In this document: positions 1 through 64,000 of the stretch, in pieces
Position numbering within the stretch: the first letter of the stretch is position 1
Layout of the letters: each line of letters opens with the position of its first letter
DNA from: Acidimicrobiales bacterium
GTDB lineage: Bacteria; Actinomycetota; Acidimicrobiia; Acidimicrobiales; VFJN01
Assembly: GCA_035641315.1 (NCBI GenBank)
Contig: DASQUK010000054.1
Span: 348-64,347 of the forward strand
Length of the DNA stretch: 64,000 nt
Direction of reading: 5' to 3'
Translations under genes and position numbers: made by a program
The notes under the pieces: model-generated
The model's database searches: none
What the model saw: only the letters and a program-made list of their open reading frames with translations
What the model was told of the DNA's origin: nothing

Positions 1-170
1 TGGTTCTCGGCCGTCTCCGGCAGTCCGAGGCACATCGACCGCAGCTTGGCCACGACGTCCGGCGGCACGTCCGCGTACTCGGTCGGGTTCAAGGCCAGCG
101 TCGACGCCCGCGCCAGTCGACCGACGCGGTCTTCGTCAGGCTGCTTCTGGTTCGCTTGGTCTGCGTCCAT
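1..170 (-). CDS. partial CDS (5' end only, runs off window); possibly MmcQ/YjbR-like small protein
   Basis: Absent from ORF track because it is open-ended. ATG at 170-168 preceded by GAAGGA. Translation MDADQANQKQPDEDRVGRLARASTLALNPTEYADVPPDVVAKLRSMCLGLPETAEN with GC-rich third positions. Family assignment is weak. Confidence 0.35.
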   Translation of the reverse strand, partial: MDADQANQKQPDEDRVGRLARASTLALNPTEYADVPPDVVAKLRSMCLGLPETAEN

Positions 171-214
171 GGTCCTTCGGAGGTGTCGTCCTGTGACGGT
201 GCCCATCCGCCATC

Positions 215-1144
215 ATGTCCGAAGCGTTCAATACGGCGGGGCCGGGGAGCGTCGATGATCGGCGCATGGACGACCATCCGGAACTACGCATCGGCATCGG
301 GCTCCCGGCGGCGATCCCTGCGGTCGCTGACGGTGTGCTGGTCGAATGGGCCGCGCGGGCCGAAAGGGCTGGCTTTTCGTCGCTCGGCGTGATCGACCGC
401 CTGATCTACGACAACTACGACCCGTTGGTGGCTCTCGCCGCGGCCGCGGCCGTCACCGAGCGGACGCAGCTGGTGACCACGGTGCTCAACGTGTTGTGGC
501 GGCAGAGCGCGCTGGCCGTGGCCAAGCAGCTATGGTCGCTCGACCGCCTATCCGGCGGTCGGGTGGTGGTGGGCCTCGGCATGGGCGGCTGGCCCGACGA
601 CTACACCGAGACGGGCACCGGGCAGTCGGCCCGGGGTGCGCGCTTCGATGCCATGACGCAGGAGATGCAGCACGCCTGGGCGGGTGAGATCGTGGGCGCA
701 GGCGGTCCGCTGCCGGCGCTGCCACAAGGGCGGCCGACCGTGCTCTTCGGCGGTCTCGCTCCCCGGTCGTACGAGCGGGCGGCCCGCTTCGGACAGGGTT
801 GGGTCGCGCCGCTGTTCGGTCTCGACGTCCTGGTGGCGGGCGTCGCATCCATCAACGCCGCCTGGTCGCGGGCAGGTCGCCCGGGGAAGCCGCGGATCCT
901 CACCGGCCGCTACTTCTGCCTCGGCGCAGACGCCGACGCGACAGCCGACGAGTACATCCGGCACTACTACGGCGACCAGTTCTTCGCCCCGGCCCGCGCC
1001 GACACGCTCACGAGTGAGGAGGCTGTGATCGGCGACCTGCGGCGCCTACGTGACGCCGGTTGCCACGACGTCGTCCTCTACCCGTGCTCCGGCGACCTCG
1101 ACCAGTTGGACCGGCTAGCAACGGCGCTCTGTTCAAGGGTGTAG
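215..1144 (+). CDS. LLM-class (luciferase-like) F420-dependent oxidoreductase
   Basis: 309-aa ORF. RIGIGLP...AERAGFSSLGVIDRL...GGRVVVGLGMGGW pattern is typical of luciferase-like monooxygenase family. Alternative ATG at 266. Confidence 0.8.
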   Translation: MSEAFNTAGPGSVDDRRMDDHPELRIGIGLPAAIPAVADGVLVEWAARAERAGFSSLGVIDRLIYDNYDPLVALAAAAAVTERTQLVTTVLNVLWRQSALAVAKQLWSLDRLSGGRVVVGLGMGGWPDDYTETGTGQSARGARFDAMTQEMQHAWAGEIVGAGGPLPALPQGRPTVLFGGLAPRSYERAARFGQGWVAPLFGLDVLVAGVASINAAWSRAGRPGKPRILTGRYFCLGADADATADEYIRHYYGDQFFAPARADTLTSEEAVIGDLRRLRDAGCHDVVLYPCSGDLDQLDRLATALCSRV

Positions 1145-1352
1145 CTCGCGCGGCGCCGATCGCCGAGAGTAGAGACCCCCACGGCACGCAGGTGGTGCAT
1201 TCTGGGCGGCTGGCAAGCCCTCCGGGCGTTCGGCTCGCAACGGCGCTCTGTTCAAGTGCGCCGCTCGGCGCGGCGCCGATCGCCGAGAGTAGGGACCCAC
1301 GGCACGCAGGTGGTGCATTCTGGGTGGCTGGCGAGCCCTCCGGGCGTCGCCC
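1114..1352. repeat. R2: tandem duplication, 2 units of 119 bp, first unit includes the last codons and stop of the LLM gene
   Basis: gct(a/c)gcaacggcgctctgttcaag...gcggcgccgatcgccgagagtag(a/g)gaccc...cacggcacgcaggtggtgcattctggg(c/t)ggctggc(a/g)agccctccgggcg occurs starting at 1114 and again at 1233. Confidence 0.85.
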
Positions 1353-1369
1353 AACCGCCCAGAATGCAC
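1313..1369. terminator. long hairpin (15-nt arms, 1 mismatch) between convergent genes; candidate bidirectional terminator
   Basis: gtgcattctgggtgg (1313-1327) pairs with ccgcccagaatgcac (1355-1369). Lies between the stop at 1144 (+) and the stop at 1376 (-). No U-tract. Confidence 0.5.
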
Positions 1370-1375
1370 GTTCTG

Positions 1376-1792
1376 TCAAGTAGAACCCTCGCCGCCGGTG
1401 AAGGGACGCTCCTCGATCACGGGGCGAGCAGCCTCCAGCAGCCAGCGGACGGCGTCCCGATAGTCGTGCGGCGTGGGATCATCCGCGAGATCGCGCTCGA
1501 CGTCCTCGATGGCAGCCTCGAGCACGTAGAGCCGGTCGTACAGCCCGTCGAGCTCGCGCCGGGCCACGATCAGCTCGTGCTCGCTGAGCCCGACCTCCGC
1601 CGCCCGGCGGCGGGATTGGTAGTCGAGCTGCCGGCAGCTGTCCTTGCAGAACTCCCGGCGGCGACCGGGACCGGTGCGACGCGGCAGGGTGCGCCCGCAC
1701 CAGCGGCACCGTGTCCCCTGCCCTGATTCCGTCAATTCACGTAATTGCCGCTCGACCGCCATGCCCGCCGATGCTGGCATCCCAACGGCCAC
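1376..1792 (-). CDS. hypothetical protein with CxxC...CxxxC zinc-ribbon-like motif and C-terminal coiled segment
   Basis: 138-aa ORF. TRCRWCGRTLP...EFCKDSCRQLDY. GC3-rich. No family recognised. Confidence 0.55.
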   Translation of the reverse strand: MAVGMPASAGMAVERQLRELTESGQGTRCRWCGRTLPRRTGPGRRREFCKDSCRQLDYQSRRRAAEVGLSEHELIVARRELDGLYDRLYVLEAAIEDVERDLADDPTPHDYRDAVRWLLEAARPVIEERPFTGGEGST

Positions 1793-1849
1793 GCCACGCG
1801 GATGCCGTCACGGGCGTCGGCAGGCTCGCGGGGGCTCCCTGGCGCGGGA

Positions 1850-1886
1850 GTGGTTGGTGGGCAACCACTTCGGCGCCAGCAATCGG
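1850..1886. repeat. R5 hairpin repeat copy (GTGGTTG-loop-CAACCAC, then CTTCGGCGCCAG)
   Basis: gtggttggtgggcaaccacttcggcgccagcaatcgg. Shares ggcaaccacttcggcgccag with 29557-29598. Confidence 0.7.
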
Positions 1887-1978
1887 ACTCTGCCCCGCGG
1901 CACGCCGCGGCACGCCGCCGTCTGGTTCGCCGGGGCGAGCACGGCCCAGCGGACCAGCTATGCGAGACTCGACGCGGA

Positions 1979-2935
1979 ATGCATACCGTCTCCCTGCCGG
2001 CGCCGCCGATGCCGCCGATCCTCCGCGCCGCCGGGCTCACGATGACCTACCCCGATGGAACCACGGCGCTGGACGGGTTCACGGTCGACGTGCCGGCCGG
2101 GTCCGTAGGACTGGTCGGCGCCAACGGCGCTGGTAAGACCACGCTGTTCCGGCTCATGCTCGGGCTGATGCAGCCCAGCGGTGGGGCGCTTGAGGTCACC
2201 GGCCGCGCCGTGGCGTCCGATCCGGTGGGGATCCGCAGCCGCCTGGGGTACATGCCGGAGCACGATTGCCTGCCGCTCGACCAGACGGCGGCGGACATCG
2301 TGGCGACCTTCGGCGAGTTGGCCGGCCTGCCGGCGCGGGCGGCCCGCCAGCGGGCGTCCGACATGCTCGACCTGGTGGGGCTCGACGAGGCCCGGTTCCG
2401 GCCGGTGGGCGGGTTCTCGACCGGCATGCGCCAGCGCACCAAGCTGGCCCAAGCGCTGGTCGCCGACCCGCAGTTGGTGCTGCTCGACGAGCCGACCGCC
2501 GGCCTCGATCCCCTGGGCCGGGAGGAGATGCTCGAGCTCGTCGGGCGGCTGGCCGGGTTCGGCATCTCCGCCATCCTCGCCACCCACCTGCTCGACGACG
2601 TGCAGCGCGTGTGCGACCACGTCGTGATGATCGACCGGGGCCGGCTGGTGCTGGCCGGACCGATCGACCAGCTCATGCAGACGACGGGCGTCATGCGCGT
2701 CGAGGTCGGGGGACGGCCGGCGGGTGGGCAGGCGCTGGTCGATGCACTGGCGACGCTGGGCATCGGGGCCGCGCTCATGGACGACCACAGCGTGGAGGTC
2801 GACACCAGCCAGCACGGCGACGACGTCTTCGACGCCGTGCGCGACGCGACGGCGGACCTCGGACTGCGGTTGTACGCGCTGTCGACCCGGCACCGCTCGC
2901 TCGACGACGTCTTCATGCAGGAGGCCCGGCGGTGA
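1979..2935 (+). CDS. ABC transporter ATP-binding protein
   Basis: Walker A GANGAGKTT, signature FSTGMRQR, Walker B LVLLDEPTAGLD. ATG at 1979 chosen inside the longer ORF 1745-2935. Confidence 0.9.
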   Translation: MHTVSLPAPPMPPILRAAGLTMTYPDGTTALDGFTVDVPAGSVGLVGANGAGKTTLFRLMLGLMQPSGGALEVTGRAVASDPVGIRSRLGYMPEHDCLPLDQTAADIVATFGELAGLPARAARQRASDMLDLVGLDEARFRPVGGFSTGMRQRTKLAQALVADPQLVLLDEPTAGLDPLGREEMLELVGRLAGFGISAILATHLLDDVQRVCDHVVMIDRGRLVLAGPIDQLMQTTGVMRVEVGGRPAGGQALVDALATLGIGAALMDDHSVEVDTSQHGDDVFDAVRDATADLGLRLYALSTRHRSLDDVFMQEARR

Positions 2936-3843
2936 CCCTCCTCCCCCAGGCTCTGACGGGCGGCGCCGTCTACGACCGCGGCTACCGGCCCTACGAGGGC
3001 GCGCGGGGCGGCCGGCGGGAGGCCACCTTCGCACTGTGGCGCCTGTCGGTCCGCCGTGCCCTGGGCCTGCGGCGGTCGTGGCGGCAGAAGGTGTTCCCCT
3101 GGTCACTCCTGGCCATCGCCACCGTCCCCGCCGTCGTGAACGTGGGCGTCGGCTACTTCGCCCGGGAGAGCCCGGTCGACTTTCCCGACTTCGAGTTCAT
3201 CACCTACCGCGAGTACGTCGGCGTCTCCACGGCGCTGCTGCTGTTCGTGGCGCTGACAGCGCCCGACGTGGTTTGTCCCGACCGCAGCCAGCGGGTGCTA
3301 CCCCTGCTGTTCTCGCGTCCGCTGACCGGCATCGACTACGTCGTGGCCAAGGTGGCCGCCATCGCCGCCATCGTCTTCGGCTTCGGCTTCCTGCCTCAGG
3401 TCGTGCTGTTCGTGGGGCAGATGTTCGTGACCCGAGGCGGGGCCCTCGACTACTTCACCGACCACGCCGAGGTGCTGTGGCAGGTGCCGGCGGCGCTGGT
3501 GGTGCTCGCCGTGTACTACGCCGCCATTGGCGTGGCGCTGGCGTCGCTGACGGACCGGCGGCTCGTCGGAGGTGTGGCCATCCTCGGGCTGGCGCTGGTC
3601 ACGTCGTCCATCGCCGCGATCTTCGTCGCCTCGGCCGAGGACGAGAGCACGGCGTTGGCGGTGGTCAACGTCCTGGCGTTGCCGCTCGAGGTGCGGGACC
3701 TGATCTTCCTCGGCCACCTGAGCGAGGACTCCGACATGTCGGGGGTGTCGGGCGGCGGCATCCTGGCGGTGACCGCCTACCTGGTGGTGCTGCTCAGCGC
3801 AGTGGCGCTGCTGCTGCACCGCTACCGCGAGGTGGACCTGTGA
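2932..3843 (+). CDS. ABC-2 type transporter permease
   Basis: GTG at 2932 overlaps the upstream stop (GTGA). Multi-TM hydrophobic protein (WSLLAIATVPAVVNVGV..., AAIVFGFGFLPQVVLFV...). Confidence 0.8.
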   Translation: MTLLPQALTGGAVYDRGYRPYEGARGGRREATFALWRLSVRRALGLRRSWRQKVFPWSLLAIATVPAVVNVGVGYFARESPVDFPDFEFITYREYVGVSTALLLFVALTAPDVVCPDRSQRVLPLLFSRPLTGIDYVVAKVAAIAAIVFGFGFLPQVVLFVGQMFVTRGGALDYFTDHAEVLWQVPAALVVLAVYYAAIGVALASLTDRRLVGGVAILGLALVTSSIAAIFVASAEDESTALAVVNVLALPLEVRDLIFLGHLSEDSDMSGVSGGGILAVTAYLVVLLSAVALLLHRYREVDL

Positions 3844-4853
3844 CCGCGCCTGCGCCCGAACCGGCGGAGTCGGCCAGCGAGACTCCGCCGCTGCCCCCTC
3901 CCCCTCCCCCGCCGCCGGCCGTCCCGTTGGATCCCGCGTTCGCCGCCGACGCCACGGTCGTGGTCCGGGGCGCCAGCGTCTGGTTCGGCCAGAAGGTCGC
4001 GCTCACCGACCTGTCGTGCTCGTTCGGTCCCGGCGTCACCGGCCTGCTGGGACCCAACGGCGCCGGCAAGACCACCCTGATGCGAGCCATGACCGGGCTG
4101 CTGCGGCCCAACGAGGGCAGCGTCGCCGTGCTCGACCGCGATCCGCACACCGACCGGGACGTCCAACGCTCCATCGCCCTGGTGCCGGAGGACGAGGCCG
4201 TGCCCCCGGCGCTCAGCGCACGCCAGCTCGTGCGCTACGCGGCGGCGCTGCACCGGGTCGGTGACCGCGGCATGCCCGACCGCTGCCTGCAGACCGTGGG
4301 CCTGCTGGACGTCGCCGACCGCAAGGTGCGCGGCTTCAGCAAGGGCATGCGCCAGCGCGCCAAGGTCGCCGCCGCGCTGGTGACCGATCCTCGGATCCTG
4401 GTGCTCGACGAGCCGCTCAATGGCGCCGACCCGATGCAGCGGGTGGCGCTGATCAACCTGTTCCAGTCCCTCGGCGCCCAGGGCCGCACCGTCGTCGTCA
4501 GCTCGCACGTGCTGCACGAGGTGGAGCGGCTGGCCGGCCGCCAGATCGTGATCATCCGGGGGCGGCTGGCGGCGGCGGGTGACCACCGTGCCATCCGCGA
4601 TGCGCTGGCCGACCGGCCGCGGTCGGTCCTGGTGCGGACGCCGGAGGCCCGCCGGCTCGCCGGTCACCTGGTGGGCATCGACGCCGTGCGCGGCGTGACG
4701 GTCGACGGCAACACCGTGGTCGTGTCGTCGCCCCGGGCCGGCGAGCTGGCTGAGCTGTTGCCGGTGGCGGCACGCGAGGCGGGCGCCCGGCTGCACGAGG
4801 TGCGGCCCCTCGACGACTCGCTGGAGAGCGTCTTCCGGGAGCTGCTGCGATGA
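3840..4853 (+). CDS. ABC transporter ATP-binding protein (second ATPase of the operon)
   Basis: GTG at 3840 overlaps the upstream stop (GTGA). Walker A GPNGAGKTT, signature FSKGMRQR, Walker B ILVLDEPLNGAD. Pro-rich N-terminus. Confidence 0.9.
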   Translation: MTAPAPEPAESASETPPLPPPPPPPPAVPLDPAFAADATVVVRGASVWFGQKVALTDLSCSFGPGVTGLLGPNGAGKTTLMRAMTGLLRPNEGSVAVLDRDPHTDRDVQRSIALVPEDEAVPPALSARQLVRYAAALHRVGDRGMPDRCLQTVGLLDVADRKVRGFSKGMRQRAKVAAALVTDPRILVLDEPLNGADPMQRVALINLFQSLGAQGRTVVVSSHVLHEVERLAGRQIVIIRGRLAAAGDHRAIRDALADRPRSVLVRTPEARRLAGHLVGIDAVRGVTVDGNTVVVSSPRAGELAELLPVAAREAGARLHEVRPLDDSLESVFRELLR

Positions 4854-4925
4854 GCGAGCGTCGCCCGTCCACTCCCCGCTCACGGGTCCTGTCGCCTCCG
4901 GTGCGGCGGCTTCGACGCCGTGATG

Positions 4926-4961
4926 CCCGCTCTTGGCGGCTGCGCCGCCGGGCCGCTCGGG
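4926..4961 (+). repeat. R1 hairpin-core repeat unit
   Basis: cccgctctt-GGCGGC-tgc-GCCGCC-gggccgctcggg. Confidence 0.85.
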
Positions 4962-5077
4962 CCCTGGCGCCGCCGGCGCCGATAGGCGCCGACAGCGGCA
5001 CCGCATCCTCAGCGCCACCCGTTCGCTGCCGCCCTGCCACTCGGGCGTCAAGGGCCTCGGCCTCCGACGCTACACCT

Positions 5078-5113
5078 CCCGCTCGTGTCGCCTGCGGCGG
5101 CGGGCCGCTCGGG
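5078..5113 (+). repeat. R1 hairpin-core repeat unit
   Basis: cccgctcgt-GTCGCC-tgc-GGCGGC-gggccgctcggg, preceded by the ccgacgct(a/g)... linker also seen at 17553 and 48460. Confidence 0.85.
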
Positions 5114-5142
5114 CCCAGGGGGGGCCGAGTCGTGGTTCTTCC

Positions 5143-5949
5143 ATGAGCGAGGCCACGGCCGCGCCGCCAGCGCCCGGCGCTCGACCAGTAGGCACGAGCA
5201 GCGGACGGCGGCTGCCGAGCCCGTTCGTGGCGCTGGTGGGCTACACGCTGCGGGCCTGCCTCCCTGCCCGGCGCTGGTTCGGCGTGCTGTTGCCGTGCGC
5301 CGGTGCGCTGCTGTTCGGCTGGCTGTCGGCCGCCGACTCCCGGACCGCCGAGGCGGCGTTCGGCGACGTCGCCGAGCTGGGCCTGTTCGGGCTGGTGCTG
5401 CCGCTCACCTGCCTGGTCATCGGTGACGCCGTGCTCGGTGCCGACATCCGGGCCGGGACGTTTCCACTGACGTGGCTGTCGCCCGCCCGATTCGGCACCA
5501 TCGTCGCCGCCCGGTGGCTGGGTGGCTGGATCGTGGCCCTCGTCAGCCTGGTGCCGGCGTTGGTCCTGGCCACGATCGTGGCCGGCGTGCCGGAAGGGGC
5601 GGGCGCCATGGCGATCGCGGGCGCCGCCGGCTCGGCCGCCTACATCGGGTTGTTCGTGATGATCGGCGCCTCCGTCCGCCGGGCCGCGGTCTGGTCGCTG
5701 GCAGTCGTGTTCCTGGGCGAGCGCCTCCTGGGCGGCGTGCTCTCGGGCATCGCGCAGCTCTCGCCGATGTGGGAGTCCCAGCAGGTCTACGCCGGCCTCG
5801 CCGACGACCACGGCGGTTGGCGGCTGCTGCGGGACGGAACACCCAACGGTTGGAGCGCCGTCGTGCGGCTGGCCATCGTGGCGATCGTGACCCTGGCCGT
5901 GGCGTCGTGGCGGATCAGGCACCTCAAGCCGACGGGCGGCGACGAATGA
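5143..5949 (+). CDS. ABC transporter permease (second membrane component)
   Basis: ATG at 5143. 268-aa multi-TM protein ([51 protein letters not shown]...). Confidence 0.75.
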
Positions 5950-5997
5950 CCCGCCCGAGGTGCTCAGCCCACTAGCCTGGGCGGCGCTGACGACCTC

Positions 5998-6200
5998 CTG
6001 TGGGAGAGTTCCGGTGACCGTGAGGGCCACGGCCGCCGGGCGCCGAAGGGGCAACCACCCCGGAACCTCTCAGGCACCAGGGACCGCAGGGGCGAGGCAG
6101 CTCTGGAGCTGCGGCCGCCGCGGCGACAGAGGGGGTGCATCGTGCTGGGAGCCTCCGGGTGACCAGCGTGCAGCGCCAACCGACCGCAACCCTCTGGAGC
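5998..6200 (+). promoter_or_regulatory. glycine riboswitch (first aptamer clear, second aptamer degenerate) in the gcvP leader
   Basis: ctgtGGGAGAGttccgg...GGCGCCGAAGGGGCAAccacc...CCTCTCAGGCAccagGGACC matches the conserved GGAGAG / ACCGAAGGGGCAA / CUCAGGCA...GGAC glycine-aptamer blocks. Downstream CTCTGGAGC...GGGAGCC...CGCCAACCGACCGCAA...CTCTGGAGC resembles a second aptamer. Confidence 0.75.
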
Positions 6201-6205
6201 ATGCC

Positions 6206-9067
6206 GTGACCGACGAAGCCACGCCCCGAGAGACCCGGTTCTCGGACCGCCACATCGGTCCCTCCCCCGACGACGTCGCCAGCATGCTCGACGTGCTCGG
6301 GCTGGCGTCGCTCGACGAGCTGATCGACCAGGCGGTGCCGGCCGCCATCCGCGACGACAAGCCGCTGGCGCTCGATGACGCGATGAGCGAGCCCGAGGCG
6401 CTGGCGCACCTGCGCGGGCTGGCCGACCGCAACCGGGTGTTCACGTCGCTCATCGGGCAGGGCTACCACGGCACGCACACACCCGGGGTGATCCTGCGCA
6501 ACGTGCTGCAGAACCCTGCGTGGTACACGGCCTACACGCCCTACCAGCCCGAGATCAGCCAGGGCCGGCTCGAGGCGCTCCTCACCTTCCAGACCATGGT
6601 GTGCGACCTCACCGGGCTCGAGATCGCCAACGCGTCCATGCTCGACGAGGGCACCGCCGCCGCCGAGGCCATGACCCTGTGCCGGCGGTCGTCGAGCCAC
6701 GCCGGCGGGGCGTTCTTCGTCGACCACGAATGCCACCCGCAGACCATCGCCGTCGTCGCCACCCGCGCCGAGCCGCTGGGCATCGAGGTGGTGGTGGGCG
6801 ACCCGGCCACTGACCTCTCCCCCACCGACACGTTCGGCGTGCTGCTCCAGCACCCGGGGACCTCAGGCGTGGTGCGCGACCTGCGCCCGGTCATCGACGC
6901 CGTGCACGGCGCCGGTGGGCTCGCCGTCGTGTCCACCGACCTGCTGGCGTGCACGCTGCTGGTACCGCCCGGCGAGCTGGGGGCCGACGCCGCCGTGGGC
7001 TCGGCCCAGCGCTTCGGCGTGCCCATGGGCTTCGGCGGACCGCACGCCGGCTTCCTCGCCACCCGCGACGCCTACCGGCGGTCGCTGCCGGGTCGCCTGG
7101 TGGGCGTGTCGGTGGACAGCGCCGGACGGCCGGCGCACCGGCTCGCGCTGCAGACGCGCGAGCAGCACATCCGCCGGGAGAAGGCCACGTCGAACATCTG
7201 CACCGCCCAGGTGCTGCTGGCGGTCATGGCCGCGATGTACGCCGTGTACCACGGATCGGACGGATTGCGGGCCATCGCGGGAAAGGTGCAAAGGCAGACG
7301 ACTGGCCTCGCTCTCCGACTGCGTGACGCCGGCTACGAGCTGGCCAACGACACCTGGTTCGACACGCTGACCCTGCGGACGCCGGGCCAGGCCGCCGAGA
7401 TCTGTGAGCGGGCCCGGGAGCGGAGCCTCAACCTGCGGCGGGTGGACGCCGACACGGTGGCGTTGTCGCTCGATGAGACGACGACGACGCCTGACGTGAC
7501 GCGACGGCTGGCGGAGATCTTCGGGCTGGAGGGCGGGTGGCTGGCGTTCACGCCGGGCCAGGGCATCCCCGAACCCGAGCGGCGCACCAGCGACTACCTC
7601 ATCCATCCCGTCTTCCACGAGCACCGCAGCGAGACCGAGATGCTGCGGTACCTCCGGCGGCTGGCCGACAAGGACGTGGCGCTGGACCGGGCGATGATCC
7701 CGCTCGGCTCGTGCACCATGAAGCTCAACGCCACCACCGAGATGGAGCCGGTGACGTGGCCGGAGTTCGCGAACGTCCATCCCTTCGCGCCGCTCGACCA
7801 GGCCGAGGGCTACCTCGAGCTGATCCACGAGCTCGAGGCCATGCTCGGCGAGATGACCGGCTACGACGCCGTGTCGCTGCAGCCCAACGCCGGTTCCCAG
7901 GGCGAGCTGGCCGGGCTGCTGGCCATCCGTGCGTACCACCGCAGCCAGGGCGACGAGCAGCGCGACGTGTGCCTCATCCCGGCGTCGGCGCACGGTACCA
8001 ACGCAGCGTCGGCGGTCATGGCCGGCATGCGGGTGGTCGTGGTGGCGTGCGACGCCGACGGGAACGTCGACCTCGGCGATTTCCGGTCCAAGGCCGACGA
8101 GCACGGCGAGCGACTGGCCGCGCTCATGGTCACCTACCCGTCGACCCACGGCGTGTTCGAGGCCCGGATCACCGAGATCTGCGACGTGGTCCACGAGCAC
8201 GGCGGGCAGGTCTACGTCGACGGCGCCAACCTCAACGCGCTGGTCGGCGTCGCCCGCCCCGGGTGGTTCGGCGGCGACGTCAGCCACCTCAACCTGCACA
8301 AGACGTTCTGCATCCCCCACGGCGGCGGCGGGCCCGGCGTGGGACCGGTGGCGGCGCGGGCCCACCTGGCGCCGTTCCTGCCCAACCATCCGGCCGCGCC
8401 CGAGGCGGGGCCCGCGACCGGCCCGGGACCGGTGTCGGCTGCACCCTGGGGGTCGGCCGGGATCCTGCCGATCAGCTACGCCTACGCCAAGCTCATGGGC
8501 CCCGACGGCCTGCGCCGGGCCACCGAGGTGGCGATCCTCAGCGCCAACTACATCGCCGCCCGGCTCGGCGAGCACTACCCGGTGCTCTACGCCGGCGAGC
8601 ACGGCCGGGTGGCGCACGAGTGCATCATCGACGTGCGGGGCATCACCCGGGACACCGGGGTCACCGTCGACGACGTCGCCAAGCGGCTGATCGACTACGG
8701 CTTCCACGCCCCGACGATGAGCTTCCCGGTGGCGGGGACGCTGATGATCGAGCCCACCGAGTCGGAGTCCCTGGTCGAGATCGACCGGTTCTGCGACGCC
8801 ATGATCGCCATCAAGGCCGAGATCGACCGGGTGGCGAGCGGCGAGTGGCCGTTGGCCGACAGCCCGCTGCGCCGCGCCCCCCATACCGCCGAGGACCTGC
8901 TGGTGCCCGACTGGGACCGGCCCTACTCGCGCGAGGACGCCGCCTATCCGGTGGCCGGGCTACGCCAGGCCAAGTACTGGCCGCCGGTGAGCCGCATCGA
9001 CGGCAGCTACGGCGACCGCCACCTGGTGTGCGCCTGTCCTCCGCCCGAGGCCTTCGAACGCGGTTGA
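6206..9067 (+). CDS. gcvP: glycine dehydrogenase (decarboxylating), glycine cleavage system P protein
   Basis: 953 aa from GTG 6206 (GGAG 8 nt upstream). [36 protein letters not shown]-lysine region [19 protein letters not shown]. Confidence 0.95.
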
Positions 9068-9124
9068 GCCGCCTGGGTCACTGATTGGCATCTCTCGATG
9101 CCAGTTCAGCGGCTCAGGCGGCTC
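9066..9124. terminator. nested hairpin directly after the gcvP stop, between convergent genes
   Basis: Outer arms gagccgcctg (9066-9075) / caggcggctc (9115-9124). Inner ggcatc-tctc-gatgcc (9087-9102). No U-tract. Confidence 0.5.
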
Positions 9125-9129
9125 TGTGA

Positions 9130-9153
9130 CGAACGTAACACCGCCCACGTTCG
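9130..9153. terminator. second hairpin in the convergent spacer
   Basis: cgaacgt (9130-9136) / acgttcg (9147-9153), 10-nt loop. Confidence 0.35.
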
Positions 9154-9183
9154 CTGGGAAGGAAAATCTGCGCGCCCCGCTGC

Positions 9184-10215
9184 TCAGCCGCTGACGAGTG
9201 ACGTGATCTGCTCGAGCAGCGGCGGCGGGCCAGCGACCAGCAAGGTCGTGACGCAACTGGCCCGCCAGCGCTCCAGGTCGTCGCGGATCTTCGCGGGCGG
9301 GCCCACCAGGTAGACGTCCTCCACCATCGGCGTGGTCACGGCGGCGATGGCATCGGACTTGCGGCCGTCCAGGTAGGCCTCCTGGATCTTCTCGCACTCC
9401 GCCTCGTACCCCAGCCGCACGAACACGTCCTTGTGGAAGTTGCGGTCGCGGGCGCCCATGCCGCCGATGTACAACGCGAGGTTGGGCCGCATCAGATCGG
9501 CACAGGCCTCGACGTCGTCGCCCGGGATGAACGGCGCGACGCACGCCACCTCGAAGTCGTCGGCCGTGTGGCGGGCGGCCGGCCGGGCGAACCCCTCGGC
9601 CAGCGCCTGGCGGTAGGAGGCGTCGGCCCGGGGCGAGAAGAACATCGGCAGCCAGCCGTCGCCGATCTCGGCCGCCAGCGCCACGTTCTTCGGTCCCTCG
9701 GCGCCGAGGTAGATCGGGATGTGGGTGCGGAGCGGCCGCACGATCGACTTGAGCGGCCTGCCCAACCCGGTCCCGCCCGGCAACGGCATCGAGTAGTGCT
9801 CGCCGTGGTACTCGACCGGCTCCTCGCGGGCGACGATGCGGCGCACGATGTCGATGTACTCGCGGGTGCGGGACAGGGGCTTGGCGTAGTCCTGCCCGTA
9901 CCAGCCCTCGACCACCTGCGGTCCTGAGACGCCGAGCCCGAGGATCAGCCGGCCGCCCGACAGGTGATCGAGCGTGATGGCGGTCATCGCCGTCGACGCC
10001 GGCGTCCGCGCCGAGATCTGGGTGATGGCCGTGCCCAGCTTGATCCGCTGCGTGGCGGCACCCCACCAGGCGAGGGGGGTGAAGCAGTCGGACCCGTAGG
10101 CCTCCGCGGTCCAGATCGAGTCGAAGCCCAGGGCCTCGGCGGCGGCGATCTGCTCGGCGGCGTCGGGCGGCGGTCCGCTGGGCGGCCAGTACCCGACGAC
10201 CAGCCCGAGCTTCAC
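9184..10215 (-). CDS. LLM-class F420-dependent oxidoreductase
   Basis: 343 aa. MKLGLVVGYW...AEALGFDSIWTAEAYGSD...SGGRLILGLGVSGPQVVEGWYG...GDGWLP is typical of the F420-dependent LLM family. Confidence 0.9.
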   Translation of the reverse strand: MKLGLVVGYWPPSGPPPDAAEQIAAAEALGFDSIWTAEAYGSDCFTPLAWWGAATQRIKLGTAITQISARTPASTAMTAITLDHLSGGRLILGLGVSGPQVVEGWYGQDYAKPLSRTREYIDIVRRIVAREEPVEYHGEHYSMPLPGGTGLGRPLKSIVRPLRTHIPIYLGAEGPKNVALAAEIGDGWLPMFFSPRADASYRQALAEGFARPAARHTADDFEVACVAPFIPGDDVEACADLMRPNLALYIGGMGARDRNFHKDVFVRLGYEAECEKIQEAYLDGRKSDAIAAVTTPMVEDVYLVGPPAKIRDDLERWRASCVTTLLVAGPPPLLEQITSLVSG

Positions 10216-10234
10216 GTGTTGCGCCCTCGGGTCG

Positions 10235-11524
10235 TCACCCGGCGCTGCCCGCCACCCGCAGCTCGTTGTCGTCGGACGAGCCGTTGCTGTCGCCGGAGGT
10301 GGCCTCCTCCACCGCCTCCTGCACGTCCTCGACCTTCTCGGTCGCCTCCTCGACGGTCGCCTGCTGGTCGCCGGGCAGGGTGCCCAGCCCGGCCAGGCCG
10401 GAGAGCATCTCGCGCAGCTGGGTGAGCTGGCCGGTGACGGCGTCGCGCTGGCGGGTGAGCTCGCCGACCTCTCGCTCGGCGGTCTGCTTGGTGACCTCGG
10501 CGTGCGTCTTGGCGTCGAACACGAGCTGCTCGGCTTCGGACTTGGCGTCGGCGGCGGTCCGCTCGGCGAACGCCTTGGCCTTGTCGACGATCTCGTTGGC
10601 TTCGGCCTCGCTGTTGCGCCGGCGCTGCTCGGCGGCCTGCTCGATCTCCTTGGCCCGGGCGTCGGCCGCCTTGGCCCGCTGCTCGGCCTCGGCCACCAGC
10701 TTCTGGGTGGCGGCGACGGCGGAATCGTGGCGCTCGCTCTCCTCGCGCTCGGACCGCTCGCGGCGCTCCGCGAGCTCGAGCTCGAGCGCCTGCAGCTCGG
10801 CCTCGCGCTTCTCCTTGGCCTTGGTGAGCAGCTTGGACGCGGCGGCCCGCTTCTCTTCGGCCTCCCGGGACGCCACGTTGCGCAGCTCGATGATCTCGCG
10901 CTCGGCCGTGGCCCGGATGGTGGCGATCTCGCGCTCGGCCGTGGCGCGGTGCTCCGCGACCTCGTGGTCGGTGACCGAGCGCAGCTGGCTGGTCTCCCGC
11001 TCGGCCTCGGCCCTGAGCGCCTCGGCCTCGCGCTTGGCCGAGGCCCGCAGCTCGTTGGCCTCGCGCTCGGCGGAGTCGCGCGTGGCCTTGGCCTCGCGCT
11101 CCGCGGCGGTCTTGACGGCGGTGGCGACGGCGCGGGCCTTCTCGACCACCTCCTTGGATTCGAGGTGAGCGGCGGCGATCAGCTTCTCGGCCTCGCGCTT
11201 GGACTCGCCGCGGTGCTCCTTGGCCTGCTCCTCGGCCAGCCGCAGCAGCTGCTCGACGCGCGTGCCCAGCCCGGACAGCGTGGGCTGCGCCCGCTCCTCG
11301 AGTTGCTTGGCCTGTTCAGCGACCTTGCGTTCGAGCTCGTTGATGCGATCGCGGGCGTCGGTGGTGCCGGTCTTGGCCTTGGCGGCGGTGGTGGTCAGTT
11401 CGTCGATGCGGGCCTGCAGCCGCTCGATGAACATGTCGACCTGTGTGCGCTCGTAACCCCTGAGGACGATGGTGAAGTCAGGGGTGCCGGCGCTGTCGGT
11501 CGTCGGCGAAGTGGTTGTCCCCAT
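10235..11524 (-). CDS. DivIVA-domain coiled-coil protein
   Basis: N-terminal FTIVLRGYERTQVDMFIERL (DivIVA RGY..xVD.F motif), followed by about 300 aa of E/A/R/K-rich heptad-like repeats (AEREA..., ATAEREIATIRATAEREIIELR). Confidence 0.8.
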   Translation of the reverse strand: MGTTTSPTTDSAGTPDFTIVLRGYERTQVDMFIERLQARIDELTTTAAKAKTGTTDARDRINELERKVAEQAKQLEERAQPTLSGLGTRVEQLLRLAEEQAKEHRGESKREAEKLIAAAHLESKEVVEKARAVATAVKTAAEREAKATRDSAEREANELRASAKREAEALRAEAERETSQLRSVTDHEVAEHRATAEREIATIRATAEREIIELRNVASREAEEKRAAASKLLTKAKEKREAELQALELELAERRERSEREESERHDSAVAATQKLVAEAEQRAKAADARAKEIEQAAEQRRRNSEAEANEIVDKAKAFAERTAADAKSEAEQLVFDAKTHAEVTKQTAEREVGELTRQRDAVTGQLTQLREMLSGLAGLGTLPGDQQATVEEATEKVEDVQEAVEEATSGDSNGSSDDNELRVAGSAG

Positions 11525-11557
11525 GAGGTTCCACTATGACAGACCTGGCAAGGGTCG

Positions 11558-12808
11558 GTGGCCTGCGTGGGCCCCAAAATTTCGCCGCCGGCGGCCGGTA
11601 GGTTCCCTGTCGTGTCGACTGTCGGCGATCGCGGAGAACCAGCGGACACCGCAGCCTGCGAGCCCGAGACGACGGGAGCGGTGCTGGCGGCACTCTCCGC
11701 GGCCATGCGGGCGGTCACGCTGGGGTCGTCGCTCGATCGCGTCCTGCACCAGCTCGCCGAGAGCGCCCGCGAACTGGTGGGCGCCCGCTATGCCGCCATC
11801 GGTCTGCCCGAGCCCGAGGGCGACGAGTTCTCCCGCTTCATCACCGTGGGGATGAGCGACGAGCTCATCGGGCAGCTCGGTCCCCTGCCGCGCACCCACG
11901 GCCTGCTCGACGCCATGCTCACCGACCCGTCGCCGTTCCGCACCGACGACATCACCAAGGACCCACGCTTCCGGGGCTGGTGGCCGGCCGCCCACCCGCA
12001 GATGCGCTCCTTCCTCGGCGTGCCCATCGTGTCGGCCGGCGACATCATCGGCGCCTTCTACCTGACCGACAAGCGGGGGGAGGCCGGCTTCAGCGCCGCC
12101 GACGAATCGGCCGTGGTCCTGCTCGCCTCGCACGCCGCCATCGCCATCGACCAGGCCCGCCTGTTCGAGGACAGCCGGGAGCTCGCGCTGGTGCAGGAGC
12201 GGGGGCGGCTGGCCCGCGAGCTGCACGACGCCATGAGCCAATCGCTGTTCAGCCTGCAGCTGTCGGCCGAGACGGCCGGGCGACTGCTGGAGCGCAACCC
12301 GGCGGGCGCAGCCGAGCAGCTCGCCGCGGTGCGGGCGCTCGCCGGTCGCGTGGCGGCCGAGCTGCGAACCACGGTCGAGGGGCTGCGACCCGCCGACCTC
12401 GAGCGCGACGGGCTCGTCGCCACCTTGGACACGCAGCTCACCGTGGCGGGCCGCGCCCACGACGTGCCGGTGGAGCTCGAGGCGGGCGAGCTGCCGGAGC
12501 TCGACCCCGACGACGAGCATCAGATCCTCCGGATCGCCCAAGAGGCGGTCACCAACGCCCTCCATCACGCGGACGCCAAGCGGGTGCGGGTGACGCTCGG
12601 CGCCGAGGCGGGTCCTGACGGCAACAAGGCGCTCGTGCTGCGCGTCGGCGACGACGGCCGCGGCTTCGATCCGACGGCCCGCGCCGTGCGGGCGCGCCGC
12701 CTGGGGCTCACCTCGATGAACGAGCGGGCCGCCTCACTCGGCGGCTCGCTCACGATCACCTCGGCGCCCGGTGAGGGCACCACGGTCGAGCTCCGGATGC
12801 TCCAGTAG
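11558..12808 (+). CDS. GAF-domain sensor histidine kinase (HisKA_3 / NarX-DesK type)
   Basis: GAF-like N-half (ARYAAIGLP...FLGVPIV). H-box LARELHDAMSQSLF. HATPase motifs NALHHA, DDGRGF, GLTSMNERA. Start uncertain (GTG 11558 or GTG 11612). Confidence 0.85.
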   Translation: MACVGPKISPPAAGRFPVVSTVGDRGEPADTAACEPETTGAVLAALSAAMRAVTLGSSLDRVLHQLAESARELVGARYAAIGLPEPEGDEFSRFITVGMSDELIGQLGPLPRTHGLLDAMLTDPSPFRTDDITKDPRFRGWWPAAHPQMRSFLGVPIVSAGDIIGAFYLTDKRGEAGFSAADESAVVLLASHAAIAIDQARLFEDSRELALVQERGRLARELHDAMSQSLFSLQLSAETAGRLLERNPAGAAEQLAAVRALAGRVAAELRTTVEGLRPADLERDGLVATLDTQLTVAGRAHDVPVELEAGELPELDPDDEHQILRIAQEAVTNALHHADAKRVRVTLGAEAGPDGNKALVLRVGDDGRGFDPTARAVRARRLGLTSMNERAASLGGSLTITSAPGEGTTVELRMLQ

Positions 12809-12829
12809 GTCTTCGAAGGAAAGTGGGCC

Positions 12830-13525
12830 ATGACCCCAGAAGATCTTCGAAGACCGATCCGGGTGGCGATCAGCGACGACCACCCAGTGGTGCGCCAGGG
12901 CCTGCGGTCGTTCCTCGAGGCCCAGGGGTTCGAGGTCGTGGGCGAGGCCGCCGACGGCGACGAGGCGGTGGGTCTGGTCGAACGCACGCACCCCGACGTG
13001 CTGCTCACCGACATCGTCATGCCCGGCGTCGACGGCATCGAGGCGATCCGCCGGCTGCGGGCGGCGGGGTCGTCCGTCGGCATCCTGGTGCTCACCAGCT
13101 TCAGCGGCGCGGAGCAGGTGATCCCCGCCATCCAGGCCGGCGCCGACGGCTACATGCTCAAGGACGCCGGGCCCGACGCCCTGGATGGCGCCATCCGGGC
13201 GGTGCACCGGGGCGAGCCGTTGCTGGCGCCCGAGGCGGCGGCGGTGGTCATGGCCAAGGTGGCTGACGCCTCCGACCCGGCGTCGGGGGCCGGCGGCGCG
13301 GCATCGACCGATCCCGACGTCGAGCGGCTCACGGCCCGCGAGCGCGAGGTGCTGGCCGGGCTGGGGCGGGGGCTGTCCAACCGGCAGCTCGCCGCCGAGC
13401 TGTACGTGTCGGAGAAGACGGTGAAGACACACGTCTCCAACGTGCTCGCCAAGCTGCGGCTGGCCGACCGCACGCAGGCGGCGCTCTTCGCCGTCCGGGT
13501 GGGCCTGGTCGACCCACGCGCCTAG
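12830..13525 (+). CDS. LuxR/NarL-family response regulator
   Basis: Receiver (VAISDDHPVV...LLTDIVMPGVDG...LTS). C-terminal HTH LTAREREVLAGLGRGLSNRQLAAELYVSEKTVKTHVSNVLAKL. Confidence 0.93.
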   Translation: MTPEDLRRPIRVAISDDHPVVRQGLRSFLEAQGFEVVGEAADGDEAVGLVERTHPDVLLTDIVMPGVDGIEAIRRLRAAGSSVGILVLTSFSGAEQVIPAIQAGADGYMLKDAGPDALDGAIRAVHRGEPLLAPEAAAVVMAKVADASDPASGAGGAASTDPDVERLTAREREVLAGLGRGLSNRQLAAELYVSEKTVKTHVSNVLAKLRLADRTQAALFAVRVGLVDPRA

Positions 13526-13627
13526 CTCTGGCCTAGGTCCCGCGACCGAGCCAGAACCCGTCCCGGGGCCGATGGCAGACACCCGGTCGCTCCTTACGTT
13601 GCCCTCAGACGACGAAGGAGCTCGAAA

Positions 13628-14362
13628 GTGCGAAGGACAGCTCTCATCACGGGTGGCAGCCGGGGGTTCGGATTGGCCCTGGCCCGCCGCCTCGCATCGG
13701 ACGGCTGGAACCTGGTGGTCGACGGCCGGGACGCCGCGGCGCTCGAGGGAGCGCGGCGCGAGATCGACGCTGCCGGTCCGGGGACGGTCATCGCCCTGGC
13801 CGGCGACATCACCGACCCGGTCCACGTCGCGGCACTGGTGAACGCGGCCGCCGGGCAGGGCAGCTTCGAGCTGCTGGTCAACAACGCCGGCACCCTCGGG
13901 CCCTCCCCCCTCCCGCACGTCGCCTGGTTGCGGACCGCCGACCTGGAGCGGATCCTGCAGACCAACGTGGTGGCGCCGCTGCGGCTGGTGCAGGCCGCCC
14001 TCCCCCACCTGCGGGCCGCCCGGGGCGCGATCGTCAACGTGACCTCCGACGCCGCGGTCGAGGGCTACGAGGGGTGGGGCGGCTACGGCGCCTCCAAGGC
14101 GGCGCTGGAGCAGCTCAGCCGGGTGCTGGCGGCCGAGGAGGCCGACCTGCGGGTTTGGTGTGTCGACCCCGGCGACATGCGCACGCAGATGCACCAGGAC
14201 GCGTTCCCGGGCGAGGACATCTCGGATCGCCCCACGCCCGAGAGCCGGGTGCCGGGGCTGGTGCGCCTGATCGACGAGCGCCGGCCGAGCGGCCGTTACC
14301 GGGTCGAGGACCTGTTGGATGCGGCCGGCCCCGCATCCGACGGAGAGCTGGTCGGCTTGTGA
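13628..14362 (+). CDS. SDR-family oxidoreductase
   Basis: GTG start. TGGSRGFG glycine motif, NNAG, YGASKAAL (YxxxK). Confidence 0.9.
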   Translation: MRRTALITGGSRGFGLALARRLASDGWNLVVDGRDAAALEGARREIDAAGPGTVIALAGDITDPVHVAALVNAAAGQGSFELLVNNAGTLGPSPLPHVAWLRTADLERILQTNVVAPLRLVQAALPHLRAARGAIVNVTSDAAVEGYEGWGGYGASKAALEQLSRVLAAEEADLRVWCVDPGDMRTQMHQDAFPGEDISDRPTPESRVPGLVRLIDERRPSGRYRVEDLLDAAGPASDGELVGL

Positions 14363-14420
14363 GCGAGCGTAAGCGAGCGAACCATAGGCACAGTGGGTTA
14401 CTCGCCGCGGAGCGGCGATC

Positions 14421-14453
14421 TCTCATTGCCGTGCCGGAGGCACGGCAATGAGA
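14421..14453 (+). promoter_or_regulatory. perfect 15-bp-stem hairpin enclosing the queA-like SD (loop) and start codon (3' arm)
   Basis: tctcattgccgtgcc-GGA-ggcacggcaATGaga. The loop plus first stem bases spell GGAGG. ATG at 14448 is inside the stem. Preceded by a 7-bp hairpin tcgccgc-gga-gcggcga (14402-14418). Confidence 0.6.
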
Positions 14454-15527
14454 GTCATCGACACCTCCGGGCTGCGCTCGTTCCGCATCCCGATCGGCGG
14501 CGAGGCCGGCACGCCCGTCGAGCTGCTGCGGGGTGATGGGCGGCTCGGGTCGGACGCCCGGGCCGACGTGCGGCTGATGGTGGCCCGCCGGGCCGGCACC
14601 GAGATCATCCACCGGCGGTTCGTCGACTTGGGCGACGCCTTGGACGCCGGCGACCTGCTGGTGGTCAACACCTCGGCCGTGGTGCCGGCCGCCCTCGACG
14701 CCCGGGGAAGCGACGGGAACGGGCTGCGCCTGCACCTGTCGACCGAGCAGCCGGGCGGCTTCTGGGTCGTCGAGCCCCGCCATCCCGCCGGGCCGGGGAC
14801 CGAGCGCTACGTCGGCACGCCGCCCGCCCACCTGGTGCTGCCGGGCGGCGGTCGGGCCGAGCTGCTGGCGCCCTACCCGGCGGGCACGGGACTGGTGCGG
14901 CTGTGGCTCGCCCGCCTCGACGTGCCCGGCGAGCTCCTGGCCTACCTGCGGGCCCATGGGCAGCCGATCCGTTACGCCCACGCCGATCGGGCGTGGCCGA
15001 TCGAGGCCTACCAGTCGGTGTTCTCCCGGGATCCTGGTTCGGCCGAGATGCCGAGCGCGGCCCGCCCGTTCACCGAGTCGCTGGTGACCGAGCTGGTGAC
15101 GCGGGGCATCGTCCTCGCCCCGATCACCCTCCACACTGGCGTCTCGTCGCAGGAGGCCGGCGAGCCCCCCTACGCCGAGCGCTACGAGGTGCCGGGAGCC
15201 ACGGCGTCGCTGGTCAACGCCGCCCACGCCGACGGCCACCGGGTGATCGCCGTGGGCACCACCGTGGTACGGGCCCTGGAGTCGACGGCGGACGAGGCCG
15301 GCCGGTCGCACCCGGGCCGAGGCTGGACCGAGCTCGTGGTCACGCCCGATCGGGGCGTACGGGTGGTCGACGGGCTCGTGACCGGCTGGCACGAGCCGGA
15401 GTCGTCACACCTGGCGATGCTGGAGTCGATCGCCGGCCGGCACCTGCTGGACGCCTCGTACGCGGCGGCGGTCGGCGAGGGCTACCGCTGGCACGAGTTC
15501 GGCGACAGCCATCTGATCCTTCCGTAG
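14448..15527 (+). CDS. queA: S-adenosylmethionine:tRNA ribosyltransferase-isomerase-like protein
   Basis: 359 aa. LLVVNTSAVVPA, SAEMPSAARPFT, AVGTTVVRALES, GWHEPESSHLAMLES, YRWHEFGDSHLIL match the QueA family pattern. Confidence 0.8.
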   Translation: MRVIDTSGLRSFRIPIGGEAGTPVELLRGDGRLGSDARADVRLMVARRAGTEIIHRRFVDLGDALDAGDLLVVNTSAVVPAALDARGSDGNGLRLHLSTEQPGGFWVVEPRHPAGPGTERYVGTPPAHLVLPGGGRAELLAPYPAGTGLVRLWLARLDVPGELLAYLRAHGQPIRYAHADRAWPIEAYQSVFSRDPGSAEMPSAARPFTESLVTELVTRGIVLAPITLHTGVSSQEAGEPPYAERYEVPGATASLVNAAHADGHRVIAVGTTVVRALESTADEAGRSHPGRGWTELVVTPDRGVRVVDGLVTGWHEPESSHLAMLESIAGRHLLDASYAAAVGEGYRWHEFGDSHLILP

Positions 15528-15532
15528 ACCTC

Positions 15533-16309
15533 TCAGGGAATCGTCGGCGGCTCGCCGCCGCCCAGCAGGCCGAGGTCGCCGGCGGTGGCGCCCCCGTCGA
15601 CGCTCAGCTCGGCGCCGGTGGTGTAGCTCGACTGGTCGCTGGCGAGGAACAGCACGGCCCGCGCCGCCTCCTCGGGGCTGCCCATGCGGGACACGGGGAG
15701 GCGCTTGTAGAAGGGCGAGTCCTTGTCGGTGCCCTCGAGCATCGGGGTGTCGATCCCACCGGGGTGCACCGAGTTCACCCGGATTCCCTTGGGGCCGAGG
15801 TCGATGGCCGCCGTCTTGGTCAGGCCCCGGACCGCCCACTTGCTGGCCACGTAGGCGCCCAGGTACGGCAGCCCCGTGAGCCCGGCGGTCGAAGAGATGT
15901 TGACGATCGACCCGCCTCCCGCCCTGGCCATCGACGGCGCCACGGTCTTCATGCCGAGGAACACGCCGGTGACGTTGACCTGCAGGATGCGGTCGAAGTC
16001 GGCCCGCTGGGTCTGGTCGATGGCCTGGAACATGAGGATGCCGGCGTTGTTCACCAGCACGGTCACCGGGCCGAACCGCTCCTCGGTCAGCGCCACCGCC
16101 GCCTCCCATTGCGCCTCGTCGGTGACGTCGAGGTGCGTGTACAGCGCAGCTTCGGGGCCCAGCTCGTCGGCCACCGCCCCGCCGGCGTCGTCGAGCACGT
16201 CACCGATGACGACCCGGGCGCCCTCGGCCACGAACAGGCGTGCCTCGGCCTCGCCCTGCCCCCGTGCCCCGCCGCTGATGATGGCGACCTTGCCGTCGAG
16301 GCTTCCCAT
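15533..16309 (-). CDS. SDR, 3-alpha(20-beta)-hydroxysteroid dehydrogenase-like (FabG3-like)
   Basis: ATG at 16309 (GGGGAG SD). KVAIISGGARGQG, LVNNAGI, YVASKWAVRGLTK, GIRVNSVHPGGIDTPM. By recollection closely resembles mycobacterial FabG3. Confidence 0.9.
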   Translation of the reverse strand: MGSLDGKVAIISGGARGQGEAEARLFVAEGARVVIGDVLDDAGGAVADELGPEAALYTHLDVTDEAQWEAAVALTEERFGPVTVLVNNAGILMFQAIDQTQRADFDRILQVNVTGVFLGMKTVAPSMARAGGGSIVNISSTAGLTGLPYLGAYVASKWAVRGLTKTAAIDLGPKGIRVNSVHPGGIDTPMLEGTDKDSPFYKRLPVSRMGSPEEAARAVLFLASDQSSYTTGAELSVDGGATAGDLGLLGGGEPPTIP

Positions 16310-16328
16310 CCCACTCCCCTTTCGAGCC

Positions 16329-17498
16329 CTAGGGCTTGTCGGCACCCACGGCCCACATCGAGAAGAACTGCGACCCTCCGCCGTAGGCATGGCCCAGCGC
16401 CACTCGGGCGCCGTCGATCTGATGTTCACCGGCCTGGCCCCGCACCTGCATGGCGGCCTCGGCGAAGCGGATCATCCCCGAGGCGCCGATGGGGTTGGAC
16501 GACAGCACGCCGCCCGACGGGTTCCAGGGGATGTCGCCGTCCATCTGCGTGGCGCCGTCCTCCACGAGGGTCCAGCCCTTGCCCGGCTCCGCGAACCCCA
16601 GGTTCTCGAGCCACATCGGCTCGTACCACGAGAAGGGCACGTACACCTCGGCCACGTCGAACTGCGTCCGGGGATCGGTGATGCCGGCCTGCCCATAGAC
16701 GTCGGCGGCGCAGTCCCGCCCCGCCCGGGGGTTCACCAGGTCGCGGCCGGGGAACATGGTCGGCTCGGAGCGCATCGCGCCACCCAGCATCCACGCCGGC
16801 CGGCGGCCGGCGCCGGCGGCTTCGTCACCGCCGGCCTCGTCGGTGAGGATCATGGCGCAGGCCCCGTCGGACGACGGGCAGGTCTCCGAGTAGCGGACCG
16901 GGTCCCACAGCATGATCGAGTCCCGCACCTTCTCGAAGGTGATGTCGTGCTCGTGCAGGTGGGCCTTGGGGTTGCGCAGGGCGTTCTGCCGGTCCTTGAG
17001 CGCCACCAGCACGCCGATGTGGTCGGGCGCCCCCGAGCGGCGCATGTAGGCCCGGATGTGCGGGGCGAAGTAGCCGCCGGCGCCGGCCACCAGCGGCGGC
17101 TGGAACGGGATCGGCAGGGTGAGCGCCCACATGGCCTCGCTTTCCGACTGCTTCTCGAAGGCCACGGTGAGCACCCGGCGATGGATCCCGGCCTGCACCA
17201 GGCTGGCCGCCACCAGGGCCGTGGAGCCGCCCACCGAGCCGGCCGTGTGCACGCGCAGCATCGGCTTGCCCACGCACCCCAGGGCATCGGCGAGGTACAG
17301 CTCGGGCATCATCACGCCCTCGAAGAAGTCGGGCGCCTTGCCGACAACCACCGCCTCGATGTCCGACCAGGGCATCTCGGCGTCGGCCAGCGCCTCGTGG
17401 GCGGCCTCACGCACGAGCCCGGCGATCGACACGTCCCCCCGGGTCGCCTGGTGCCTGGTCTGGCCGATGCCGACGACGGCGACTCGCTCCTTTCCCAT
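16329..17498 (-). CDS. thiolase-fold lipid-transfer (Ltp / SCP-x-type) protein
   Basis: 389 aa. VAVVGIGQT..., HTAGSVGGSTALV, CPSSDGACAMIL, NPSGGVLSSNPIGASGM. Confidence 0.9.
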   Translation of the reverse strand: MGKERVAVVGIGQTRHQATRGDVSIAGLVREAAHEALADAEMPWSDIEAVVVGKAPDFFEGVMMPELYLADALGCVGKPMLRVHTAGSVGGSTALVAASLVQAGIHRRVLTVAFEKQSESEAMWALTLPIPFQPPLVAGAGGYFAPHIRAYMRRSGAPDHIGVLVALKDRQNALRNPKAHLHEHDITFEKVRDSIMLWDPVRYSETCPSSDGACAMILTDEAGGDEAAGAGRRPAWMLGGAMRSEPTMFPGRDLVNPRAGRDCAADVYGQAGITDPRTQFDVAEVYVPFSWYEPMWLENLGFAEPGKGWTLVEDGATQMDGDIPWNPSGGVLSSNPIGASGMIRFAEAAMQVRGQAGEHQIDGARVALGHAYGGGSQFFSMWAVGADKP

Positions 17499-17505
17499 CG
17501 CTCGG

Positions 17506-18705
17506 TCAATCATTCCCGCTCTTGGCGGCTTCGGCGCCGGGCCGCTCGGGCTGCGACGCTGTGTTTCCCGCTCTTGTCGCCTTCGGCGACGGGCCGCTCG
17601 GGCCCGGGGCTGGCTGCATTGCGGACGCTCGTTCAGGCCCCTCGAGCACGCACACCAGGTTCTGTTGCAGGCAGGGACCGCTGGTGGCGTGGGCCACCGC
17701 CCGCCCGGCCTCGCCCCGCTGGATGCGGCCGGCGGCCTCGCCGATCCGGATGAGCCCGGCGGCCATGATCGGGTTGGCGGCCAGCGCGCCGCCCGACGGG
17801 TTGATGGCCACCCGGTCCCCGTCGCCGTTGCCGAGGCCGAGGGCGTTGCGCAGCAGCACCTCCTGGTGGGTGAAGGGCGCGTGCAGCTCGGCCACATCGA
17901 CCGGTGCGGCGCCGACCACCCCGGCCCGCTCGCCGGCCAGGCGGGTCGAGATGGAGGCCGTGAGGTCGCGCACGCCGAGGCCGTGGGCCTCGATGCGGTG
18001 GTCGATCCCCCGGATCCAGGCCGGGCGGTCCACCAGCTCGCGGGCCCGGTCGCCGGCCGCCAGGATCAGGGCCGCCGCCCCGTCGGTGATCGGCGGGCAG
18101 TCGTGGCGGCGCAGCGGCGAGGCGATCTCGGGCTCCTTCAGCAAGACGTCCGGGTCGTCGGAGCCCTGCAGCTGGGCGAAGGGGTTGCCGGCCGCGGCCC
18201 GGCGGCTGCGGGCGGCGATCTCCGCCATCTCCGCGACCGAGGTCACTCCGGCCTCGATGCACGCCCGGGCCTGGAGGGCGGCAAGCGCCACGCTGTCCGG
18301 CCACAGCGGCGCCACGTAGTAGGGGTCGAGCTGGCGGGACAGCACGTCGCGCAGCGATCCCGGTGACGCCTTGCCGTAGCTGTAGACCAGCGCGGTGTCC
18401 GCGGCCCCGGTCTGGATCTTCACCCAGGCCTCGTAGAGGGCCCAGGCGCCGTCCATCTCGACGTGGCTCTCGCTGATGGGCGGGAACGCTCCGACCCCGT
18501 CGAGCGTCGATACGAAGCTGAAGGCGGCACCCGCCAGGTAGTCAGAGCTACCGGAGCAGGTGAAGTCGATCTGGGCCTGGTCGAGCCCCACGTCCGCCTT
18601 CACCTGGTGCAGCACGGGCATGAGCAGTTCGACCTCGTTGCGCCGCTGCTCGCGCCGCATGTGGTGCGACTGGGCGAAGGCCACCACCGCGACGTCGCGA
18701 GTCAC
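17506..18705 (-). CDS. thiolase-fold Ltp-like protein, ORF extended about 40 aa at the C-terminus through R1 repeats
   Basis: GTG 18705 overlaps the upstream stop (GTGA). CPPITDGAAALIL, INPSGGALAANPIMAAGL, ...LQQNLVCVLEG, then the tail PERASAMQPAPGPSGPSPKATRAGNTASQPERPGAEAAKSGND encoded by repeats 17515-17640. Confidence 0.85.
   Translation of the reverse strand: MTRDVAVVAFAQSHHMRREQRRNEVELLMPVLHQVKADVGLDQAQIDFTCSGSSDYLAGAAFSFVSTLDGVGAFPPISESHVEMDGAWALYEAWVKIQTGAADTALVYSYGKASPGSLRDVLSRQLDPYYVAPLWPDSVALAALQARACIEAGVTSVAEMAEIAARSRRAAAGNPFAQLQGSDDPDVLLKEPEIASPLRRHDCPPITDGAAALILAAGDRARELVDRPAWIRGIDHRIEAHGLGVRDLTASISTRLAGERAGVVGAAPVDVAELHAPFTHQEVLLRNALGLGNGDGDRVAINPSGGALAANPIMAAGLIRIGEAAGRIQRGEAGRAVAHATSGPCLQQNLVCVLEGPERASAMQPAPGPSGPSPKATRAGNTASQPERPGAEAAKSGND
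17515..17640 (+). repeat. R1 repeat dimer plus degenerate tail module
   Basis: Units at 17515-17550 (GGCGGC-ttc-GGCGCC core) and 17567-17602 (GTCGCC-ttc-GGCGAC core). Tail ...gcggacgctcgttcagg. Confidence 0.85.
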
Positions 18706-19238
18706 ACGTGCTCCCGGTAGCTCTCGTAGGGGGCGTCGGGCTCGCCGGTGGGCCGCCACCACTTGATGGACGCCAGGTTGGGGCGCAACTCGTCGTCGTC
18801 GGCCCACACCGCCTCGACCCGCAGGCCCATGCGGATCTGGTCGAACGGGATCTCCTGCACCAGCCCGAACAGCCCCATGTCGGCGCCGTCGGGCAGCACC
18901 GAGGCGCACACGTAGGGCAGCTCCATGGCCGAGCCGCTGAACTTGACGTTGACCACGCAGAACGTGGTGACGATGCCGCGGTCGGCGAGCTCGACCTGCT
19001 CGCTGGTGGGCACGCCGTCGATCGGGCACGAGCCGCGGGGCGGCAGCATGACCTTGCCGCACACGGGGCACCGCTCCCCCAGGATCTTCTTGGCGGCGAT
19101 GCCCCGCAGGAACCGCGACGTGGCCTCGCCGGCAGTGAAGGCGTACTCGAGCCGGGCCGGCGTCCGGATGCTGCGGACGGGCTCGGCGTCGCCCAGCGGC
19201 TGGGGCAACTGCAGCCCGCCGATCGCGCCGGCGGTCAT
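18702..19238 (-). CDS. DUF35-type OB-fold protein with zinc ribbon
   Basis: 178 aa. CPVCGKVMLPPRGSCPIDG rubredoxin-like ribbon followed by an OB-fold-like segment. ATGA overlap with the upstream gene. Confidence 0.85.
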   Translation of the reverse strand: MTAGAIGGLQLPQPLGDAEPVRSIRTPARLEYAFTAGEATSRFLRGIAAKKILGERCPVCGKVMLPPRGSCPIDGVPTSEQVELADRGIVTTFCVVNVKFSGSAMELPYVCASVLPDGADMGLFGLVQEIPFDQIRMGLRVEAVWADDDELRPNLASIKWWRPTGEPDAPYESYREHV

Positions 19239-19684
19239 GAGGTCCCCACGGGCTCGAAGCAGGCGATGTCGGTGATGGAGCCGGCCCGCTCGGCGGCCCA
19301 GCGGATCCGCACGGGCATCCCGGTCGCCATGGTCGCCGGCGAGCCTGCGTCGACGGTGTGGAGCATCGCCGTGTCGGCCCCGTCCATCCGGACGAGGGCC
19401 CAGGCGAACGGCCGGTCGAACGGTTGGTTGGGCCGGGGTTCGGGCTCCCACGACCAGGTGGTGACGGTGCCGGTGTCCCCCAGCTCGACCAGCTCGGTCA
19501 GCTCCTCGCTGGTGACCGGGTCGTACTCCACCGGTGGGCAGAGGACCCGTCCGTCCGCTGCCCGCACGCCGAGCACGAGTCCCTCGCGGAGCCCCGTCAA
19601 GAACGCGCTCTGGACCGGCCCGACGGTCCGGCTGAACGGGTACTCGAGCACGAGCGGCGCCGACAGGATCTCGGCGTCGGGCAT
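19235..19684 (-). CDS. DUF35-like OB-fold protein (no complete zinc ribbon)
   Basis: 149 aa. GGAGGTG SD upstream. GRVLCPPVEYDPVT...GTVTTWSW... pattern. Confidence 0.75.
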   Translation of the reverse strand: MPDAEILSAPLVLEYPFSRTVGPVQSAFLTGLREGLVLGVRAADGRVLCPPVEYDPVTSEELTELVELGDTGTVTTWSWEPEPRPNQPFDRPFAWALVRMDGADTAMLHTVDAGSPATMATGMPVRIRWAAERAGSITDIACFEPVGTS

Positions 19685-19700
19685 GGCACCTCCCCACAGG

Positions 19701-19714
19701 TGAAACAGGTTCTA
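19701..19714. promoter_or_regulatory. KstR-type operator upstream of the DUF35/thiolase operon
   Basis: TGAAACAGGTTCTA fits TnnAACnnGTTnnA. Lies 17 nt upstream of the start codon at 19684. Confidence 0.7.
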
Positions 19715-19749
19715 CCTCTGGGGTCTTGGTCTAGCAGACCCGGCGAACC

Positions 19750-19788
19750 GGCGGTGACTTCTTGCGGTGCGCGCGAGAGATCACCGCC
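19750..19788. terminator. hairpin just downstream of the ADH stop
   Basis: ggcggtga (19750-19757) / tcaccgcc (19781-19788), 23-nt loop. Confidence 0.4.
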
Positions 19789-19799
19789 AGAACCGGCTC

Positions 19800-20933
19800 T
19801 CAGGCGGCCGTGGTGGCAGCGGTGCTCTCCCCCGCGGTCGTCGCCGCGCCCGGGAAGGTGATGACCGAGCGGATGACGGTGCCGGCCTTGAGGTCGGACA
19901 CCGCGTCGTTGACGCCGTCGATCGTGATCTTCTTGGAGATCATGCCCTCGAGGTCGAGGCGGCCGTTCTTCCAGAGGTTGAGGATCCGGGTGAAGTCGCT
20001 GCGTACGTCGGCCGAGCCGTAGTACGAGCCCTTGATCGTCTTCTCGTCGAAGAACAGCTCGAAGGCGTTGAACGAGACGGTCTTGTCGGCGCCACCCACG
20101 CCGATGATGCAGGTGGTGCCGCCGCGCCGGGTCACGTCGTAGGCGCTGCGCATGGTCTGGGGCAGGCCGATGGCCTCGAACGCGTAGTCGAAGCCGTCTC
20201 CGCCGGTGATCGTGGCCTTGGCCGAGTCGAGCTCGTCGGGCTTGACGGCGTGGGTGGCACCGAAGCGCTGGGCGTCCTCGAGCTTGGAGTCGACCAGGTC
20301 GACGGCCACGATCTCGGAGGCGCCGGCCACCCGGGCGCCCTGGATGGCGGCGATGCCGACGCCGCCGCAGCCGAACACCACCACCGACGATCCCGGGGTG
20401 ACCTTGGCGGTGTTGACGGCGGCACCCACGCCGGTCATGACGCCGCAGCCCACGAGCGAGGCAATCTCGTGGGGCACGTCGCTGTCGATCTTCACCACGC
20501 TCTGCTGGGGGACGATCATCTCCTCGGCCCACGTGCCGGTGCCGGTGAAGCCGAAGATCGGCGCGCCGTCCTGGAGGTAGTGGGTCGCGGCGCCGGCCGT
20601 GAACAGGATGTTCAGACAGAGGTTGGGCTGCTTGCGATCGACGCAGAACCGGCAGGTGCCGCAGGGCGGGTTCCAGGCGACGATGACATGGTCGCCGGGC
20701 TGGACCGAGGTGACGCCGTCGCCCACCTCGGCGATCACGCCGGCGCCCTCGTGTCCCGGAACGAAGGGCGCGGGCTGCGGGATGGTGCCGTTCATGCCCG
20801 ACACGTCGGAGTGGCACACCCCGGTGGCGTGGATCTTGACCTTCACCTCGCCCGGGCCCACCGGGGTGAGCGCCAGGTCGTCCCGGATCTCGAGCTTGTC
20901 GTCGCCGGTGTTGCGGAGCACGGCTGCGCGCAT
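19800..20933 (-). CDS. zinc-dependent alcohol dehydrogenase, class III / mycothiol-formaldehyde-DH-like
   Basis: GVCHSD, GHEGAGVIAEVG, structural Zn cluster CGTCRFC, Rossmann VVVFGCGGVG. Confidence 0.92.
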   Translation of the reverse strand: MRAAVLRNTGDDKLEIRDDLALTPVGPGEVKVKIHATGVCHSDVSGMNGTIPQPAPFVPGHEGAGVIAEVGDGVTSVQPGDHVIVAWNPPCGTCRFCVDRKQPNLCLNILFTAGAATHYLQDGAPIFGFTGTGTWAEEMIVPQQSVVKIDSDVPHEIASLVGCGVMTGVGAAVNTAKVTPGSSVVVFGCGGVGIAAIQGARVAGASEIVAVDLVDSKLEDAQRFGATHAVKPDELDSAKATITGGDGFDYAFEAIGLPQTMRSAYDVTRRGGTTCIIGVGGADKTVSFNAFELFFDEKTIKGSYYGSADVRSDFTRILNLWKNGRLDLEGMISKKITIDGVNDAVSDLKAGTVIRSVITFPGAATTAGESTAATTAA

Positions 20934-21078
20934 GCGGGTCCTCCCCCTCGTGAGCTTGCGGACGGGCGCAGCGTAGCAAGGCGAGGTCAGAACCCTTGAC
21001 CGCAGGGTCAGGGGGCGGGCCCGATACTTCTCCCCACGGCTTGCGGCGAGTGCGGCAAACTACCCCCCAATCTTGGGG

Positions 21079-22722
21079 ATGCGAACGGTGGCACTGGGGT
21101 TGAGCGACGCTTCGGACGACCATCTGTTGTGGGCCGCACGGGCCGGCGACCGGGGTGCATTCGACGAGCTGTACGAGCGCCATCGCGGCGCCGCGCTCCG
21201 CCTGGCCCGCAGCTACCGTCGTCACGGCGACCCCGAGGACCTCGTCAGCTCCGCCTTCGAGAAGGTGCTGGCGGCGCTGCTGCGGGGCAACGGTCCGACC
21301 GACTCGTTCCGCGCCTACCTGTTCGTGACCCTGCGCCGACTGGCGGCGGAGAGCGCGCGCCACCCGGCGCCCGAGCCGCTGGACATCGTGCCCGAGACGG
21401 TGGTGGCCGTGAGCGGCCTGCCCGGGCTCGACGACGCCGAGCGCGCCATGATCACGCAGGCGTTCGAAGCGTTGCCCGATCGCTGGCAGGCAGTGCTGTG
21501 GTTGACGGCGGTCGAGGGGCGGCATCCCCGCGAGGTGGCGCGCTCGGCCGGTATCCCCGCCAACACGGTCTCGGTGCTGGCCCATCGGGCGCGCGAGCGC
21601 CTGCGGGAGAACTACTTGCAGGCCCATCTCCGGGCCTCGCCCGGCGCGGCGTGCGAGCCCCACCGGTCTCGACTGGGCGGCTACGTGCGCGGCGGCCTGG
21701 GGCGGCGGCACCGGCTCGCCACCGTGGAACACCTGGAGACGTGTCCGTCGTGCCGCGACCTGGTTATCGAGCTGACCGACGTCAACCGTCAGCTGGTGCG
21801 CTCGGTTCTGCCGCTGTTCGTGCTGGCGTCGGGGGGCACGATCGCCCGGCAGGCGGCCGGGGCCGCCGGCGTGACCGGGGCGGCTGCAGGCGCGGCGGCC
21901 GGCGTATCGGCCACTGGGTCGGCGGGGATCTCGGGCGTGGCGGGAGCGGGGACCGCGGCCGGCGCGGGTGTGTCGGCAGTGAAGGTGGCGGTCGCCGCGG
22001 CCGCCGCCGTCGTCGCGCTCACCGTGTCGCTGGTGCCCGACCTCGGAGGCCGGGGTGGCGGTGACGGACCCCAGGCCTTCGCCGCCGTGGCCCCGCCCGG
22101 CTTCGGCGACTCTGCGACCACGTCTACGGTGCCGGACGGCGACCGGTCCGTGCCGTCCGGGGCTCCGGCCACCGCGCCGGAGCCTCGGCCGCCGGCCGAC
22201 GTCGACACCGGCACCGACATCGGGCCCTCCGCCCCACCCGCGGATGCGGCTCCGCCGGCCAGCGGGACGGTGGGCGCCGGCGGAGAGCTGGTCGACGTCG
22301 AGGTCGGGGTGGATGCGGGGCCGGTGCTCGGCGTCGACGCCGGTGTCCAGGTCGGCCCGGGCGTCGAGCTCGACGCCAGCTGGGCCGGCTCGCTGCTGGG
22401 CGCCGGCACCGTGACGGTCCACGTGCAGAACCCGGACGGCGGGACCGTGTCGGCCCTTGCCGTAGACATCCAGCTCTCGCCTCACGCACGAGCGACGACG
22501 CTGCTGTCGTCGGGTTGCAAGGCCAGTGACCCCGGCCTCGTGGGGGTGGTCCTGTCGCTGGTCGACGCGCTGACGTGCACGGTGGGCAACCTCGCCGCGG
22601 GCGCCGGCGCGACGATCGACGTGCCGCTGCACGTCTCGGCGCCGGGCGAGACCGCAACGGCGGTGCTGCGCGCCGGCGACGAGGTCCTCGACCGCACGGT
22701 GGTGGCGCTGCCGCCAGCGTGA
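21079..22722 (+). CDS. ECF sigma factor fused to ZAS anti-sigma motif, TM segment and extracytoplasmic DUF11-like domain
   Basis: Sigma2 (FDELYERHRGAALRLA...DLVSSAFEKV). Sigma4 (PDRWQAVLWLTAVEGRHPREVARSAGIPANTVSVLAHRARERL). HLETCPSC (HxxxCxxC). A/G-rich linker with TM VKVAVAAAAAVVALTVSLV. C-terminal LTCTVGNLAAGAGATIDVPLHV. ORF opens at TTG 21073. Confidence 0.8.
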   Translation: MRTVALGLSDASDDHLLWAARAGDRGAFDELYERHRGAALRLARSYRRHGDPEDLVSSAFEKVLAALLRGNGPTDSFRAYLFVTLRRLAAESARHPAPEPLDIVPETVVAVSGLPGLDDAERAMITQAFEALPDRWQAVLWLTAVEGRHPREVARSAGIPANTVSVLAHRARERLRENYLQAHLRASPGAACEPHRSRLGGYVRGGLGRRHRLATVEHLETCPSCRDLVIELTDVNRQLVRSVLPLFVLASGGTIARQAAGAAGVTGAAAGAAAGVSATGSAGISGVAGAGTAAGAGVSAVKVAVAAAAAVVALTVSLVPDLGGRGGGDGPQAFAAVAPPGFGDSATTSTVPDGDRSVPSGAPATAPEPRPPADVDTGTDIGPSAPPADAAPPASGTVGAGGELVDVEVGVDAGPVLGVDAGVQVGPGVELDASWAGSLLGAGTVTVHVQNPDGGTVSALAVDIQLSPHARATTLLSSGCKASDPGLVGVVLSLVDALTCTVGNLAAGAGATIDVPLHVSAPGETATAVLRAGDEVLDRTVVALPPA

Positions 22723-22738
22723 ACCTGCGTTCGCAGGT
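22723..22738 (+). terminator. short hairpin immediately after the sigma-fusion stop
   Basis: acctgcg-tt-cgcaggt. Confidence 0.3.
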
Positions 22739-22800
22739 GACGGCGAATCCGGCGCATCCTCGCTGCCGGTTCCGGGGCGCCGCATTGCAGCCAGGGCGTG

Positions 22801-23400
22801 CTAGCGGAAACGGGCGGCGATGAGCTCCGCCGCCTCCCGCAGCTCCGCCGCCACCCAGTCGATGTCCCCCATGCCGTTGGCCCAGGCGATGGTGGCCGAC
22901 CACCACACGTGTCCCAGCACCTTGGCGGCGGACGCCTCCACCGCCGGGTCGATGTCCTCGGGCAGCGCGGAGCGCATGATGCGCGCCATGGTGCCCGTCA
23001 CCTCCCCGATGGCGGCCACCCCGGCCGGGTCGCCGGCGGTCATGGCGGCGATCACCGCTGCGGTGAGCTTGGGCTCGCGGTCCATCGACCGCAACGCCCG
23101 GCCGAGCACGTCCATGATCCGATCCACCGTGCCCGCAGACGCCGGCGGTGGATCCCGCATCACCCGCTGCTCGAGGCCGCCCAGCCACTCGATCATGACC
23201 GCCAGCAGCAGCGCGTCCTTGGACGGGAAGTAGCGGTAGATCGTGCCGAGCGCGACCTCGGCCCGCGTGGACACGTCGCGCATCTGCACGACGTCGTAGC
23301 CGCCCTCGGACGCCAGCTGCATGGCGGCGCGGATCACCCGCTCCCGGCGCGCCGCCTGGTTGCGCGTCAGTACCGAGCTGTGGCGGCCGTCGATGTCCAC
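22801..23400 (-). CDS. kstR: TetR-family repressor, KstR-like
   Basis: 199 aa. RRERVIRAAMQLASEGGYDVVQMRDVSTRAEVALGTIYRYFPSKDALL closely parallels my recollection of the M. tuberculosis KstR HTH region. A palindromic KstR-type box sits 10 nt upstream. Confidence 0.8.
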   Translation of the reverse strand: MDIDGRHSSVLTRNQAARRERVIRAAMQLASEGGYDVVQMRDVSTRAEVALGTIYRYFPSKDALLLAVMIEWLGGLEQRVMRDPPPASAGTVDRIMDVLGRALRSMDREPKLTAAVIAAMTAGDPAGVAAIGEVTGTMARIMRSALPEDIDPAVEASAAKVLGHVWWSATIAWANGMGDIDWVAAELREAAELIAARFR

Positions 23401-23410
23401 CGCCCGAGAT

Positions 23411-23424
23411 TAGAACAGGTTCTA
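23411..23424. promoter_or_regulatory. KstR-type operator (perfect palindrome) upstream of kstR-like gene
   Basis: TAGAACAGGTTCTA, within the 16-bp palindrome TTAGAACAGGTTCTAA at 23410-23425. Confidence 0.75.
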
Positions 23425-23444
23425 ACGCCTGGGGGGCGGAGCTG

Positions 23445-23999
23445 CTACTTCTGCAGCACGGCCTCGATCTCGAGATTGAGCTGGATCTTGTCGCCGACCA
23501 CCAGGCCTCCGCCCTCCATGGGCATGTCGAAGGTGAGGCCGAAGTCCTTACGATTGATCTCGCCGCTGGCGGACAGGCCGGCGCGGGTGCCGCCCCAGGG
23601 ATCGGGACTGATCCCGTTGAACTCGACCTGCAACGACACGGGGTTGGTGATGTCCTTGACCGTGAGCTCGCCGTCGGCGACGTAGCCGTCGCCTTCGACC
23701 CGGAGGCTCGTCGTGCGGTAGGTCATGGTCGGGTACTTGTCGGACTCGAAGTAGTTCGACGAGCGCAGGTCGTTGTCACGGTCCTCGTTGCCGGTGTTGA
23801 TCGAGTTGAGGTCGACCGTGACCGTGGCCCGGGTGTCCAGGATGTCGTCGCCCGTCACGATCTCACCCTCGAACTTCTCGAACCGGCCGCGGACCTTGCT
23901 GACCATGAGGTGGCGGACCGTGAACCCGATCTCCGAGTGGATCGGGTCGATCACCCACGTGCCCGCGACGTAACCCGGGATCTTCGTTTCCTCGCTCAC
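23445..23999 (-). CDS. YceI-family (polyisoprenoid-binding) protein
   Basis: WVIDPIHSEIGFTVRHLMVSKVRGRF..F.G is typical of YceI. GTG 23999 preferred (GGAGG 10 nt upstream). The ORF opens at 24032. Confidence 0.85.
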   Translation of the reverse strand: MSEETKIPGYVAGTWVIDPIHSEIGFTVRHLMVSKVRGRFEKFEGEIVTGDDILDTRATVTVDLNSINTGNEDRDNDLRSSNYFESDKYPTMTYRTTSLRVEGDGYVADGELTVKDITNPVSLQVEFNGISPDPWGGTRAGLSASGEINRKDFGLTFDMPMEGGGLVVGDKIQLNLEIEAVLQK

Positions 24000-24055
24000 C
24001 AGTTCGGCACCTCCGTCCCATCCGTACCACACGCCGCCCCCCTACCCTCACCATC

Positions 24056-25558
24056 ATGTCATCCGCTGCCGGCCGGTTCGCCGGTCCCTACGCCGCCGGG
24101 GTGCCGGCGCCGGCGCTGCGGATCGTGGCCCCGAGCCTCACCCGCTTCAGCTGGCGGGAGCTGGTGCGGGGCGCCGAGATCGCCGTCGTGCTGGCATGGC
24201 ACCTGACCGGCGCCGCCGTCCGTCACCTCGCCCGCCGGCCCTCGGTACTCCTGCGGCTCCGCCGGAACCACACCGCCCGGGCCGCGCTGGCGAGCGCCGT
24301 CAGCGTGGGCCTGGTGGAGGCCTTCATGGCGCTCGGCCCGACGTTCGTGAAGCTCGGCCAGCTGATCGCCTCGTCCCCCGGGATGTTCCCCGCCCCGCTC
24401 GCCGACGCCTGCCTGCGCACGCTGGACGACGTGCCGCCCTTCCCGGCCGGGGACGCGCTGGCCATCGTCGAGGACGACCTCGGGGCGTCGGCGGCGCAGA
24501 TGTTCGCCGACTTCGATCCCGAGCCGCTGTCGGCCGCCTCCATCGCCCAGGTCCACGCCTGCACGTTGGCCGACGGGCGGGAGGCGGTCCTCAAGATCCA
24601 GCGGCCGTCGATCCGGGACCGCATGAACCGTGACCTGCGGATGATGTACCGCATGGCCGGACTGGTCGACCGCACCCGCACCGGGCACCTCATGAACGCC
24701 CCGGGCGTGGTCGAGGACCTGCACCAGGTCACCAACGAGGAGCTGAACTTCGCGCTGGAGGCCCACCGCCAGGCCGAGTTCCGCGACCAGATCGGGGCCT
24801 TCGGCGACAACCGCTGGATCACCGCCCCCGCGGTCTACTGGGATCACTGCGGGCCCCGGGTCATCTGCATGGAACGGCTGCGGGGCACCCCCATGGACCG
24901 TTTCGCCGAGATCAGGGCGCGGGGCATCGACGGCGAGCTCGTGCTGCGGCGGGGCCTCAAGGCGTGGATGGAGGCGACCCTCGTCCACGGGCCGTTCCAC
25001 GGCGATGTGCACGCCGGCAACATCTGGGTGCTCGACGACGGGCGGGCGGCGTACCTCGACTTCGGCATCATGGGCGAGCTGCCCGACGCCCACCGCCAGG
25101 CGCTGCGCGACGCCCAGTACACGGTGATGATCGACGGCGACTATCGCCGCATCGTCCGGGCCTGGCAGCGCATCGGCATCCTCAGCGAGGACGTCGGCCC
25201 GGTCGACGAAGTGGCCGCGCGGCTCAAGGCCGTCCTCGATCCCATGTTCGACATGACGCTGGGCGAGGTGAGCCTGTCGTTCGTGTTGCGCCGGCAGCTC
25301 GAGCTGCAGCACGAGTACGGCGCCCGGGCCGCCCGCGAGCTGGTGCTCGTCTCCAAGCAGCTCATGTACTTCGAGCGCTACGCCAAGGAGCTGGCCCCCG
25401 ACTACAACCTGGCCCGCGATCTGTTCCTCGTGCAGAACGTCTTCCCCGAGGCCGTGGCCCGCTTGGCGGCCGAGCGGGGCATCAGCTTCCCCGACGACTC
25501 GATCCCGCACGTGCTCGCTTCGGCTGCAGGGCCGGCGGCAGCGGCCGGGAGTGGATGA
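24056..25558 (+). CDS. ABC1/UbiB-family atypical kinase
   Basis: FVKLGQLIASSPGMFP, PLSAASIAQVH, VLKIQRP, HGDVHAGNIWV. Confidence 0.9.
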   Translation: MSSAAGRFAGPYAAGVPAPALRIVAPSLTRFSWRELVRGAEIAVVLAWHLTGAAVRHLARRPSVLLRLRRNHTARAALASAVSVGLVEAFMALGPTFVKLGQLIASSPGMFPAPLADACLRTLDDVPPFPAGDALAIVEDDLGASAAQMFADFDPEPLSAASIAQVHACTLADGREAVLKIQRPSIRDRMNRDLRMMYRMAGLVDRTRTGHLMNAPGVVEDLHQVTNEELNFALEAHRQAEFRDQIGAFGDNRWITAPAVYWDHCGPRVICMERLRGTPMDRFAEIRARGIDGELVLRRGLKAWMEATLVHGPFHGDVHAGNIWVLDDGRAAYLDFGIMGELPDAHRQALRDAQYTVMIDGDYRRIVRAWQRIGILSEDVGPVDEVAARLKAVLDPMFDMTLGEVSLSFVLRRQLELQHEYGARAARELVLVSKQLMYFERYAKELAPDYNLARDLFLVQNVFPEAVARLAAERGISFPDDSIPHVLASAAGPAAAAGSG

Positions 25559-27539
25559 CGACCAGCTCCTGGACCGCCCGGGTCAGGGCGACGTAGAGAA
25601 GTCGCAGCCCCCGGGCGGTGCCGCCGGCGATGGCGGCCGGTTCCACCACGACGACCGCATCGAACTCGAGGCCCTTGGCGTCGGGTGGCGCCAGCACGTC
25701 GACCCGCTGCCCGCGAGCCGGGGGCGCCAGGTCGAGCGGACCGATGACCGCCACCGAGCCGTAGCGACCGGCCAACTCGGACGCCGCCGCTCCGGCCTCG
25801 TCCCGTAGTCCGTCGGCCCCCAGCGCCGGCTCGACCGCGACGAACCGAGGTGGCCGCCCGTCGAGGCGGACCGACCGGCAGGGCGTGATGCCGGGCGCCG
25901 CCTCGGCCAGCAGGCGGTTGGCGACGTCCACGATGGCGGCCGGCACCCGGTAGCCGAGGTCCAGGTCTGTGCGCCAAGCGGTGGCCGGGGAGCCGAGGTG
26001 GGCGACCACCTCGTCCCAGGAGGACTGCGCCCCCGGGACAGTGGCCTGCGCCAGGTCGCCGAGCACGGTCATGGAGCGGGCGTGGCTGCGCCGGGCCAGC
26101 GCCCGGAAGCCCATGGCGGACAGGTCCTGGGCCTCGTCGACGACCACGTGGCCGTACGCCGGGGGCGGACCGACCAGGAGGGCTTCTGCCTCGTCGAGCA
26201 GCGCCAAGTCGTCGAGCGTCCACGGCTCGTCTGTCACCCGCGGCGTGGCCGGCCGCCCCAGCAATGCCCGCTCGCCGGCGTCGAGCAGTCCACCCGCGGC
26301 GGTGCGCAGCGCGTTGCGGTTGGTGAGCAGCCGTCGCACCAGGGTGGCGGCGTTGAGCGGCGGCCAGATCCGGTCGAGCGCCCGCTGCCAGCCGCGGTCG
26401 GCTCGCAGGCTGGCGTCGACCGCTTCGGTCGTGGCCACCTCCTCGCCTCGGCGCGCCACCAGCCCCCGGCGCACCAGGCGGACCAGCCGGGCCCGCAACG
26501 CCGCCCGGCCGACGTTGTGGGGCACGCCCCGGGCGCGTATCTCGGTCAGTGCCTCCGCCACCGCCTCGCTACCCAACCGCACCGTCCCCCAGGCGGTCGC
26601 GGCCTCGACGTCACGCTCGGGTGGGTGCACCGTGGCCGCCGCGGCGCGGGCCAGCAGCGTCGCCATGCGAGCGTCGCCCTTGATCCGCGCAGCGGGGTCA
26701 CCATCGACGCCGCGGCGTCGGTAGGCGGTGCCCGCCAGCAACCGTTCCAGCGTCGACTGCCGCACGGCCGTCTCGCCCAGCGACGGGAGGACCTGGCTGA
26801 TGTAGCGCAGGAAGATGGGGTTGGGCCCGATGACCAGCACCCCGTCGGCGTCGAGCTGGCGGCGATGCTCGTAGAGGAGGAAGGCGGCGCGGTGGAGCCC
26901 GACGGCCGTCTTGCCGGTGCCGGGACCGCCCTGCACCACCAGGCAGGTGTCGAGCGGCGCTCGGATGACCTCGTCCTGCTCGGCCGCGATCGTCGCGACG
27001 ATGTCGCGCATCTCGCCGGTGCGCTCGCGCTCCAGCTCGGCCAGCAGCGGGTCGGGGATGCCGCCGTGGTGGGCGGCGTCGACGCTGTCGGGGTCGTCGA
27101 ACACCTCGTCGAAGAGGTCGTCGACGCGGCGGCCGGTCATCACGAAGCGGCGCCGCCGCCGGAGGCCGAGCGGGTCGACGGCCGTCGCCCGGTAGAAGGG
27201 GACGGCCACGTCGGCCCGCCAGTCGACCACCACCGGATCGCCGCGGTCGTCCTCGACGTGGCGCCGGCCCACATACCAGCGGGACCCGTCCTCGTCGTCG
27301 AGCCGGCCGAAGCTCAACCCCGGCAGGTCGACGTCGAGGCTGCCGAGGCGGTGCGACAGATGTTGCTGCGCGATGGCCGAGTCGACGGCTTGGGCGGCGC
27401 CGTCGGAGACGGCGGCGGCGCGCGCCGTGCGCATCCGCATCCCGGCCAGGTGGCGGTACGCCTCGTCGATGTACGCCTGCTCGGCGGCGACCTCGGGGTG
27501 GGGCACGGTCCGGACCTCGGCACGACGGGGGCTCGCCAA
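25482..27539 (-). CDS. helD: HelD-like UvrD-family helicase (RNA-polymerase-associated helicase IV class)
   Basis: Walker A VVQGGPGTGKT, VVVDEAQDLS, C-terminal LLYVALTRA. N-terminal RWYVGRRHV...VVDWRA is typical of actinobacterial HelD. Start TTG 27539 or GTG 27506. Confidence 0.8.
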   Translation of the reverse strand: MASPRRAEVRTVPHPEVAAEQAYIDEAYRHLAGMRMRTARAAAVSDGAAQAVDSAIAQQHLSHRLGSLDVDLPGLSFGRLDDEDGSRWYVGRRHVEDDRGDPVVVDWRADVAVPFYRATAVDPLGLRRRRRFVMTGRRVDDLFDEVFDDPDSVDAAHHGGIPDPLLAELERERTGEMRDIVATIAAEQDEVIRAPLDTCLVVQGGPGTGKTAVGLHRAAFLLYEHRRQLDADGVLVIGPNPIFLRYISQVLPSLGETAVRQSTLERLLAGTAYRRRGVDGDPAARIKGDARMATLLARAAAATVHPPERDVEAATAWGTVRLGSEAVAEALTEIRARGVPHNVGRAALRARLVRLVRRGLVARRGEEVATTEAVDASLRADRGWQRALDRIWPPLNAATLVRRLLTNRNALRTAAGGLLDAGERALLGRPATPRVTDEPWTLDDLALLDEAEALLVGPPPAYGHVVVDEAQDLSAMGFRALARRSHARSMTVLGDLAQATVPGAQSSWDEVVAHLGSPATAWRTDLDLGYRVPAAIVDVANRLLAEAAPGITPCRSVRLDGRPPRFVAVEPALGADGLRDEAGAAASELAGRYGSVAVIGPLDLAPPARGQRVDVLAPPDAKGLEFDAVVVVEPAAIAGGTARGLRLLYVALTRAVQELVVIHSRPLPPALQPKRARAGSSRRGS

Positions 27540-27579
27540 CGTACCCGCTGTAGCGTTCGGCCGGAGGTGGATTTACGAC

Positions 27580-28035
27580 GTGCGCATCACGGCCAAGGTG
27601 GATTACGCCGTACGCGCGGCGGCCGAGCTGGCCGCCGCTCCCCCCGGGCCGGTCAAGGGCGACGTGATCGCCGCGCGGCAGGGCATCCCGGCAAAGTTCC
27701 TCGAGAACATCCTCGCCGACCTCCGCCGCTCGGGCCTGGTGTCGAGCCAACGGGGTGCCGAGGGCGGCTACTGGCTGGCGGCCGACGCCGACGCCGTCTC
27801 GGTGGCCGACATCATCCGGGCCGTCGAGGGACCGCTGGCCGACGTGCACGGCACGCCTCCCGAGCTGGTCGACTACCGGGGGCCGGCCGCCGGTTTGCAG
27901 CGCGTGTGGGTTGCGACCCGGGCGGCGCTGCGCACGGTGCTGGAGGAGGTGACCCTGGCCGACATCGCCGCCGGGCGCCTGCCGGAGCAGATCGACGAGC
28001 TGTTGCGCGAGCCCGACGCCTGGTTGCGCCGCTGA
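27580..28035 (+). CDS. Rrf2-family transcriptional regulator (no cysteines)
   Basis: GTG 27580, GGAGG upstream. ITAKVDYAVRAAAELA...IPAKFLENILADLRRSGLVSSQRGAEGGYWLA. Confidence 0.85.
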   Translation: MRITAKVDYAVRAAAELAAAPPGPVKGDVIAARQGIPAKFLENILADLRRSGLVSSQRGAEGGYWLAADADAVSVADIIRAVEGPLADVHGTPPELVDYRGPAAGLQRVWVATRAALRTVLEEVTLADIAAGRLPEQIDELLREPDAWLRR

Positions 28036-28086
28036 GAGCCGATGACATCGTGCGAGCCGACCCAACAGCGCTAGCGTTGACTCCCT

Positions 28087-29547
28087 ATGTCGCGCCGGAT
28101 CGACATCGAGCTCACCAGCCCCCGGGATGACGGTTCCTGGACGTGGCGCGCCGCCGGCGCCCGCGAGCCCCGGGGCACGGTGCCCGGCGCACTGGTCCCG
28201 AGCGGTTCCCAGGTCGGCAACGTGCTGCGGGCAGAGATCGACGGCTACCTCGACCAGATGAGCGTCGTGGCGGTCCTGCCGCCGAAGGCGCCGCGGCGTG
28301 AGCCCGAGCGCCTCGAGCTCCGCGGCGGCACCGATCGGCCCCTGGTCACCACGACGCTGGTGCGTGAACGTCCCGGCGAGCGCCGGCCCCGTGATCGCGG
28401 CGAGCGGCGTGAGCGGGACGGCCGGGGCGATCGTCGTGAAGATGCGGGCCGCCGGGAGCGTGCCGATCGTGACCGCGGTCGGTCCGACAGGGAGGGCCGC
28501 CGCCCGGGTGGTCCCGGCCGCGACCGTCCGGCCCGCGACCGCCAGGAGGCGCGCCACGAGCGACCGGCTCGGCCCAGTCCCCCGCCGGTGGAGTCGAGGC
28601 CCAAGCCCAAGCGGCTGCGCCCCGGCAAGGCTCACCGCACGGCGCTGCTGGAGGCCGTGCCCCCCGAGCAGCGGCCGATCGCCGAACAGCTGCTGCAGGG
28701 CGGCATCCCCGCGGTGCGCCAGGCCATCGACAAGCAGAACGAGTCGCTGCGGGCCGAGGGCAAGACCGAGGTCAAGCCGGAGCCGCTGCTGCGGATCGCC
28801 GAGGAGCTGCGGTACCGGGCTGCAGCGGCGGTGTGGCGCGACCGGGCCGAAGCGGCGATCGCCGCGGTGGACGAGCTCGACCTGCGCGACCTGCGCTCGG
28901 TGGTCAGCGCCGCCAGCGATGCCGGCCGTGACGAGGAGGCCCGGGCGCTGGCCAGCCAGCTGCGCGAGGCGCTGGCCAACCGCGTCGAGAAGGAGCATGC
29001 CGCCTGGCTGGCCGAGCTGGCGGACGCGCTCGAGGCCGGTCGCGTGGTCCGGGCGCTGCGCCTGAGCTCGCGGCCCCCCAAGGCCGGCGCGCCGATCCCC
29101 GGAGACCTGGGCAACCGGCTCGTCGAGGCCGCGTCCGAGGCGCTCGCCGCGGAAGCCAGCCAGGATCGCTGGGCCACCGTGCTGGACGCGCTGGCGTTCT
29201 CCCCCGTCCGGCGTCGGGTGCTCCCCCAGTCGCTCCCGACGAAGCTCTCGCCCGAGCTGCGGGCCACCGTGGCCCGGGTGGGCAGCCGGCTGCCCGAGAT
29301 CGCCCACATCTTCGCCATCGAGCCCGATGAGTCGGCAGGGCGGACCCCGAGCCCACGTGGTCAGGCCCGCAGGGGCGCCCCCCGTGGCAAGAAGGCCCGC
29401 GCCGCCCCGCCGGCGAGGGAGGCGGGCAGTGACGCCAGCGAGGCGGGCGATACCAGCGGCAACGGAGCGGCTACCAACGGCAGCGCGGACACCGGTGCCG
29501 ACACCGAGGCCGATCCGGCAGACACGACCACGAGCCCCAGAACCTAG
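28087..29547 (+). CDS. hypothetical protein with R/D/E-rich low-complexity region
   Basis: 486 aa. Residues about 95-165 are RERPGERRPRDRGERRERDGRGDRREDAGRRERADRDRGRSDREGRR.... Helical A/E/L/R-rich C-half. GC3-rich. Confidence 0.7.
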   Translation: MSRRIDIELTSPRDDGSWTWRAAGAREPRGTVPGALVPSGSQVGNVLRAEIDGYLDQMSVVAVLPPKAPRREPERLELRGGTDRPLVTTTLVRERPGERRPRDRGERRERDGRGDRREDAGRRERADRDRGRSDREGRRPGGPGRDRPARDRQEARHERPARPSPPPVESRPKPKRLRPGKAHRTALLEAVPPEQRPIAEQLLQGGIPAVRQAIDKQNESLRAEGKTEVKPEPLLRIAEELRYRAAAAVWRDRAEAAIAAVDELDLRDLRSVVSAASDAGRDEEARALASQLREALANRVEKEHAAWLAELADALEAGRVVRALRLSSRPPKAGAPIPGDLGNRLVEAASEALAAEASQDRWATVLDALAFSPVRRRVLPQSLPTKLSPELRATVARVGSRLPEIAHIFAIEPDESAGRTPSPRGQARRGAPRGKKARAAPPAREAGSDASEAGDTSGNGAATNGSADTGADTEADPADTTTSPRT

Positions 29548-29556
29548 CTTCCGGGT

Positions 29557-29598
29557 GCCGAACTGGTTGCTCGGCAACCACTTCGGCGCCAGATTCGG
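29557..29598. repeat. R5 hairpin repeat copy; candidate bidirectional terminator between convergent genes
   Basis: GCCGAAcTGGTTGC-tcg-GCAACCAcTTCGGC, then gccagattcgg. Confidence 0.75.
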
Positions 29599-29604
29599 CT
29601 GCGG

Positions 29605-29844
29605 TCAGTGTTGGCGGGGGACGATCACCGATTCGAGGCCGCCCCGACCCCGGTAACGGCCCGTCTCGGCGTCCTCGTCCCAGCGGGCGCCGCACCCATC
29701 ACAGGTGCAGGCGTCGATGTGCAACGAGCCGATGTAGAGCCGTTCGACCTGGTAGGCGTGGCAGAAGGGGCACTGCAAGTGTCCGCTGTCGTGGTCCATC
29801 CGCTTCTCGCCTGTCCCGTTGTCGGACCTGGTCTGCTGACTCAT
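29605..29844 (-). CDS. small zinc-ribbon protein (hypothetical)
   Basis: 79 aa from ATG 29844. CPFCHAYQ...CTCDGCGARW. Confidence 0.5.
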   Translation of the reverse strand: MSQQTRSDNGTGEKRMDHDSGHLQCPFCHAYQVERLYIGSLHIDACTCDGCGARWDEDAETGRYRGRGGLESVIVPRQH

Positions 29845-29987
29845 CACTGACTCATGACTACCCGCATCTCTCGGTTCGACCACCTCACCATAGCGAAGGT
29901 TTCGCGGGATTTCGGGGACCGGTCGCCACGCACCGTGACATGGGCATGCCTTCCTTGCAGTGGGAGTGCGATGACTAGGGTGCACAC

Positions 29988-30752
29988 ATGCCTGTCGAGC
30001 TCGAGCACCGAGGCCCCTACGCCGTCATCAAGATCAACCGGCCGGAGGCCCGCAACGCCATCAACGGGGAGGTGGCGCAGGGCATCGAGGACGCCATCGA
30101 CGAGGTCGAGGCCGACGACGGCACCTGGGTCGGGATCCTCACCGGCGAGCCGCCGGTGTTCTCGGCCGGCGCCGACCTCAAGGAGATCAACGCCGGAAAC
30201 GCCGCCAAGCTGCAGACCCAGCGCGGCGGCTTCGCCGGCATCGTGCAGCGTGAACGCACCAAACCGATCATCGCCGCGGTCGACGGTCCGGCCCTGGCGG
30301 GGGGTACCGAGATCGTGCTGGCGTGCGACCTGGTGGTGGCGTCCACGTCGGCCACGTTCGGCATCCCCGAGGTCAAGCGCTCTCTGGTCGCCGGTGCCGG
30401 CGGCCTGTTCCGGCTGGGACGCAAGCTGCCCCTCAACATCGCCATGGAGCTGGCCGTCACCGGCGATCCCATCACCGCCGAGGTCGCCCATCACCACGGC
30501 CTCGTCAACCGGCTGGTCGAACCGGGTCAGGCGCTCGACACCGCCGTCGCCCTGGCCGAGCAGATCTGCGCCAACGCCCCCGTCGCCGTCCGCGAGAGCC
30601 GCAAGGTCGTCATCGAGGCCACCCACGCGCCCGACGAGGTCGGCTGGAAGATGTCGATGGAGGCCATGGCCGCCGCCATGCGCAGCGACGACTTCCGCGA
30701 GGGCCTCGAGGCCTTCATCGAGAAGCGGCCGCCCCAGTGGAAGGGCCGCTGA
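29988..30752 (+). CDS. enoyl-CoA hydratase/isomerase (crotonase family)
   Basis: VFSAGADLKE, ALAGGTEIVLACDL, FGIPEVKRSL. Confidence 0.92.
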   Translation: MPVELEHRGPYAVIKINRPEARNAINGEVAQGIEDAIDEVEADDGTWVGILTGEPPVFSAGADLKEINAGNAAKLQTQRGGFAGIVQRERTKPIIAAVDGPALAGGTEIVLACDLVVASTSATFGIPEVKRSLVAGAGGLFRLGRKLPLNIAMELAVTGDPITAEVAHHHGLVNRLVEPGQALDTAVALAEQICANAPVAVRESRKVVIEATHAPDEVGWKMSMEAMAAAMRSDDFREGLEAFIEKRPPQWKGR

Positions 30753-31167
30753 CCGCCGGCAGCACGCCGTGGGCGGCGAGGAACTCGGCGAGGCCGTCGA
30801 CCAGCGGCCATGTCGCTACCTCGCCAAGGGGGACCCAGGCCAGGGCGGCGGCGTCGTCGCCGGCGACCGCACGCTCCGGCGGGTCGAGCAGCCCGACCCG
30901 GAAGTCGAGGACGACGTAGTGGAACCCGTCGCCGACCCTCTCGACCCAGCCCACGAAGTCGCCGCAGGTCGCCCGCAGGCCGGTCTCCTCTTGTAGCTCG
31001 CGCACGACGGCGGCGCGCACGGTCTCGCCGGGCTCGACGCGCCCACCGGGCACGGCCCAGCGACCCGCCCCGGCCAGCCCTGGTCCTCGCTGCACCAGGA
31101 GCAGCCGGCCGCCCTGGACCGCCACCGCTCCGGCGCACACCTCGGGGCGGGGCGGCGCGGCGGTCAC
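30715..31167 (-). CDS. NUDIX hydrolase
   Basis: Nudix box GGRVEPGETVRAAVVRELQEETGL. GTG 31167 overlaps the GNAT stop (GTGA). 3' end overlaps the crotonase 3' end by 38 nt. Confidence 0.8.
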   Translation of the reverse strand: MTAAPPRPEVCAGAVAVQGGRLLLVQRGPGLAGAGRWAVPGGRVEPGETVRAAVVRELQEETGLRATCGDFVGWVERVGDGFHYVVLDFRVGLLDPPERAVAGDDAAALAWVPLGEVATWPLVDGLAEFLAAHGVLPAVSGPSTGAAASR

Positions 31168-31670
31168 GTCAGCGGTCGGTGCACCACGATCGCCCGGGCC
31201 ACCAGGCCGAAGGACTCGAAGAAGTTCTTGGTCTCCCGATCGCCGGGCAACGCCAGGCTGTCGACGCCGAAGCAGCCCCGGGCGGTGCACCAGTCGAGCA
31301 GGTGGTTCATGAGCGCCTCGCCGACGCCGACCGCCCGGGCGCCGGGGTCGACGTAGATGTCGTCGATCACGCCCAGCCGGCCGCCGTCGAGCAGCGTCTC
31401 CACCCGCGCCGCGCCATAGCCCACGATCGCACCGTCGAGGGTCCCCACCGCCACCTCGTGGTCGTTCGACTGGAGGGCCAGGCGCAGGGCCGCTTCACGG
31501 GGGGCAGGTCGGCCCTCCCGGCGAGCCCAGATGGCGCCGCCCTTCTGCCGGACCTTCTCCTCGGCGGCGGCGCCGGCCAACTCCACCAAGTGGGGGATGT
31601 CCGCCTCGACGGCGGTGCGGGCCGCTTCCTCCGGTGCCGTGCCCAGCGGGGCCTCGGGCTCCGCGGTCAC
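31164..31670 (-). CDS. GNAT-family N-acetyltransferase
   Basis: IYVDPGARAVGVGEALMNHLLDW (acetyl-CoA motif A). Confidence 0.85.
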   Translation of the reverse strand: MTAEPEAPLGTAPEEAARTAVEADIPHLVELAGAAAEEKVRQKGGAIWARREGRPAPREAALRLALQSNDHEVAVGTLDGAIVGYGAARVETLLDGGRLGVIDDIYVDPGARAVGVGEALMNHLLDWCTARGCFGVDSLALPGDRETKNFFESFGLVARAIVVHRPLT

Positions 31671-31703
31671 GAGCTGCGCTCGTGACCGGACGGCCGTGCG
31701 ACC

Positions 31704-31760
31704 GCCAGGGAGCCGGACGTCGATGGGGTGCGGGGGCGCAGCCCCCGAGGAGGAACGGTC
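31704..31760. repeat. R4 57-nt repeat copy with GGGGGCGCAGCCCCC hairpin
   Basis: gccagggagccggacgtcgatggggtgcgggggcgcagcccccgaggaggaacggtc. About 50 of 57 positions identical to 61750-61806 by hand alignment. Confidence 0.8.
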
Positions 31761-32292
31761 ACGACTGGAGTTGGGCGATCTTGTTGAGGATCGTCTTCCG
31801 CCCGCGGTGCACCACCTCGTAGGAACGGACCGCCTCGAGCTCGTCGCGCGTCAGTCCCGGCAACCGGGTCACCACGTGCGAGGCCGAGAGGCTGTCGTAG
31901 TCGGTTATGGCCAAGTCGTCGACGGCGGGTCCCGGCTCGGTGGCCCGGGGCGCTGCCTGCCGGGCCTGTTGGGCGCCGGGCGAGGTTGCCGCGGGGGGTG
32001 CCGGCGCAGGTGCCTCGGCGCCGTTGGTCGCGCCGCGGTCGTCGGGTAGCAGTCCCAGCGCTCGCAGCAGCCCGCTGGTCTGCTCCTCGAACCCGGCCAG
32101 CCGGCGGCGGACCTCGGCCTCGCCCTGCCGGACCGCGAACTGGCCGAACAGGCGGGCGTTGCGGGTGTGGACCCGGCCCTGCTCGGCGAGCTTGGGCAGC
32201 AGCTTCGGTGCCTCGAAGAACCATCCGATGGGCGCGTACACGAACAGGTCGGCGATCTGATCCACCGGGGTCTTGTCGTTGCGCTCAGTCAC
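31759..32292 (-). CDS. conserved hypothetical protein (C-terminal Rho-N/SAP-like helix motif; possibly 'lipid droplet-associated protein' family)
   Basis: 177 aa. C-terminal DYDSLSASHVVTRLPGLTRDELEAVRSYEVVHRGRKTILNKI. Confidence 0.6.
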   Translation of the reverse strand: MTERNDKTPVDQIADLFVYAPIGWFFEAPKLLPKLAEQGRVHTRNARLFGQFAVRQGEAEVRRRLAGFEEQTSGLLRALGLLPDDRGATNGAEAPAPAPPAATSPGAQQARQAAPRATEPGPAVDDLAITDYDSLSASHVVTRLPGLTRDELEAVRSYEVVHRGRKTILNKIAQLQS

Positions 32293-32397
32293 GCCACGAT
32301 CCTCTCAGGCCTCGAGCCAACCAGCCAGCCTGTGCGAAGACGCTGGGGCAGAGGACCGGTGGGGGTGTGGGGGCAGAGGCTCCCGCCACGGCGGCGG

Positions 32398-32435
32398 CCC
32401 AAATCTCGCCGAGCAACCTCTGGTTGCGAGGCGAA
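32398..32435. repeat. R5-related hairpin just downstream of the DUF4193 gene
   Basis: tCGCCgaGCAACC-tct-GGTTGCgaGGCGa. The reverse complement shares ggttgctcggc and agatt.gg with 29557-29598. Confidence 0.6.
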
Positions 32436-32437
32436 AA

Positions 32438-32929
32438 CTACACACAGTCGGTGCAGAGCATCTGGTCGGGGTCGGCGAGCTGGCTGGGGTGCTTGACCAG
32501 GAAGCAGGACTGGCACACGAACTCGCCGGGGCGCTTGGGCTGGATGCGCCCGGTGCCGTCGCCCCGCTCGTCGGTCTCGGGCTGCTCCTCCTCGTCCTCC
32601 TCGTCGCCCTCGTCGGGCTGGGCGGCGATCCGGTCCTTGAGGATGGTGTCGAGATCGGCCTCGACATCGTCGGGGTCGAGATCCTCGTCCTCCTCTTCCT
32701 CGTCCTCGTCCTCGGAGCGGCGCCCCTTGGTGGCGGTCGCCTTGGGCTTGGGCGCGGGCTCGACCACGACGTCCTCCTCCTCCTCGTCGTCGAGCTCCTC
32801 GAACTCGTCGTCCTCCTCCACCTCGTCGTCGACGACGAGGGCCTCCTCGAGGTCCTCGGGCTCGGCTACGAACTCTTCCTCGAGGTCTTCGACGTCCAGT
32901 TCTTCGTCGGGGGTTTCTTCGTCAGCCAT
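32438..32929 (-). CDS. DUF4193-family protein (highly acidic, C-terminal zinc ribbon)
   Basis: 163 aa. Long D/E tracts, then RIQPKRPGEFVCQSCFLVKHPSQLADPDQMLCTDC. Confidence 0.85.
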   Translation of the reverse strand: MADEETPDEELDVEDLEEEFVAEPEDLEEALVVDDEVEEDDEFEELDDEEEEDVVVEPAPKPKATATKGRRSEDEDEEEEDEDLDPDDVEADLDTILKDRIAAQPDEGDEEDEEEQPETDERGDGTGRIQPKRPGEFVCQSCFLVKHPSQLADPDQMLCTDCV

Positions 32930-33086
32930 CGGGTCCCTTCACTGCCGGCCCTGCGCGGCCGGATCATAGGCACGCCGCTCAACACACCGAGAGTCGGGGA
33001 TATGCCCTACCAAGGGCGGGTCAGGGTATCGACCGCCCCAGGCCCCCGTTGGGTGACTCAGGTCACACCAACACGGGGATCGCGGG

Positions 33087-34694
33087 TCAGCGAGACGCCC
33101 GTCGCTGCTCGGCGCGGCGCTCGGAGGCCAGGCGCTCGAGGTTGGGCTCGGGTGAGTGGTCGGCGAACCGCATCGCCTCTGCCACGGCCGGGTGGCCGGC
33201 CTGCTCGGCGATCAGCCGGTGCATCTGCTGGGCGACGACCCGATAGGCCGGGTGACCCTGCGGCGTGGTGCGAAGCTCGATCAGGTGCATCGCCTCGCGG
33301 GCGTTCATCTCCATGACGAAGCGCATCCGGTAGGCCAGCGAGACCGCGTAGGGGGCCTGGACTGGGAACCGGTCGGCCAGCGCGTCGTGTAGCGCCGCCG
33401 AGCGCTCCATCGCCTCGTCGAACTGCGGCGCCAAGCCCGCGATGTCCACGGCCTCGGGCCGCGTGTAGCCGTGGCGGGGCGACAGCGGCTGCCACTCGAT
33501 CGTGAGCAGGCGGTGGCGCTGGAGGTCACGGAAGGCGCCGTAATCGGCCAGGATGTCGAAGCGGTAGCTGGGACGCTCGAAGGCCCGGCCCGGCCGGTGG
33601 CGCCGGTTGCTGCGCTCCCCCACGTAGGCCCGCACCACCGCCAGCCGCTCCTCGGCGGGCATGGCCCGCACCTTGGCCTCGATGTCCGCTTCGGACAGGT
33701 GGGTGTAGGGGTAGACCATCGAGGCGACGAGCTTGACCTCGGCGTCCGGATCGAAGTCGACCAGACGCACGCTCGGGCCGCCGTCGTGGCCCGGTCCCTC
33801 GGGGAACAGCCGCGCCGCCAGCTCCTCCATGGCGTTGCGGGTCGAGGCCAGGTAGGTGCTGGCCGCCACACCCCGGTCGGTGACGTCGACGCGCTTGAGG
33901 AAGCTGGGGATGACCTTGCGCAGCTCGGTGAGCATGACGTCGGCGTAGCTGCGCGCCTCGGGCAGCGGATGCGCCCGCATGCGGAGCAGCAGCGCCTCGT
34001 AGGCCTGGCCGGTGCCGTAGATGCCGACATTGGACAGCGACGCCGCCGGCAGCACCCCCCGCACCGAGTCGAACGCCTTGGCCTTGAGGGCCTGGCGGTA
34101 GATGAAGTCGCTGTCGGCGGGGTCCTTGGCGAAGCGGTCGCGGAAGAAGTCGATCATGGTCGACGCCAGCTCGCCGTAGGTGTCGAACAGGCGGTCGAGG
34201 TCGCCGACGTAGCGCAGGCCCAGGTGGCTGCCGAGCACGGCCGGGTCGCGGTAGTAGCGGTAGCGGCCGCCGATGCGGGCGTCGTAGGCGATGTAGCGGG
34301 TGGACTGCTCGAGGTAGGACATCAGCCTGCCCCGCTCGAGCACCTTGGTCAGCAGGTTGGAGGCCTGTTCGCAGGCCAGGTGGACTCCGCCGAGCTGGGC
34401 GACCGAGTCGTCGCCGTACTCGAAGAACACCCGGTCGTACAGCTCCTCGGCCCGCTGCAGGCCCACGGTGGCATCGACAGTGGCGTCGCCGGCGATGTCG
34501 AGGTCGCCGACGAACTCGTCGAGGAACAGCCGCCGCAGGCTCTTGGGCGAGCGGGAGTAGCGGGCGAACAGCGCGCCCTTCACGACCTCGGGCAGGTTGA
34601 CCAGGGCGAACACCGGGCCGTCGAGGTTGGTGAAGTAGCGCCTCAGGACGTCGGCCTCGGCGGGCGTGAAGTCCTCGCTGACGTAGACCGTCAT
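33087..34694 (-). CDS. long ThyX-like (Thy1 family, FAD-dependent thymidylate synthase-like) protein
   Basis: 535 aa. ARYSRSPKS and SYLEQSTRY in the N-half. DLQRHRLLT (RHRxxT instead of RHRxxS) in the C-half. Confidence 0.7.
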   Translation of the reverse strand: MTVYVSEDFTPAEADVLRRYFTNLDGPVFALVNLPEVVKGALFARYSRSPKSLRRLFLDEFVGDLDIAGDATVDATVGLQRAEELYDRVFFEYGDDSVAQLGGVHLACEQASNLLTKVLERGRLMSYLEQSTRYIAYDARIGGRYRYYRDPAVLGSHLGLRYVGDLDRLFDTYGELASTMIDFFRDRFAKDPADSDFIYRQALKAKAFDSVRGVLPAASLSNVGIYGTGQAYEALLLRMRAHPLPEARSYADVMLTELRKVIPSFLKRVDVTDRGVAASTYLASTRNAMEELAARLFPEGPGHDGGPSVRLVDFDPDAEVKLVASMVYPYTHLSEADIEAKVRAMPAEERLAVVRAYVGERSNRRHRPGRAFERPSYRFDILADYGAFRDLQRHRLLTIEWQPLSPRHGYTRPEAVDIAGLAPQFDEAMERSAALHDALADRFPVQAPYAVSLAYRMRFVMEMNAREAMHLIELRTTPQGHPAYRVVAQQMHRLIAEQAGHPAVAEAMRFADHSPEPNLERLASERRAEQRRASR

Positions 34695-34743
34695 AGGGGG
34701 CCAGATGGTACGTGCGGCTCTCCGGCTGATCGGGGATGCCGCA

Positions 34744-35952
34744 TCAGCTGCGGCGGACGTTCACCGACGCCTCCCACTCGGCCCGCGCGAGGTCGACGAG
34801 GCCCTCGTCGAGCCACAGGTCGGCGACCGTGAACGCCAGCGCCTTGGCCCCGTCGACGACGGCCTGGTCGCCCTCCGGTCCCCCGGCGAACCCGGCGAAC
34901 GCCGGCGTGTGGATCGGCACGCCCGGCGGCGCCACCTGGATCATCGGATGGATCGCCGGCACCTCGTAGCTGACGTTGCCCATGTCGGTGCTGCCCACCA
35001 CCCGCCGGGTGGTCGAGGGCGACCGGACCATGCGGCCAAGGGCCTCGGCGTTGGCCCGGTAGCGCTCGACGATCGCCTGGTTGTCGACCATGTCGGCGTA
35101 GACGACGTCGCGCCAGCCGATGTCGATCTCGCAGCCGGCCGCCTCGGCACCCGCCTCCAGGCAGGCAACGAAGCGCTGCTTCAGCCGGTCCAACCCCGCC
35201 AGGGTGGGCGAGCGGACCATCCACTCGCTCTGCGCCCGGGCCGGGACGATGTTGGGCTTGTCGCCGCCGTGGCTGATGATGCCGTGGATCCGCTCGCCGG
35301 GCGCTATGTGCTGTCGCAGCGCCGCCACGTTGACGTAGCCGAGCACGGCGGCGTCGAGCGCGTTGCGGCCCCGGTGGGGGAAGGCGGCGGCGTGGGCGGC
35401 CTCGCCCGTGTAGGTGACCACGACCTCGTGCACGGCGATCACGTCCATCGCCGCCAGGTCCGCGTCGGCCGGGTGGACCATGAGCGCGGCGTCGACGCCC
35501 TTGAACGCGCCGGCGTCGATGAGGTGCAGCTTTCCACCGCCACCCTCCTCGGCAGGCGAGCCCACCACGGCCACACGGCCCCCGAGCTCCTCGGCCAGCG
35601 CCGCCGCCGCCAGCCCGGCCCCCAGCCCGGCGGCGGCGATGACGTTGTGGCCGCAGGCGTGGCCGATGCCCGGCAGCGCGTCGTACTCGCACAGGACCGC
35701 GACCGTCGGCCCGGTGGATCCCGCGTGGGCCTCGAACGCGGTGTCCATCCCCCGGGCCGAGCGGGTCACGCCCAGCCCCTCCTCCTCGAGCACCCGGGTC
35801 AGCAGGTCGTGCGCGAACCTCTCCTCGTAGCCCAGCTCGGGCTGGGCGTGGATCTGGTGGGACACGTCCACCAGCAGCCCCCGCCGCCGGTCGACCTCGG
35901 CGGCCAGGCGCGCCTTGACGTCGGAGAGATCGGAGCGGGGGCCGTCCATCAC
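34744..35952 (-). CDS. M20-family amidohydrolase/peptidase
   Basis: HACGHNVIAAAGLG, SPAEEGGGGK, MVHPAD. Confidence 0.9.
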   Translation of the reverse strand: MMDGPRSDLSDVKARLAAEVDRRRGLLVDVSHQIHAQPELGYEERFAHDLLTRVLEEEGLGVTRSARGMDTAFEAHAGSTGPTVAVLCEYDALPGIGHACGHNVIAAAGLGAGLAAAALAEELGGRVAVVGSPAEEGGGGKLHLIDAGAFKGVDAALMVHPADADLAAMDVIAVHEVVVTYTGEAAHAAAFPHRGRNALDAAVLGYVNVAALRQHIAPGERIHGIISHGGDKPNIVPARAQSEWMVRSPTLAGLDRLKQRFVACLEAGAEAAGCEIDIGWRDVVYADMVDNQAIVERYRANAEALGRMVRSPSTTRRVVGSTDMGNVSYEVPAIHPMIQVAPPGVPIHTPAFAGFAGGPEGDQAVVDGAKALAFTVADLWLDEGLVDLARAEWEASVNVRRS

Positions 35953-35958
35953 GCCACG

Positions 35959-36945
35959 CTAGCTGGGGTGTCGCAGCACGATCTTGCCCAGCTGCGCACC
36001 CTGGCGCAGCCGGTCCAGGGCTGTCGGGTACCCGGCCAGATCGAAGACCTCGTCGACGGTGATGGGGAGCCCCTGGGCCACGAGCCGGGTCACATCGTCG
36101 AACTCTGGGTACGACCCCATGGTCGATCCGATGATCTGGATCTGCTTGAAGAACAGGCGGGGCAGGCTGAGCTCCACCTTCTGTCCCGACGTGCCCCCGC
36201 ACACCACCAGCCGTCCGCCCGGCCGCAGCGCCTTGACCGAGCGGTCCCATGTCGCCGGGCCCACGCTCTCGACCACGACGTCGACCTGCACCGGCCAATC
36301 CCCGTCCGAGTCGAACGCGTCGGCCGCACCCAGCTCGACCGCCCGCTTGCGCTTGGCCTCGTCGCGCGAGGTGACGTAGACGACCGCTCCCAGCCGTTGG
36401 GCCAGCGCCAGGGCCGCCGTGCTCACGCCGCCACCCACGCCCACGACCAGCACCGACTCGCCTGCGGTCAGGTGGGCACGGCGCAGCATGCGCCAAGCGG
36501 TGAGGGTGGCCAGCGGGTAGGCGGCGCACTCCTCCCAGCTACGGTCGGACGGCCGGGCCACGATGTTGCGGCCCGGCACCACCACCAGCCTGCCGTGACC
36601 GCCCCAGCGGTGCTCGCCCACGATCTGGAAGCCCGCCCCGAGGGGTGAGTCCAAACCGTGCTCCACCACCGCTTCCAGCGGCGAGACGGCGGGGTTGACC
36701 ACCACCTCGTCGCCGGGGGCCACGTGGTCGACCCCCTCCCCCACGGCGTCGACCACGCCGGCGACGTCGCAGCCGGGGACGTGTGGCAGCGGCGGCCGGG
36801 GCATCCCCTGGGTGAGCCACAGGTCCATGTGGTTGAGCGCCGAGGCCACGGGACGGACCCGCACCTCGCCAGGGCCGGCGACCGGGTCGTCGATCTCGGC
36901 GAAGCGGTAGCTGCCGGGTGACTCGTCCAGGATCCAGGCACGCAC
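35959..36945 (-). CDS. MDR-family zinc-binding dehydrogenase / NADPH:quinone oxidoreductase-like
   Basis: GTG 36945. GEVRVRPVASALNHMDLW, PGCDVAGVV, VLVVGVGGGVSTAALALA. Confidence 0.88.
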   Translation of the reverse strand: MRAWILDESPGSYRFAEIDDPVAGPGEVRVRPVASALNHMDLWLTQGMPRPPLPHVPGCDVAGVVDAVGEGVDHVAPGDEVVVNPAVSPLEAVVEHGLDSPLGAGFQIVGEHRWGGHGRLVVVPGRNIVARPSDRSWEECAAYPLATLTAWRMLRRAHLTAGESVLVVGVGGGVSTAALALAQRLGAVVYVTSRDEAKRKRAVELGAADAFDSDGDWPVQVDVVVESVGPATWDRSVKALRPGGRLVVCGGTSGQKVELSLPRLFFKQIQIIGSTMGSYPEFDDVTRLVAQGLPITVDEVFDLAGYPTALDRLRQGAQLGKIVLRHPS

Positions 36946-36990
36946 CCTGGGAACGCTAAGCCAACCGGAAGGTGGGGGGTGCGGGGAGGT

Positions 36991-37018
36991 CGAGGGGGGA
37001 GGGTTTCCCTCCCCCTCG
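36991..37018 (-). terminator. strong G/C hairpin right after the stop of the 37023-37640 gene
   Basis: Plus strand cgaggggggaggg-ttt-ccctccccctcg. Stem of 12 bp with one bulged G. No U-tract. Confidence 0.55.
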
Positions 37019-37022
37019 AAAC

Positions 37023-37640
37023 TCACACCACGCAGATCAGCGCGTCGGGCTCGATGCGCACCGACAGGGCGGTGGCAGCGCCAATCCGCTCGCCGTCGAG
37101 CCACACGGGCGTGGGGCGGTCGAAGGTCGCGTGGAGCGCCGGGCGGCGGCCCTGGCGGATGGCGGGATGGGGCACGTGGCTCCCGGTGGGCAGGCGGCTC
37201 CGGGCCTTGACGCGGTCGGCGAGGCTCATGTCCGCCGCCACCTCGATCACGTCTAGAAGCCCGTCGTTGGGATGCGCACGGGGGGCCACGTCCCAGGCGC
37301 CGAGGAACTCGGCGTTCATGGCCGCCAGGATCGGTCCCCGCCACCACGAGCGCCGGGCCACCAGGTGGGCCACGAACCAGTGCAACCGGCCGTCGACCAG
37401 CACCGCCCCCAGATCGACCGGCGCCCGCAGCGCGTCATCGGACCGCAGCCGTAGGACGTCGCCCCGCCCGCCCAGCGTGCGGCACAGGTCGCCCCCGGCC
37501 AGTCCCAGCGGCGGAGGCGGCTCCCCCGCCCGCCGCGCCGCCTCGACGACCCGCCGTGCCTCGACGTCGCTGTGCACGACCACCCCATCGTCGGCGAGGG
37601 CGCCGGGCTCGCCCCACGCCTCGCCCCTGCGGACCGTCAT
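37023..37640 (-). CDS. hypothetical protein resembling the C-terminal half of diacylglycerol-kinase/YegS-like proteins
   Basis: 205 aa. NAEFLGAWDVAPRAHPNDGLLDV resembles the DAGK accessory-domain motif. No N-terminal GGDG motif seen. Confidence 0.5.
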   Translation of the reverse strand: MTVRRGEAWGEPGALADDGVVVHSDVEARRVVEAARRAGEPPPPLGLAGGDLCRTLGGRGDVLRLRSDDALRAPVDLGAVLVDGRLHWFVAHLVARRSWWRGPILAAMNAEFLGAWDVAPRAHPNDGLLDVIEVAADMSLADRVKARSRLPTGSHVPHPAIRQGRRPALHATFDRPTPVWLDGERIGAATALSVRIEPDALICVV

Positions 37641-37668
37641 CGGAGGGGTCCGGACGGGCGAAGCCGGC

Positions 37669-40350
37669 TCAAGGGGCCCCCACGACCTCTTCCAACGTGG
37701 AGGAGATCGAGACCACCCCCCGGTGCAGCGCCTCCGCCGCCTGGCGGGCGACCCGGGCCGTCTCGGGGTTGGGGGCGACGTCGCCGATCTGGCGCACGAG
37801 GTCGATGAGCGTCTTGATGTTGCGCACGAAGTCGCCGCCGGACACGCCCTCGTCGCCCAGCACCTCGCCCAACGGCTCGCCCGCCGCCCAGGCGTGGGCC
37901 AGGGCCAGGAAGCCCGGATCGGGCAGGCGGGTGCCCGGCAGGCCGGCGGCGTCCTCGTCGGCGCGCAGCTCGTCGGCCAGCCGCTCGAGATCGGTCCACC
38001 GGCCGCGCACCAGCCGTGACGGGAACCACGCCGGCGGCACCGGGCCGGGCCCCCGCTGCTCGTAGGTGAAGCAGGACACCAGGCCGGCCATCGATGCCGG
38101 GTCGAGGCCGTCGAGCAGGCCGCTGACCATGGCCTCGGCCACCAGCAGGTCGCTCTCGTGGTAGGTGCGTGCCAGCACCTCCCCCCGCGGCGTCAGCGCC
38201 CAGCCGTCCAGGTATCCCCACGCCTCCAGCAGGCGGAGCACGCGGTCGAAGCGCCGAGCCAGCGACTCGGTGCGCGACCGGACCTCTCGCCGCATGTCCG
38301 ACAGCTCCCGCCGGGCCCGGTCGAGCTGGCTCAGTGCCCGCAGGTGCCGGTCGCGGTCCGGGCAGTCGTGCACGGGGTGGTCCGCCAACGGAGACGGTTC
38401 GGCACCAGTTCCAGTGACGCCATCCGTCGATTTCCGACGGTTTGCGTCGCCAGAACCGGACGGCACCGCCGGCTCCGCGGAGCGTCGCTGGTCCAGCCGG
38501 GCCCGTCGCAGCTCGCCGGCCAGCTTGCGCTGGAACGCCCGGTTGTTGGGCGTGTACGGCGCCGGCAGCTCCACCCGGCCGAGGCGCGCCGGCGGCTGGT
38601 CGAGGTCGTCGGCGCCCAGGCTGACGCGGTCGCCGTCCCGGTCGATGCCCCGCAGCCGCATGGCACCGCCCTTGCGGCTGGCCACCGAAAGCACCGCCAG
38701 CGGCCTGCCCCCCACCTCGACCACGTCCCCGGGCATGAGCCGGGACAGGGCGAACTCGACCGACCCGGCGGGCGACGGCTGGGGCTTCGCCGGGGTCGCC
38801 GCCAGCCGGAGCCGCCGGTACTCATCGGCGTCGCCCCGGTCGCAGCGCGCCTCGTCCTCCAGGCGGTCGATCCGCTCCTGTTGGCGCTCGATGCGGGCCT
38901 CGAACCGAACCACCGCCCGGTCCGCCTGGAACTGGGCGAACGACAGGTTCAGGAGGTGGTGGGCGTCGGCGGGCTCGTAGCGCCGCACCAGGTTGGCGGC
39001 CATGTTGTAGGTGGGACGGAAGGCGGAGCGCAGACCGTAGGTCCGGCTCGACGCCAGCGACGCCACCTGGTCGAAGGGTACGAACGGCGACCACAGCACG
39101 ATGGCGTAGCCCAGGTCGTCGATCCCCCGCCGGCCGGCCCGCCCCGTGAGCTGCGTGTACTCCCCCGGCGTCAGGAAGGCCCGGGCCTCACCCGTGAACT
39201 TGGTCAACCGCTCGATGATCACGGTGCGGGCCGGCATGTTGACGCCCAGCGCCAACGTCTCGGTGGCGAACACGGCTTTTACCAGGCCCTCGACGAAGCA
39301 GGCCTCCACCGCCTCCTTGAACGGCGGGACCATGCCGGCGTGGTGGGCGGCCAGGCCCATCTCCAGCGCCGCCTCCCAGCGGTCGTAGTCGAGCACATCG
39401 AGGTCGTCGTCGCTGAGCGCCGCGGTCCGCTCCTCGACGATGGCCCGGATGCGGGCCCGCTCGTCGGGGGTCGTCAGGCGCAGCCCGGCGTCGAGGCAGG
39501 CGGTGACGGCCTCCTCACAGCCCATGCGGCTGAAGATGAAGTAGAGCGCCGGCAGCATCTCCCGCTCGGCCAGCATGTCGATCACCTCGGGACGCCGGGG
39601 TGTGAAGAACCGCCGCCGGGGCCGCCGCGCCGGTCCCCGGCGGGGCCCCCGCCCGTGGAGGGTGTCGTTGTCGAGCCGGTCGGCCTCGGGGTTGGGCCGC
39701 CCGTCGACCAGGGTCGGCAGCAGGTGGGGGCGCTCGCTCTGGCGGTCGCCGACGAGGTAGAGGTTGCGCAGCTCGACCGGGCGCTGCTCCTCGAGCACGA
39801 GCGTGGTGGGCCCCCGCACCGTCTCGAGCCACTCGGCGACCTCCTCGGCGTTCGACACGGTGGCCGACAGGCACACCAGCCGCACCTCGGCGGGCAGGTG
39901 GATGATGACCTCCTCCCACACCGGGCCCCGGTAGGCGTCCTGGAGGTAGTGGACCTCGTCGAGCACCGCGAACCGCAGCCCTCGCAGCGCCGGCGAGGCG
40001 GCGTAGATCATGTTGCGCAGCACCTCAGTGGTCATGACCACGACGGGCGCGTCGCCGTTGATGCTGTTGTCTCCAGTCAGCAGGCCCACGTTGTCGGCGC
40101 CGTGCCGCCGGGCGAGGTCGGCGAACTTCTGGTTGGACAGCGCCTTGATCGGCGTCGTGTAGAAGGCCTTGCCGCCCTCGGACAGGGCCCGGGCGACGGC
40201 GTGCTCCGCCACGACCGTCTTCCCCGAGCCGGTGGGCGCGGCCACGAGCACCGAACGGTCTTGATCGAGCGCGGCCAGCGCCCGGAGCTGGAAGGCATCG
40301 AGCTCGAACGGGTACGCGCCCGCGCCGACATCCGCGCCGTCGCCGGTCAC
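37669..40350 (-). CDS. helY: Ski2-like DEAD/DEAH-box helicase HelY
   Basis: AAPTGSGKT, LDEVHYL, CLSATV, AAHHAGM, long C-terminal DSHCT-like region. GTG 40350 overlaps the tatC stop (GTGA). Confidence 0.92.
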   Translation of the reverse strand: MTGDGADVGAGAYPFELDAFQLRALAALDQDRSVLVAAPTGSGKTVVAEHAVARALSEGGKAFYTTPIKALSNQKFADLARRHGADNVGLLTGDNSINGDAPVVVMTTEVLRNMIYAASPALRGLRFAVLDEVHYLQDAYRGPVWEEVIIHLPAEVRLVCLSATVSNAEEVAEWLETVRGPTTLVLEEQRPVELRNLYLVGDRQSERPHLLPTLVDGRPNPEADRLDNDTLHGRGPRRGPARRPRRRFFTPRRPEVIDMLAEREMLPALYFIFSRMGCEEAVTACLDAGLRLTTPDERARIRAIVEERTAALSDDDLDVLDYDRWEAALEMGLAAHHAGMVPPFKEAVEACFVEGLVKAVFATETLALGVNMPARTVIIERLTKFTGEARAFLTPGEYTQLTGRAGRRGIDDLGYAIVLWSPFVPFDQVASLASSRTYGLRSAFRPTYNMAANLVRRYEPADAHHLLNLSFAQFQADRAVVRFEARIERQQERIDRLEDEARCDRGDADEYRRLRLAATPAKPQPSPAGSVEFALSRLMPGDVVEVGGRPLAVLSVASRKGGAMRLRGIDRDGDRVSLGADDLDQPPARLGRVELPAPYTPNNRAFQRKLAGELRRARLDQRRSAEPAVPSGSGDANRRKSTDGVTGTGAEPSPLADHPVHDCPDRDRHLRALSQLDRARRELSDMRREVRSRTESLARRFDRVLRLLEAWGYLDGWALTPRGEVLARTYHESDLLVAEAMVSGLLDGLDPASMAGLVSCFTYEQRGPGPVPPAWFPSRLVRGRWTDLERLADELRADEDAAGLPGTRLPDPGFLALAHAWAAGEPLGEVLGDEGVSGGDFVRNIKTLIDLVRQIGDVAPNPETARVARQAAEALHRGVVSISSTLEEVVGAP

Positions 40351-41120
40351 GCCGCGGCGTCCCGCAGCGCCTGCCGTTTGGTGATGAAGCTGCCGATGAG
40401 GATGGCGACCTCGTAGAAGACCACCATCGGCACCGACAGCATGAGCATGCTGATCGGGTCGCCCGAGGGGGTGATCACGGCCACGAGTATGCAGATACCA
40501 ACGATGGCGAACCGGCGACCCCGGCGCAGGGTGTCGGTCTCGAGGATGCCGGCCATCTGGAAGAAGATGAGCACGATCGGGAACTCGAAGCCGACGCCGA
40601 ACGCCAGCATCATGTACGTGATCAGCCGGAAGTACTTCCCCGCTGTGTAGCCCGTGATGAACCCCTCGCCGCCGATCTCGATCAGGAAGTCGAAGGCCCG
40701 GGGCAGCGTGAAGTAGGCGAGCGTCGCACCCAGCGCGAAGAGGAGGAGGGCCGACAGCACGAACGGGATCGCGTAGCGCTTCTCGTTGGCGTAGAGGCCG
40801 GGGCTGACGAAACGCCAGATCTGCCACAGCAGCACGGGCATGGCGAAGGCGATCCCGGCGTAGGCGGAGGTCCGCATCCGGATGCTGAACCCCTCGAGCG
40901 GGTCGGTCTGCAGGAGCCTGCCGCCGCCGATGGTCGGATGCTTGTCGGCGATGTCCTGGTAGGGCCGGATCAGCACGTCGAAGATCTGCTCGTACAGGAT
41001 GAAGCCCGCCAGCATCCCGAGGGCCACGGCGACGACGCAGATGATGAGACGGGTGCGCAGCTCGGTGAGGTGCTCGACGAGCGTCATGCCCTGGTCGGGC
41101 GACGTCCTGGCGGCGCTCAT
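40347..41120 (-). CDS. tatC: twin-arginine translocase subunit TatC
   Basis: 257 aa. MTLVEHLTELRTRLI..., six TM segments. Confidence 0.95.
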   Translation of the reverse strand: MSAARTSPDQGMTLVEHLTELRTRLIICVVAVALGMLAGFILYEQIFDVLIRPYQDIADKHPTIGGGRLLQTDPLEGFSIRMRTSAYAGIAFAMPVLLWQIWRFVSPGLYANEKRYAIPFVLSALLLFALGATLAYFTLPRAFDFLIEIGGEGFITGYTAGKYFRLITYMMLAFGVGFEFPIVLIFFQMAGILETDTLRRGRRFAIVGICILVAVITPSGDPISMLMLSVPMVVFYEVAILIGSFITKRQALRDAAA

Positions 41121-41125
41121 TGCTC

Positions 41126-41198
41126 CCCGCTCATGCTGCTTCGCAGCGGGCCGCTCGGGCCTCGCTCGCTCGCTCGCCCTGCGGGATGCTCGCTCATG
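41126..41198 (+). repeat. R1 repeat unit plus tail module, filling the tatA-tatC spacer
   Basis: cccgctcat-GCTGC-ttc-GCAGC-gggccgctcggg, then cctcgctcgctcgctcgccctgcgggatgctcgctcatgg. Confidence 0.85.
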
Positions 41199-41241
41199 GC
41201 TGATGGCCCGCCCGCGCTGAGTGCTGGCTCACGACGGTCTC

Positions 41242-41700
41242 CTACGAGGCGGCGCGCTCGTCGCCGATCTCCGGCCCTGATTCGGTCGGAGGCGGCCCAT
41301 CGGATGCCGGCCGGTCGCCGGGGGGCACGATGGCGTCGAGGGCCTCGGCGATGACGGGCGCCACGCTCGTGTCGTTCGGGGTGGCGGTGGCGCTTGCGGC
41401 CTCGCCGGGCGGCTCGCCCGCATGGTCGGCGTCATCGGCGTCGTCGGGATCCGAGTCGACCTCGGCGACCGCCGCGGCCAGAGGGACCGCCTCGCGGCGG
41501 CGCGGGGGGCTGGCGGCCTCGGCGACGTCGCTGTCCTCGAAGGCGTCGCGCAGCTCCTGCTGGAACCCCGTCGAGATGCGGCGGATCTCGCCCACCACCC
41601 GCCCGAACGTGCGCATGGCCTGGGGCAGGCGCTGGGGCCCGAGCACGATCAACGCGATGAGCACGATGACCAGCAGCTCGCCGCCGCCGATGTTGAACAT
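41242..41700 (-). CDS. tatA: twin-arginine translocase TatA/E-family protein with long acidic tail
   Basis: MFNIGGGELLVIVLIALIVLGPQRLP. Confidence 0.9.
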   Translation of the reverse strand: MFNIGGGELLVIVLIALIVLGPQRLPQAMRTFGRVVGEIRRISTGFQQELRDAFEDSDVAEAASPPRRREAVPLAAAVAEVDSDPDDADDADHAGEPPGEAASATATPNDTSVAPVIAEALDAIVPPGDRPASDGPPPTESGPEIGDERAAS

Positions 41701-41786
41701 GCTTAGAAGATACGCGCTCGGTCGTAGACCGAGGCCATCAGGGTGGCGGGCGGGGGTCGGGCTGGAGTGTAGAGGGACCCCTGGGG

Positions 41787-42023
41787 CTACTCGGCGTCGC
41801 CGCCGGGCGGTGGCGGGGCGTGGCGTCGGCGGAAATCGGCGGTCCGGTTCTCGGTCTCGCACAGGGCCGACCGGACCGCCGCCAGCCTCGGCCGCAGCTC
41901 GCGCAGCCGCCGGACCTCGTGCGCCAGGTCCACCGTGGCGTCCTCCAGTGCCCGGGCCCGCGCCGCCACCAGCCCGGTTGCGACAGCCGCCGCCACGACG
42001 GGGACGGTCCACAGCAGGCTCAT
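41787..42023 (-). CDS. small hypothetical membrane-anchored protein
   Basis: 78 aa. N-terminal TM LLWTVPVVAAAVATGLVAA, then a helical region. Confidence 0.45.
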   Translation of the reverse strand: MSLLWTVPVVAAAVATGLVAARARALEDATVDLAHEVRRLRELRPRLAAVRSALCETENRTADFRRRHAPPPPGGDAE

Positions 42024-42034
42024 CGCCGCCGACG

Positions 42035-42376
42035 CTAGAGGCTGCGGCGGTGGGCGGCGAGGAGCTGGTCGAACCAGCCCCTCTCAGTGAGCATGTCGTG
42101 GAAGTCGATCAGGTCGTCGTGGGTGAACGGGGCCCCGACCGGTCGGGGTTCGACCAGCTCCGACGGGATGGTCCACAGCTCGAGCCGCACGCCCGACGAG
42201 ATCAGCAGATCGATCGTCGACCGGTCGGCCGGGCGGACCACCGGTTGCGTGCAGTTGGGGCACCGGAACACGTAGGTGCCCGCCTCGTCGGTCTCGCACA
42301 ACCTGACCACGAGGTCGCGCGTTCCCAGCTCGACGTCACCGCAGTCGCTGCACGTGGCTCTGATCAAGGTCGCCAT
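42035..42376 (-). CDS. hypothetical zinc-ribbon protein
   Basis: 113 aa. CSDCG...FRCPNC. Confidence 0.55.
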   Translation of the reverse strand: MATLIRATCSDCGDVELGTRDLVVRLCETDEAGTYVFRCPNCTQPVVRPADRSTIDLLISSGVRLELWTIPSELVEPRPVGAPFTHDDLIDFHDMLTERGWFDQLLAAHRRSL

Positions 42377-42477
42377 CTGTCCTTGTCTCCCTGTTCGCTC
42401 CCCCCAAGGGAGGGACCGAGCGAGACATCATGACGCCGTTTGCCCGATGATGTCCCATCGCCACCGACAGGATCCCC

Positions 42478-43197
42478 ATGCCCACCCGCGTTCCCGCGCT
42501 GAGGACACCACCCATAGCGTTCGCTCACCGCGGTGCGCGCGCTCAAGCGCCCGAGAACACGCTGGAGGCGTTCACGCTGGCGCAGCGGCTGGGGGCCACC
42601 GGTCTGGAGAGCGACGTGTGGTTGACCGCCGACGGGGAGCCGGTCCTCGACCACGACGGCCTGGTGGGCGGGCGGGTGCGGCGCCGGCCGATCGCCGCGC
42701 TGACCCGGGCCCGGCTGCCGGCCCACATCCCGACCCTCGACGACCTCTACGCCACCTGCGGCACGGGTATCGACGTGTCGCTCGACGTCAAGGATCCCGC
42801 CGCCTTCGACCCGGTGGTGGCGGTGGCCCGGGCGGCGGGTGACGACGCCCTGTCCCGCCTGTGGCTGTGCCATCCCCGCTGGGAGCAGGTCGTCGAATGG
42901 CGGGCCCGCGACGACGAGGTGCGGCTGGTGAACTCCACCCGGCTCGACCGCATCAAGGAGGGCGGCGAGCGCCGGGCCGCCACCCTCGCCGCCAAGGGCA
43001 TCGACGCCGTCAACCTCCACCACCTCGATTGGACCGGCGGGCTGACGACCCTGTTCCACCGCTTCGGGGTGCTGGCCTTCGGCTGGGACGCACAGACGCC
43101 GCGGGTGCTGAGCGAGCTGCTCGACGCCGGGATCGACGCCGTCTACAGCGATCACGTCGACCGCATGGTCCAAGCCCTCAGCACCTTCTATCCGTGA
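42478..43197 (+). CDS. glycerophosphodiester phosphodiesterase family protein
   Basis: IAFAHRGARAQAPENTLEAF...GLESDVWLTADGEPVLDHD. Confidence 0.9.
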   Translation: MPTRVPALRTPPIAFAHRGARAQAPENTLEAFTLAQRLGATGLESDVWLTADGEPVLDHDGLVGGRVRRRPIAALTRARLPAHIPTLDDLYATCGTGIDVSLDVKDPAAFDPVVAVARAAGDDALSRLWLCHPRWEQVVEWRARDDEVRLVNSTRLDRIKEGGERRAATLAAKGIDAVNLHHLDWTGGLTTLFHRFGVLAFGWDAQTPRVLSELLDAGIDAVYSDHVDRMVQALSTFYP

Positions 43198-43201
43198 CGG
43201 C

Positions 43202-43981
43202 TCACAGCCATCCGATGTCGGTGATGGGCAGGACCCGGATGAAGGCGCGGCCGACGATGTCGTCCTCGTCGATCGGGCCGAAGCATCGGCTGTCGTCGCT
43301 GTTGGTGCGGTTGTCTCCCATGACGAAAACGGATTCGTCAGGCACCTCTTGGGGCTGCAGCTCGCAGCTGCCGGTCCCGCACGCCGGCGTGTCCTCGGCG
43401 AGGTAGGGCTCGTCAATGCGCTCGCCATTGACGTAGACGTCGTTGTTGCGGCACTCGATCATGTCGCCCTTGACGGCGATGACCCGCTTGATCAGGTCCT
43501 TGATCTCACCGTCCTCGCCCGTGGAGGCGACGGGCGGCCGCTCGAACACCACCACGTCGCCCCGGTTGACGTCGTGGAGCTGGTACGACAGCTTGTTGAC
43601 GAGCACGCGGTCACCGATGTGGAGCGTCGGCTCCATCGACTCCGACGGGATCCAGAAGGCCTGGATGAGGAAGGCCTCGACCAGCAGCGCGATGGCGATC
43701 CCGCCGCCGATGACCCCCAGCCATTCGAGGATGGTGCGGCGCCAGCGCCGGCGGGGCTTGGCGCGGGCATCGTCGCCGCCGTCGCCCCCGTCCCCCTCGT
43801 CGTCTCCGTCACCCCCGCCCCGGTTGGCGGAGTCGGCGCGCTCGGTGAGCCGGTGGTGGTCGGGGTCCTCGCCCTTGAAGGGGGCGCGGCCGTCGCCGTT
43901 GGAGCGGAGGTGGCGGGGCTGGTGCGGGAGCTCCCGGGCGCCAGCTCGCCTGTTCTTTTGCGGGGGAGAAGCGTCACGCAC
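43202..43981 (-). CDS. lepB: signal peptidase I
   Basis: IPSESMEPTL (Ser box), GDVVVF, KRVIAVKGD (Lys box), GDNRTNSDDSR. Confidence 0.92.
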   Translation of the reverse strand: MRDASPPQKNRRAGARELPHQPRHLRSNGDGRAPFKGEDPDHHRLTERADSANRGGGDGDDEGDGGDGGDDARAKPRRRWRRTILEWLGVIGGGIAIALLVEAFLIQAFWIPSESMEPTLHIGDRVLVNKLSYQLHDVNRGDVVVFERPPVASTGEDGEIKDLIKRVIAVKGDMIECRNNDVYVNGERIDEPYLAEDTPACGTGSCELQPQEVPDESVFVMGDNRTNSDDSRCFGPIDEDDIVGRAFIRVLPITDIGWL

Positions 43982-44018
43982 GGCAGGGCGAGGCTAGCGC
44001 GCCGGGGTGACGATCCCG

Positions 44019-45014
44019 TCAGCTGCCGTGGTCGCGGCGATACCGGGCGAGGATGCGGCGGGCGGCGTTCCGGCCGGCGTCGACCAGCTCCGGGGCGTCG
44101 GCATCGACCACCCGGACGTCCGGCCCCAACCGCACCAGCAGGCGTTCGAGCCATGGGGCGGCCGACACCCGCAGGCGCACCCGCAGCCAGCCGTCGGGAC
44201 CAGTGGGGGCCGGGCCCACCTCGTCGACCGGGTAGGTCTCGACCACCCAGCGGGCGGACGGCGCCAGCTCCAGGGTCACCAGGGGCGTGGAAGGCCCCGG
44301 GTCGAACACGCCGCCCCCCTCGTCGGCGTTGGCGGGCGGCGTGAAGGTCTCGTCCAGCACCTCGACGCCGTAGATCCGGTCGACCCGGAACAGCCGCTGG
44401 TCACACGCCTGGTGGCAATAGCCCCGCACGTACCACGCACCCTCGTGGGCGAAGACCGCGTGCGGATCGACCTCGCGGGTCGTCCGGTGGTCCCGGGTGT
44501 AGGCGTAGTAGTCGAGGCGCACCCGGCGGCCGGCCGCCGCGGCCTGGCGTAGCTCGGCCAGCACGCCGGGCCGGGTCTCGCCCAGCGCCACCGACACGGC
44601 CTCGTCGGGATCGACCCCCAGCACCTTTGCCACCTTGGCCAGGGCGGTGGCCAGGGGCCCTCCGGGCTCGGTGCCGGGCAGCGCCTGGGACGCCCGGCCG
44701 GCCACCACCAGCGCCAGGCCCTGCTCCGGGGTGAGGTGCAGAGGGCGGGCGAACATGTCGGCGAAGCGCAGCCACACCCGATCGCCCTCGATCGTGACCT
44801 CGATCAGCGTGTCGGGCGTGTAAGGCGGCACGCCGACCAGCGAGAGCACCTCGAGGTCCTCGAGCAGCTTGCGGCGGTTGACCTGGAAGCGCTCGCAGAT
44901 CTCGTCGACGGTGGGTCCGCCGTGCGCCGCGATCCAGGGGATCATCGCCAGCATGCGCGCCACGCGGTCGGACGCCTTGGTGCGGGCCGGCGTAGGGGTT
45001 GCAGCGGTGCTCAT
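44019..45014 (-). CDS. pafC: HTH-WYL transcriptional regulator PafC
   Basis: 331 aa. ATGA overlap with pafB. RVARMLAMIPWIA HTH, WYL-type RVRLDYYAYTRDHRTTREVDPHAVFAHEGAWYVRGY. Confidence 0.88.
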   Translation of the reverse strand: MSTAATPTPARTKASDRVARMLAMIPWIAAHGGPTVDEICERFQVNRRKLLEDLEVLSLVGVPPYTPDTLIEVTIEGDRVWLRFADMFARPLHLTPEQGLALVVAGRASQALPGTEPGGPLATALAKVAKVLGVDPDEAVSVALGETRPGVLAELRQAAAAGRRVRLDYYAYTRDHRTTREVDPHAVFAHEGAWYVRGYCHQACDQRLFRVDRIYGVEVLDETFTPPANADEGGGVFDPGPSTPLVTLELAPSARWVVETYPVDEVGPAPTGPDGWLRVRLRVSAAPWLERLLVRLGPDVRVVDADAPELVDAGRNAARRILARYRRDHGS

Positions 45015-45937
45015 GCGGCCAGTGCCGCCAGCCACCCGACGATGTCGGCGCGCAGCTCGGGCGGCCCGAGCACCTCGGCGTGGTCGAGGAAGGTGAGCAC
45101 GAACGAGCGGAAGCTGTCGCGGTTGGTCACCGTCATCGTGACCACCACCGACCCGTCGAGTCGCTCCTCGGCCACGGCGCCGGGGCCGAGGTGCTGCACG
45201 ATCCACGGCGCCTGGGCGGCGTCCACCAGCACCTGGGCGTCGACGGCTTCGTCCTCGCCGATCTGCCACGGCTCGAGCTGGCCGCCGGGCACGGCGGTGG
45301 TGGGCCGCTCGAACCGGGGACCGTCCAGCCGCTCCACCCCGCTCTCGAAGCGGTCCAGCCGGTAGACCCGCTCGTCGTCGCGGGTGTGGTCGAAGCCGCT
45401 GAGGTACCAGCGGCCCCGCAGGAAGTCGAGCCGGTAGGGGTCGACGATGCGGGCCTTGCCCCGGTACGTGAACCGCACCGGCGTCCTGGCGGCGATGGCG
45501 CCGAACAGCGGGCCGACGTGCCCGGCCGGCAGTGCCGCAACGGCCAGACCCATGGCGCCGTCCGCCTCGCCCACCATGCCGCCCAGCTTGAGCAGTCCTT
45601 CGCGGGCCGAGAGCCCGTCGATCTGGACCACCGATGCCGCCAGGTGGAGGGCGGCGAGCTCGTCTGCGTCGAGGCCCGGGTCCCGCAGGTAGTAGCGGTC
45701 CTTGGGGATCCGGTAGCCCTCCACGGCGGGGATGACGCCGGGCACGTCCTGGACCTCGAGCGGCACCCCCATGGCGCGCAGGTCGTCCTTGTCGCGCTCG
45801 AAGGCCCGGCGGAAGGCGTCTGTCTCGTCCGCGTACATGCCCAGCCGGTCGCGGATCTCCAGGGCGGACAGCGGGCGCGGCGTCTCCAGCAGCAGGGCGG
45901 TGAGGTTGAGCAGCCGTTCCAGCTTCGCCGCTGACAT
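45011..45937 (-). CDS. pafB: HTH-WYL transcriptional regulator PafB
   Basis: 308 aa. AKLERLLNLTALLLET HTH, WYL-type VRFTYRGKARIVDPYRLDFLRGRWYLSGF. Confidence 0.88.
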   Translation of the reverse strand: MSAAKLERLLNLTALLLETPRPLSALEIRDRLGMYADETDAFRRAFERDKDDLRAMGVPLEVQDVPGVIPAVEGYRIPKDRYYLRDPGLDADELAALHLAASVVQIDGLSAREGLLKLGGMVGEADGAMGLAVAALPAGHVGPLFGAIAARTPVRFTYRGKARIVDPYRLDFLRGRWYLSGFDHTRDDERVYRLDRFESGVERLDGPRFERPTTAVPGGQLEPWQIGEDEAVDAQVLVDAAQAPWIVQHLGPGAVAEERLDGSVVVTMTVTNRDSFRSFVLTFLDHAEVLGPPELRADIVGWLAALAA

Positions 45938-45948
45938 CGAGCGGAAGG

Positions 45949-46974
45949 CTACCGATGGCGGGTGCGCCGCTGGTCCACCGCCTCGAGTGCGCCGGCGGCC
46001 CAGGCCCCGGCCGCCGACGCCGCCGCGAAGAACAGCGGATCGTCCCCCGGGCCCCGGCCCATCGACGTCACCGTCAGGTCGAGCTTCGCCAGCACCCCGG
46101 CTGCGTCGGGGGCGTCCACCACCGTGGCACCGTCGACCTCGGACGCCAAGGCGGCCGGCAGCGGCACCTCGGGCCGGTGCGCGGCCAGCCGCAGGATGGT
46201 GTGGACGTGGTGGCTCACCCCCCGGTGGCGTTCGCGGGGATCGACGCCCGAGGCCCGCGAGCACAGCGCCACCCTGGCGCCCAGGGCGTGGGCGGCGTCG
46301 ACGATGCCCGCCACCTCGACGGCCGTGGTGCCGAGCGGCGACGCCGTGCCCACCACCCCTGGCCCCATGCCCACGATGGCGAGGTCGGCGCCCGCCACGT
46401 GGCGGGCCAGCGCCAGCGCCGAGGGGACGGACACGGCCTCGAGGTCGCCGCCGAAGGCGTGGCCGGTGGTGATGGTGGTGTCGACGATCCCGCGGGTGTG
46501 CAGGCTGTGGACCAGGTCGGACAGCGCCAGCGGCAGGGCGGCGCCGTCCGTCATGACGTAGGCGATGCGGGCGATCGGCCGCAGGTGGCGCACCACCGCA
46601 GACACCACGCCCACCTGGCTGTGGAGCGAGCACGCCACCAGCGGCATGCCGTCGAGCGCCTCGGGCAGCTCGGTACGGTCCTCGTCGGCAGCGCCGGTGT
46701 CCGCCTGGAGGCTGGTGTAGCGCAGCTTCATGATGTGGCCGGGCCCGGGCCGGGACCAGGCCCGGCGGGCCAAGTTCCAGTGCACGACGTGCCATCCGCC
46801 GGTTCCGAGGCCGAGCTCGACCGCGGTGGTGTTGAGCACCACGGGATCGCCCACCCCCACCGTGCCGATCAGCCCGGTGAGGACGTAGGCCCGGCCCGCG
46901 TCGGTGGCCACCCGCTGCAGACCCTCCCGCTCGGAGAGGATCTCGGTGACCGTGGTGGTGACGAAGCTCGGCAC
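45949..46974 (-). CDS. DUF3866-like protein of unknown function
   Basis: 341 aa. VVLNTTAVELGLGTGGWHVV motif recalled from DUF3866 proteins. Sits between pafA and pafB, 11 nt from the pafB start. Confidence 0.65.
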   Translation of the reverse strand: MPSFVTTTVTEILSEREGLQRVATDAGRAYVLTGLIGTVGVGDPVVLNTTAVELGLGTGGWHVVHWNLARRAWSRPGPGHIMKLRYTSLQADTGAADEDRTELPEALDGMPLVACSLHSQVGVVSAVVRHLRPIARIAYVMTDGAALPLALSDLVHSLHTRGIVDTTITTGHAFGGDLEAVSVPSALALARHVAGADLAIVGMGPGVVGTASPLGTTAVEVAGIVDAAHALGARVALCSRASGVDPRERHRGVSHHVHTILRLAAHRPEVPLPAALASEVDGATVVDAPDAAGVLAKLDLTVTSMGRGPGDDPLFFAAASAAGAWAAGALEAVDQRRTRHR

Positions 46975-47060
46975 CCGGCGACGCTACCCGGCCTGGTACG
47001 AGCGATTCTGCCCGCGCTCGCCGCTCATATCGACCGTGAGCGCGGGCAGAACGCGTCGGG

Positions 47061-48419
47061 CTACAGCCCGGCGATCAGCTTTTCCACCCGCTCGTCGCGG
47101 GACTTGAACGGGTCCTTGCAGAGGACCGTGCGCTGGGCCTGGTCGTTGAGCTTCAGGTGCACCCAGTCGACCGTGTAGTCGCGCTTGCGCTCCTTGGCCC
47201 GGCGGATGAACTCACCCCGAAGCCGGGCCCGGGTGGTCTGCGGCGGCGTCTCAACCGCTTCGTCGATGGCCTCGTCGGTGGTGACCCGATCGACCATGCC
47301 CCGCTCCTGGAGCCGGTAGAACAGGCCGCGCTCGCGGTTGACGTCGTGGTACTGCAGGTCGATGAGGGCGACGCGGGGGTGGCTGAGCGGCAGGTCGTGC
47401 TTGGCGCAGTACGCCTCGATCAGCTTGTGCTTGATCACCCAGTCGCACTCGCGGTCGAGCTTGTACGGGTCGGACTCGAGCACGGTCAGGCAGTGCTCCC
47501 ACATGTCCAGCGCCTGGAGCTCGAGCGGCGACAGGCCCTTGGTCTCGGCGTAGCGCCGCGCCCGGTCCAGGTACTCGCCCTGGATCTCCAGCGCCGAAGC
47601 CTCCCGCCCGTTGGCCAGCCGCACGGTGCGCTTGCCGGACAGGTCGTGACTGATCTCCCGGATGGCCCGGATGGGGTTCTCGAGCGTCATGTCCCGCAGC
47701 ACGAACGACGGGTCCTCCAGCATGCGCAGCAGGATCGACGTGGCCCCCACCTTCAGGAACGTGGCGTACTCGCTCATGTTCGAGTCGCCCACGATCACGT
47801 GGAGGCGCCGGTAGCGCTCGGCGTCGGCATGGGGCTCGTCGCGGGTGTTGATGATCGGCCGGCTGCGTGTCGTGGCCGACGACACGCCCTCCCAGATGTG
47901 CTCGGCCCGCTGGGCGATGCAGTACATGGCGCCCCGGGCGGTCTGCAGCACCTTGCCGGCGCCCGCGTAGATCTGGCGGGACACGAAGAACGGGATCAGC
48001 ACCTCGGCGTAGTGGCTGAAGTCGTCCCGCCGCGACGTGAGGTAGTTCTCGTGGCAGCCGTAGGAGTTGCCGGCGGAGTCGGTGTTGTTCTTGAACAGGT
48101 AGATGACGCCACGGATGCCCTCCTCCCGCAGCCGCTGCTCGGCCGAGACCAGCAGCTGTTCGAGGATCCGCTCCCCGGCCTTGTCGTGCGTGACCAGGTC
48201 GAGGATCGAGTCGCACTCCGGCGTGGCGTACTCGGGGTGGCTGCCCACGTCGAGGTAGAGCCGGGCACCGTTGGCGAGGAAGACGTTGCTGGAGCGGCCC
48301 CACGAGACGACCCGGCGGAACAGGTACCGGGCCACCTCGTCGGGGCTCAGCCGGCGCTGGCCGCGGAGCGTGCAGGTGACGCCGTATTCGTTCTCGAGGC
48401 CGAAGATGCGTCGCTCCAC
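47061..48419 (-). CDS. pafA: Pup--protein ligase PafA
   Basis: (GTG)[13 protein letters not shown]...[19 protein letters not shown]. 452 aa. Confidence 0.95.
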
Positions 48420-48423
48420 TACT

Positions 48424-48550
48424 TCCCGCTCTTGCTGCTTCGCAGCGGGCCGCTCGGGCTCCGACGCTGTGTCTCACGCTCTTGCCGCCTGCGGCGGCGG
48501 GCCGCTCGGGCCCTGGGCTCGCTCTCTCGCCCTACGGGACGCTCGCTCAT
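48424..48550 (+). repeat. R1 repeat dimer plus tail module
   Basis: Units at 48424-48457 (GCTGC-ttc-GCAGC) and 48474-48509 (GCCGCC-tgc-GGCGGC). Tail cctgggctcgctctctcgccctacgggacgctcgctcatg. Confidence 0.9.
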
Positions 48551-48607
48551 GTCATCGCACGCTACCGCCGCATCGCATGCAACCGAGGTGCGGGTACGGT
48601 CGCGAGC

Positions 48608-48814
48608 ATGGCGATTGGCCCGATGGTGCCGCTGACCACCGCCGCCAATCCGATGGCGGCCCGGATCCTCGCCGCCCACCTCGGTGCCGAGGGCATCGTG
48701 TGGCAGCTGCGCGGCGACGTCGACGGGCCCTACCCGGTGGGCCCCGTCGAGGTCCTGGTGCCGGCCGCCGACCTCGAAGTGGCCCGGATCATCGTCGGCC
48801 TCGACGAGGACTGA
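48608..48814 (+). CDS. small DUF2007-like protein (opposite strand within the proteasome operon)
   Basis: 68 aa, GC3-rich. NPMAARILAAHLGAEGIVWQL...VEVLVPAADLEVARIIV resembles the putative signal-transducing DUF2007 pattern. Confidence 0.45.
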   Translation: MAIGPMVPLTTAANPMAARILAAHLGAEGIVWQLRGDVDGPYPVGPVEVLVPAADLEVARIIVGLDED

Positions 48815-48817
48815 CCT

Positions 48818-49597
48818 TCAGGCCTGGCTGTCCTCGCCGTCGCCGCTCGCCGGCGGCTCGCTGGGGGTGGCCTCGGCGGGCGGCGTCACCTCGGGCGGGG
48901 TCTCGACCTTGACCTCGCCGCCGGACAGGGCCGCGGCCGTGGCGTCGTCGCCCAGGCGCTGGAACGCCCGCCGCCCGTTGCCCCGGGCCATGACGGCCAC
49001 CTCCAGCTCCGCCGGCGCCAGCGTGCGGCCCGGGCCGGCCAGCGCCGCCACGGCGGCCCGGAGCGCGGCGTCGAGGGCCAGGCCCGGCTGGTAGGTGTCC
49101 TTGAGCCGCGCCGCGATGGCATCGGCCTCGCCCCCCAGCACCGTGAAGCCGGTCTCGTCGACCACCGTGCCGTCGTAGAGGATGTGGAACAGCCGGTCGC
49201 CGTCGGGGTCGGTGCCCACCTCGGCCACCACGATCTCGACCTCCATGGGCTTGATCTCGTGGGTGAACACGTCGCCCAGCATCTGGGCGTAGGCGTTGGC
49301 CAGGCTCTGGGCGTCGACGTCCTCACGGCTGAACGAGTAGCCCTTGAGGTCGGCGTGCCGGACGCCGGCGATGCGCAGCCGGTCGTACTCGTTGTACTTG
49401 CCTGCGCCCGCGAACGCGATGCGGTCGTAGATCTCGCTGATCTTGTGCAGCGTCGACGACGAGTTCTCGGCGCAGATGAGGATGCCGTCCGCGTAGAGAA
49501 GCGCGGCCAGGGCCTTGCCCCGCGCGATGCCCTTGCGCGCGAAGTCGGCCTTGTCCTTCATCATCTGCTCGGCGGGGACGTAGATCGACATGCTCAT
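48818..49597 (-). CDS. prcA: proteasome subunit alpha
   Basis: 259 aa. YVPAEQMMKDKADFARKGIARG...ISEIYDRIAFAGAGKYNEYD. Confidence 0.95.
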   Translation of the reverse strand: MSMSIYVPAEQMMKDKADFARKGIARGKALAALLYADGILICAENSSSTLHKISEIYDRIAFAGAGKYNEYDRLRIAGVRHADLKGYSFSREDVDAQSLANAYAQMLGDVFTHEIKPMEVEIVVAEVGTDPDGDRLFHILYDGTVVDETGFTVLGGEADAIAARLKDTYQPGLALDAALRAAVAALAGPGRTLAPAELEVAVMARGNGRRAFQRLGDDATAAALSGGEVKVETPPEVTPPAEATPSEPPASGDGEDSQA

Positions 49598-50442
49598 CGG
49601 GCGGGGCCTCCGTCGCTCGCGGTCGGGCTGACGCCGACGCTGGTGGTGCTGCCGGGGATCGACAGGCGGTCGACCAGCGCCCGGAACCGGCCGGCGACGT
49701 CCTCGTCCTCGAGGCGGGCGAACCCGTCGGCGGTGATGGTGGCCACGACCGGGAAGATGCCCCGCACCAGGTCGGGCCCGCCGGTGGCCGCGTCCTCGTC
49801 GGCCGCCTGGAACAGGGCGTTGATCGCCAGCTCGATGGCCGCGTCACGGTCGAGATCCGGCTTGTAGCCGATCTTGATGACGGTGCCCGCGTGCAGGCTG
49901 CCGGACCCGGTGGCGGCGAACTCGCTCTCCTCGTAGCGGCCGCCGGTCACGTCGTACTCGAACAGCCGGCCGGTGCCCCGCTTGGTGTCGAACCCGGCGA
50001 ACAGGGGCACAACCGCGAAGCCCTGCAAGGCTGCGGGCAGGTGGCTGCGCACCATCCCCGCCAGCTGGTTGGCCTTGCCGTCGAGCGACAGCTCGGCGCC
50101 CTCGACCTTCTCGTAGTGCTCGAGCTGGAGCTGGAACAGCTTGACCATCTCGACCGCGGGGCCGGCGGCGCCGGCGATGGCGACCCCGGAATGCCGGTCG
50201 GCGGGGAACACCTTCTCCATCGAGCGGTGACTTATGAAGCCGCCGGCGGTCGCCCGCCGGTCACCGGCCATGACCACGCCGTCGGCGTAGCGGATCGCCA
50301 CGACCGTGGTGCCGTGGGTGATCTCATGGGGTTGGAGCTCACGAGGCAGATCGGCCCAGCGGGGCTCGACCCCGGCGCGTTTGAGGACTTCGAGGAAGGA
50401 CGGGCCGGGATCGTCATCGGCGCGGAACAGCGGGAGGGTCAT
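49594..50442 (-). CDS. prcB: proteasome subunit beta (with propeptide)
   Basis: ...ITHG/TTVVAIRYADGVVMAGDRRAT, active-site Thr after the propeptide. ATGA overlap with prcA. Confidence 0.95.
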   Translation of the reverse strand: MTLPLFRADDDPGPSFLEVLKRAGVEPRWADLPRELQPHEITHGTTVVAIRYADGVVMAGDRRATAGGFISHRSMEKVFPADRHSGVAIAGAAGPAVEMVKLFQLQLEHYEKVEGAELSLDGKANQLAGMVRSHLPAALQGFAVVPLFAGFDTKRGTGRLFEYDVTGGRYEESEFAATGSGSLHAGTVIKIGYKPDLDRDAAIELAINALFQAADEDAATGGPDLVRGIFPVVATITADGFARLEDEDVAGRFRALVDRLSIPGSTTSVGVSPTASDGGPAR

Positions 50443-50513
50443 CGCAGCGGAGGCTACCGGCTGTCCGCACGACCGGAGTCATGGCTCACCGGCCACGTCG
50501 GCCGATCCGTGGC

Positions 50514-50544
50514 GCCGAACTGGTTGGCCAGCCACCAATTCCGC
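50514..50544. repeat. R5-related copy in the pup-prcB spacer
   Basis: gccgaactggttggccagccaccaattccgc, compared with gccgaactggttgctcggcaaccacttcggc at 29557. Confidence 0.6.
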
Positions 50545-50570
50545 TCCCGGAACCGACCGAAAACCACGCA

Positions 50571-50597
50571 GGCGCCTCCCCGGTCCAGGGAGGCGCC
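50571..50597 (-). promoter_or_regulatory. 10-bp-stem hairpin between pup and prcB (attenuator/terminator candidate)
   Basis: GGCGCCTCCC-cggtcca-GGGAGGCGCC. Confidence 0.5.
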
Positions 50598-50610
50598 AGA
50601 TCTACGCCAT

Positions 50611-50642
50611 ACCTATGCCAGGCCGAACCTATGCCAGGCCGA
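50611..50642. repeat. 16-bp direct tandem repeat x2
   Basis: acctatgccaggccga repeated back to back, about 30 nt downstream of the pup stop. Confidence 0.8.
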
Positions 50643-50672
50643 CCGCCATCAGGACGTCATGTCATCCGATGG

Positions 50673-50870
50673 CTACTGACCGCCTTTCTGGACGTATGCC
50701 TTGACGAACTCCTCGGCATTGACCTCGAGCACCTCGTCGATCTCGTCCAGCAGGTCGTCGAGCTCCGCCTTGATCTTCTCGCCTTGCTCCGAGGTAGCGG
50801 GCGCCTCCTCGACGACCTCTTCCTCGCGAACGGGGGTGGATGCCTTGCGCTTCTGCTCTCGTTCAGCCAT
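50673..50870 (-). CDS. pup: prokaryotic ubiquitin-like protein Pup
   Basis: 65 aa. Acidic, ...LDEIDEVLEVNAEEFVKAYVQKGGQ (C-terminal GGQ). Confidence 0.95.
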   Translation of the reverse strand: MAEREQKRKASTPVREEEVVEEAPATSEQGEKIKAELDDLLDEIDEVLEVNAEEFVKAYVQKGGQ

Positions 50871-50909
50871 GTGCCCCGTACCTTCCTATTGGCCCCTAAT
50901 GGCCCAGCC

Positions 50910-52427
50910 CTACTGGCCCAGCCGGTCCAACAACTCAGCGACACTGCTGCTCTCGGCCATCAACTTACCCACGTGTGCTTCGGTTCCGCGCGTCGGGTCC
51001 ATCATGGGCACCCGCCGCAGCGGGTCGCCACCGATGTCGAACACCATCGAGTCCCAGTTGGCGGCCACGATCTGCGGCGCCCAGCGCTGCAGGCACATCC
51101 CCCGGAAATAGGCCCGGGTGTCGCGGGGCGGCTCGGTCACCGCCCGCAAGACCTCGTCGTCGGTGGTCAGGCGTTCCAGCCCCACCCGTGACGCCAGGCC
51201 CCGCTCGGCCCGCAGGTCGTGGTACTGCAGGTCCATGGCCGCGAGGCGGGCGTCGTCCCAGCGCAGGTCGTGCTTGGCGCGGTAGCCGTCGATCAGCCGG
51301 TGCTTGGCCGCCCAGTCGACCTGCCGGGACACCGACGCCGGCTCGGTCTCGAGGCCCGTGAGCACGTGCTCCCACAGCCGCAGTACCTCGGCACCGACGT
51401 CCAGCGGCCCGATGCAGTCGAGCCCGTGCTCCTCGGCGTACTTCTTGGCCCGGTCGAGGTACTCCCACTGCATCTCGACCGCGGTCATGGTGGTGCCGTC
51501 GGCCAGGTCGAGCGGCTGGCGCAGCGACAGGTCGTGCGACACCCGGCGCAGGGCCGCCACGGGGGCGGCCAGGGTGAGGTCCCGGGGCAGGAACTCGTCC
51601 TCGATCATCGACAGCACCAGCGCGGTGGTGCCCACCTTGAGGAAGGTGGCGACCTCGGACAGGTTGGCGTCGCCCACGATCACGTGCAGCCGCCGGTAGC
51701 GCTGTGCGTCGGCGTGGGGCTCGTCGCGGGTGTTGACGATCGGCCGCTTGAGCGTGGTCTCGAGGCCGACCTCCTCCTCGAAGAAGTCGGCCCGCTGCGT
51801 GAGCTGGAAGGGCACGTCGTCGGAGGTCAGGCCGGCAACCTCGGTGCCCACCTTGCCGGCGCCCGTGAACACTTGGCGGCTGATGAAGTGCGGCATCACG
51901 TGGGTGACGATGCGCGAGAACGGCACCTGGCGATCCATCAGGTAGTTCTCGTGGCAGCCGTAGGAGTTGCCCTTGCGGTCGGAGTTGTTCTTGTAGACCA
52001 CGATCTCCTGCCCCTCGGGGAGCAGGTCGCGGGCGACCCGCATCGAGCGCTGCAGGATGATCTCGGCCGCCTTGTCGAACACCACGACCGAGCGAGGGTC
52101 CGCGCACTCGGGCGTGGACAGCTCGGGGTGGGCGTGGTCGACGTAGTATCGGGCGCCGTTGGTCAGCACGGCGTTGACCAAGTGGGTCTCGACCTCGGGG
52201 GCCAGCGATCCCTCGGCCGTGAAGCCGCGGGCGTCGATGTCGGGGTGCTCGTCCTCGAAGTCCCAGCCCACCTTGGGGTTGTCGCGGGGACCGGCCCCGG
52301 CCCGGGCCAGCTCGTGGACGTAGGCGTTGATCAGGACCGACGACGCCGCGATGGGGTTGGACTCCCCCGCCCCGCGCACGATGATGCCGAACTCGGTCTC
52401 GACACCGACGATCTTGCGCAAGGCCAC
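50910..52427 (-). CDS. dop: Pup deamidase/depupylase Dop
   Basis: GTG 52427. RKIVGVETEFGI...GARYYVDHAHPELSTPEC. Paralogous to PafA. Confidence 0.93.
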   Translation of the reverse strand: MALRKIVGVETEFGIIVRGAGESNPIAASSVLINAYVHELARAGAGPRDNPKVGWDFEDEHPDIDARGFTAEGSLAPEVETHLVNAVLTNGARYYVDHAHPELSTPECADPRSVVVFDKAAEIILQRSMRVARDLLPEGQEIVVYKNNSDRKGNSYGCHENYLMDRQVPFSRIVTHVMPHFISRQVFTGAGKVGTEVAGLTSDDVPFQLTQRADFFEEEVGLETTLKRPIVNTRDEPHADAQRYRRLHVIVGDANLSEVATFLKVGTTALVLSMIEDEFLPRDLTLAAPVAALRRVSHDLSLRQPLDLADGTTMTAVEMQWEYLDRAKKYAEEHGLDCIGPLDVGAEVLRLWEHVLTGLETEPASVSRQVDWAAKHRLIDGYRAKHDLRWDDARLAAMDLQYHDLRAERGLASRVGLERLTTDDEVLRAVTEPPRDTRAYFRGMCLQRWAPQIVAANWDSMVFDIGGDPLRRVPMMDPTRGTEAHVGKLMAESSSVAELLDRLGQ

Positions 52428-52477
52428 GTCTGGGACGTTACCCGCCTGGTGTGGCAAGCGAGTCGCCCGCCCCCTGC

Positions 52478-52864
52478 CTAGCAGCCGCCTGAATCCACAT
52501 CTGTGAGGACCGTGCCGTCGCCCCGCAGCTCGGCCGTGACACACCGGGCCTGGATCCCCCAGCGCGTCTCCACCGCCACGACCACGGGACCGTCCTCGTC
52601 GGGACGGGCGGATCCGACGACCCGGCCGGGCAGGTCATCGACAACTTCTGCCGCCAGCGACTCGATCGTGCTCCGGGTGCCGGGATAGCCGGCCAGGGTC
52701 TCGTCCGACACGGCGGCCAAGTCCTCGCGCACGGCCCGACGGATTCGCTCGGCCCGGTCGTCGGCGACGTTGCTCATGGCCATGTTCCCGAGCACTCCAC
52801 CCACGACCAGCACGCCGCCCACGACCAGGATGATCGCCAAGCGGCCCTCCTTGGTCTCGGTCAA
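52478..52864 (-). CDS. hypothetical membrane-anchored protein
   Basis: TTG 52864 is the first start after the arc stop. TM LAIILVVGGVLVVGGVLG, then a soluble domain. Start uncertain. Confidence 0.4.
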   Translation of the reverse strand: MTETKEGRLAIILVVGGVLVVGGVLGNMAMSNVADDRAERIRRAVREDLAAVSDETLAGYPGTRSTIESLAAEVVDDLPGRVVGSARPDEDGPVVVAVETRWGIQARCVTAELRGDGTVLTDVDSGGC

Positions 52865-52914
52865 ACCTCGGAGGCGCGTCGTGGGCTCCGGACGCTTGAG
52901 CCGCTCGGGCGGCG

Positions 52915-54690
52915 CTACAGGTACTGGCCGGTGGCGACCCGCTCGATGCTGCGGCCGCCGGTGGCGCTGCCGTCGTCGCGGTTGACGATGGTGCGCACGT
53001 AGACGATGCGCTCGCCCTTCTTGCCGGAGATCTTGGCCCAGTCGTCGGGGTTGGTGGTGTTGGGCAGGTCCTCGTGCTCCTTGTACTCCTGGTGGATCGA
53101 CTCCACCAGGTCGCCGACCCGGATGCCCTTGCGCCCCTCGGCCAAGTGCCGCTTGATCGCCAGCTTCTTGGCCCGCCGCACGATGTTCTCGATCATGGCC
53201 CCGGACGCGAAGTCCTTGAAGTACATGATCTCCTTGTCGCCGTTCTGGTAGGTGACCTCGAGGAACTCGTTCTCCTGGTCGGAGCGGTACATCTCCTCGA
53301 CGGTGCGCTCGATCATCGCCTGCACGCACTTGGACGGGTCGTTGCCGCCCAGCTCGCGCACGTCGTCGGGGTCGAGCGGCAGGTCGGTGGTGAGGTAGCG
53401 GGCGAAGATCTGCGCCGCCGCCGCCTCGTTGGGCCGCTCGATCTTGATCTTCACATCCAGCCGGCCGGGCCGCAGGATGGCGGGGTCGATCAGGTCCTCG
53501 CGGTTGGAGGCGCCGATGACGATGACGTTGCGGAGCGACTCCACGCCGTCGATCTCGGCGAGCAGCTGCGGGACGATGGTCGACTCCACGTCGGAGCTGA
53601 TGCCGCTGCCCCGGGTGCGGAACATCGAGTCCATCTCGTCGAAGAACACGATGACGGGCCAGCCTTCCTCGGACTTCTCCCGGGCCCGCTGGAACACCAG
53701 GCGGATCTGGCGCTCGGTCTCGCCGACGTACTTGTTGAGCAGCTCGGGGCCCTTGATGTTGAGGAAGTAGCTCTTGGCCTTGGCGTCGACCGACTGGTTG
53801 CCCACCTTCTTGGCCAGGCTGTTGGCCACAGCCTTGGCGATGAGCGTCTTGCCGCAGCCCGGCGGCCCGTAGAGGAGGATGCCCTTGGGCGCCGGCAGCT
53901 TGTGCTCGGCGAACAGCTCCTGGTGCAGGAACGGCAGCTCGACCGCGTCCGCGATCTGCTCGATCTGCTCGTCGAGGCCGCCGATGTCCTCGTAGGAGAT
54001 GTCGGGCACCTCCTCGAGCACCAGCTCCTCGACCTCGGGGCGGGGCAGCTTCTCGAGCAGCAGGCCCGAGCGCGGGTCCATGAGCACCGAGTCCCCGGCC
54101 CGGAGACGGTCGACCTTGAGCCCCTCGGACAGGTCGGCGACCCGCTCCTCCTCGGCCCGGCCGACGATGATCGCCCGGAGCCCGTCATCGAGCAGCTCCT
54201 TGACCGTCACGACCTCGCCGGTGGTCTCGGGCGTGCGGGCCATGACGACGTTGAGCGACTCGTTGAGCACGACCTCGCCGCCGCGGACCAGCTCGTTCTC
54301 GTCGAGGGCGGGGTGGACGGCTACCCGCATCTTGCGCCCGCCGGAGAAGACGTCGACCGTGCCGTCGTCGTTGTGCGACAGAAGGGTGCCGTAGGCGGAC
54401 GGGGGCTGGGTGAGCTTGTCGACCTCCTCGCGCAGGGCGCCGATGTGCTCGCGCGCCTCGCGGAGGGTGTAGGTGAGCTTCTCGTTCTGGGCCACGGCCT
54501 GGGCCAGCTGGCCCTTGGTCTCGAGCAGGCGCTCCTCGAGCGTGCGGACCCGCTTGGGCGCGTCCTGCAGCCGCCGCCGGAGCGCGAGGACCTCTTCTTC
54601 CAGGGCGCGGATCTCGTCGTGCTGCCCGGCCCCGTCGGCCTCCGCCGCGGACCGACGGCCTTGGTCGCGTTGCTCGTCGACGGTGACCAC
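52915..54690 (-). CDS. arc: proteasome-associated AAA ATPase ARC/Mpa
   Basis: Coiled-coil N-terminus, OB region, Walker A GPPGCGKT, Walker [11 protein letters not shown]-terminal GQYL. Start GTG 54690 or ATG 54810; the latter would translate repeat R3. Confidence 0.93.
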
Positions 54691-54756
54691 CTCCTCGATC
54701 GGTCCCTCGGCGTCGGACCCTACACCGGCCCTTCCCAACCCACACCCCCTGATTCC

Positions 54757-54806
54757 GGCCCGACCCCCACCCCGCCGTCCCGTGGCGGCGTCGGCCTTCG
54801 GCCGAC
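54757..54806 (-). repeat. R3 repeat copy (palindrome plus G-run unit) in the arc 5' region
   Basis: Minus strand reads gtcggccgaaggccgacgccgccacgggacggcggggtgggggtcgggcc. One indel and a few mismatches versus the 61266-61373 units. Confidence 0.85.
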
Positions 54807-54940
54807 CCATTTCTTTGGAAATTGCCGTGTTAATCGCTGGGTTCGCTAGTCTGACCGGTGACTGAGGTACTTCCATCGCTGGGAGGCCAGCTAGGCACCT
54901 CGGCTAGTCCTCCGCATCGAGCCAGGAGCGAGTCACAGGT

Positions 54941-55177
54941 ATGAAGGTCTGGATCGACCAGGATCTCTGCACTGGCGACGGCCTCTGCGAAGAGATCGCC
55001 CCCGACGTGTTCACCCTGCTGGACGACGGCCTGGCCTACGTCAAGGAAGGCGACAAGGTCTTCTCCGACCCGGGTGGCGCCGAAGGCCTCGCCAACGTGC
55101 CCGCCGGGCAGGAAGAAGCGGTCATCGAGGCCGCCGAAGAGTGCCCCGGCGAGTGCATCTTCATCGAGGTCGAGTAG
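54941..55177 (+). CDS. small single-cluster ferredoxin
   Basis: 78 aa. CTGDGLCEEIAPDVF ... CPGECI. Confidence 0.85.
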   Translation: MKVWIDQDLCTGDGLCEEIAPDVFTLLDDGLAYVKEGDKVFSDPGGAEGLANVPAGQEEAVIEAAEECPGECIFIEVE

Positions 55178-55202
55178 CGCCCTAGACGAGGCCAGTCGCC
55201 CG

Positions 55203-56366
55203 CTAGACCAGGCAGTCACCGGTGTCCCGCTCCCGGGTGAGGTCGCCGGCCAGTACGGCGGCCACCTCGTCCACGGCGAGCGCGTAGGCCACGCTGGGGC
55301 GGTCGGGGGCGATGGCGAAGGCCACGCCCACCACTTGGCCTTGGGTGTCGACCAGAGCGCCCCCGGAGTCGCCGGGTGCCAGGTCGGCCGCCAGCACCAG
55401 CACCTCCCGCTCGCTGCGGCTCGAGTCGTAGATGTCGGTGCCGACCGCAGTGATCTGCTCGCCCACCTGGAAGGGGCTGATCTCGAGCGGACCACCGCCC
55501 GGATGCCCGAAGACGCCGCCGGTCGTGCCCACCTCGGCGTCGCGCAGTGGGAGCGCCGGACGGTCGGTCCCCGACGTGCGCAGGACCGCGAGGTCACGGG
55601 CCGCGTCGAACGCCACCACCGTGCCGTCCAACCGGCTGCCGTCGGACAGCACGACGTCTGAATCGTCCTCGCCCGCCACCACGTGGGCGTTGGTGACCAC
55701 CAGGTCGTCGGCCACGAAGAACCCGCTGCCCTCCTGGATCCGGCTGCACGCCTCGCCCTCGATCTTCACCGTGGAGGCGGCCACGGTGGTGGCCAGCGCG
55801 TCGGACAGCCCGCTCGCCCCCGGCACCACCCCCGGATCGGGCGAGGGACGGAGCGCGTCGAAGACCCGCGGGAACGGGTTGTCGCCCACCAGCCGGCGCA
55901 GTGCCTGGAGGGTGTCGGGGGCGTCGGGGAACCGGGCATTGACCTCGCGGGCGATGACCGAGCCGCGGGCCTGCTCGGCGGTCCAGCCCGGCACGTCGGC
56001 CAGAGTGGGCAGCAGCAACCACAGGCCCACGAGCAGGCCAGCGATCCCCAGAACGGCGCCCACCCCCTGGTCGACGCGCCGCACCGGCCCGGCGGGCAAC
56101 GCCACGTGCAGGCGCGTCCCGAGCACCAGTCCGAGGGCCTGGCCCAGCAGCGCGGCGCCCGCCAGCCCCGCGATCGCCACCAGGGCCTTGGTCACGTCGC
56201 TGGTCCCGGACACGTGCCGCAGCAGCGGTGGCAGCGCCAGCGCGCCGACGGTGACGCCCAGGGCCAGCCCCAGCCACGAGGTGGCGCGCGCGACGAAGCC
56301 GAGCCGGTAGCCGCCCACGGCCGCGCTGATGGCGACCAGGACCAGCACGACATCCAACACGTTCAC
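55203..56366 (-). CDS. MarP-like membrane serine protease (CvpA-like TM domain plus trypsin-like domain)
   Basis: Four N-terminal TM segments. VVTNAHVV (His), GDSGGALVD (Ser). GTG start with GGAGG SD. Confidence 0.85.
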   Translation of the reverse strand: MNVLDVVLVLVAISAAVGGYRLGFVARATSWLGLALGVTVGALALPPLLRHVSGTSDVTKALVAIAGLAGAALLGQALGLVLGTRLHVALPAGPVRRVDQGVGAVLGIAGLLVGLWLLLPTLADVPGWTAEQARGSVIAREVNARFPDAPDTLQALRRLVGDNPFPRVFDALRPSPDPGVVPGASGLSDALATTVAASTVKIEGEACSRIQEGSGFFVADDLVVTNAHVVAGEDDSDVVLSDGSRLDGTVVAFDAARDLAVLRTSGTDRPALPLRDAEVGTTGGVFGHPGGGPLEISPFQVGEQITAVGTDIYDSSRSEREVLVLAADLAPGDSGGALVDTQGQVVGVAFAIAPDRPSVAYALAVDEVAAVLAGDLTRERDTGDCLV

Positions 56367-56408
56367 ATCACCTCCCCCGGCCGCCTCGTCGAGCCTGGCT
56401 CGTTCCGT

Positions 56409-57179
56409 TTAGCTCAAAAGTCGAGCGCTCGTGAGGAAACCAGTGTGGGCCACCATGCGGTGGTCGGGCCGCACCGACTGGCCCTCGATGTGCCAGGCCC
56501 GGTTGAGCACCTCGATGGTGTCGACCATGCCGAACCCGCTGCCCAGGAGCTCGTTGCGCAGCTGCGTCACCTGCGTGATCTGGGGGGTGTAGGCGACCAG
56601 CACGCCGCCCCGGTGCATGGCGCGGGCGGCGTGCTTGGCGACCCGCCACGGTTCGGGCAGGTCCAGCACGACCCGGTCGAGGTCGGTCTCGTCGATGCCG
56701 TCGTAGGCGTCCCGGATCTCCACCTGGTAGCTCGCCAGCGCGTCTTCCCCCAGGAAGGTGGCGACGTTGCGTTGCGCGCGGCGGGCGAAGTCCTCCCGCA
56801 GCTCGTAGCCGGTGACCACGGCGCCGGCGCGCACCAGCGTCATCGACAGCGCACCCGATCCCACCCCCGACTCGAGCACGCGGGCGCCGGGGAAGATGTC
56901 AGCCAGCATCAGGATCGGGCCCAGGTCCTTGGGGTAGATCACCTGGGCGCCGCGGGGCATCTTCAGCACGAACTCCGCCAGCGTCGGACGGATGGCGAGG
57001 AACGTCGAGCCGTGCGTCGAGCGGAACGACGACCCCTCGGCCGCCCCGATGATGTCGTCGTGGGCGATCACGCCGGCGTGGGTGTGGAACTCGCCCCCTG
57101 CAGCCAAGGTCACGAGGTAGCGGCGCTTCTTGCTGTCGATCAGCAGGACCTGGTCGCCGTCGGCGAACGCCCGGGTCAC
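56409..57179 (-). CDS. trmI: tRNA (adenine-N1)-methyltransferase TrmI
   Basis: 256 aa. VIYPKD, SAM motif VLESGVGSGALS. Confidence 0.9.
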   Translation of the reverse strand: MTRAFADGDQVLLIDSKKRRYLVTLAAGGEFHTHAGVIAHDDIIGAAEGSSFRSTHGSTFLAIRPTLAEFVLKMPRGAQVIYPKDLGPILMLADIFPGARVLESGVGSGALSMTLVRAGAVVTGYELREDFARRAQRNVATFLGEDALASYQVEIRDAYDGIDETDLDRVVLDLPEPWRVAKHAARAMHRGGVLVAYTPQITQVTQLRNELLGSGFGMVDTIEVLNRAWHIEGQSVRPDHRMVAHTGFLTSARLLS

Positions 57180-57180
57180 G

Positions 57181-58215
57181 TCATCGCCTGCGCTTCCCGC
57201 TCTTGCTGCTGCGCAGCGGGCCGCTCGAGCCTCGCTCGCTCTCTCGCCCTCCGGGACGCTCGCTCAGGACGCCGGCCCGGCCCGGGCGGACCAGCTCGAC
57301 CGGCACCGGGTCCTCGCCGGCCACCTGGTCCACCAGCCGGCAGAAGGCGCACACCTCGCCGGTCGTCGGAGACCCGCAGCGGGCGCAGGGCCGCAGCGCC
57401 TGCTGGGCGGCGTCGACCTCGGGCGAGAAGCGGTCGGCCGCCCGGGCCAGGAAGCCGAAGTAGAAGGCCTGCTTGGCGCCGGGCGAGTCGGCCTCGATGG
57501 CGTTGAGCGCCTCCTTGTAGCGCAGGTGCCGGTTGCCCTCCGCCATTGGGCACTCATCGACGATGTAGTCGATGCCCCGCAGGACGCAATAGGCGGCGGT
57601 CTCGCGCTCGGCCAGCCTGACCAGCGGCTTGACCTTCCGGGGGAACCCGGTTCGCTCGCCGAGCACCGGTTGCTGGCGACCCAGGTACTCGGTGTGCCAG
57701 TGGAGCACGTTGCCGAGCAGCACCGCCGTTTCGTCGTCGAGGTTGTGGCCGGTGGCCACCACGTCATAGCCACCGTCGAGCGCCGCCGTGTCGATGAGGT
57801 GGCGCTTGGACAGCCCGCACGACGAGCACGGCACCCGCCGGGTGACCGCCGACGCCGTGGGGACGTCGTAGTCGAAGTCGTCCCGCAGGTCGATGAGGCG
57901 CAGCTCGAGGCCCCGCCGCTCGGCGAACCCCACCGCCGCCTCGGTGCTGGCGGCGCTGTAGTCGCCGATGCCGAGCCCGATCGTCATGCCCTCGGCGTCG
58001 TAGCCGAGCTCGAGCAGCAGGTCCCACAGGGCAAGGCTGTCCTTGCCACCCGAGACGGCCACCAGGACCCGCTCCCCCGGCTCGATCATGTGGTGCTCGT
58101 CGATGGCCCGGGCCACCTGGTCGCGGCAGAACTTGAGGAAGTGGTCGGGGCAGAAGTTGGCGTTGTGGCGGCGCAGGTCGATGACGGCCGGGCCACGGCA
58201 GACGGTGCACTTCAT
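57181..58215 (-). CDS. TtuA/TtcA-like PP-loop ATPase (tRNA thiolation family), ORF tail runs through an R1 repeat
   Basis: N-terminal CTVCRG...FCPDH, PP-loop VAVSGGKDS, GHNLDDE, C-terminal CARCG...CAFC, then ...[29 protein letters not shown] encoded by 57196-57266. Confidence 0.85.
   Translation of the reverse strand: MKCTVCRGPAVIDLRRHNANFCPDHFLKFCRDQVARAIDEHHMIEPGERVLVAVSGGKDSLALWDLLLELGYDAEGMTIGLGIGDYSAASTEAAVGFAERRGLELRLIDLRDDFDYDVPTASAVTRRVPCSSCGLSKRHLIDTAALDGGYDVVATGHNLDDETAVLLGNVLHWHTEYLGRQQPVLGERTGFPRKVKPLVRLAERETAAYCVLRGIDYIVDECPMAEGNRHLRYKEALNAIEADSPGAKQAFYFGFLARAADRFSPEVDAAQQALRPCARCGSPTTGEVCAFCRLVDQVAGEDPVPVELVRPGRAGVLSERPGGRESERGSSGPLRSSKSGKRRR
57196..57266 (+). repeat. R1 repeat unit plus tail module
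   Basis: cccgctctt-GCTGC-tgc-GCAGC-gggccgctcgag, then cctcgctcgctctctcgccctccgggacgctcgctcagg. Confidence 0.9.
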
Positions 58216-58225
58216 CGGGGCGTCC

Positions 58226-58426
58226 TCAAAGTGCGCCTCCCGAGATCACGGGGCGGATCTCGATGACGTCGTCGTCCGCCAGCACCGCGTCGCCGGGGAC
58301 CAGCGTGTCGCCCCGCACCACCAGCACCGACTCGCGGTTGAGGTCGAGCCGGCGTAGCAGCTTGGTGACGCTGAGCGGCCCGTCGATCTCGAGCTCGCGG
58401 CGAGGGTTGCGGAGAAGGACGCGCAT
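58226..58426 (-). CDS. ThiS/MoaD-family ubiquitin-fold sulfur-carrier-like protein ending GGAL
   Basis: 66 aa. ...GDAVLADDDVIEIRPVISGGAL. Stop lies 10 nt upstream of the TtuA-like start. Confidence 0.7.
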   Translation of the reverse strand: MRVLLRNPRRELEIDGPLSVTKLLRRLDLNRESVLVVRGDTLVPGDAVLADDDVIEIRPVISGGAL

Positions 58427-58451
58427 GACGCGTCCATTGTGGCGCCGGCGC

Positions 58452-58706
58452 CTAACGACGACGAACGCGCTTGCCGTCGTAGGTCTCGAGCAGGTGCCTG
58501 ATCTCCATCGTGTGCCCCGGCTTGACCTCGCCCCGATAGACCACGACCGGCTCGCTGCCGATGGCCCGTCGCAGGCGGCGGGCGCCCCAGGCCGCCAGGA
58601 ACACCCAGAACCAGGGTCCCGAGCCGCCCATCACGCCGCGGCTCATGCCACGCGTCTGGACCAGCCGCAGGCCGCGATCGACGAAGCTCGTCCGGGTGCG
58701 TGCCAC
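58452..58706 (-). CDS. hypothetical small protein
   Basis: 84 aa. One hydrophobic segment GPWFWVFLAAWGA. No family recognised. Confidence 0.4.
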   Translation of the reverse strand: MARTRTSFVDRGLRLVQTRGMSRGVMGGSGPWFWVFLAAWGARRLRRAIGSEPVVVYRGEVKPGHTMEIRHLLETYDGKRVRRR

Positions 58707-58709
58707 GCA

Positions 58710-58931
58710 CTACACCCGGCGGATCTCGACGATGGTGCTGCGCTGCTTGCCGGCCCGCCGGCCCAGCAGGAAGACCAGCAGCAGCACGATGAAGGCGGCG
58801 ATGCCCCCGGCCATGATCAGCGTGGTCCTCGCCGACGCGACCTGGTCGCGCGCCTCGCCCTCGAGCTCGCGGAACTTGGCCTCGAGGTCGTCCCGGGTGA
58901 TGGGGGTGGTGAGTGCGGTTCGCACTGCCAT
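58710..58931 (-). CDS. hypothetical small membrane protein
   Basis: 73 aa. C-terminal TM LIMAGGIAAFIVLLLVFLLG. Confidence 0.5.
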   Translation of the reverse strand: MAVRTALTTPITRDDLEAKFRELEGEARDQVASARTTLIMAGGIAAFIVLLLVFLLGRRAGKQRSTIVEIRRV

Positions 58932-58935
58932 CGGC

Positions 58936-59250
58936 CTACCTCTTCGTCTTGGTGATCCGGGTGGCGGCGAGCGCGGCCAGTCCGGCCGCCACCACGAGCA
59001 CGATGAGATACGGCAGCCACGACAGGTTGCCGTCGAGGGCGGTGCCGGTCTGCGTCTGCAGCGCCCGCAGTGCCGCCAGCATCAGCAGCACCACCCCGAA
59101 GCCGATCAGCACTGCGCCGGCGCCGCCGAACGCCAGGTAACGGCCGACGCCCTTGAGCGGATCGACGGTCTCCTGGCGGGCGTAGTCCTTGGTGAGCGCC
59201 CACAGCTCGGTTGCGACCTCGGGGATGGACTTCGACTGCGGCTCCGGCAC
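58936..59250 (-). CDS. small two-TM membrane protein (holin-X / phage_holin_3_6-like pattern)
   Basis: GTG 59250 (uncertain). YLAFGGAGAVLIGFGVVLLMLAAL and WLPYLIVLVVAAGLAALAA. Confidence 0.45.
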   Translation of the reverse strand: MPEPQSKSIPEVATELWALTKDYARQETVDPLKGVGRYLAFGGAGAVLIGFGVVLLMLAALRALQTQTGTALDGNLSWLPYLIVLVVAAGLAALAATRITKTKR

Positions 59251-59357
59251 CTCGGCCCTGCTCCTCGTCGCTGGGGATGCGTCGCTAGGGATGTCTGGTT
59301 GTACCACGCCGGTACGGACGTGCCCGGAGATACCGACCGGTGGTGGCCGTCTAGTGA

Positions 59358-60008
59358 TTACCCGCCGGCGAGGCGGGCCTGCAGCAGGTCGATCTGGTCG
59401 GCCAGCAGCTCGCGCAGCAGGGCCCAGCGGGCCGGCACGGTCGGCGCCGCCAGCAACGCCTGGCGGTCGACCGGCCCCAGCGGCGCCACCACCGTCGCCT
59501 GGTAGCTGGCGACCACCGGGTCGTCGGCCAGCTCGAGGTCGAGCGGCGGTGCCGGCTCCCCCAGCTCCCGGCGGAGCGCGGCCGCCCGCCGCAACAGGGT
59601 GGTGACCTCGGCCCGATCGTCGCCCGCGTCCCCGGCTGCCTCGTCCGACTCGGTCAGCTGGTCGGCCCACTCCTCGATGTCCGCCCGGGGATAGGGGTCG
59701 TCGGGGAGCCACCGCTCGACGCGGATGCGGTGGACGCCGAGCGCGCCCAGGATCCAGCGCCCGTCGGGCAGCTGCTCGGCGCGGGCGATGCGAGCCAACG
59801 TTCCCACGTCGGTGCGGACGTCGCCGCCGCCGACCTCGGACCCCCGCTCGATGAGCACGACGCCAAACGTGCCGTCCCCCACCCGGCAGTCGTCGACCAT
59901 GCGCCGGTAGCGTGGCTCGAACACGTGGAGTGGTAGGACCATCCCCGGCACGAGCACGGTGCCCAACGGGAACATCGGGACCACCGGCACGTCTTCTAGC
60001 GTAGCCAT
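59358..60008 (-). CDS. LON substrate-binding (LON N-terminal) domain protein
   Basis: MFPLGTVLVPGMVLPLHVFEPRYRRMV. No AAA or protease domain. ATG 60008 (the ORF opens at 60041). Confidence 0.8.
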   Translation of the reverse strand: MATLEDVPVVPMFPLGTVLVPGMVLPLHVFEPRYRRMVDDCRVGDGTFGVVLIERGSEVGGGDVRTDVGTLARIARAEQLPDGRWILGALGVHRIRVERWLPDDPYPRADIEEWADQLTESDEAAGDAGDDRAEVTTLLRRAAALRRELGEPAPPLDLELADDPVVASYQATVVAPLGPVDRQALLAAPTVPARWALLRELLADQIDLLQARLAGG

Positions 60009-60023
60009 CGAACTGTTGTTCGT
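60008..60023. promoter_or_regulatory. LexA (SOS) box
   Basis: TCGAACTGTTGTTCGT versus the actinobacterial consensus TCGAAC-N4-GTTCGA (11 of 12). 18 nt upstream of the imuB-like ATG and overlapping the LON-N gene start. Confidence 0.75.
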
Positions 60024-60040
60024 ATATGGTGGGGCGTCCA

Positions 60041-61261
60041 ATGGACGATCATCCCGTCGGTTGCCTGGTGGTGCCCCGCTTCCCGCTGGCCTGCGAGCTC
60101 GTCGATCGACCCGAGCTGTGGGGCAGTCCGGTCGTGGCGGCCCATCCCGATGCCCCGGTGGTGTGGTCGGCGTCCCCGGCGGCGTCGGCCGAGGGGGTGG
60201 AGGAGGGTCAGCGCCTGTCCGAGGCCATGGGGCGCTGCTCCTCGTTGGTGGTGCTCGACGCCCGGCTGGCCCGGTACGAGGCCCGGGATGCCGCCATCCT
60301 CGACGCGCTTGAAGCGATGGTGCCCGGCGTGGAGCCCGCCGGCCTGGGCATGGCCTACGTCGACCTCGCCGGCCTGGTCCGCTGCTACCGCTCCCCCAAC
60401 GCCCTGCACGCGGCGCTGCTCGGTTGCGCGCCCCGCGAGCTCCGGCCCCGGCTGGGGGTGGGGCCCACCAAGTTCGTGGCCCGGCTGGCGGCGCTGCGGG
60501 CCCCCCGGGATGTCGGGGCCCCGGGTGACGTCAGGGTGGTCGACGAGGTCGACGTGACGGCGTTCGTCGCGCCGGTCCCGGTGACGGCGTTGCCGGTCGA
60601 CGCCGAGGTGATCCGGCGCCTGCGACTCGTCGGCATCGCCACGGTGGGTGAGCTGGCGGCGCTGCCCCGGCATGCGCTGGTGGCCCAGTTCGGCGCCGAG
60701 GGCACCCGGCTGGCGGCGCTGCTCGACGGGGCGGCCGAGCCGGTGCGCCCCCGTCCCCGCGAGGAGCGGTTGGGCGAGCGGTTGGCGTTTCCCGAGCCGC
60801 TCACCAGCCGTGAGGCGCTGCTGGCGGCCGCCGCCCAGGTGCTCCGCCGGGTGCTGCGCCACCCACGCCGCCGAGGCCGGGTGGCCCGCCAGCTGGTGGT
60901 GCGGGCCGAGACCGAGCAGGGCAAGCGCTGGGAGTCCACGGTGACGCTGCGCCATGCCCGCGACGACCGCGAGGGCGTGTGGCTGGCGCTGGCCCCCACC
61001 CTCGAACGGGCGGCGCTGCCGGGCCCGGTGAGCGAGCTGTCGGTCGAGCTGCGGGGCCTGCGGGCGTCCCGGGGGTGGCAGGGCGAGCTGCTGCCGAAGG
61101 AGTCGGCCCAGGGGGCGTCGGCCGAGCGGCGGGAGCGTGTCGAGGAAGGCCTGCGCCAGGTGCGCGCCCGCTACGGGCGGAGCCTGGTCGGGCGGATGGT
61201 CCCGATCGAGCCGTGGAGCCGGATCCCCGAGCGCCGCTGGGCGTTGGTGGAGCTCGAGTGA
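60041..61261 (+). CDS. imuB: ImuB-like Y-family polymerase homologue (catalytic acidic residues apparently absent)
   Basis: 406 aa. VVPRFPLACE in place of the DinB D.D motif. LGVGPTKFVARLAA, HhH-like ALPVDAEVIRRLRLVGIATVGELAALP. Upstream of dnaE2. Confidence 0.8.
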   Translation: MDDHPVGCLVVPRFPLACELVDRPELWGSPVVAAHPDAPVVWSASPAASAEGVEEGQRLSEAMGRCSSLVVLDARLARYEARDAAILDALEAMVPGVEPAGLGMAYVDLAGLVRCYRSPNALHAALLGCAPRELRPRLGVGPTKFVARLAALRAPRDVGAPGDVRVVDEVDVTAFVAPVPVTALPVDAEVIRRLRLVGIATVGELAALPRHALVAQFGAEGTRLAALLDGAAEPVRPRPREERLGERLAFPEPLTSREALLAAAAQVLRRVLRHPRRRGRVARQLVVRAETEQGKRWESTVTLRHARDDREGVWLALAPTLERAALPGPVSELSVELRGLRASRGWQGELLPKESAQGASAERRERVEEGLRQVRARYGRSLVGRMVPIEPWSRIPERRWALVELE

Positions 61262-61265
61262 ATAA

Positions 61266-61379
61266 GGAGTGTCGGCCGGAGGCCGACGCCGCCACGGGGC
61301 GGCGGGTGGGGGTCGGGCCGGAGTGTCGGCCGGAGGCCGACGCCGCCACGGGGCGGCGGGTGGGGGTCGGGACGGAGTG
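61266..61379 (+). repeat. R3 tandem repeat (2 full 54-nt units plus 6-nt start of a third)
   Basis: ggagtgtcggccggaggccgacgccgccacggggcggcgggtgggggtcggg(c/a)c at 61266 and 61320. ggagtg occurs again at 61374, directly before ATG 61380. Confidence 0.9.
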
Positions 61380-61658
61380 ATGGAGGCCCAGCACGCCGCA
61401 CGACCCCGGCCGCTGAACGCACCGGTGCGCATACCCGTCCGGGTCGGCCCCGGCGGCGCACCCCGGGCGGTCGGGCTGCGGGGTCACCGGCGCCCGGTGC
61501 CGGTGGCGCAGGTGGCCGAGTGCTGGCGCATCGACGAGGGTTGGTGGGGGCCCAACCCGGTGTCCCGGCTCTACTACCGACTGGTGTTGGACGACGGCCG
61601 TCTCGTCACCGTCTACCGCGACCTGCGGGACGGGACGTGGTGGGCGCAGCGGTCATGA
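61380..61658 (+). CDS. small conserved ORF between imuB and dnaE2 (possibly DUF6504-like)
   Basis: 92 aa. CWRIDEGWWGPNPVSRLYYRLVLDDGRLVTVYRDLRDGTWWAQR. GGAG SD supplied by the repeat. Confidence 0.55.
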   Translation: MEAQHAARPRPLNAPVRIPVRVGPGGAPRAVGLRGHRRPVPVAQVAECWRIDEGWWGPNPVSRLYYRLVLDDGRLVTVYRDLRDGTWWAQRS

Positions 61659-61749
61659 GCGGAGCTCCTGACCGGCCGACCGCGCGATCGACCCAACTAG
61701 AGCCTGCTCGCCTTGTCGCCGCGAGACGGGCGAATAGTTGGGTCGACAA

Positions 61750-61806
61750 GCCAGGGAGCCGGGCGGCGATGGGGTCCGGGGGCGCAGCCCCCGTGGAGAC
61801 ACGGTC
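61750..61806. repeat. R4 57-nt repeat copy immediately upstream of dnaE2
   Basis: gccagggagccgggcggcgatggggtccgggggcgcagcccccgtggagacacggtc. Confidence 0.8.
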
Positions 61807-61811
61807 CTGAA

Positions 61812-64000
61812 ATGTTCGGCATCGACGACGCCCCCTACGCCGAGCTGCACCTCCACACCTGCTACTCGCTGCTGGAGGGTGCCTCGAGCCCCAAAGAGCT
61901 GATCGTCCGGGCCGCCGGCTACGGCTACGACGCCCTGGCGATCACCGACCGCAACAACCTCTACGGCGCCATGGTCTTCGCCCGGGCGTGCCGGGACGCC
62001 GGCATCCGCTCCGTCATCGGCGTCGAGCTCACCGTGGCTGTCGACCCCGATGCCGGCTCCGGCGCCGACCCCGCCCACCCGGCCGACCCCGGCGAATCCG
62101 GCGACCCCGGTGCCCGTCACGACCTCACCCTGCTGGCCGCCACCCGCCAGGGGTACGCCAACCTGTGCCGCCTGGTCAGCCTGGCCAACGGCTGGGGGCT
62201 GGTCGAGCAGGCCGACCGCGAGCGGCGCCGGCGCGACCCTTGCGCCGCCCTCCACCACGTGCGGGAGCACACCGCCGGGATCGTCTGCCTCACCGGCGGA
62301 CGCCGCGGCGAGCTGTCCCGGCGGCTGGTGGCCGGTGATCGCTCCGGGGCCAGGGACGTGCTGCGCCGCTGGGTCGACTGGTTCGGGGCCGACAGCGTGT
62401 GGGTCGAGCTGCACGACAACCTGGTGCAGGGCGACCGGCCCCGCATCCGGGCGCAGGTGTCGCTGGCCCGCGAGCTGGGCGTGGGCATCGTCGCCACCGG
62501 TGACGTCCACTACCACGACCCCGGACGGCACCGGCTACACGACGCGCTCTGCGCCATCCGCCACCGCACCACGCTCGACGCCAGCCACACCTGGCGCCGG
62601 CCCAATTGCGAGTTCTACCTGCGCCGCCCCGACGACCAGGTCGAGCGGTTCGCCGAATGGCCCGAGGCCGTGGCCAACAGCGTCCGCATCGCCGAGCGCT
62701 GCGCCTTCGACCTGACCGAGGACCTGGGCTACCGGCTGCCCACCCCGACCGTCCCCGAGGGCCACACTCCCGATTCCTACCTGGAGGAGCTCTGCCGCGA
62801 GGAGCTCGACCGGCGCTACGCCGGGGCGCTGCGGCGGAAGGCGCACGAGCGCTTGGACGAGGAGCTGGCGCTCATCGCGCGGCACGGCATGGCCGGGTTC
62901 TTCCTCGTGTACCACCAGGTGCTGGGCCTGGCCAAGGAGGTGGCGGCCGAGGTGCGGGGCGACGCCCCCCGGGGGCGGCTCGACATGCCGCCCGGGCGGG
63001 GTCGGGGATCGAGCGTGAGCAGCATCGTGTGCTACCTGATCGGGTTGTCGCACATCGACCCGATCGAGAAGAACCTGTTCCTCGGGCGGTTCCTCAACGA
63101 CTCGATGACGAGCCTGCCCGACATCGACCTCGACTTCCCCCGCGACATCCGTGACCGGCTGTTCCGGCGGGTGTACGAGCAGTGGGGCAGCGACCACGCC
63201 GCGCTGGTCGCCACCTTCCCCCGCTACCGCATCCGTAGCGCCGTCCGCGACCTCGGCAAGGTGCTGGGCCTCCCGCCGGCGGAGATCGATCGGCTGGCCA
63301 AGCTGGCCGAGGGGTACGGCTCGGCCGGCGCTGTCCGGACCGAGATGGAGCGGATCCCGGAGTTGCGGCCCCTCCTGGACGCGCCGGGCTGGGACCACCT
63401 CATCGATCTGGCCCGCGAGTTGGCGAACTTCCCGCGTCACGTCTCCCAGCACGTGGGCGGGGTGGTCATCGCCTCCGATCCGCTCATCGACTGCGTGCCC
63501 ATCCAACCCGCGGCCTGGCCCGGGCGCTACGTGTGCCAGTGGGACAAGGACGACGTCGACGACGCCCGCATGGTGAAGATCGACTTCCTGGCGCTGGGCA
63601 TGCTGTCGCTGGTGGAGGAGTGCCTCGACCTCTGCGCCGAGCACCGGGGGACGCTCATCGACCTCTCCCGCATCGACTTCGAGGACGACCGGGTGTACGA
63701 CCGCATCGGGCGGGGCGACACCATCGGCGTGTTCCAGATCGAGTCCCGGGCCCAGGCCGGCATCCTGCCCCGTACCAAGCCCCGGAACCTCGACGACCTG
63801 ACCGCCCAGGTGGCGATCATCCGGCCCGGCCCCATCGTCGGAGGGGCGGTCCACAACTACGTCGAGGGTCGCGCCAACCCCAATGCCGCCGGCCTGGTCC
63901 CCCACGAGTGCGTGGATGGGGTGCTGAAAGAGACCTTCGGCGTGGTGCTGTTCCAGGAGCAGGTGGTGCAGGTGGCCGTGGCCATGGGCGGGTTCAGTTC
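61812..64000 (+). CDS. dnaE2: error-prone DNA polymerase III alpha homologue DnaE2 (partial, continues past window)
   Basis: Not in ORF track (open-ended). MFGIDDAPYAELHLHTCYSLLEGAS (PHP domain), GRGSSVSSIVCYLIGLSHIDP, LPDIDLDFP, FQIESRAQ, IIRPGPI. Confidence 0.93.
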   Translation, partial: MFGIDDAPYAELHLHTCYSLLEGASSPKELIVRAAGYGYDALAITDRNNLYGAMVFARACRDAGIRSVIGVELTVAVDPDAGSGADPAHPADPGESGDPGARHDLTLLAATRQGYANLCRLVSLANGWGLVEQADRERRRRDPCAALHHVREHTAGIVCLTGGRRGELSRRLVAGDRSGARDVLRRWVDWFGADSVWVELHDNLVQGDRPRIRAQVSLARELGVGIVATGDVHYHDPGRHRLHDALCAIRHRTTLDASHTWRRPNCEFYLRRPDDQVERFAEWPEAVANSVRIAERCAFDLTEDLGYRLPTPTVPEGHTPDSYLEELCREELDRRYAGALRRKAHERLDEELALIARHGMAGFFLVYHQVLGLAKEVAAEVRGDAPRGRLDMPPGRGRGSSVSSIVCYLIGLSHIDPIEKNLFLGRFLNDSMTSLPDIDLDFPRDIRDRLFRRVYEQWGSDHAALVATFPRYRIRSAVRDLGKVLGLPPAEIDRLAKLAEGYGSAGAVRTEMERIPELRPLLDAPGWDHLIDLARELANFPRHVSQHVGGVVIASDPLIDCVPIQPAAWPGRYVCQWDKDDVDDARMVKIDFLALGMLSLVEECLDLCAEHRGTLIDLSRIDFEDDRVYDRIGRGDTIGVFQIESRAQAGILPRTKPRNLDDLTAQVAIIRPGPIVGGAVHNYVEGRANPNAAGLVPHECVDGVLKETFGVVLFQEQVVQVAVAMGGFS

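Follow-up and report, generated by a model that had tools for sequence, protein, structure and literature searches.

What is a short hairpin-forming sequence doing, in eight copies, next to the start codons of unrelated genes in a single stretch of an Acidimicrobiales genome (assembly GCA_035641315.1), among them pafA of the Pup-proteasome system? The repeat, here called R1, is probably the conserved core of small, non-autonomous mobile repeats that are nearly confined to the Acidimicrobiia, that target start codons and that seem to preserve translation of the genes they enter. The window referred to below is the whole stretch of DNA that was analysed, 64 kb in length with a G+C content of 72 %.

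R1 units in the window

Genes in the window were called from a third-position G+C frame plot, a custom codon log-odds caller and Pfam. A strict R1 pattern matches four times in the window and a looser pattern six times; the expectation over 100 shuffles is none. A covariance model derived from the window units plus those of other genomes, and scored with filters off along the full window, recovers eight R1 units and no others (41.6–64 bits, E <= 1.5e-6; Table 1), the next match scoring 15.2 bits. All eight had been listed in a first-pass annotation of this DNA, which placed two of them, at 48424 and 48474, 1 nt from their true starts (48425 and 48475). The stems that it gave, such as GCTGC/GCAGC, GGCGGC/GCCGCC and GTCGCC/GGCGAC, are correct, and its description of an interspersed family stands on eight clean matches in the window and further copies in other genomes.

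Read on the minus strand (the ‘G-sense’), an R1 unit consists of GCCCGAGCGGCCC, a stem of 4–7 bp, a G-N-A loop closed by C:G, the return stem and (C)AAGAGCGGGAA; the flanks in this sense are GCCCGAGCGGCCC before the first stem arm and CAAGAGCGGGAA after the second. Units are 35–37 nt long and occur in three forms: single, joined head-to-tail through a 16-nt linker, or preceded by a 5′ module (module 2) that begins ATGAGCGAGCG and carries a CCC-GNA-GGG mini-hairpin, in which N is T, C or G in the window. Composites of these parts measure 70–131 nt. Module 2, earlier reported from four loci, is clear at three of them and weaker at 17604–17636.

Four of the five R1 loci lie 5–16 nt upstream of a minus-strand start codon (thiolase-like gene, 17498; tatC, 41120; pafA, 48419; trmI, 57179), and locus 1 is the only one between plus-strand genes. 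The shared plus-strand orientation of the units is therefore mostly a consequence of gene direction, and the earlier emphasis on copies of one strand amid operons of both was misleading. Intercistronic or 5′-leader placement is supported, although ‘five spacers’ was too strict a description: at the thiolase-like (locus 17) and trmI (locus 57) sites the upstream ORF runs through the repeat, and those units are not strictly in spacers.

Two further stretches look like decayed R1 relics (Table 1), the first of which resembles the commonest type of other genera (GTTCGC-TGC-...). The tatC and pafA loci fall within a complete Pup-proteasome neighbourhood (40347–54738, minus strand) comprising arc, dop, pup, prcB, prcA, pafA, DUF3866, pafB and pafC, then tatA, tatC and helY; pafA and a small DUF2007 gene are divergent.

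No Rfam family matches R1, either in the window at gathering thresholds or in four R1-carrying loci at E <= 1. The sole Rfam match in the window is elsewhere, a glycine riboswitch aptamer (RF00504, 53.4 bits) at 5991–6096 on the plus strand, upstream of the glycine cleavage P-protein gene (6206–9067).

Table 1. R1 units, modules and associated features in the 64-kb window
Feature	Position	Strand	Composition and remarks
Locus 1 insert, 293 bp	4850..5151	+	Between ABC ATPase and ABC-2 permease genes; direct repeats ATGAGCGAG at 4850-4858 and 5143-5151
Locus 1 R1 units	4926-4962; 5078-5114		Inverted relative to the genes; 58.7 and 54.1 bits
Locus 1 degenerate third unit (decayed relic)	~5020-5053	+	
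Thiolase-site composite	17506..17636	-	Module-2 variant 17604-17636 with units 17567-17603 and 17515-17551; between two thiolase-like genes; 64 and 56.2 bits
tatC start, second ATGAGCG copy	41114-41120		Start codon plus four bases
tatA-tatC insert, 77 bp, precise	41121..41197	-	Target copy ATGAGCG (41191-41197), module 2 (41161-41197) and one R1 unit (41126-41160; 46.1 bits)
R1 unit beside pafA	48425..48459	-	GCCCGAGCGGCCC GCTGC GAA GCAGC AAGAGCGGG; 5 nt before pafA GTG 48419; 47.9 bits
Second R1 unit of pafA array	48475..48511	-	Stem GCCGCC GCA GGCGGC; linker GAGACACAGCGTCGGA to first unit; 57.9 bits
Module 2, pafA locus	48512..48550	-	ATGAGCGAGCG TCCC GTA GGGCGAGAGAGCGAGCCCAGG; mini-hairpin CCC-GNA-GGG
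Short ORF, 132 nt, pafA locus	48419..48550	-	Opens at ATG 48550, crosses module 2 and both units, ends at TAG 48421-48419; TAGTG overlap with pafA GTG
TAGCGT, -10-like box	48559..48564	-	8 nt upstream of the short ORF ATG
Possible decayed R1 relic	52887..52910	-	GCCCGAGCGGCTCAAGCG...; just past arc stop codon; 15.2 bits, E = 0.21; weak
trmI-site element	57196..57266	-	R1 unit 57196-57230 and module 2 57231-57266; between TtuA-like gene and trmI; 41.6 bits

Structure and covariation of the hairpin

The 145 listed pattern matches contain 58 distinct central (stem–loop) sequences, about 25 of which are different, perfectly paired stems. Every match listed has a three-base loop, which reads T-N-C on the strand that was first used and G-N-A, closed by C:G, in the G-sense. 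Over 39 distinct units from many genomes the central stem is 97 % paired against 72 % in shuffles (0/500). For 13-nt centres the paired cells amount to 96.9 %, as against 72.2 % when shuffled (0/500) and 61.5 % in the best slid register, with a covariation score of 0.564 versus 0.105; for 15-nt centres, in which the G.A class was counted as unpaired, the values are 78.8 %, 57.6 % (0/500) and 42.3 %, with a score of 0.339 versus 0.087. This excess of compensatory pairs over shuffled controls bears out the proposal, first made from the window units, that the central hairpin is kept by compensatory change.

The commonest centre outside the window is GTGAGC-GCA-GCGAAC, with a conserved tandem G.A/A.G mismatch in the G-sense (T.C/C.T on the other strand). 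A variant, GTGAAC-GNA-GTGAAC, has a compensatory G-C to A-T change beside the tandem G.A mismatch. The G-N-A loop closed by C:G and the tandem G.A of the commonest variant make the reverse strand the likely functional one, and not the strand from which the hairpin was originally described.

Predicted fold energies of R1 are no better than those of shuffles on either strand, whether computed as RNA or as DNA, and the structural case therefore rests on covariation and strand asymmetry. Unusually stable DNA mini-hairpins, for example d(GCGAAGC), characteristically contain C-GNA-G loops and sheared G.A pairs. For this reason a role as single-stranded DNA is favoured for the R1 hairpin.

A palindrome maintained by paired changes would also be expected of a symmetric operator bound on double-stranded DNA by a dimeric regulator. 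However, the 3-nt centre of R1 is asymmetric (G-N-A, never its complement on the same strand) and the commonest variant breaks the palindrome with its conserved G.A/A.G pair; with unrelated neighbouring genes and sites that are missing in close relatives, an operator is extremely unlikely. A conserved R1-encoded peptide was considered and rejected, as units of 33 and 35 nt shift the frame and the peptides differ. No intrinsic terminator is found in 48380–48680, and no T run follows any window unit.

Empty and filled sites

R1 units are insertions. The clearest site is that between tatA and tatC, where the gap measures 44 nt in four relatives (TatC 87–90 % identical) and 121 nt in the window, the remainder being collinear. 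The ATGAGCG copy in the insert and that of the tatC start form a 7-bp direct repeat.

The pafA site is empty in the relatives L130, L211 and L213 (loci of other genomes are designated by L numbers), in which GGTAGCGTGCG... runs straight into the pafA start; the window has 131 additional bases at this point. The ATG of module 2 at 48550 takes the place of the ancestral pafA start. In L123, with a PafA 94 % identical, one decayed R1 unit lies at the same spot. There are no R1 units in 78 kb of syntenic sequence from four relatives, and a single unit in 903 kb around 80 metagenome pafA loci, versus eight in the 64-kb window.

The pafA composite aligns with those at 17499–17640 and in L215. Module 2, a unit, the linker and a second unit make up a composite of about 130 nt that recurs in nearly the same sequence at non-orthologous sites, namely window 17499–17640 and an ABC-permease junction in L215, which suggests that R1 moves as a composite. 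The L215 junction is the same ABC junction that is filled at locus 1, and its two R1 units have the orientation opposite to that of the window's. This junction is therefore an insertion hotspot.

ABC-2 permease homologues (P0121–P0240) range from 240 to 335 residues, and the extra N-terminus in L215 (2863–3003) is an in-frame R1 composite. Some annotated ABC-2 permease extensions are therefore probably repeat-derived.

Target duplications were stated to be absent in the first-pass annotation. This was wrong: direct repeats of 7 bp and 9 bp flank the tatC and locus 1 insertions, respectively. In L002 a bare 40-nt unit lies between perfect 25-bp direct repeats, and in L035, L039, L079 and L093 flanking repeats of 12–22 nt contain RTGAGCG. 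Not every site has a clean duplication: that at pafA is imperfect, and loci 17 and 57 have none. Such a spread of lengths (7, 9 and 12–25 bp) would be unusual if a single transposase were at work. As module 2 itself starts with ATGAGCGAGCG, some of what looks like duplication could be element sequence together with target preference. No transposase or other partner protein was identified for R1; mobility is therefore deduced from presence/absence and from duplications, and not from mechanism.

The same observations bear on a classic MITE, in which a DDE transposase would act in trans on terminal inverted repeats and the window forms would be derivatives that have none. Target duplications exist, and in Aldehydirespirator and related genomes the R1 core forms the centre of a roughly 140-nt element whose 22-nt terminal inverted repeats are 86 % complementary, so the earlier remark that such repeats are absent does not hold for the family as a whole. 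Weak 9-nt inverted ends are also seen in the 70-nt tatC element. However, the window elements have no convincing terminal inverted repeats, the part common to all subfamilies is the central hairpin and not the ends, the duplication length is inconstant, and no parent insertion sequence was seen in the loci examined. A classic MITE is thus possible, though unlikely.

The long form is found at L029 (4954–5097), at L107 (4218–4354) and at about 25 other listed loci; its 22-nt ends, AGAGGCCGAGCGGATAGGC..., often abut a stop codon or TA. The weak inverted ends of the 70-nt tatC element (window 41114–41197; L003) are GCATCCCGC and GCGGGGAGC; with the flank pair CCCG/CGGG, these ends could enclose the hairpin in an outer helix.

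Reading frames across the insertions

Of 16 start-adjacent sites in 14 loci, 15 have a short ORF that runs from the upstream duplicated start codon, or a similar RTGAGCG, through the element and onto the true start, where its stop overlaps the downstream start as ATGA, GTGA, TAATG or TAGTG. The sixteenth, in L215, is an in-frame N-terminal fusion. Fourteen of these sites have at least nine different insert lengths, all of which are 2 modulo 3. The third frame is seen at 0 of the 16 sites, a statistic that is weakened by the rarity of stop codons at 72 % G+C, where open frames are cheap, and by the non-independence of copies of one subfamily. At tatC the short ORF is 81 nt long and ends in ATGA on the tatC start. 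Locus 1 obeys the same frame rule: a 98-codon ORF spans its 293 nt, with an ATGA overlap at each end.

It is the upstream gene that extends through the element at loci 17 and 57. The thiolase-like ORF stops at TGA 17506, 7 nt before ATG 17498. The TtuA-like ORF stops at TGA 57181, 1 nt before the trmI GTG at 57179; relatives have a GTGA stop/start overlap between these two genes. TtuA-like homologues end at about residue 304–315 of 344, and the window ORF has about 28 additional, repeat-encoded residues. About 44 repeat-encoded residues are added at the C-terminus of the thiolase-like ORF (17506–17640). Neither extension has the TGA of the module-2 start motif in frame.

The pafA locus adds a question of transcript structure. 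A TANNNT box ends 6–9 nt before the pafA start in 62 of 75 orthologues (L123–L202) and occurs almost nowhere else in the 60 nt upstream. In Actinobacteria a TANNNT box so near a start codon usually marks a leaderless mRNA. The position of the box suggests that pafA mRNA is leaderless across this clade, and that of TAGCGT in the window suggests a leaderless transcript that would now begin with the short ORF instead of pafA. A promoter and terminator scan at the pafA site found nothing.

These features probably reflect the following course of events. The elements enter start codons and ATGA stop/start overlaps that read RTGAGCG(AG), duplicating that target. The upstream RTGAGCG, copied from the start codon at sites of clean duplication, then opens a short ORF ending on the true start, and at operon-internal sites read-through of the upstream gene takes the place of the short ORF. 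By this translational coupling, ribosomes would be delivered to the real start, melting the hairpin en route, and the downstream gene would stay expressed. At pafA the duplicated AUG would keep the 5′-terminal start that a leaderless mRNA needs, and pafA translation would then depend on re-initiation at UAGUG. The hairpin and the GAGCGG flanks may be what a mobilising enzyme recognises, probably on single-stranded DNA.

Distribution and orientation in other genomes

A pattern scan of 185,579 species-representative genomes found at least 120 loci. Among the matches listed, more than 100 R1 copies lie beyond the window, almost all of them in metagenome-assembled Acidimicrobiia genomes. Once about six chance matches are set aside, the listed loci are in MAGs labelled Acidimicrobiia, Acidimicrobiales or Actinomycetota (for example Aldehydirespirator, Poriferisodalis and Microthrixaceae), with a few genuine copies among the matches listed in bins labelled otherwise or as ‘uncultured bacterium’. 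The covariance-model scan proposed in the first-pass annotation, besides recovering the eight window units, gives 132 R1 matches in 100 other loci among those listed. Intergenic positions account for 131 of the 145 listed pattern matches. The window DNA itself matches soil-metagenome contigs.

Clear R1 copies also occur on contigs binned as Acidobacteria, Kiloniellales and Bifidobacteriaceae (L006, L058 and L093); these may be binning errors or transfers. A BLAST search of plasmids and phages with the pafA composite gave no match. Seven pattern matches in viral contigs, all of them lacking the G-N-A hairpin, look like chance.

Copy number at a site ranges from one to seven in the loci listed, and clustered units are all head-to-tail; the arrays of the window have two units. 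A tandem array in L019 (3312–3606) has seven R1 units at a 43-nt period, six of them identical, and could be a variable-number repeat marker.

Orientation, tabulated against transcription as had been proposed, was scored at 118 listed sites after collapsing arrays. Between co-directional genes R1 is in the sense orientation at 51 sites and antisense at 16 (p = 2e-5, a value that combines transcription and replichore effects); a further 21 sites lie between divergent genes and 17 between convergent genes. The sense orientation is a bias and not a rule, and is seen at four of the five window loci. An orientation set by replication alone is unsupported, single 8-kb loci (L056 and L080) holding both orientations.

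The sense bias, the covarying stem and the location of window units 5–16 nt upstream of start codons are also what might be expected of a host cis-regulatory RNA, that is, a leader or intercistronic hairpin selected at each locus for processing, stability or translation. Against this, the element is missing from the same sites in relatives whose flanking proteins are 87–95 % identical, and selection on a host RNA at these loci is improbable on that ground. A quarter of the sites between co-directional genes are antisense, including locus 1, and the variation in copy number from one to seven, the unexceptional fold energies and the lack of an Rfam match do not favour regulation either. The neighbouring genes (thiolase, tatC, pafA, trmI and an ABC permease) are functionally unrelated, for which reason a regulon was rejected. 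A cis-regulatory RNA is accordingly quite unlikely, and R1 is better read as part of a mobile repeat.

Comparison with known repeat families

[quoted passage not shown] Both families consist of units of 40–100 bp, often head-to-tail, that lie between the genes of operons. According to a 2025 review (PMC12548453), MIRUs enter start codons, and their internal ORF is coupled to the gene at a −4 spacing, which minimises harm; empty and filled sites and short direct repeats are recorded for them in an older review. R1 shares the start-codon insertion, the internal ORF overlapping the flanking stop and start codons, and the occurrence of empty as well as filled sites, with short direct repeats. Each family has a 77-nt form. 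In these respects R1 behaves as MIRUs do. MIRUs also have the orientation of their flanking genes, towards which R1 has a bias. The two differ in host, Mycobacterium as opposed to the class Acidimicrobiia, and the R1 hairpin, with its G-N-A loop and covarying stem, is sharply conserved. Unlike MIRUs, R1 also lies, in other genera, inside elements with 22-nt terminal inverted repeats.

In sequence, MIRU292, the sole MIRU unit compared, and the commonest R1 type have the blocks GAGCGCAGCGA, GAGCGG and ATGAC in common and in collinear order (local alignment p about 0.007–0.02); against the window R1 types there is no significant match (p = 0.12–0.23). The sequence similarity between R1 and MIRUs is only suggestive. 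A MIRU dimer searched against plasmids gave no match.

BOX elements of Streptococcus pneumoniae, which an older review describes as modular, MITE-like and non-autonomous with a repeated middle module, resemble R1 in their modular build, variable-copy middle module, intergenic location, and MITE-like and non-autonomous character. However, they are unrelated in sequence and host, and are not tied to start codons or translational coupling. Correia/ERIC-type MITEs are comparable to the long R1 form of other genera, with terminal inverted repeats of about 22 nt around a core of about 100 nt, but the window forms are without such ends and the conserved part of R1 is its centre.

The first-pass annotation likened R1 to REP/BIME elements. 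Such elements, or REPINs, are ssDNA hairpins copied by a REP-associated tyrosine transposase (RAYT), and R1 has much in common with them: a short, G+C-rich, imperfect palindrome with conserved flanks, many intergenic copies, conservation across a whole clade and a strand asymmetry that fits a single-stranded substrate. The resemblance does not extend to the diagnostic details. R1 has no GTAG/GTGG 5′ tetranucleotide, its flanks being GCCCGAGCGGCCC and CAAGAGCGGGAA or their complements; its arrays are head-to-tail, with no inverted doublets; and target duplications are present. Genes between inverted pairs are ordinary (an aldehyde dehydrogenase, an MscS channel). No RAYT was seen in 1.9 Mb of flanks, where a tblastn search with E. 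coli RayT, a low-power test, gave a best E of 0.29. A REP/REPIN origin is very unlikely.

A search for any description of an R1-type repeat in Acidimicrobiia found none in the literature library searched. R1 is a previously undescribed repeat family, MIRU-like and MITE-like, and is probably neither a REP/BIME element nor a host regulatory RNA.

Implications

R1 has consequences for the annotation of Acidimicrobiia MAGs, to which it adds short ORFs and false N- and C-terminal extensions, as in the TtuA-like, thiolase-like and ABC-2 permease proteins. The number of R1 copies varies from site to site, and for this reason the repeat could serve in strain typing in the manner of MIRU-VNTR loci.

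To our knowledge, elements that insert at start codons and are made harmless by translational coupling were until now known only from mycobacteria. R1 offers the same start-codon behaviour in a different actinobacterial class, with many sequenced genomes and very different copy numbers, so that the mobilising enzyme is searchable as a protein whose presence tracks that of the repeat. It is conceivable, although on balance rather unlikely, that R1 and the mycobacterial MIRUs descend from one ancient start-codon-targeting family of the Actinomycetota, in which the invariant hairpin (GAGCGG flanks, G-N-A loop, sheared G.A pair) would be the recognition site of a vertically inherited enzyme acting on single-stranded DNA hairpins. 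If true, common descent would constitute a second partnership of repeat and enzyme of the REP-RAYT kind, and would explain how MIRUs move.
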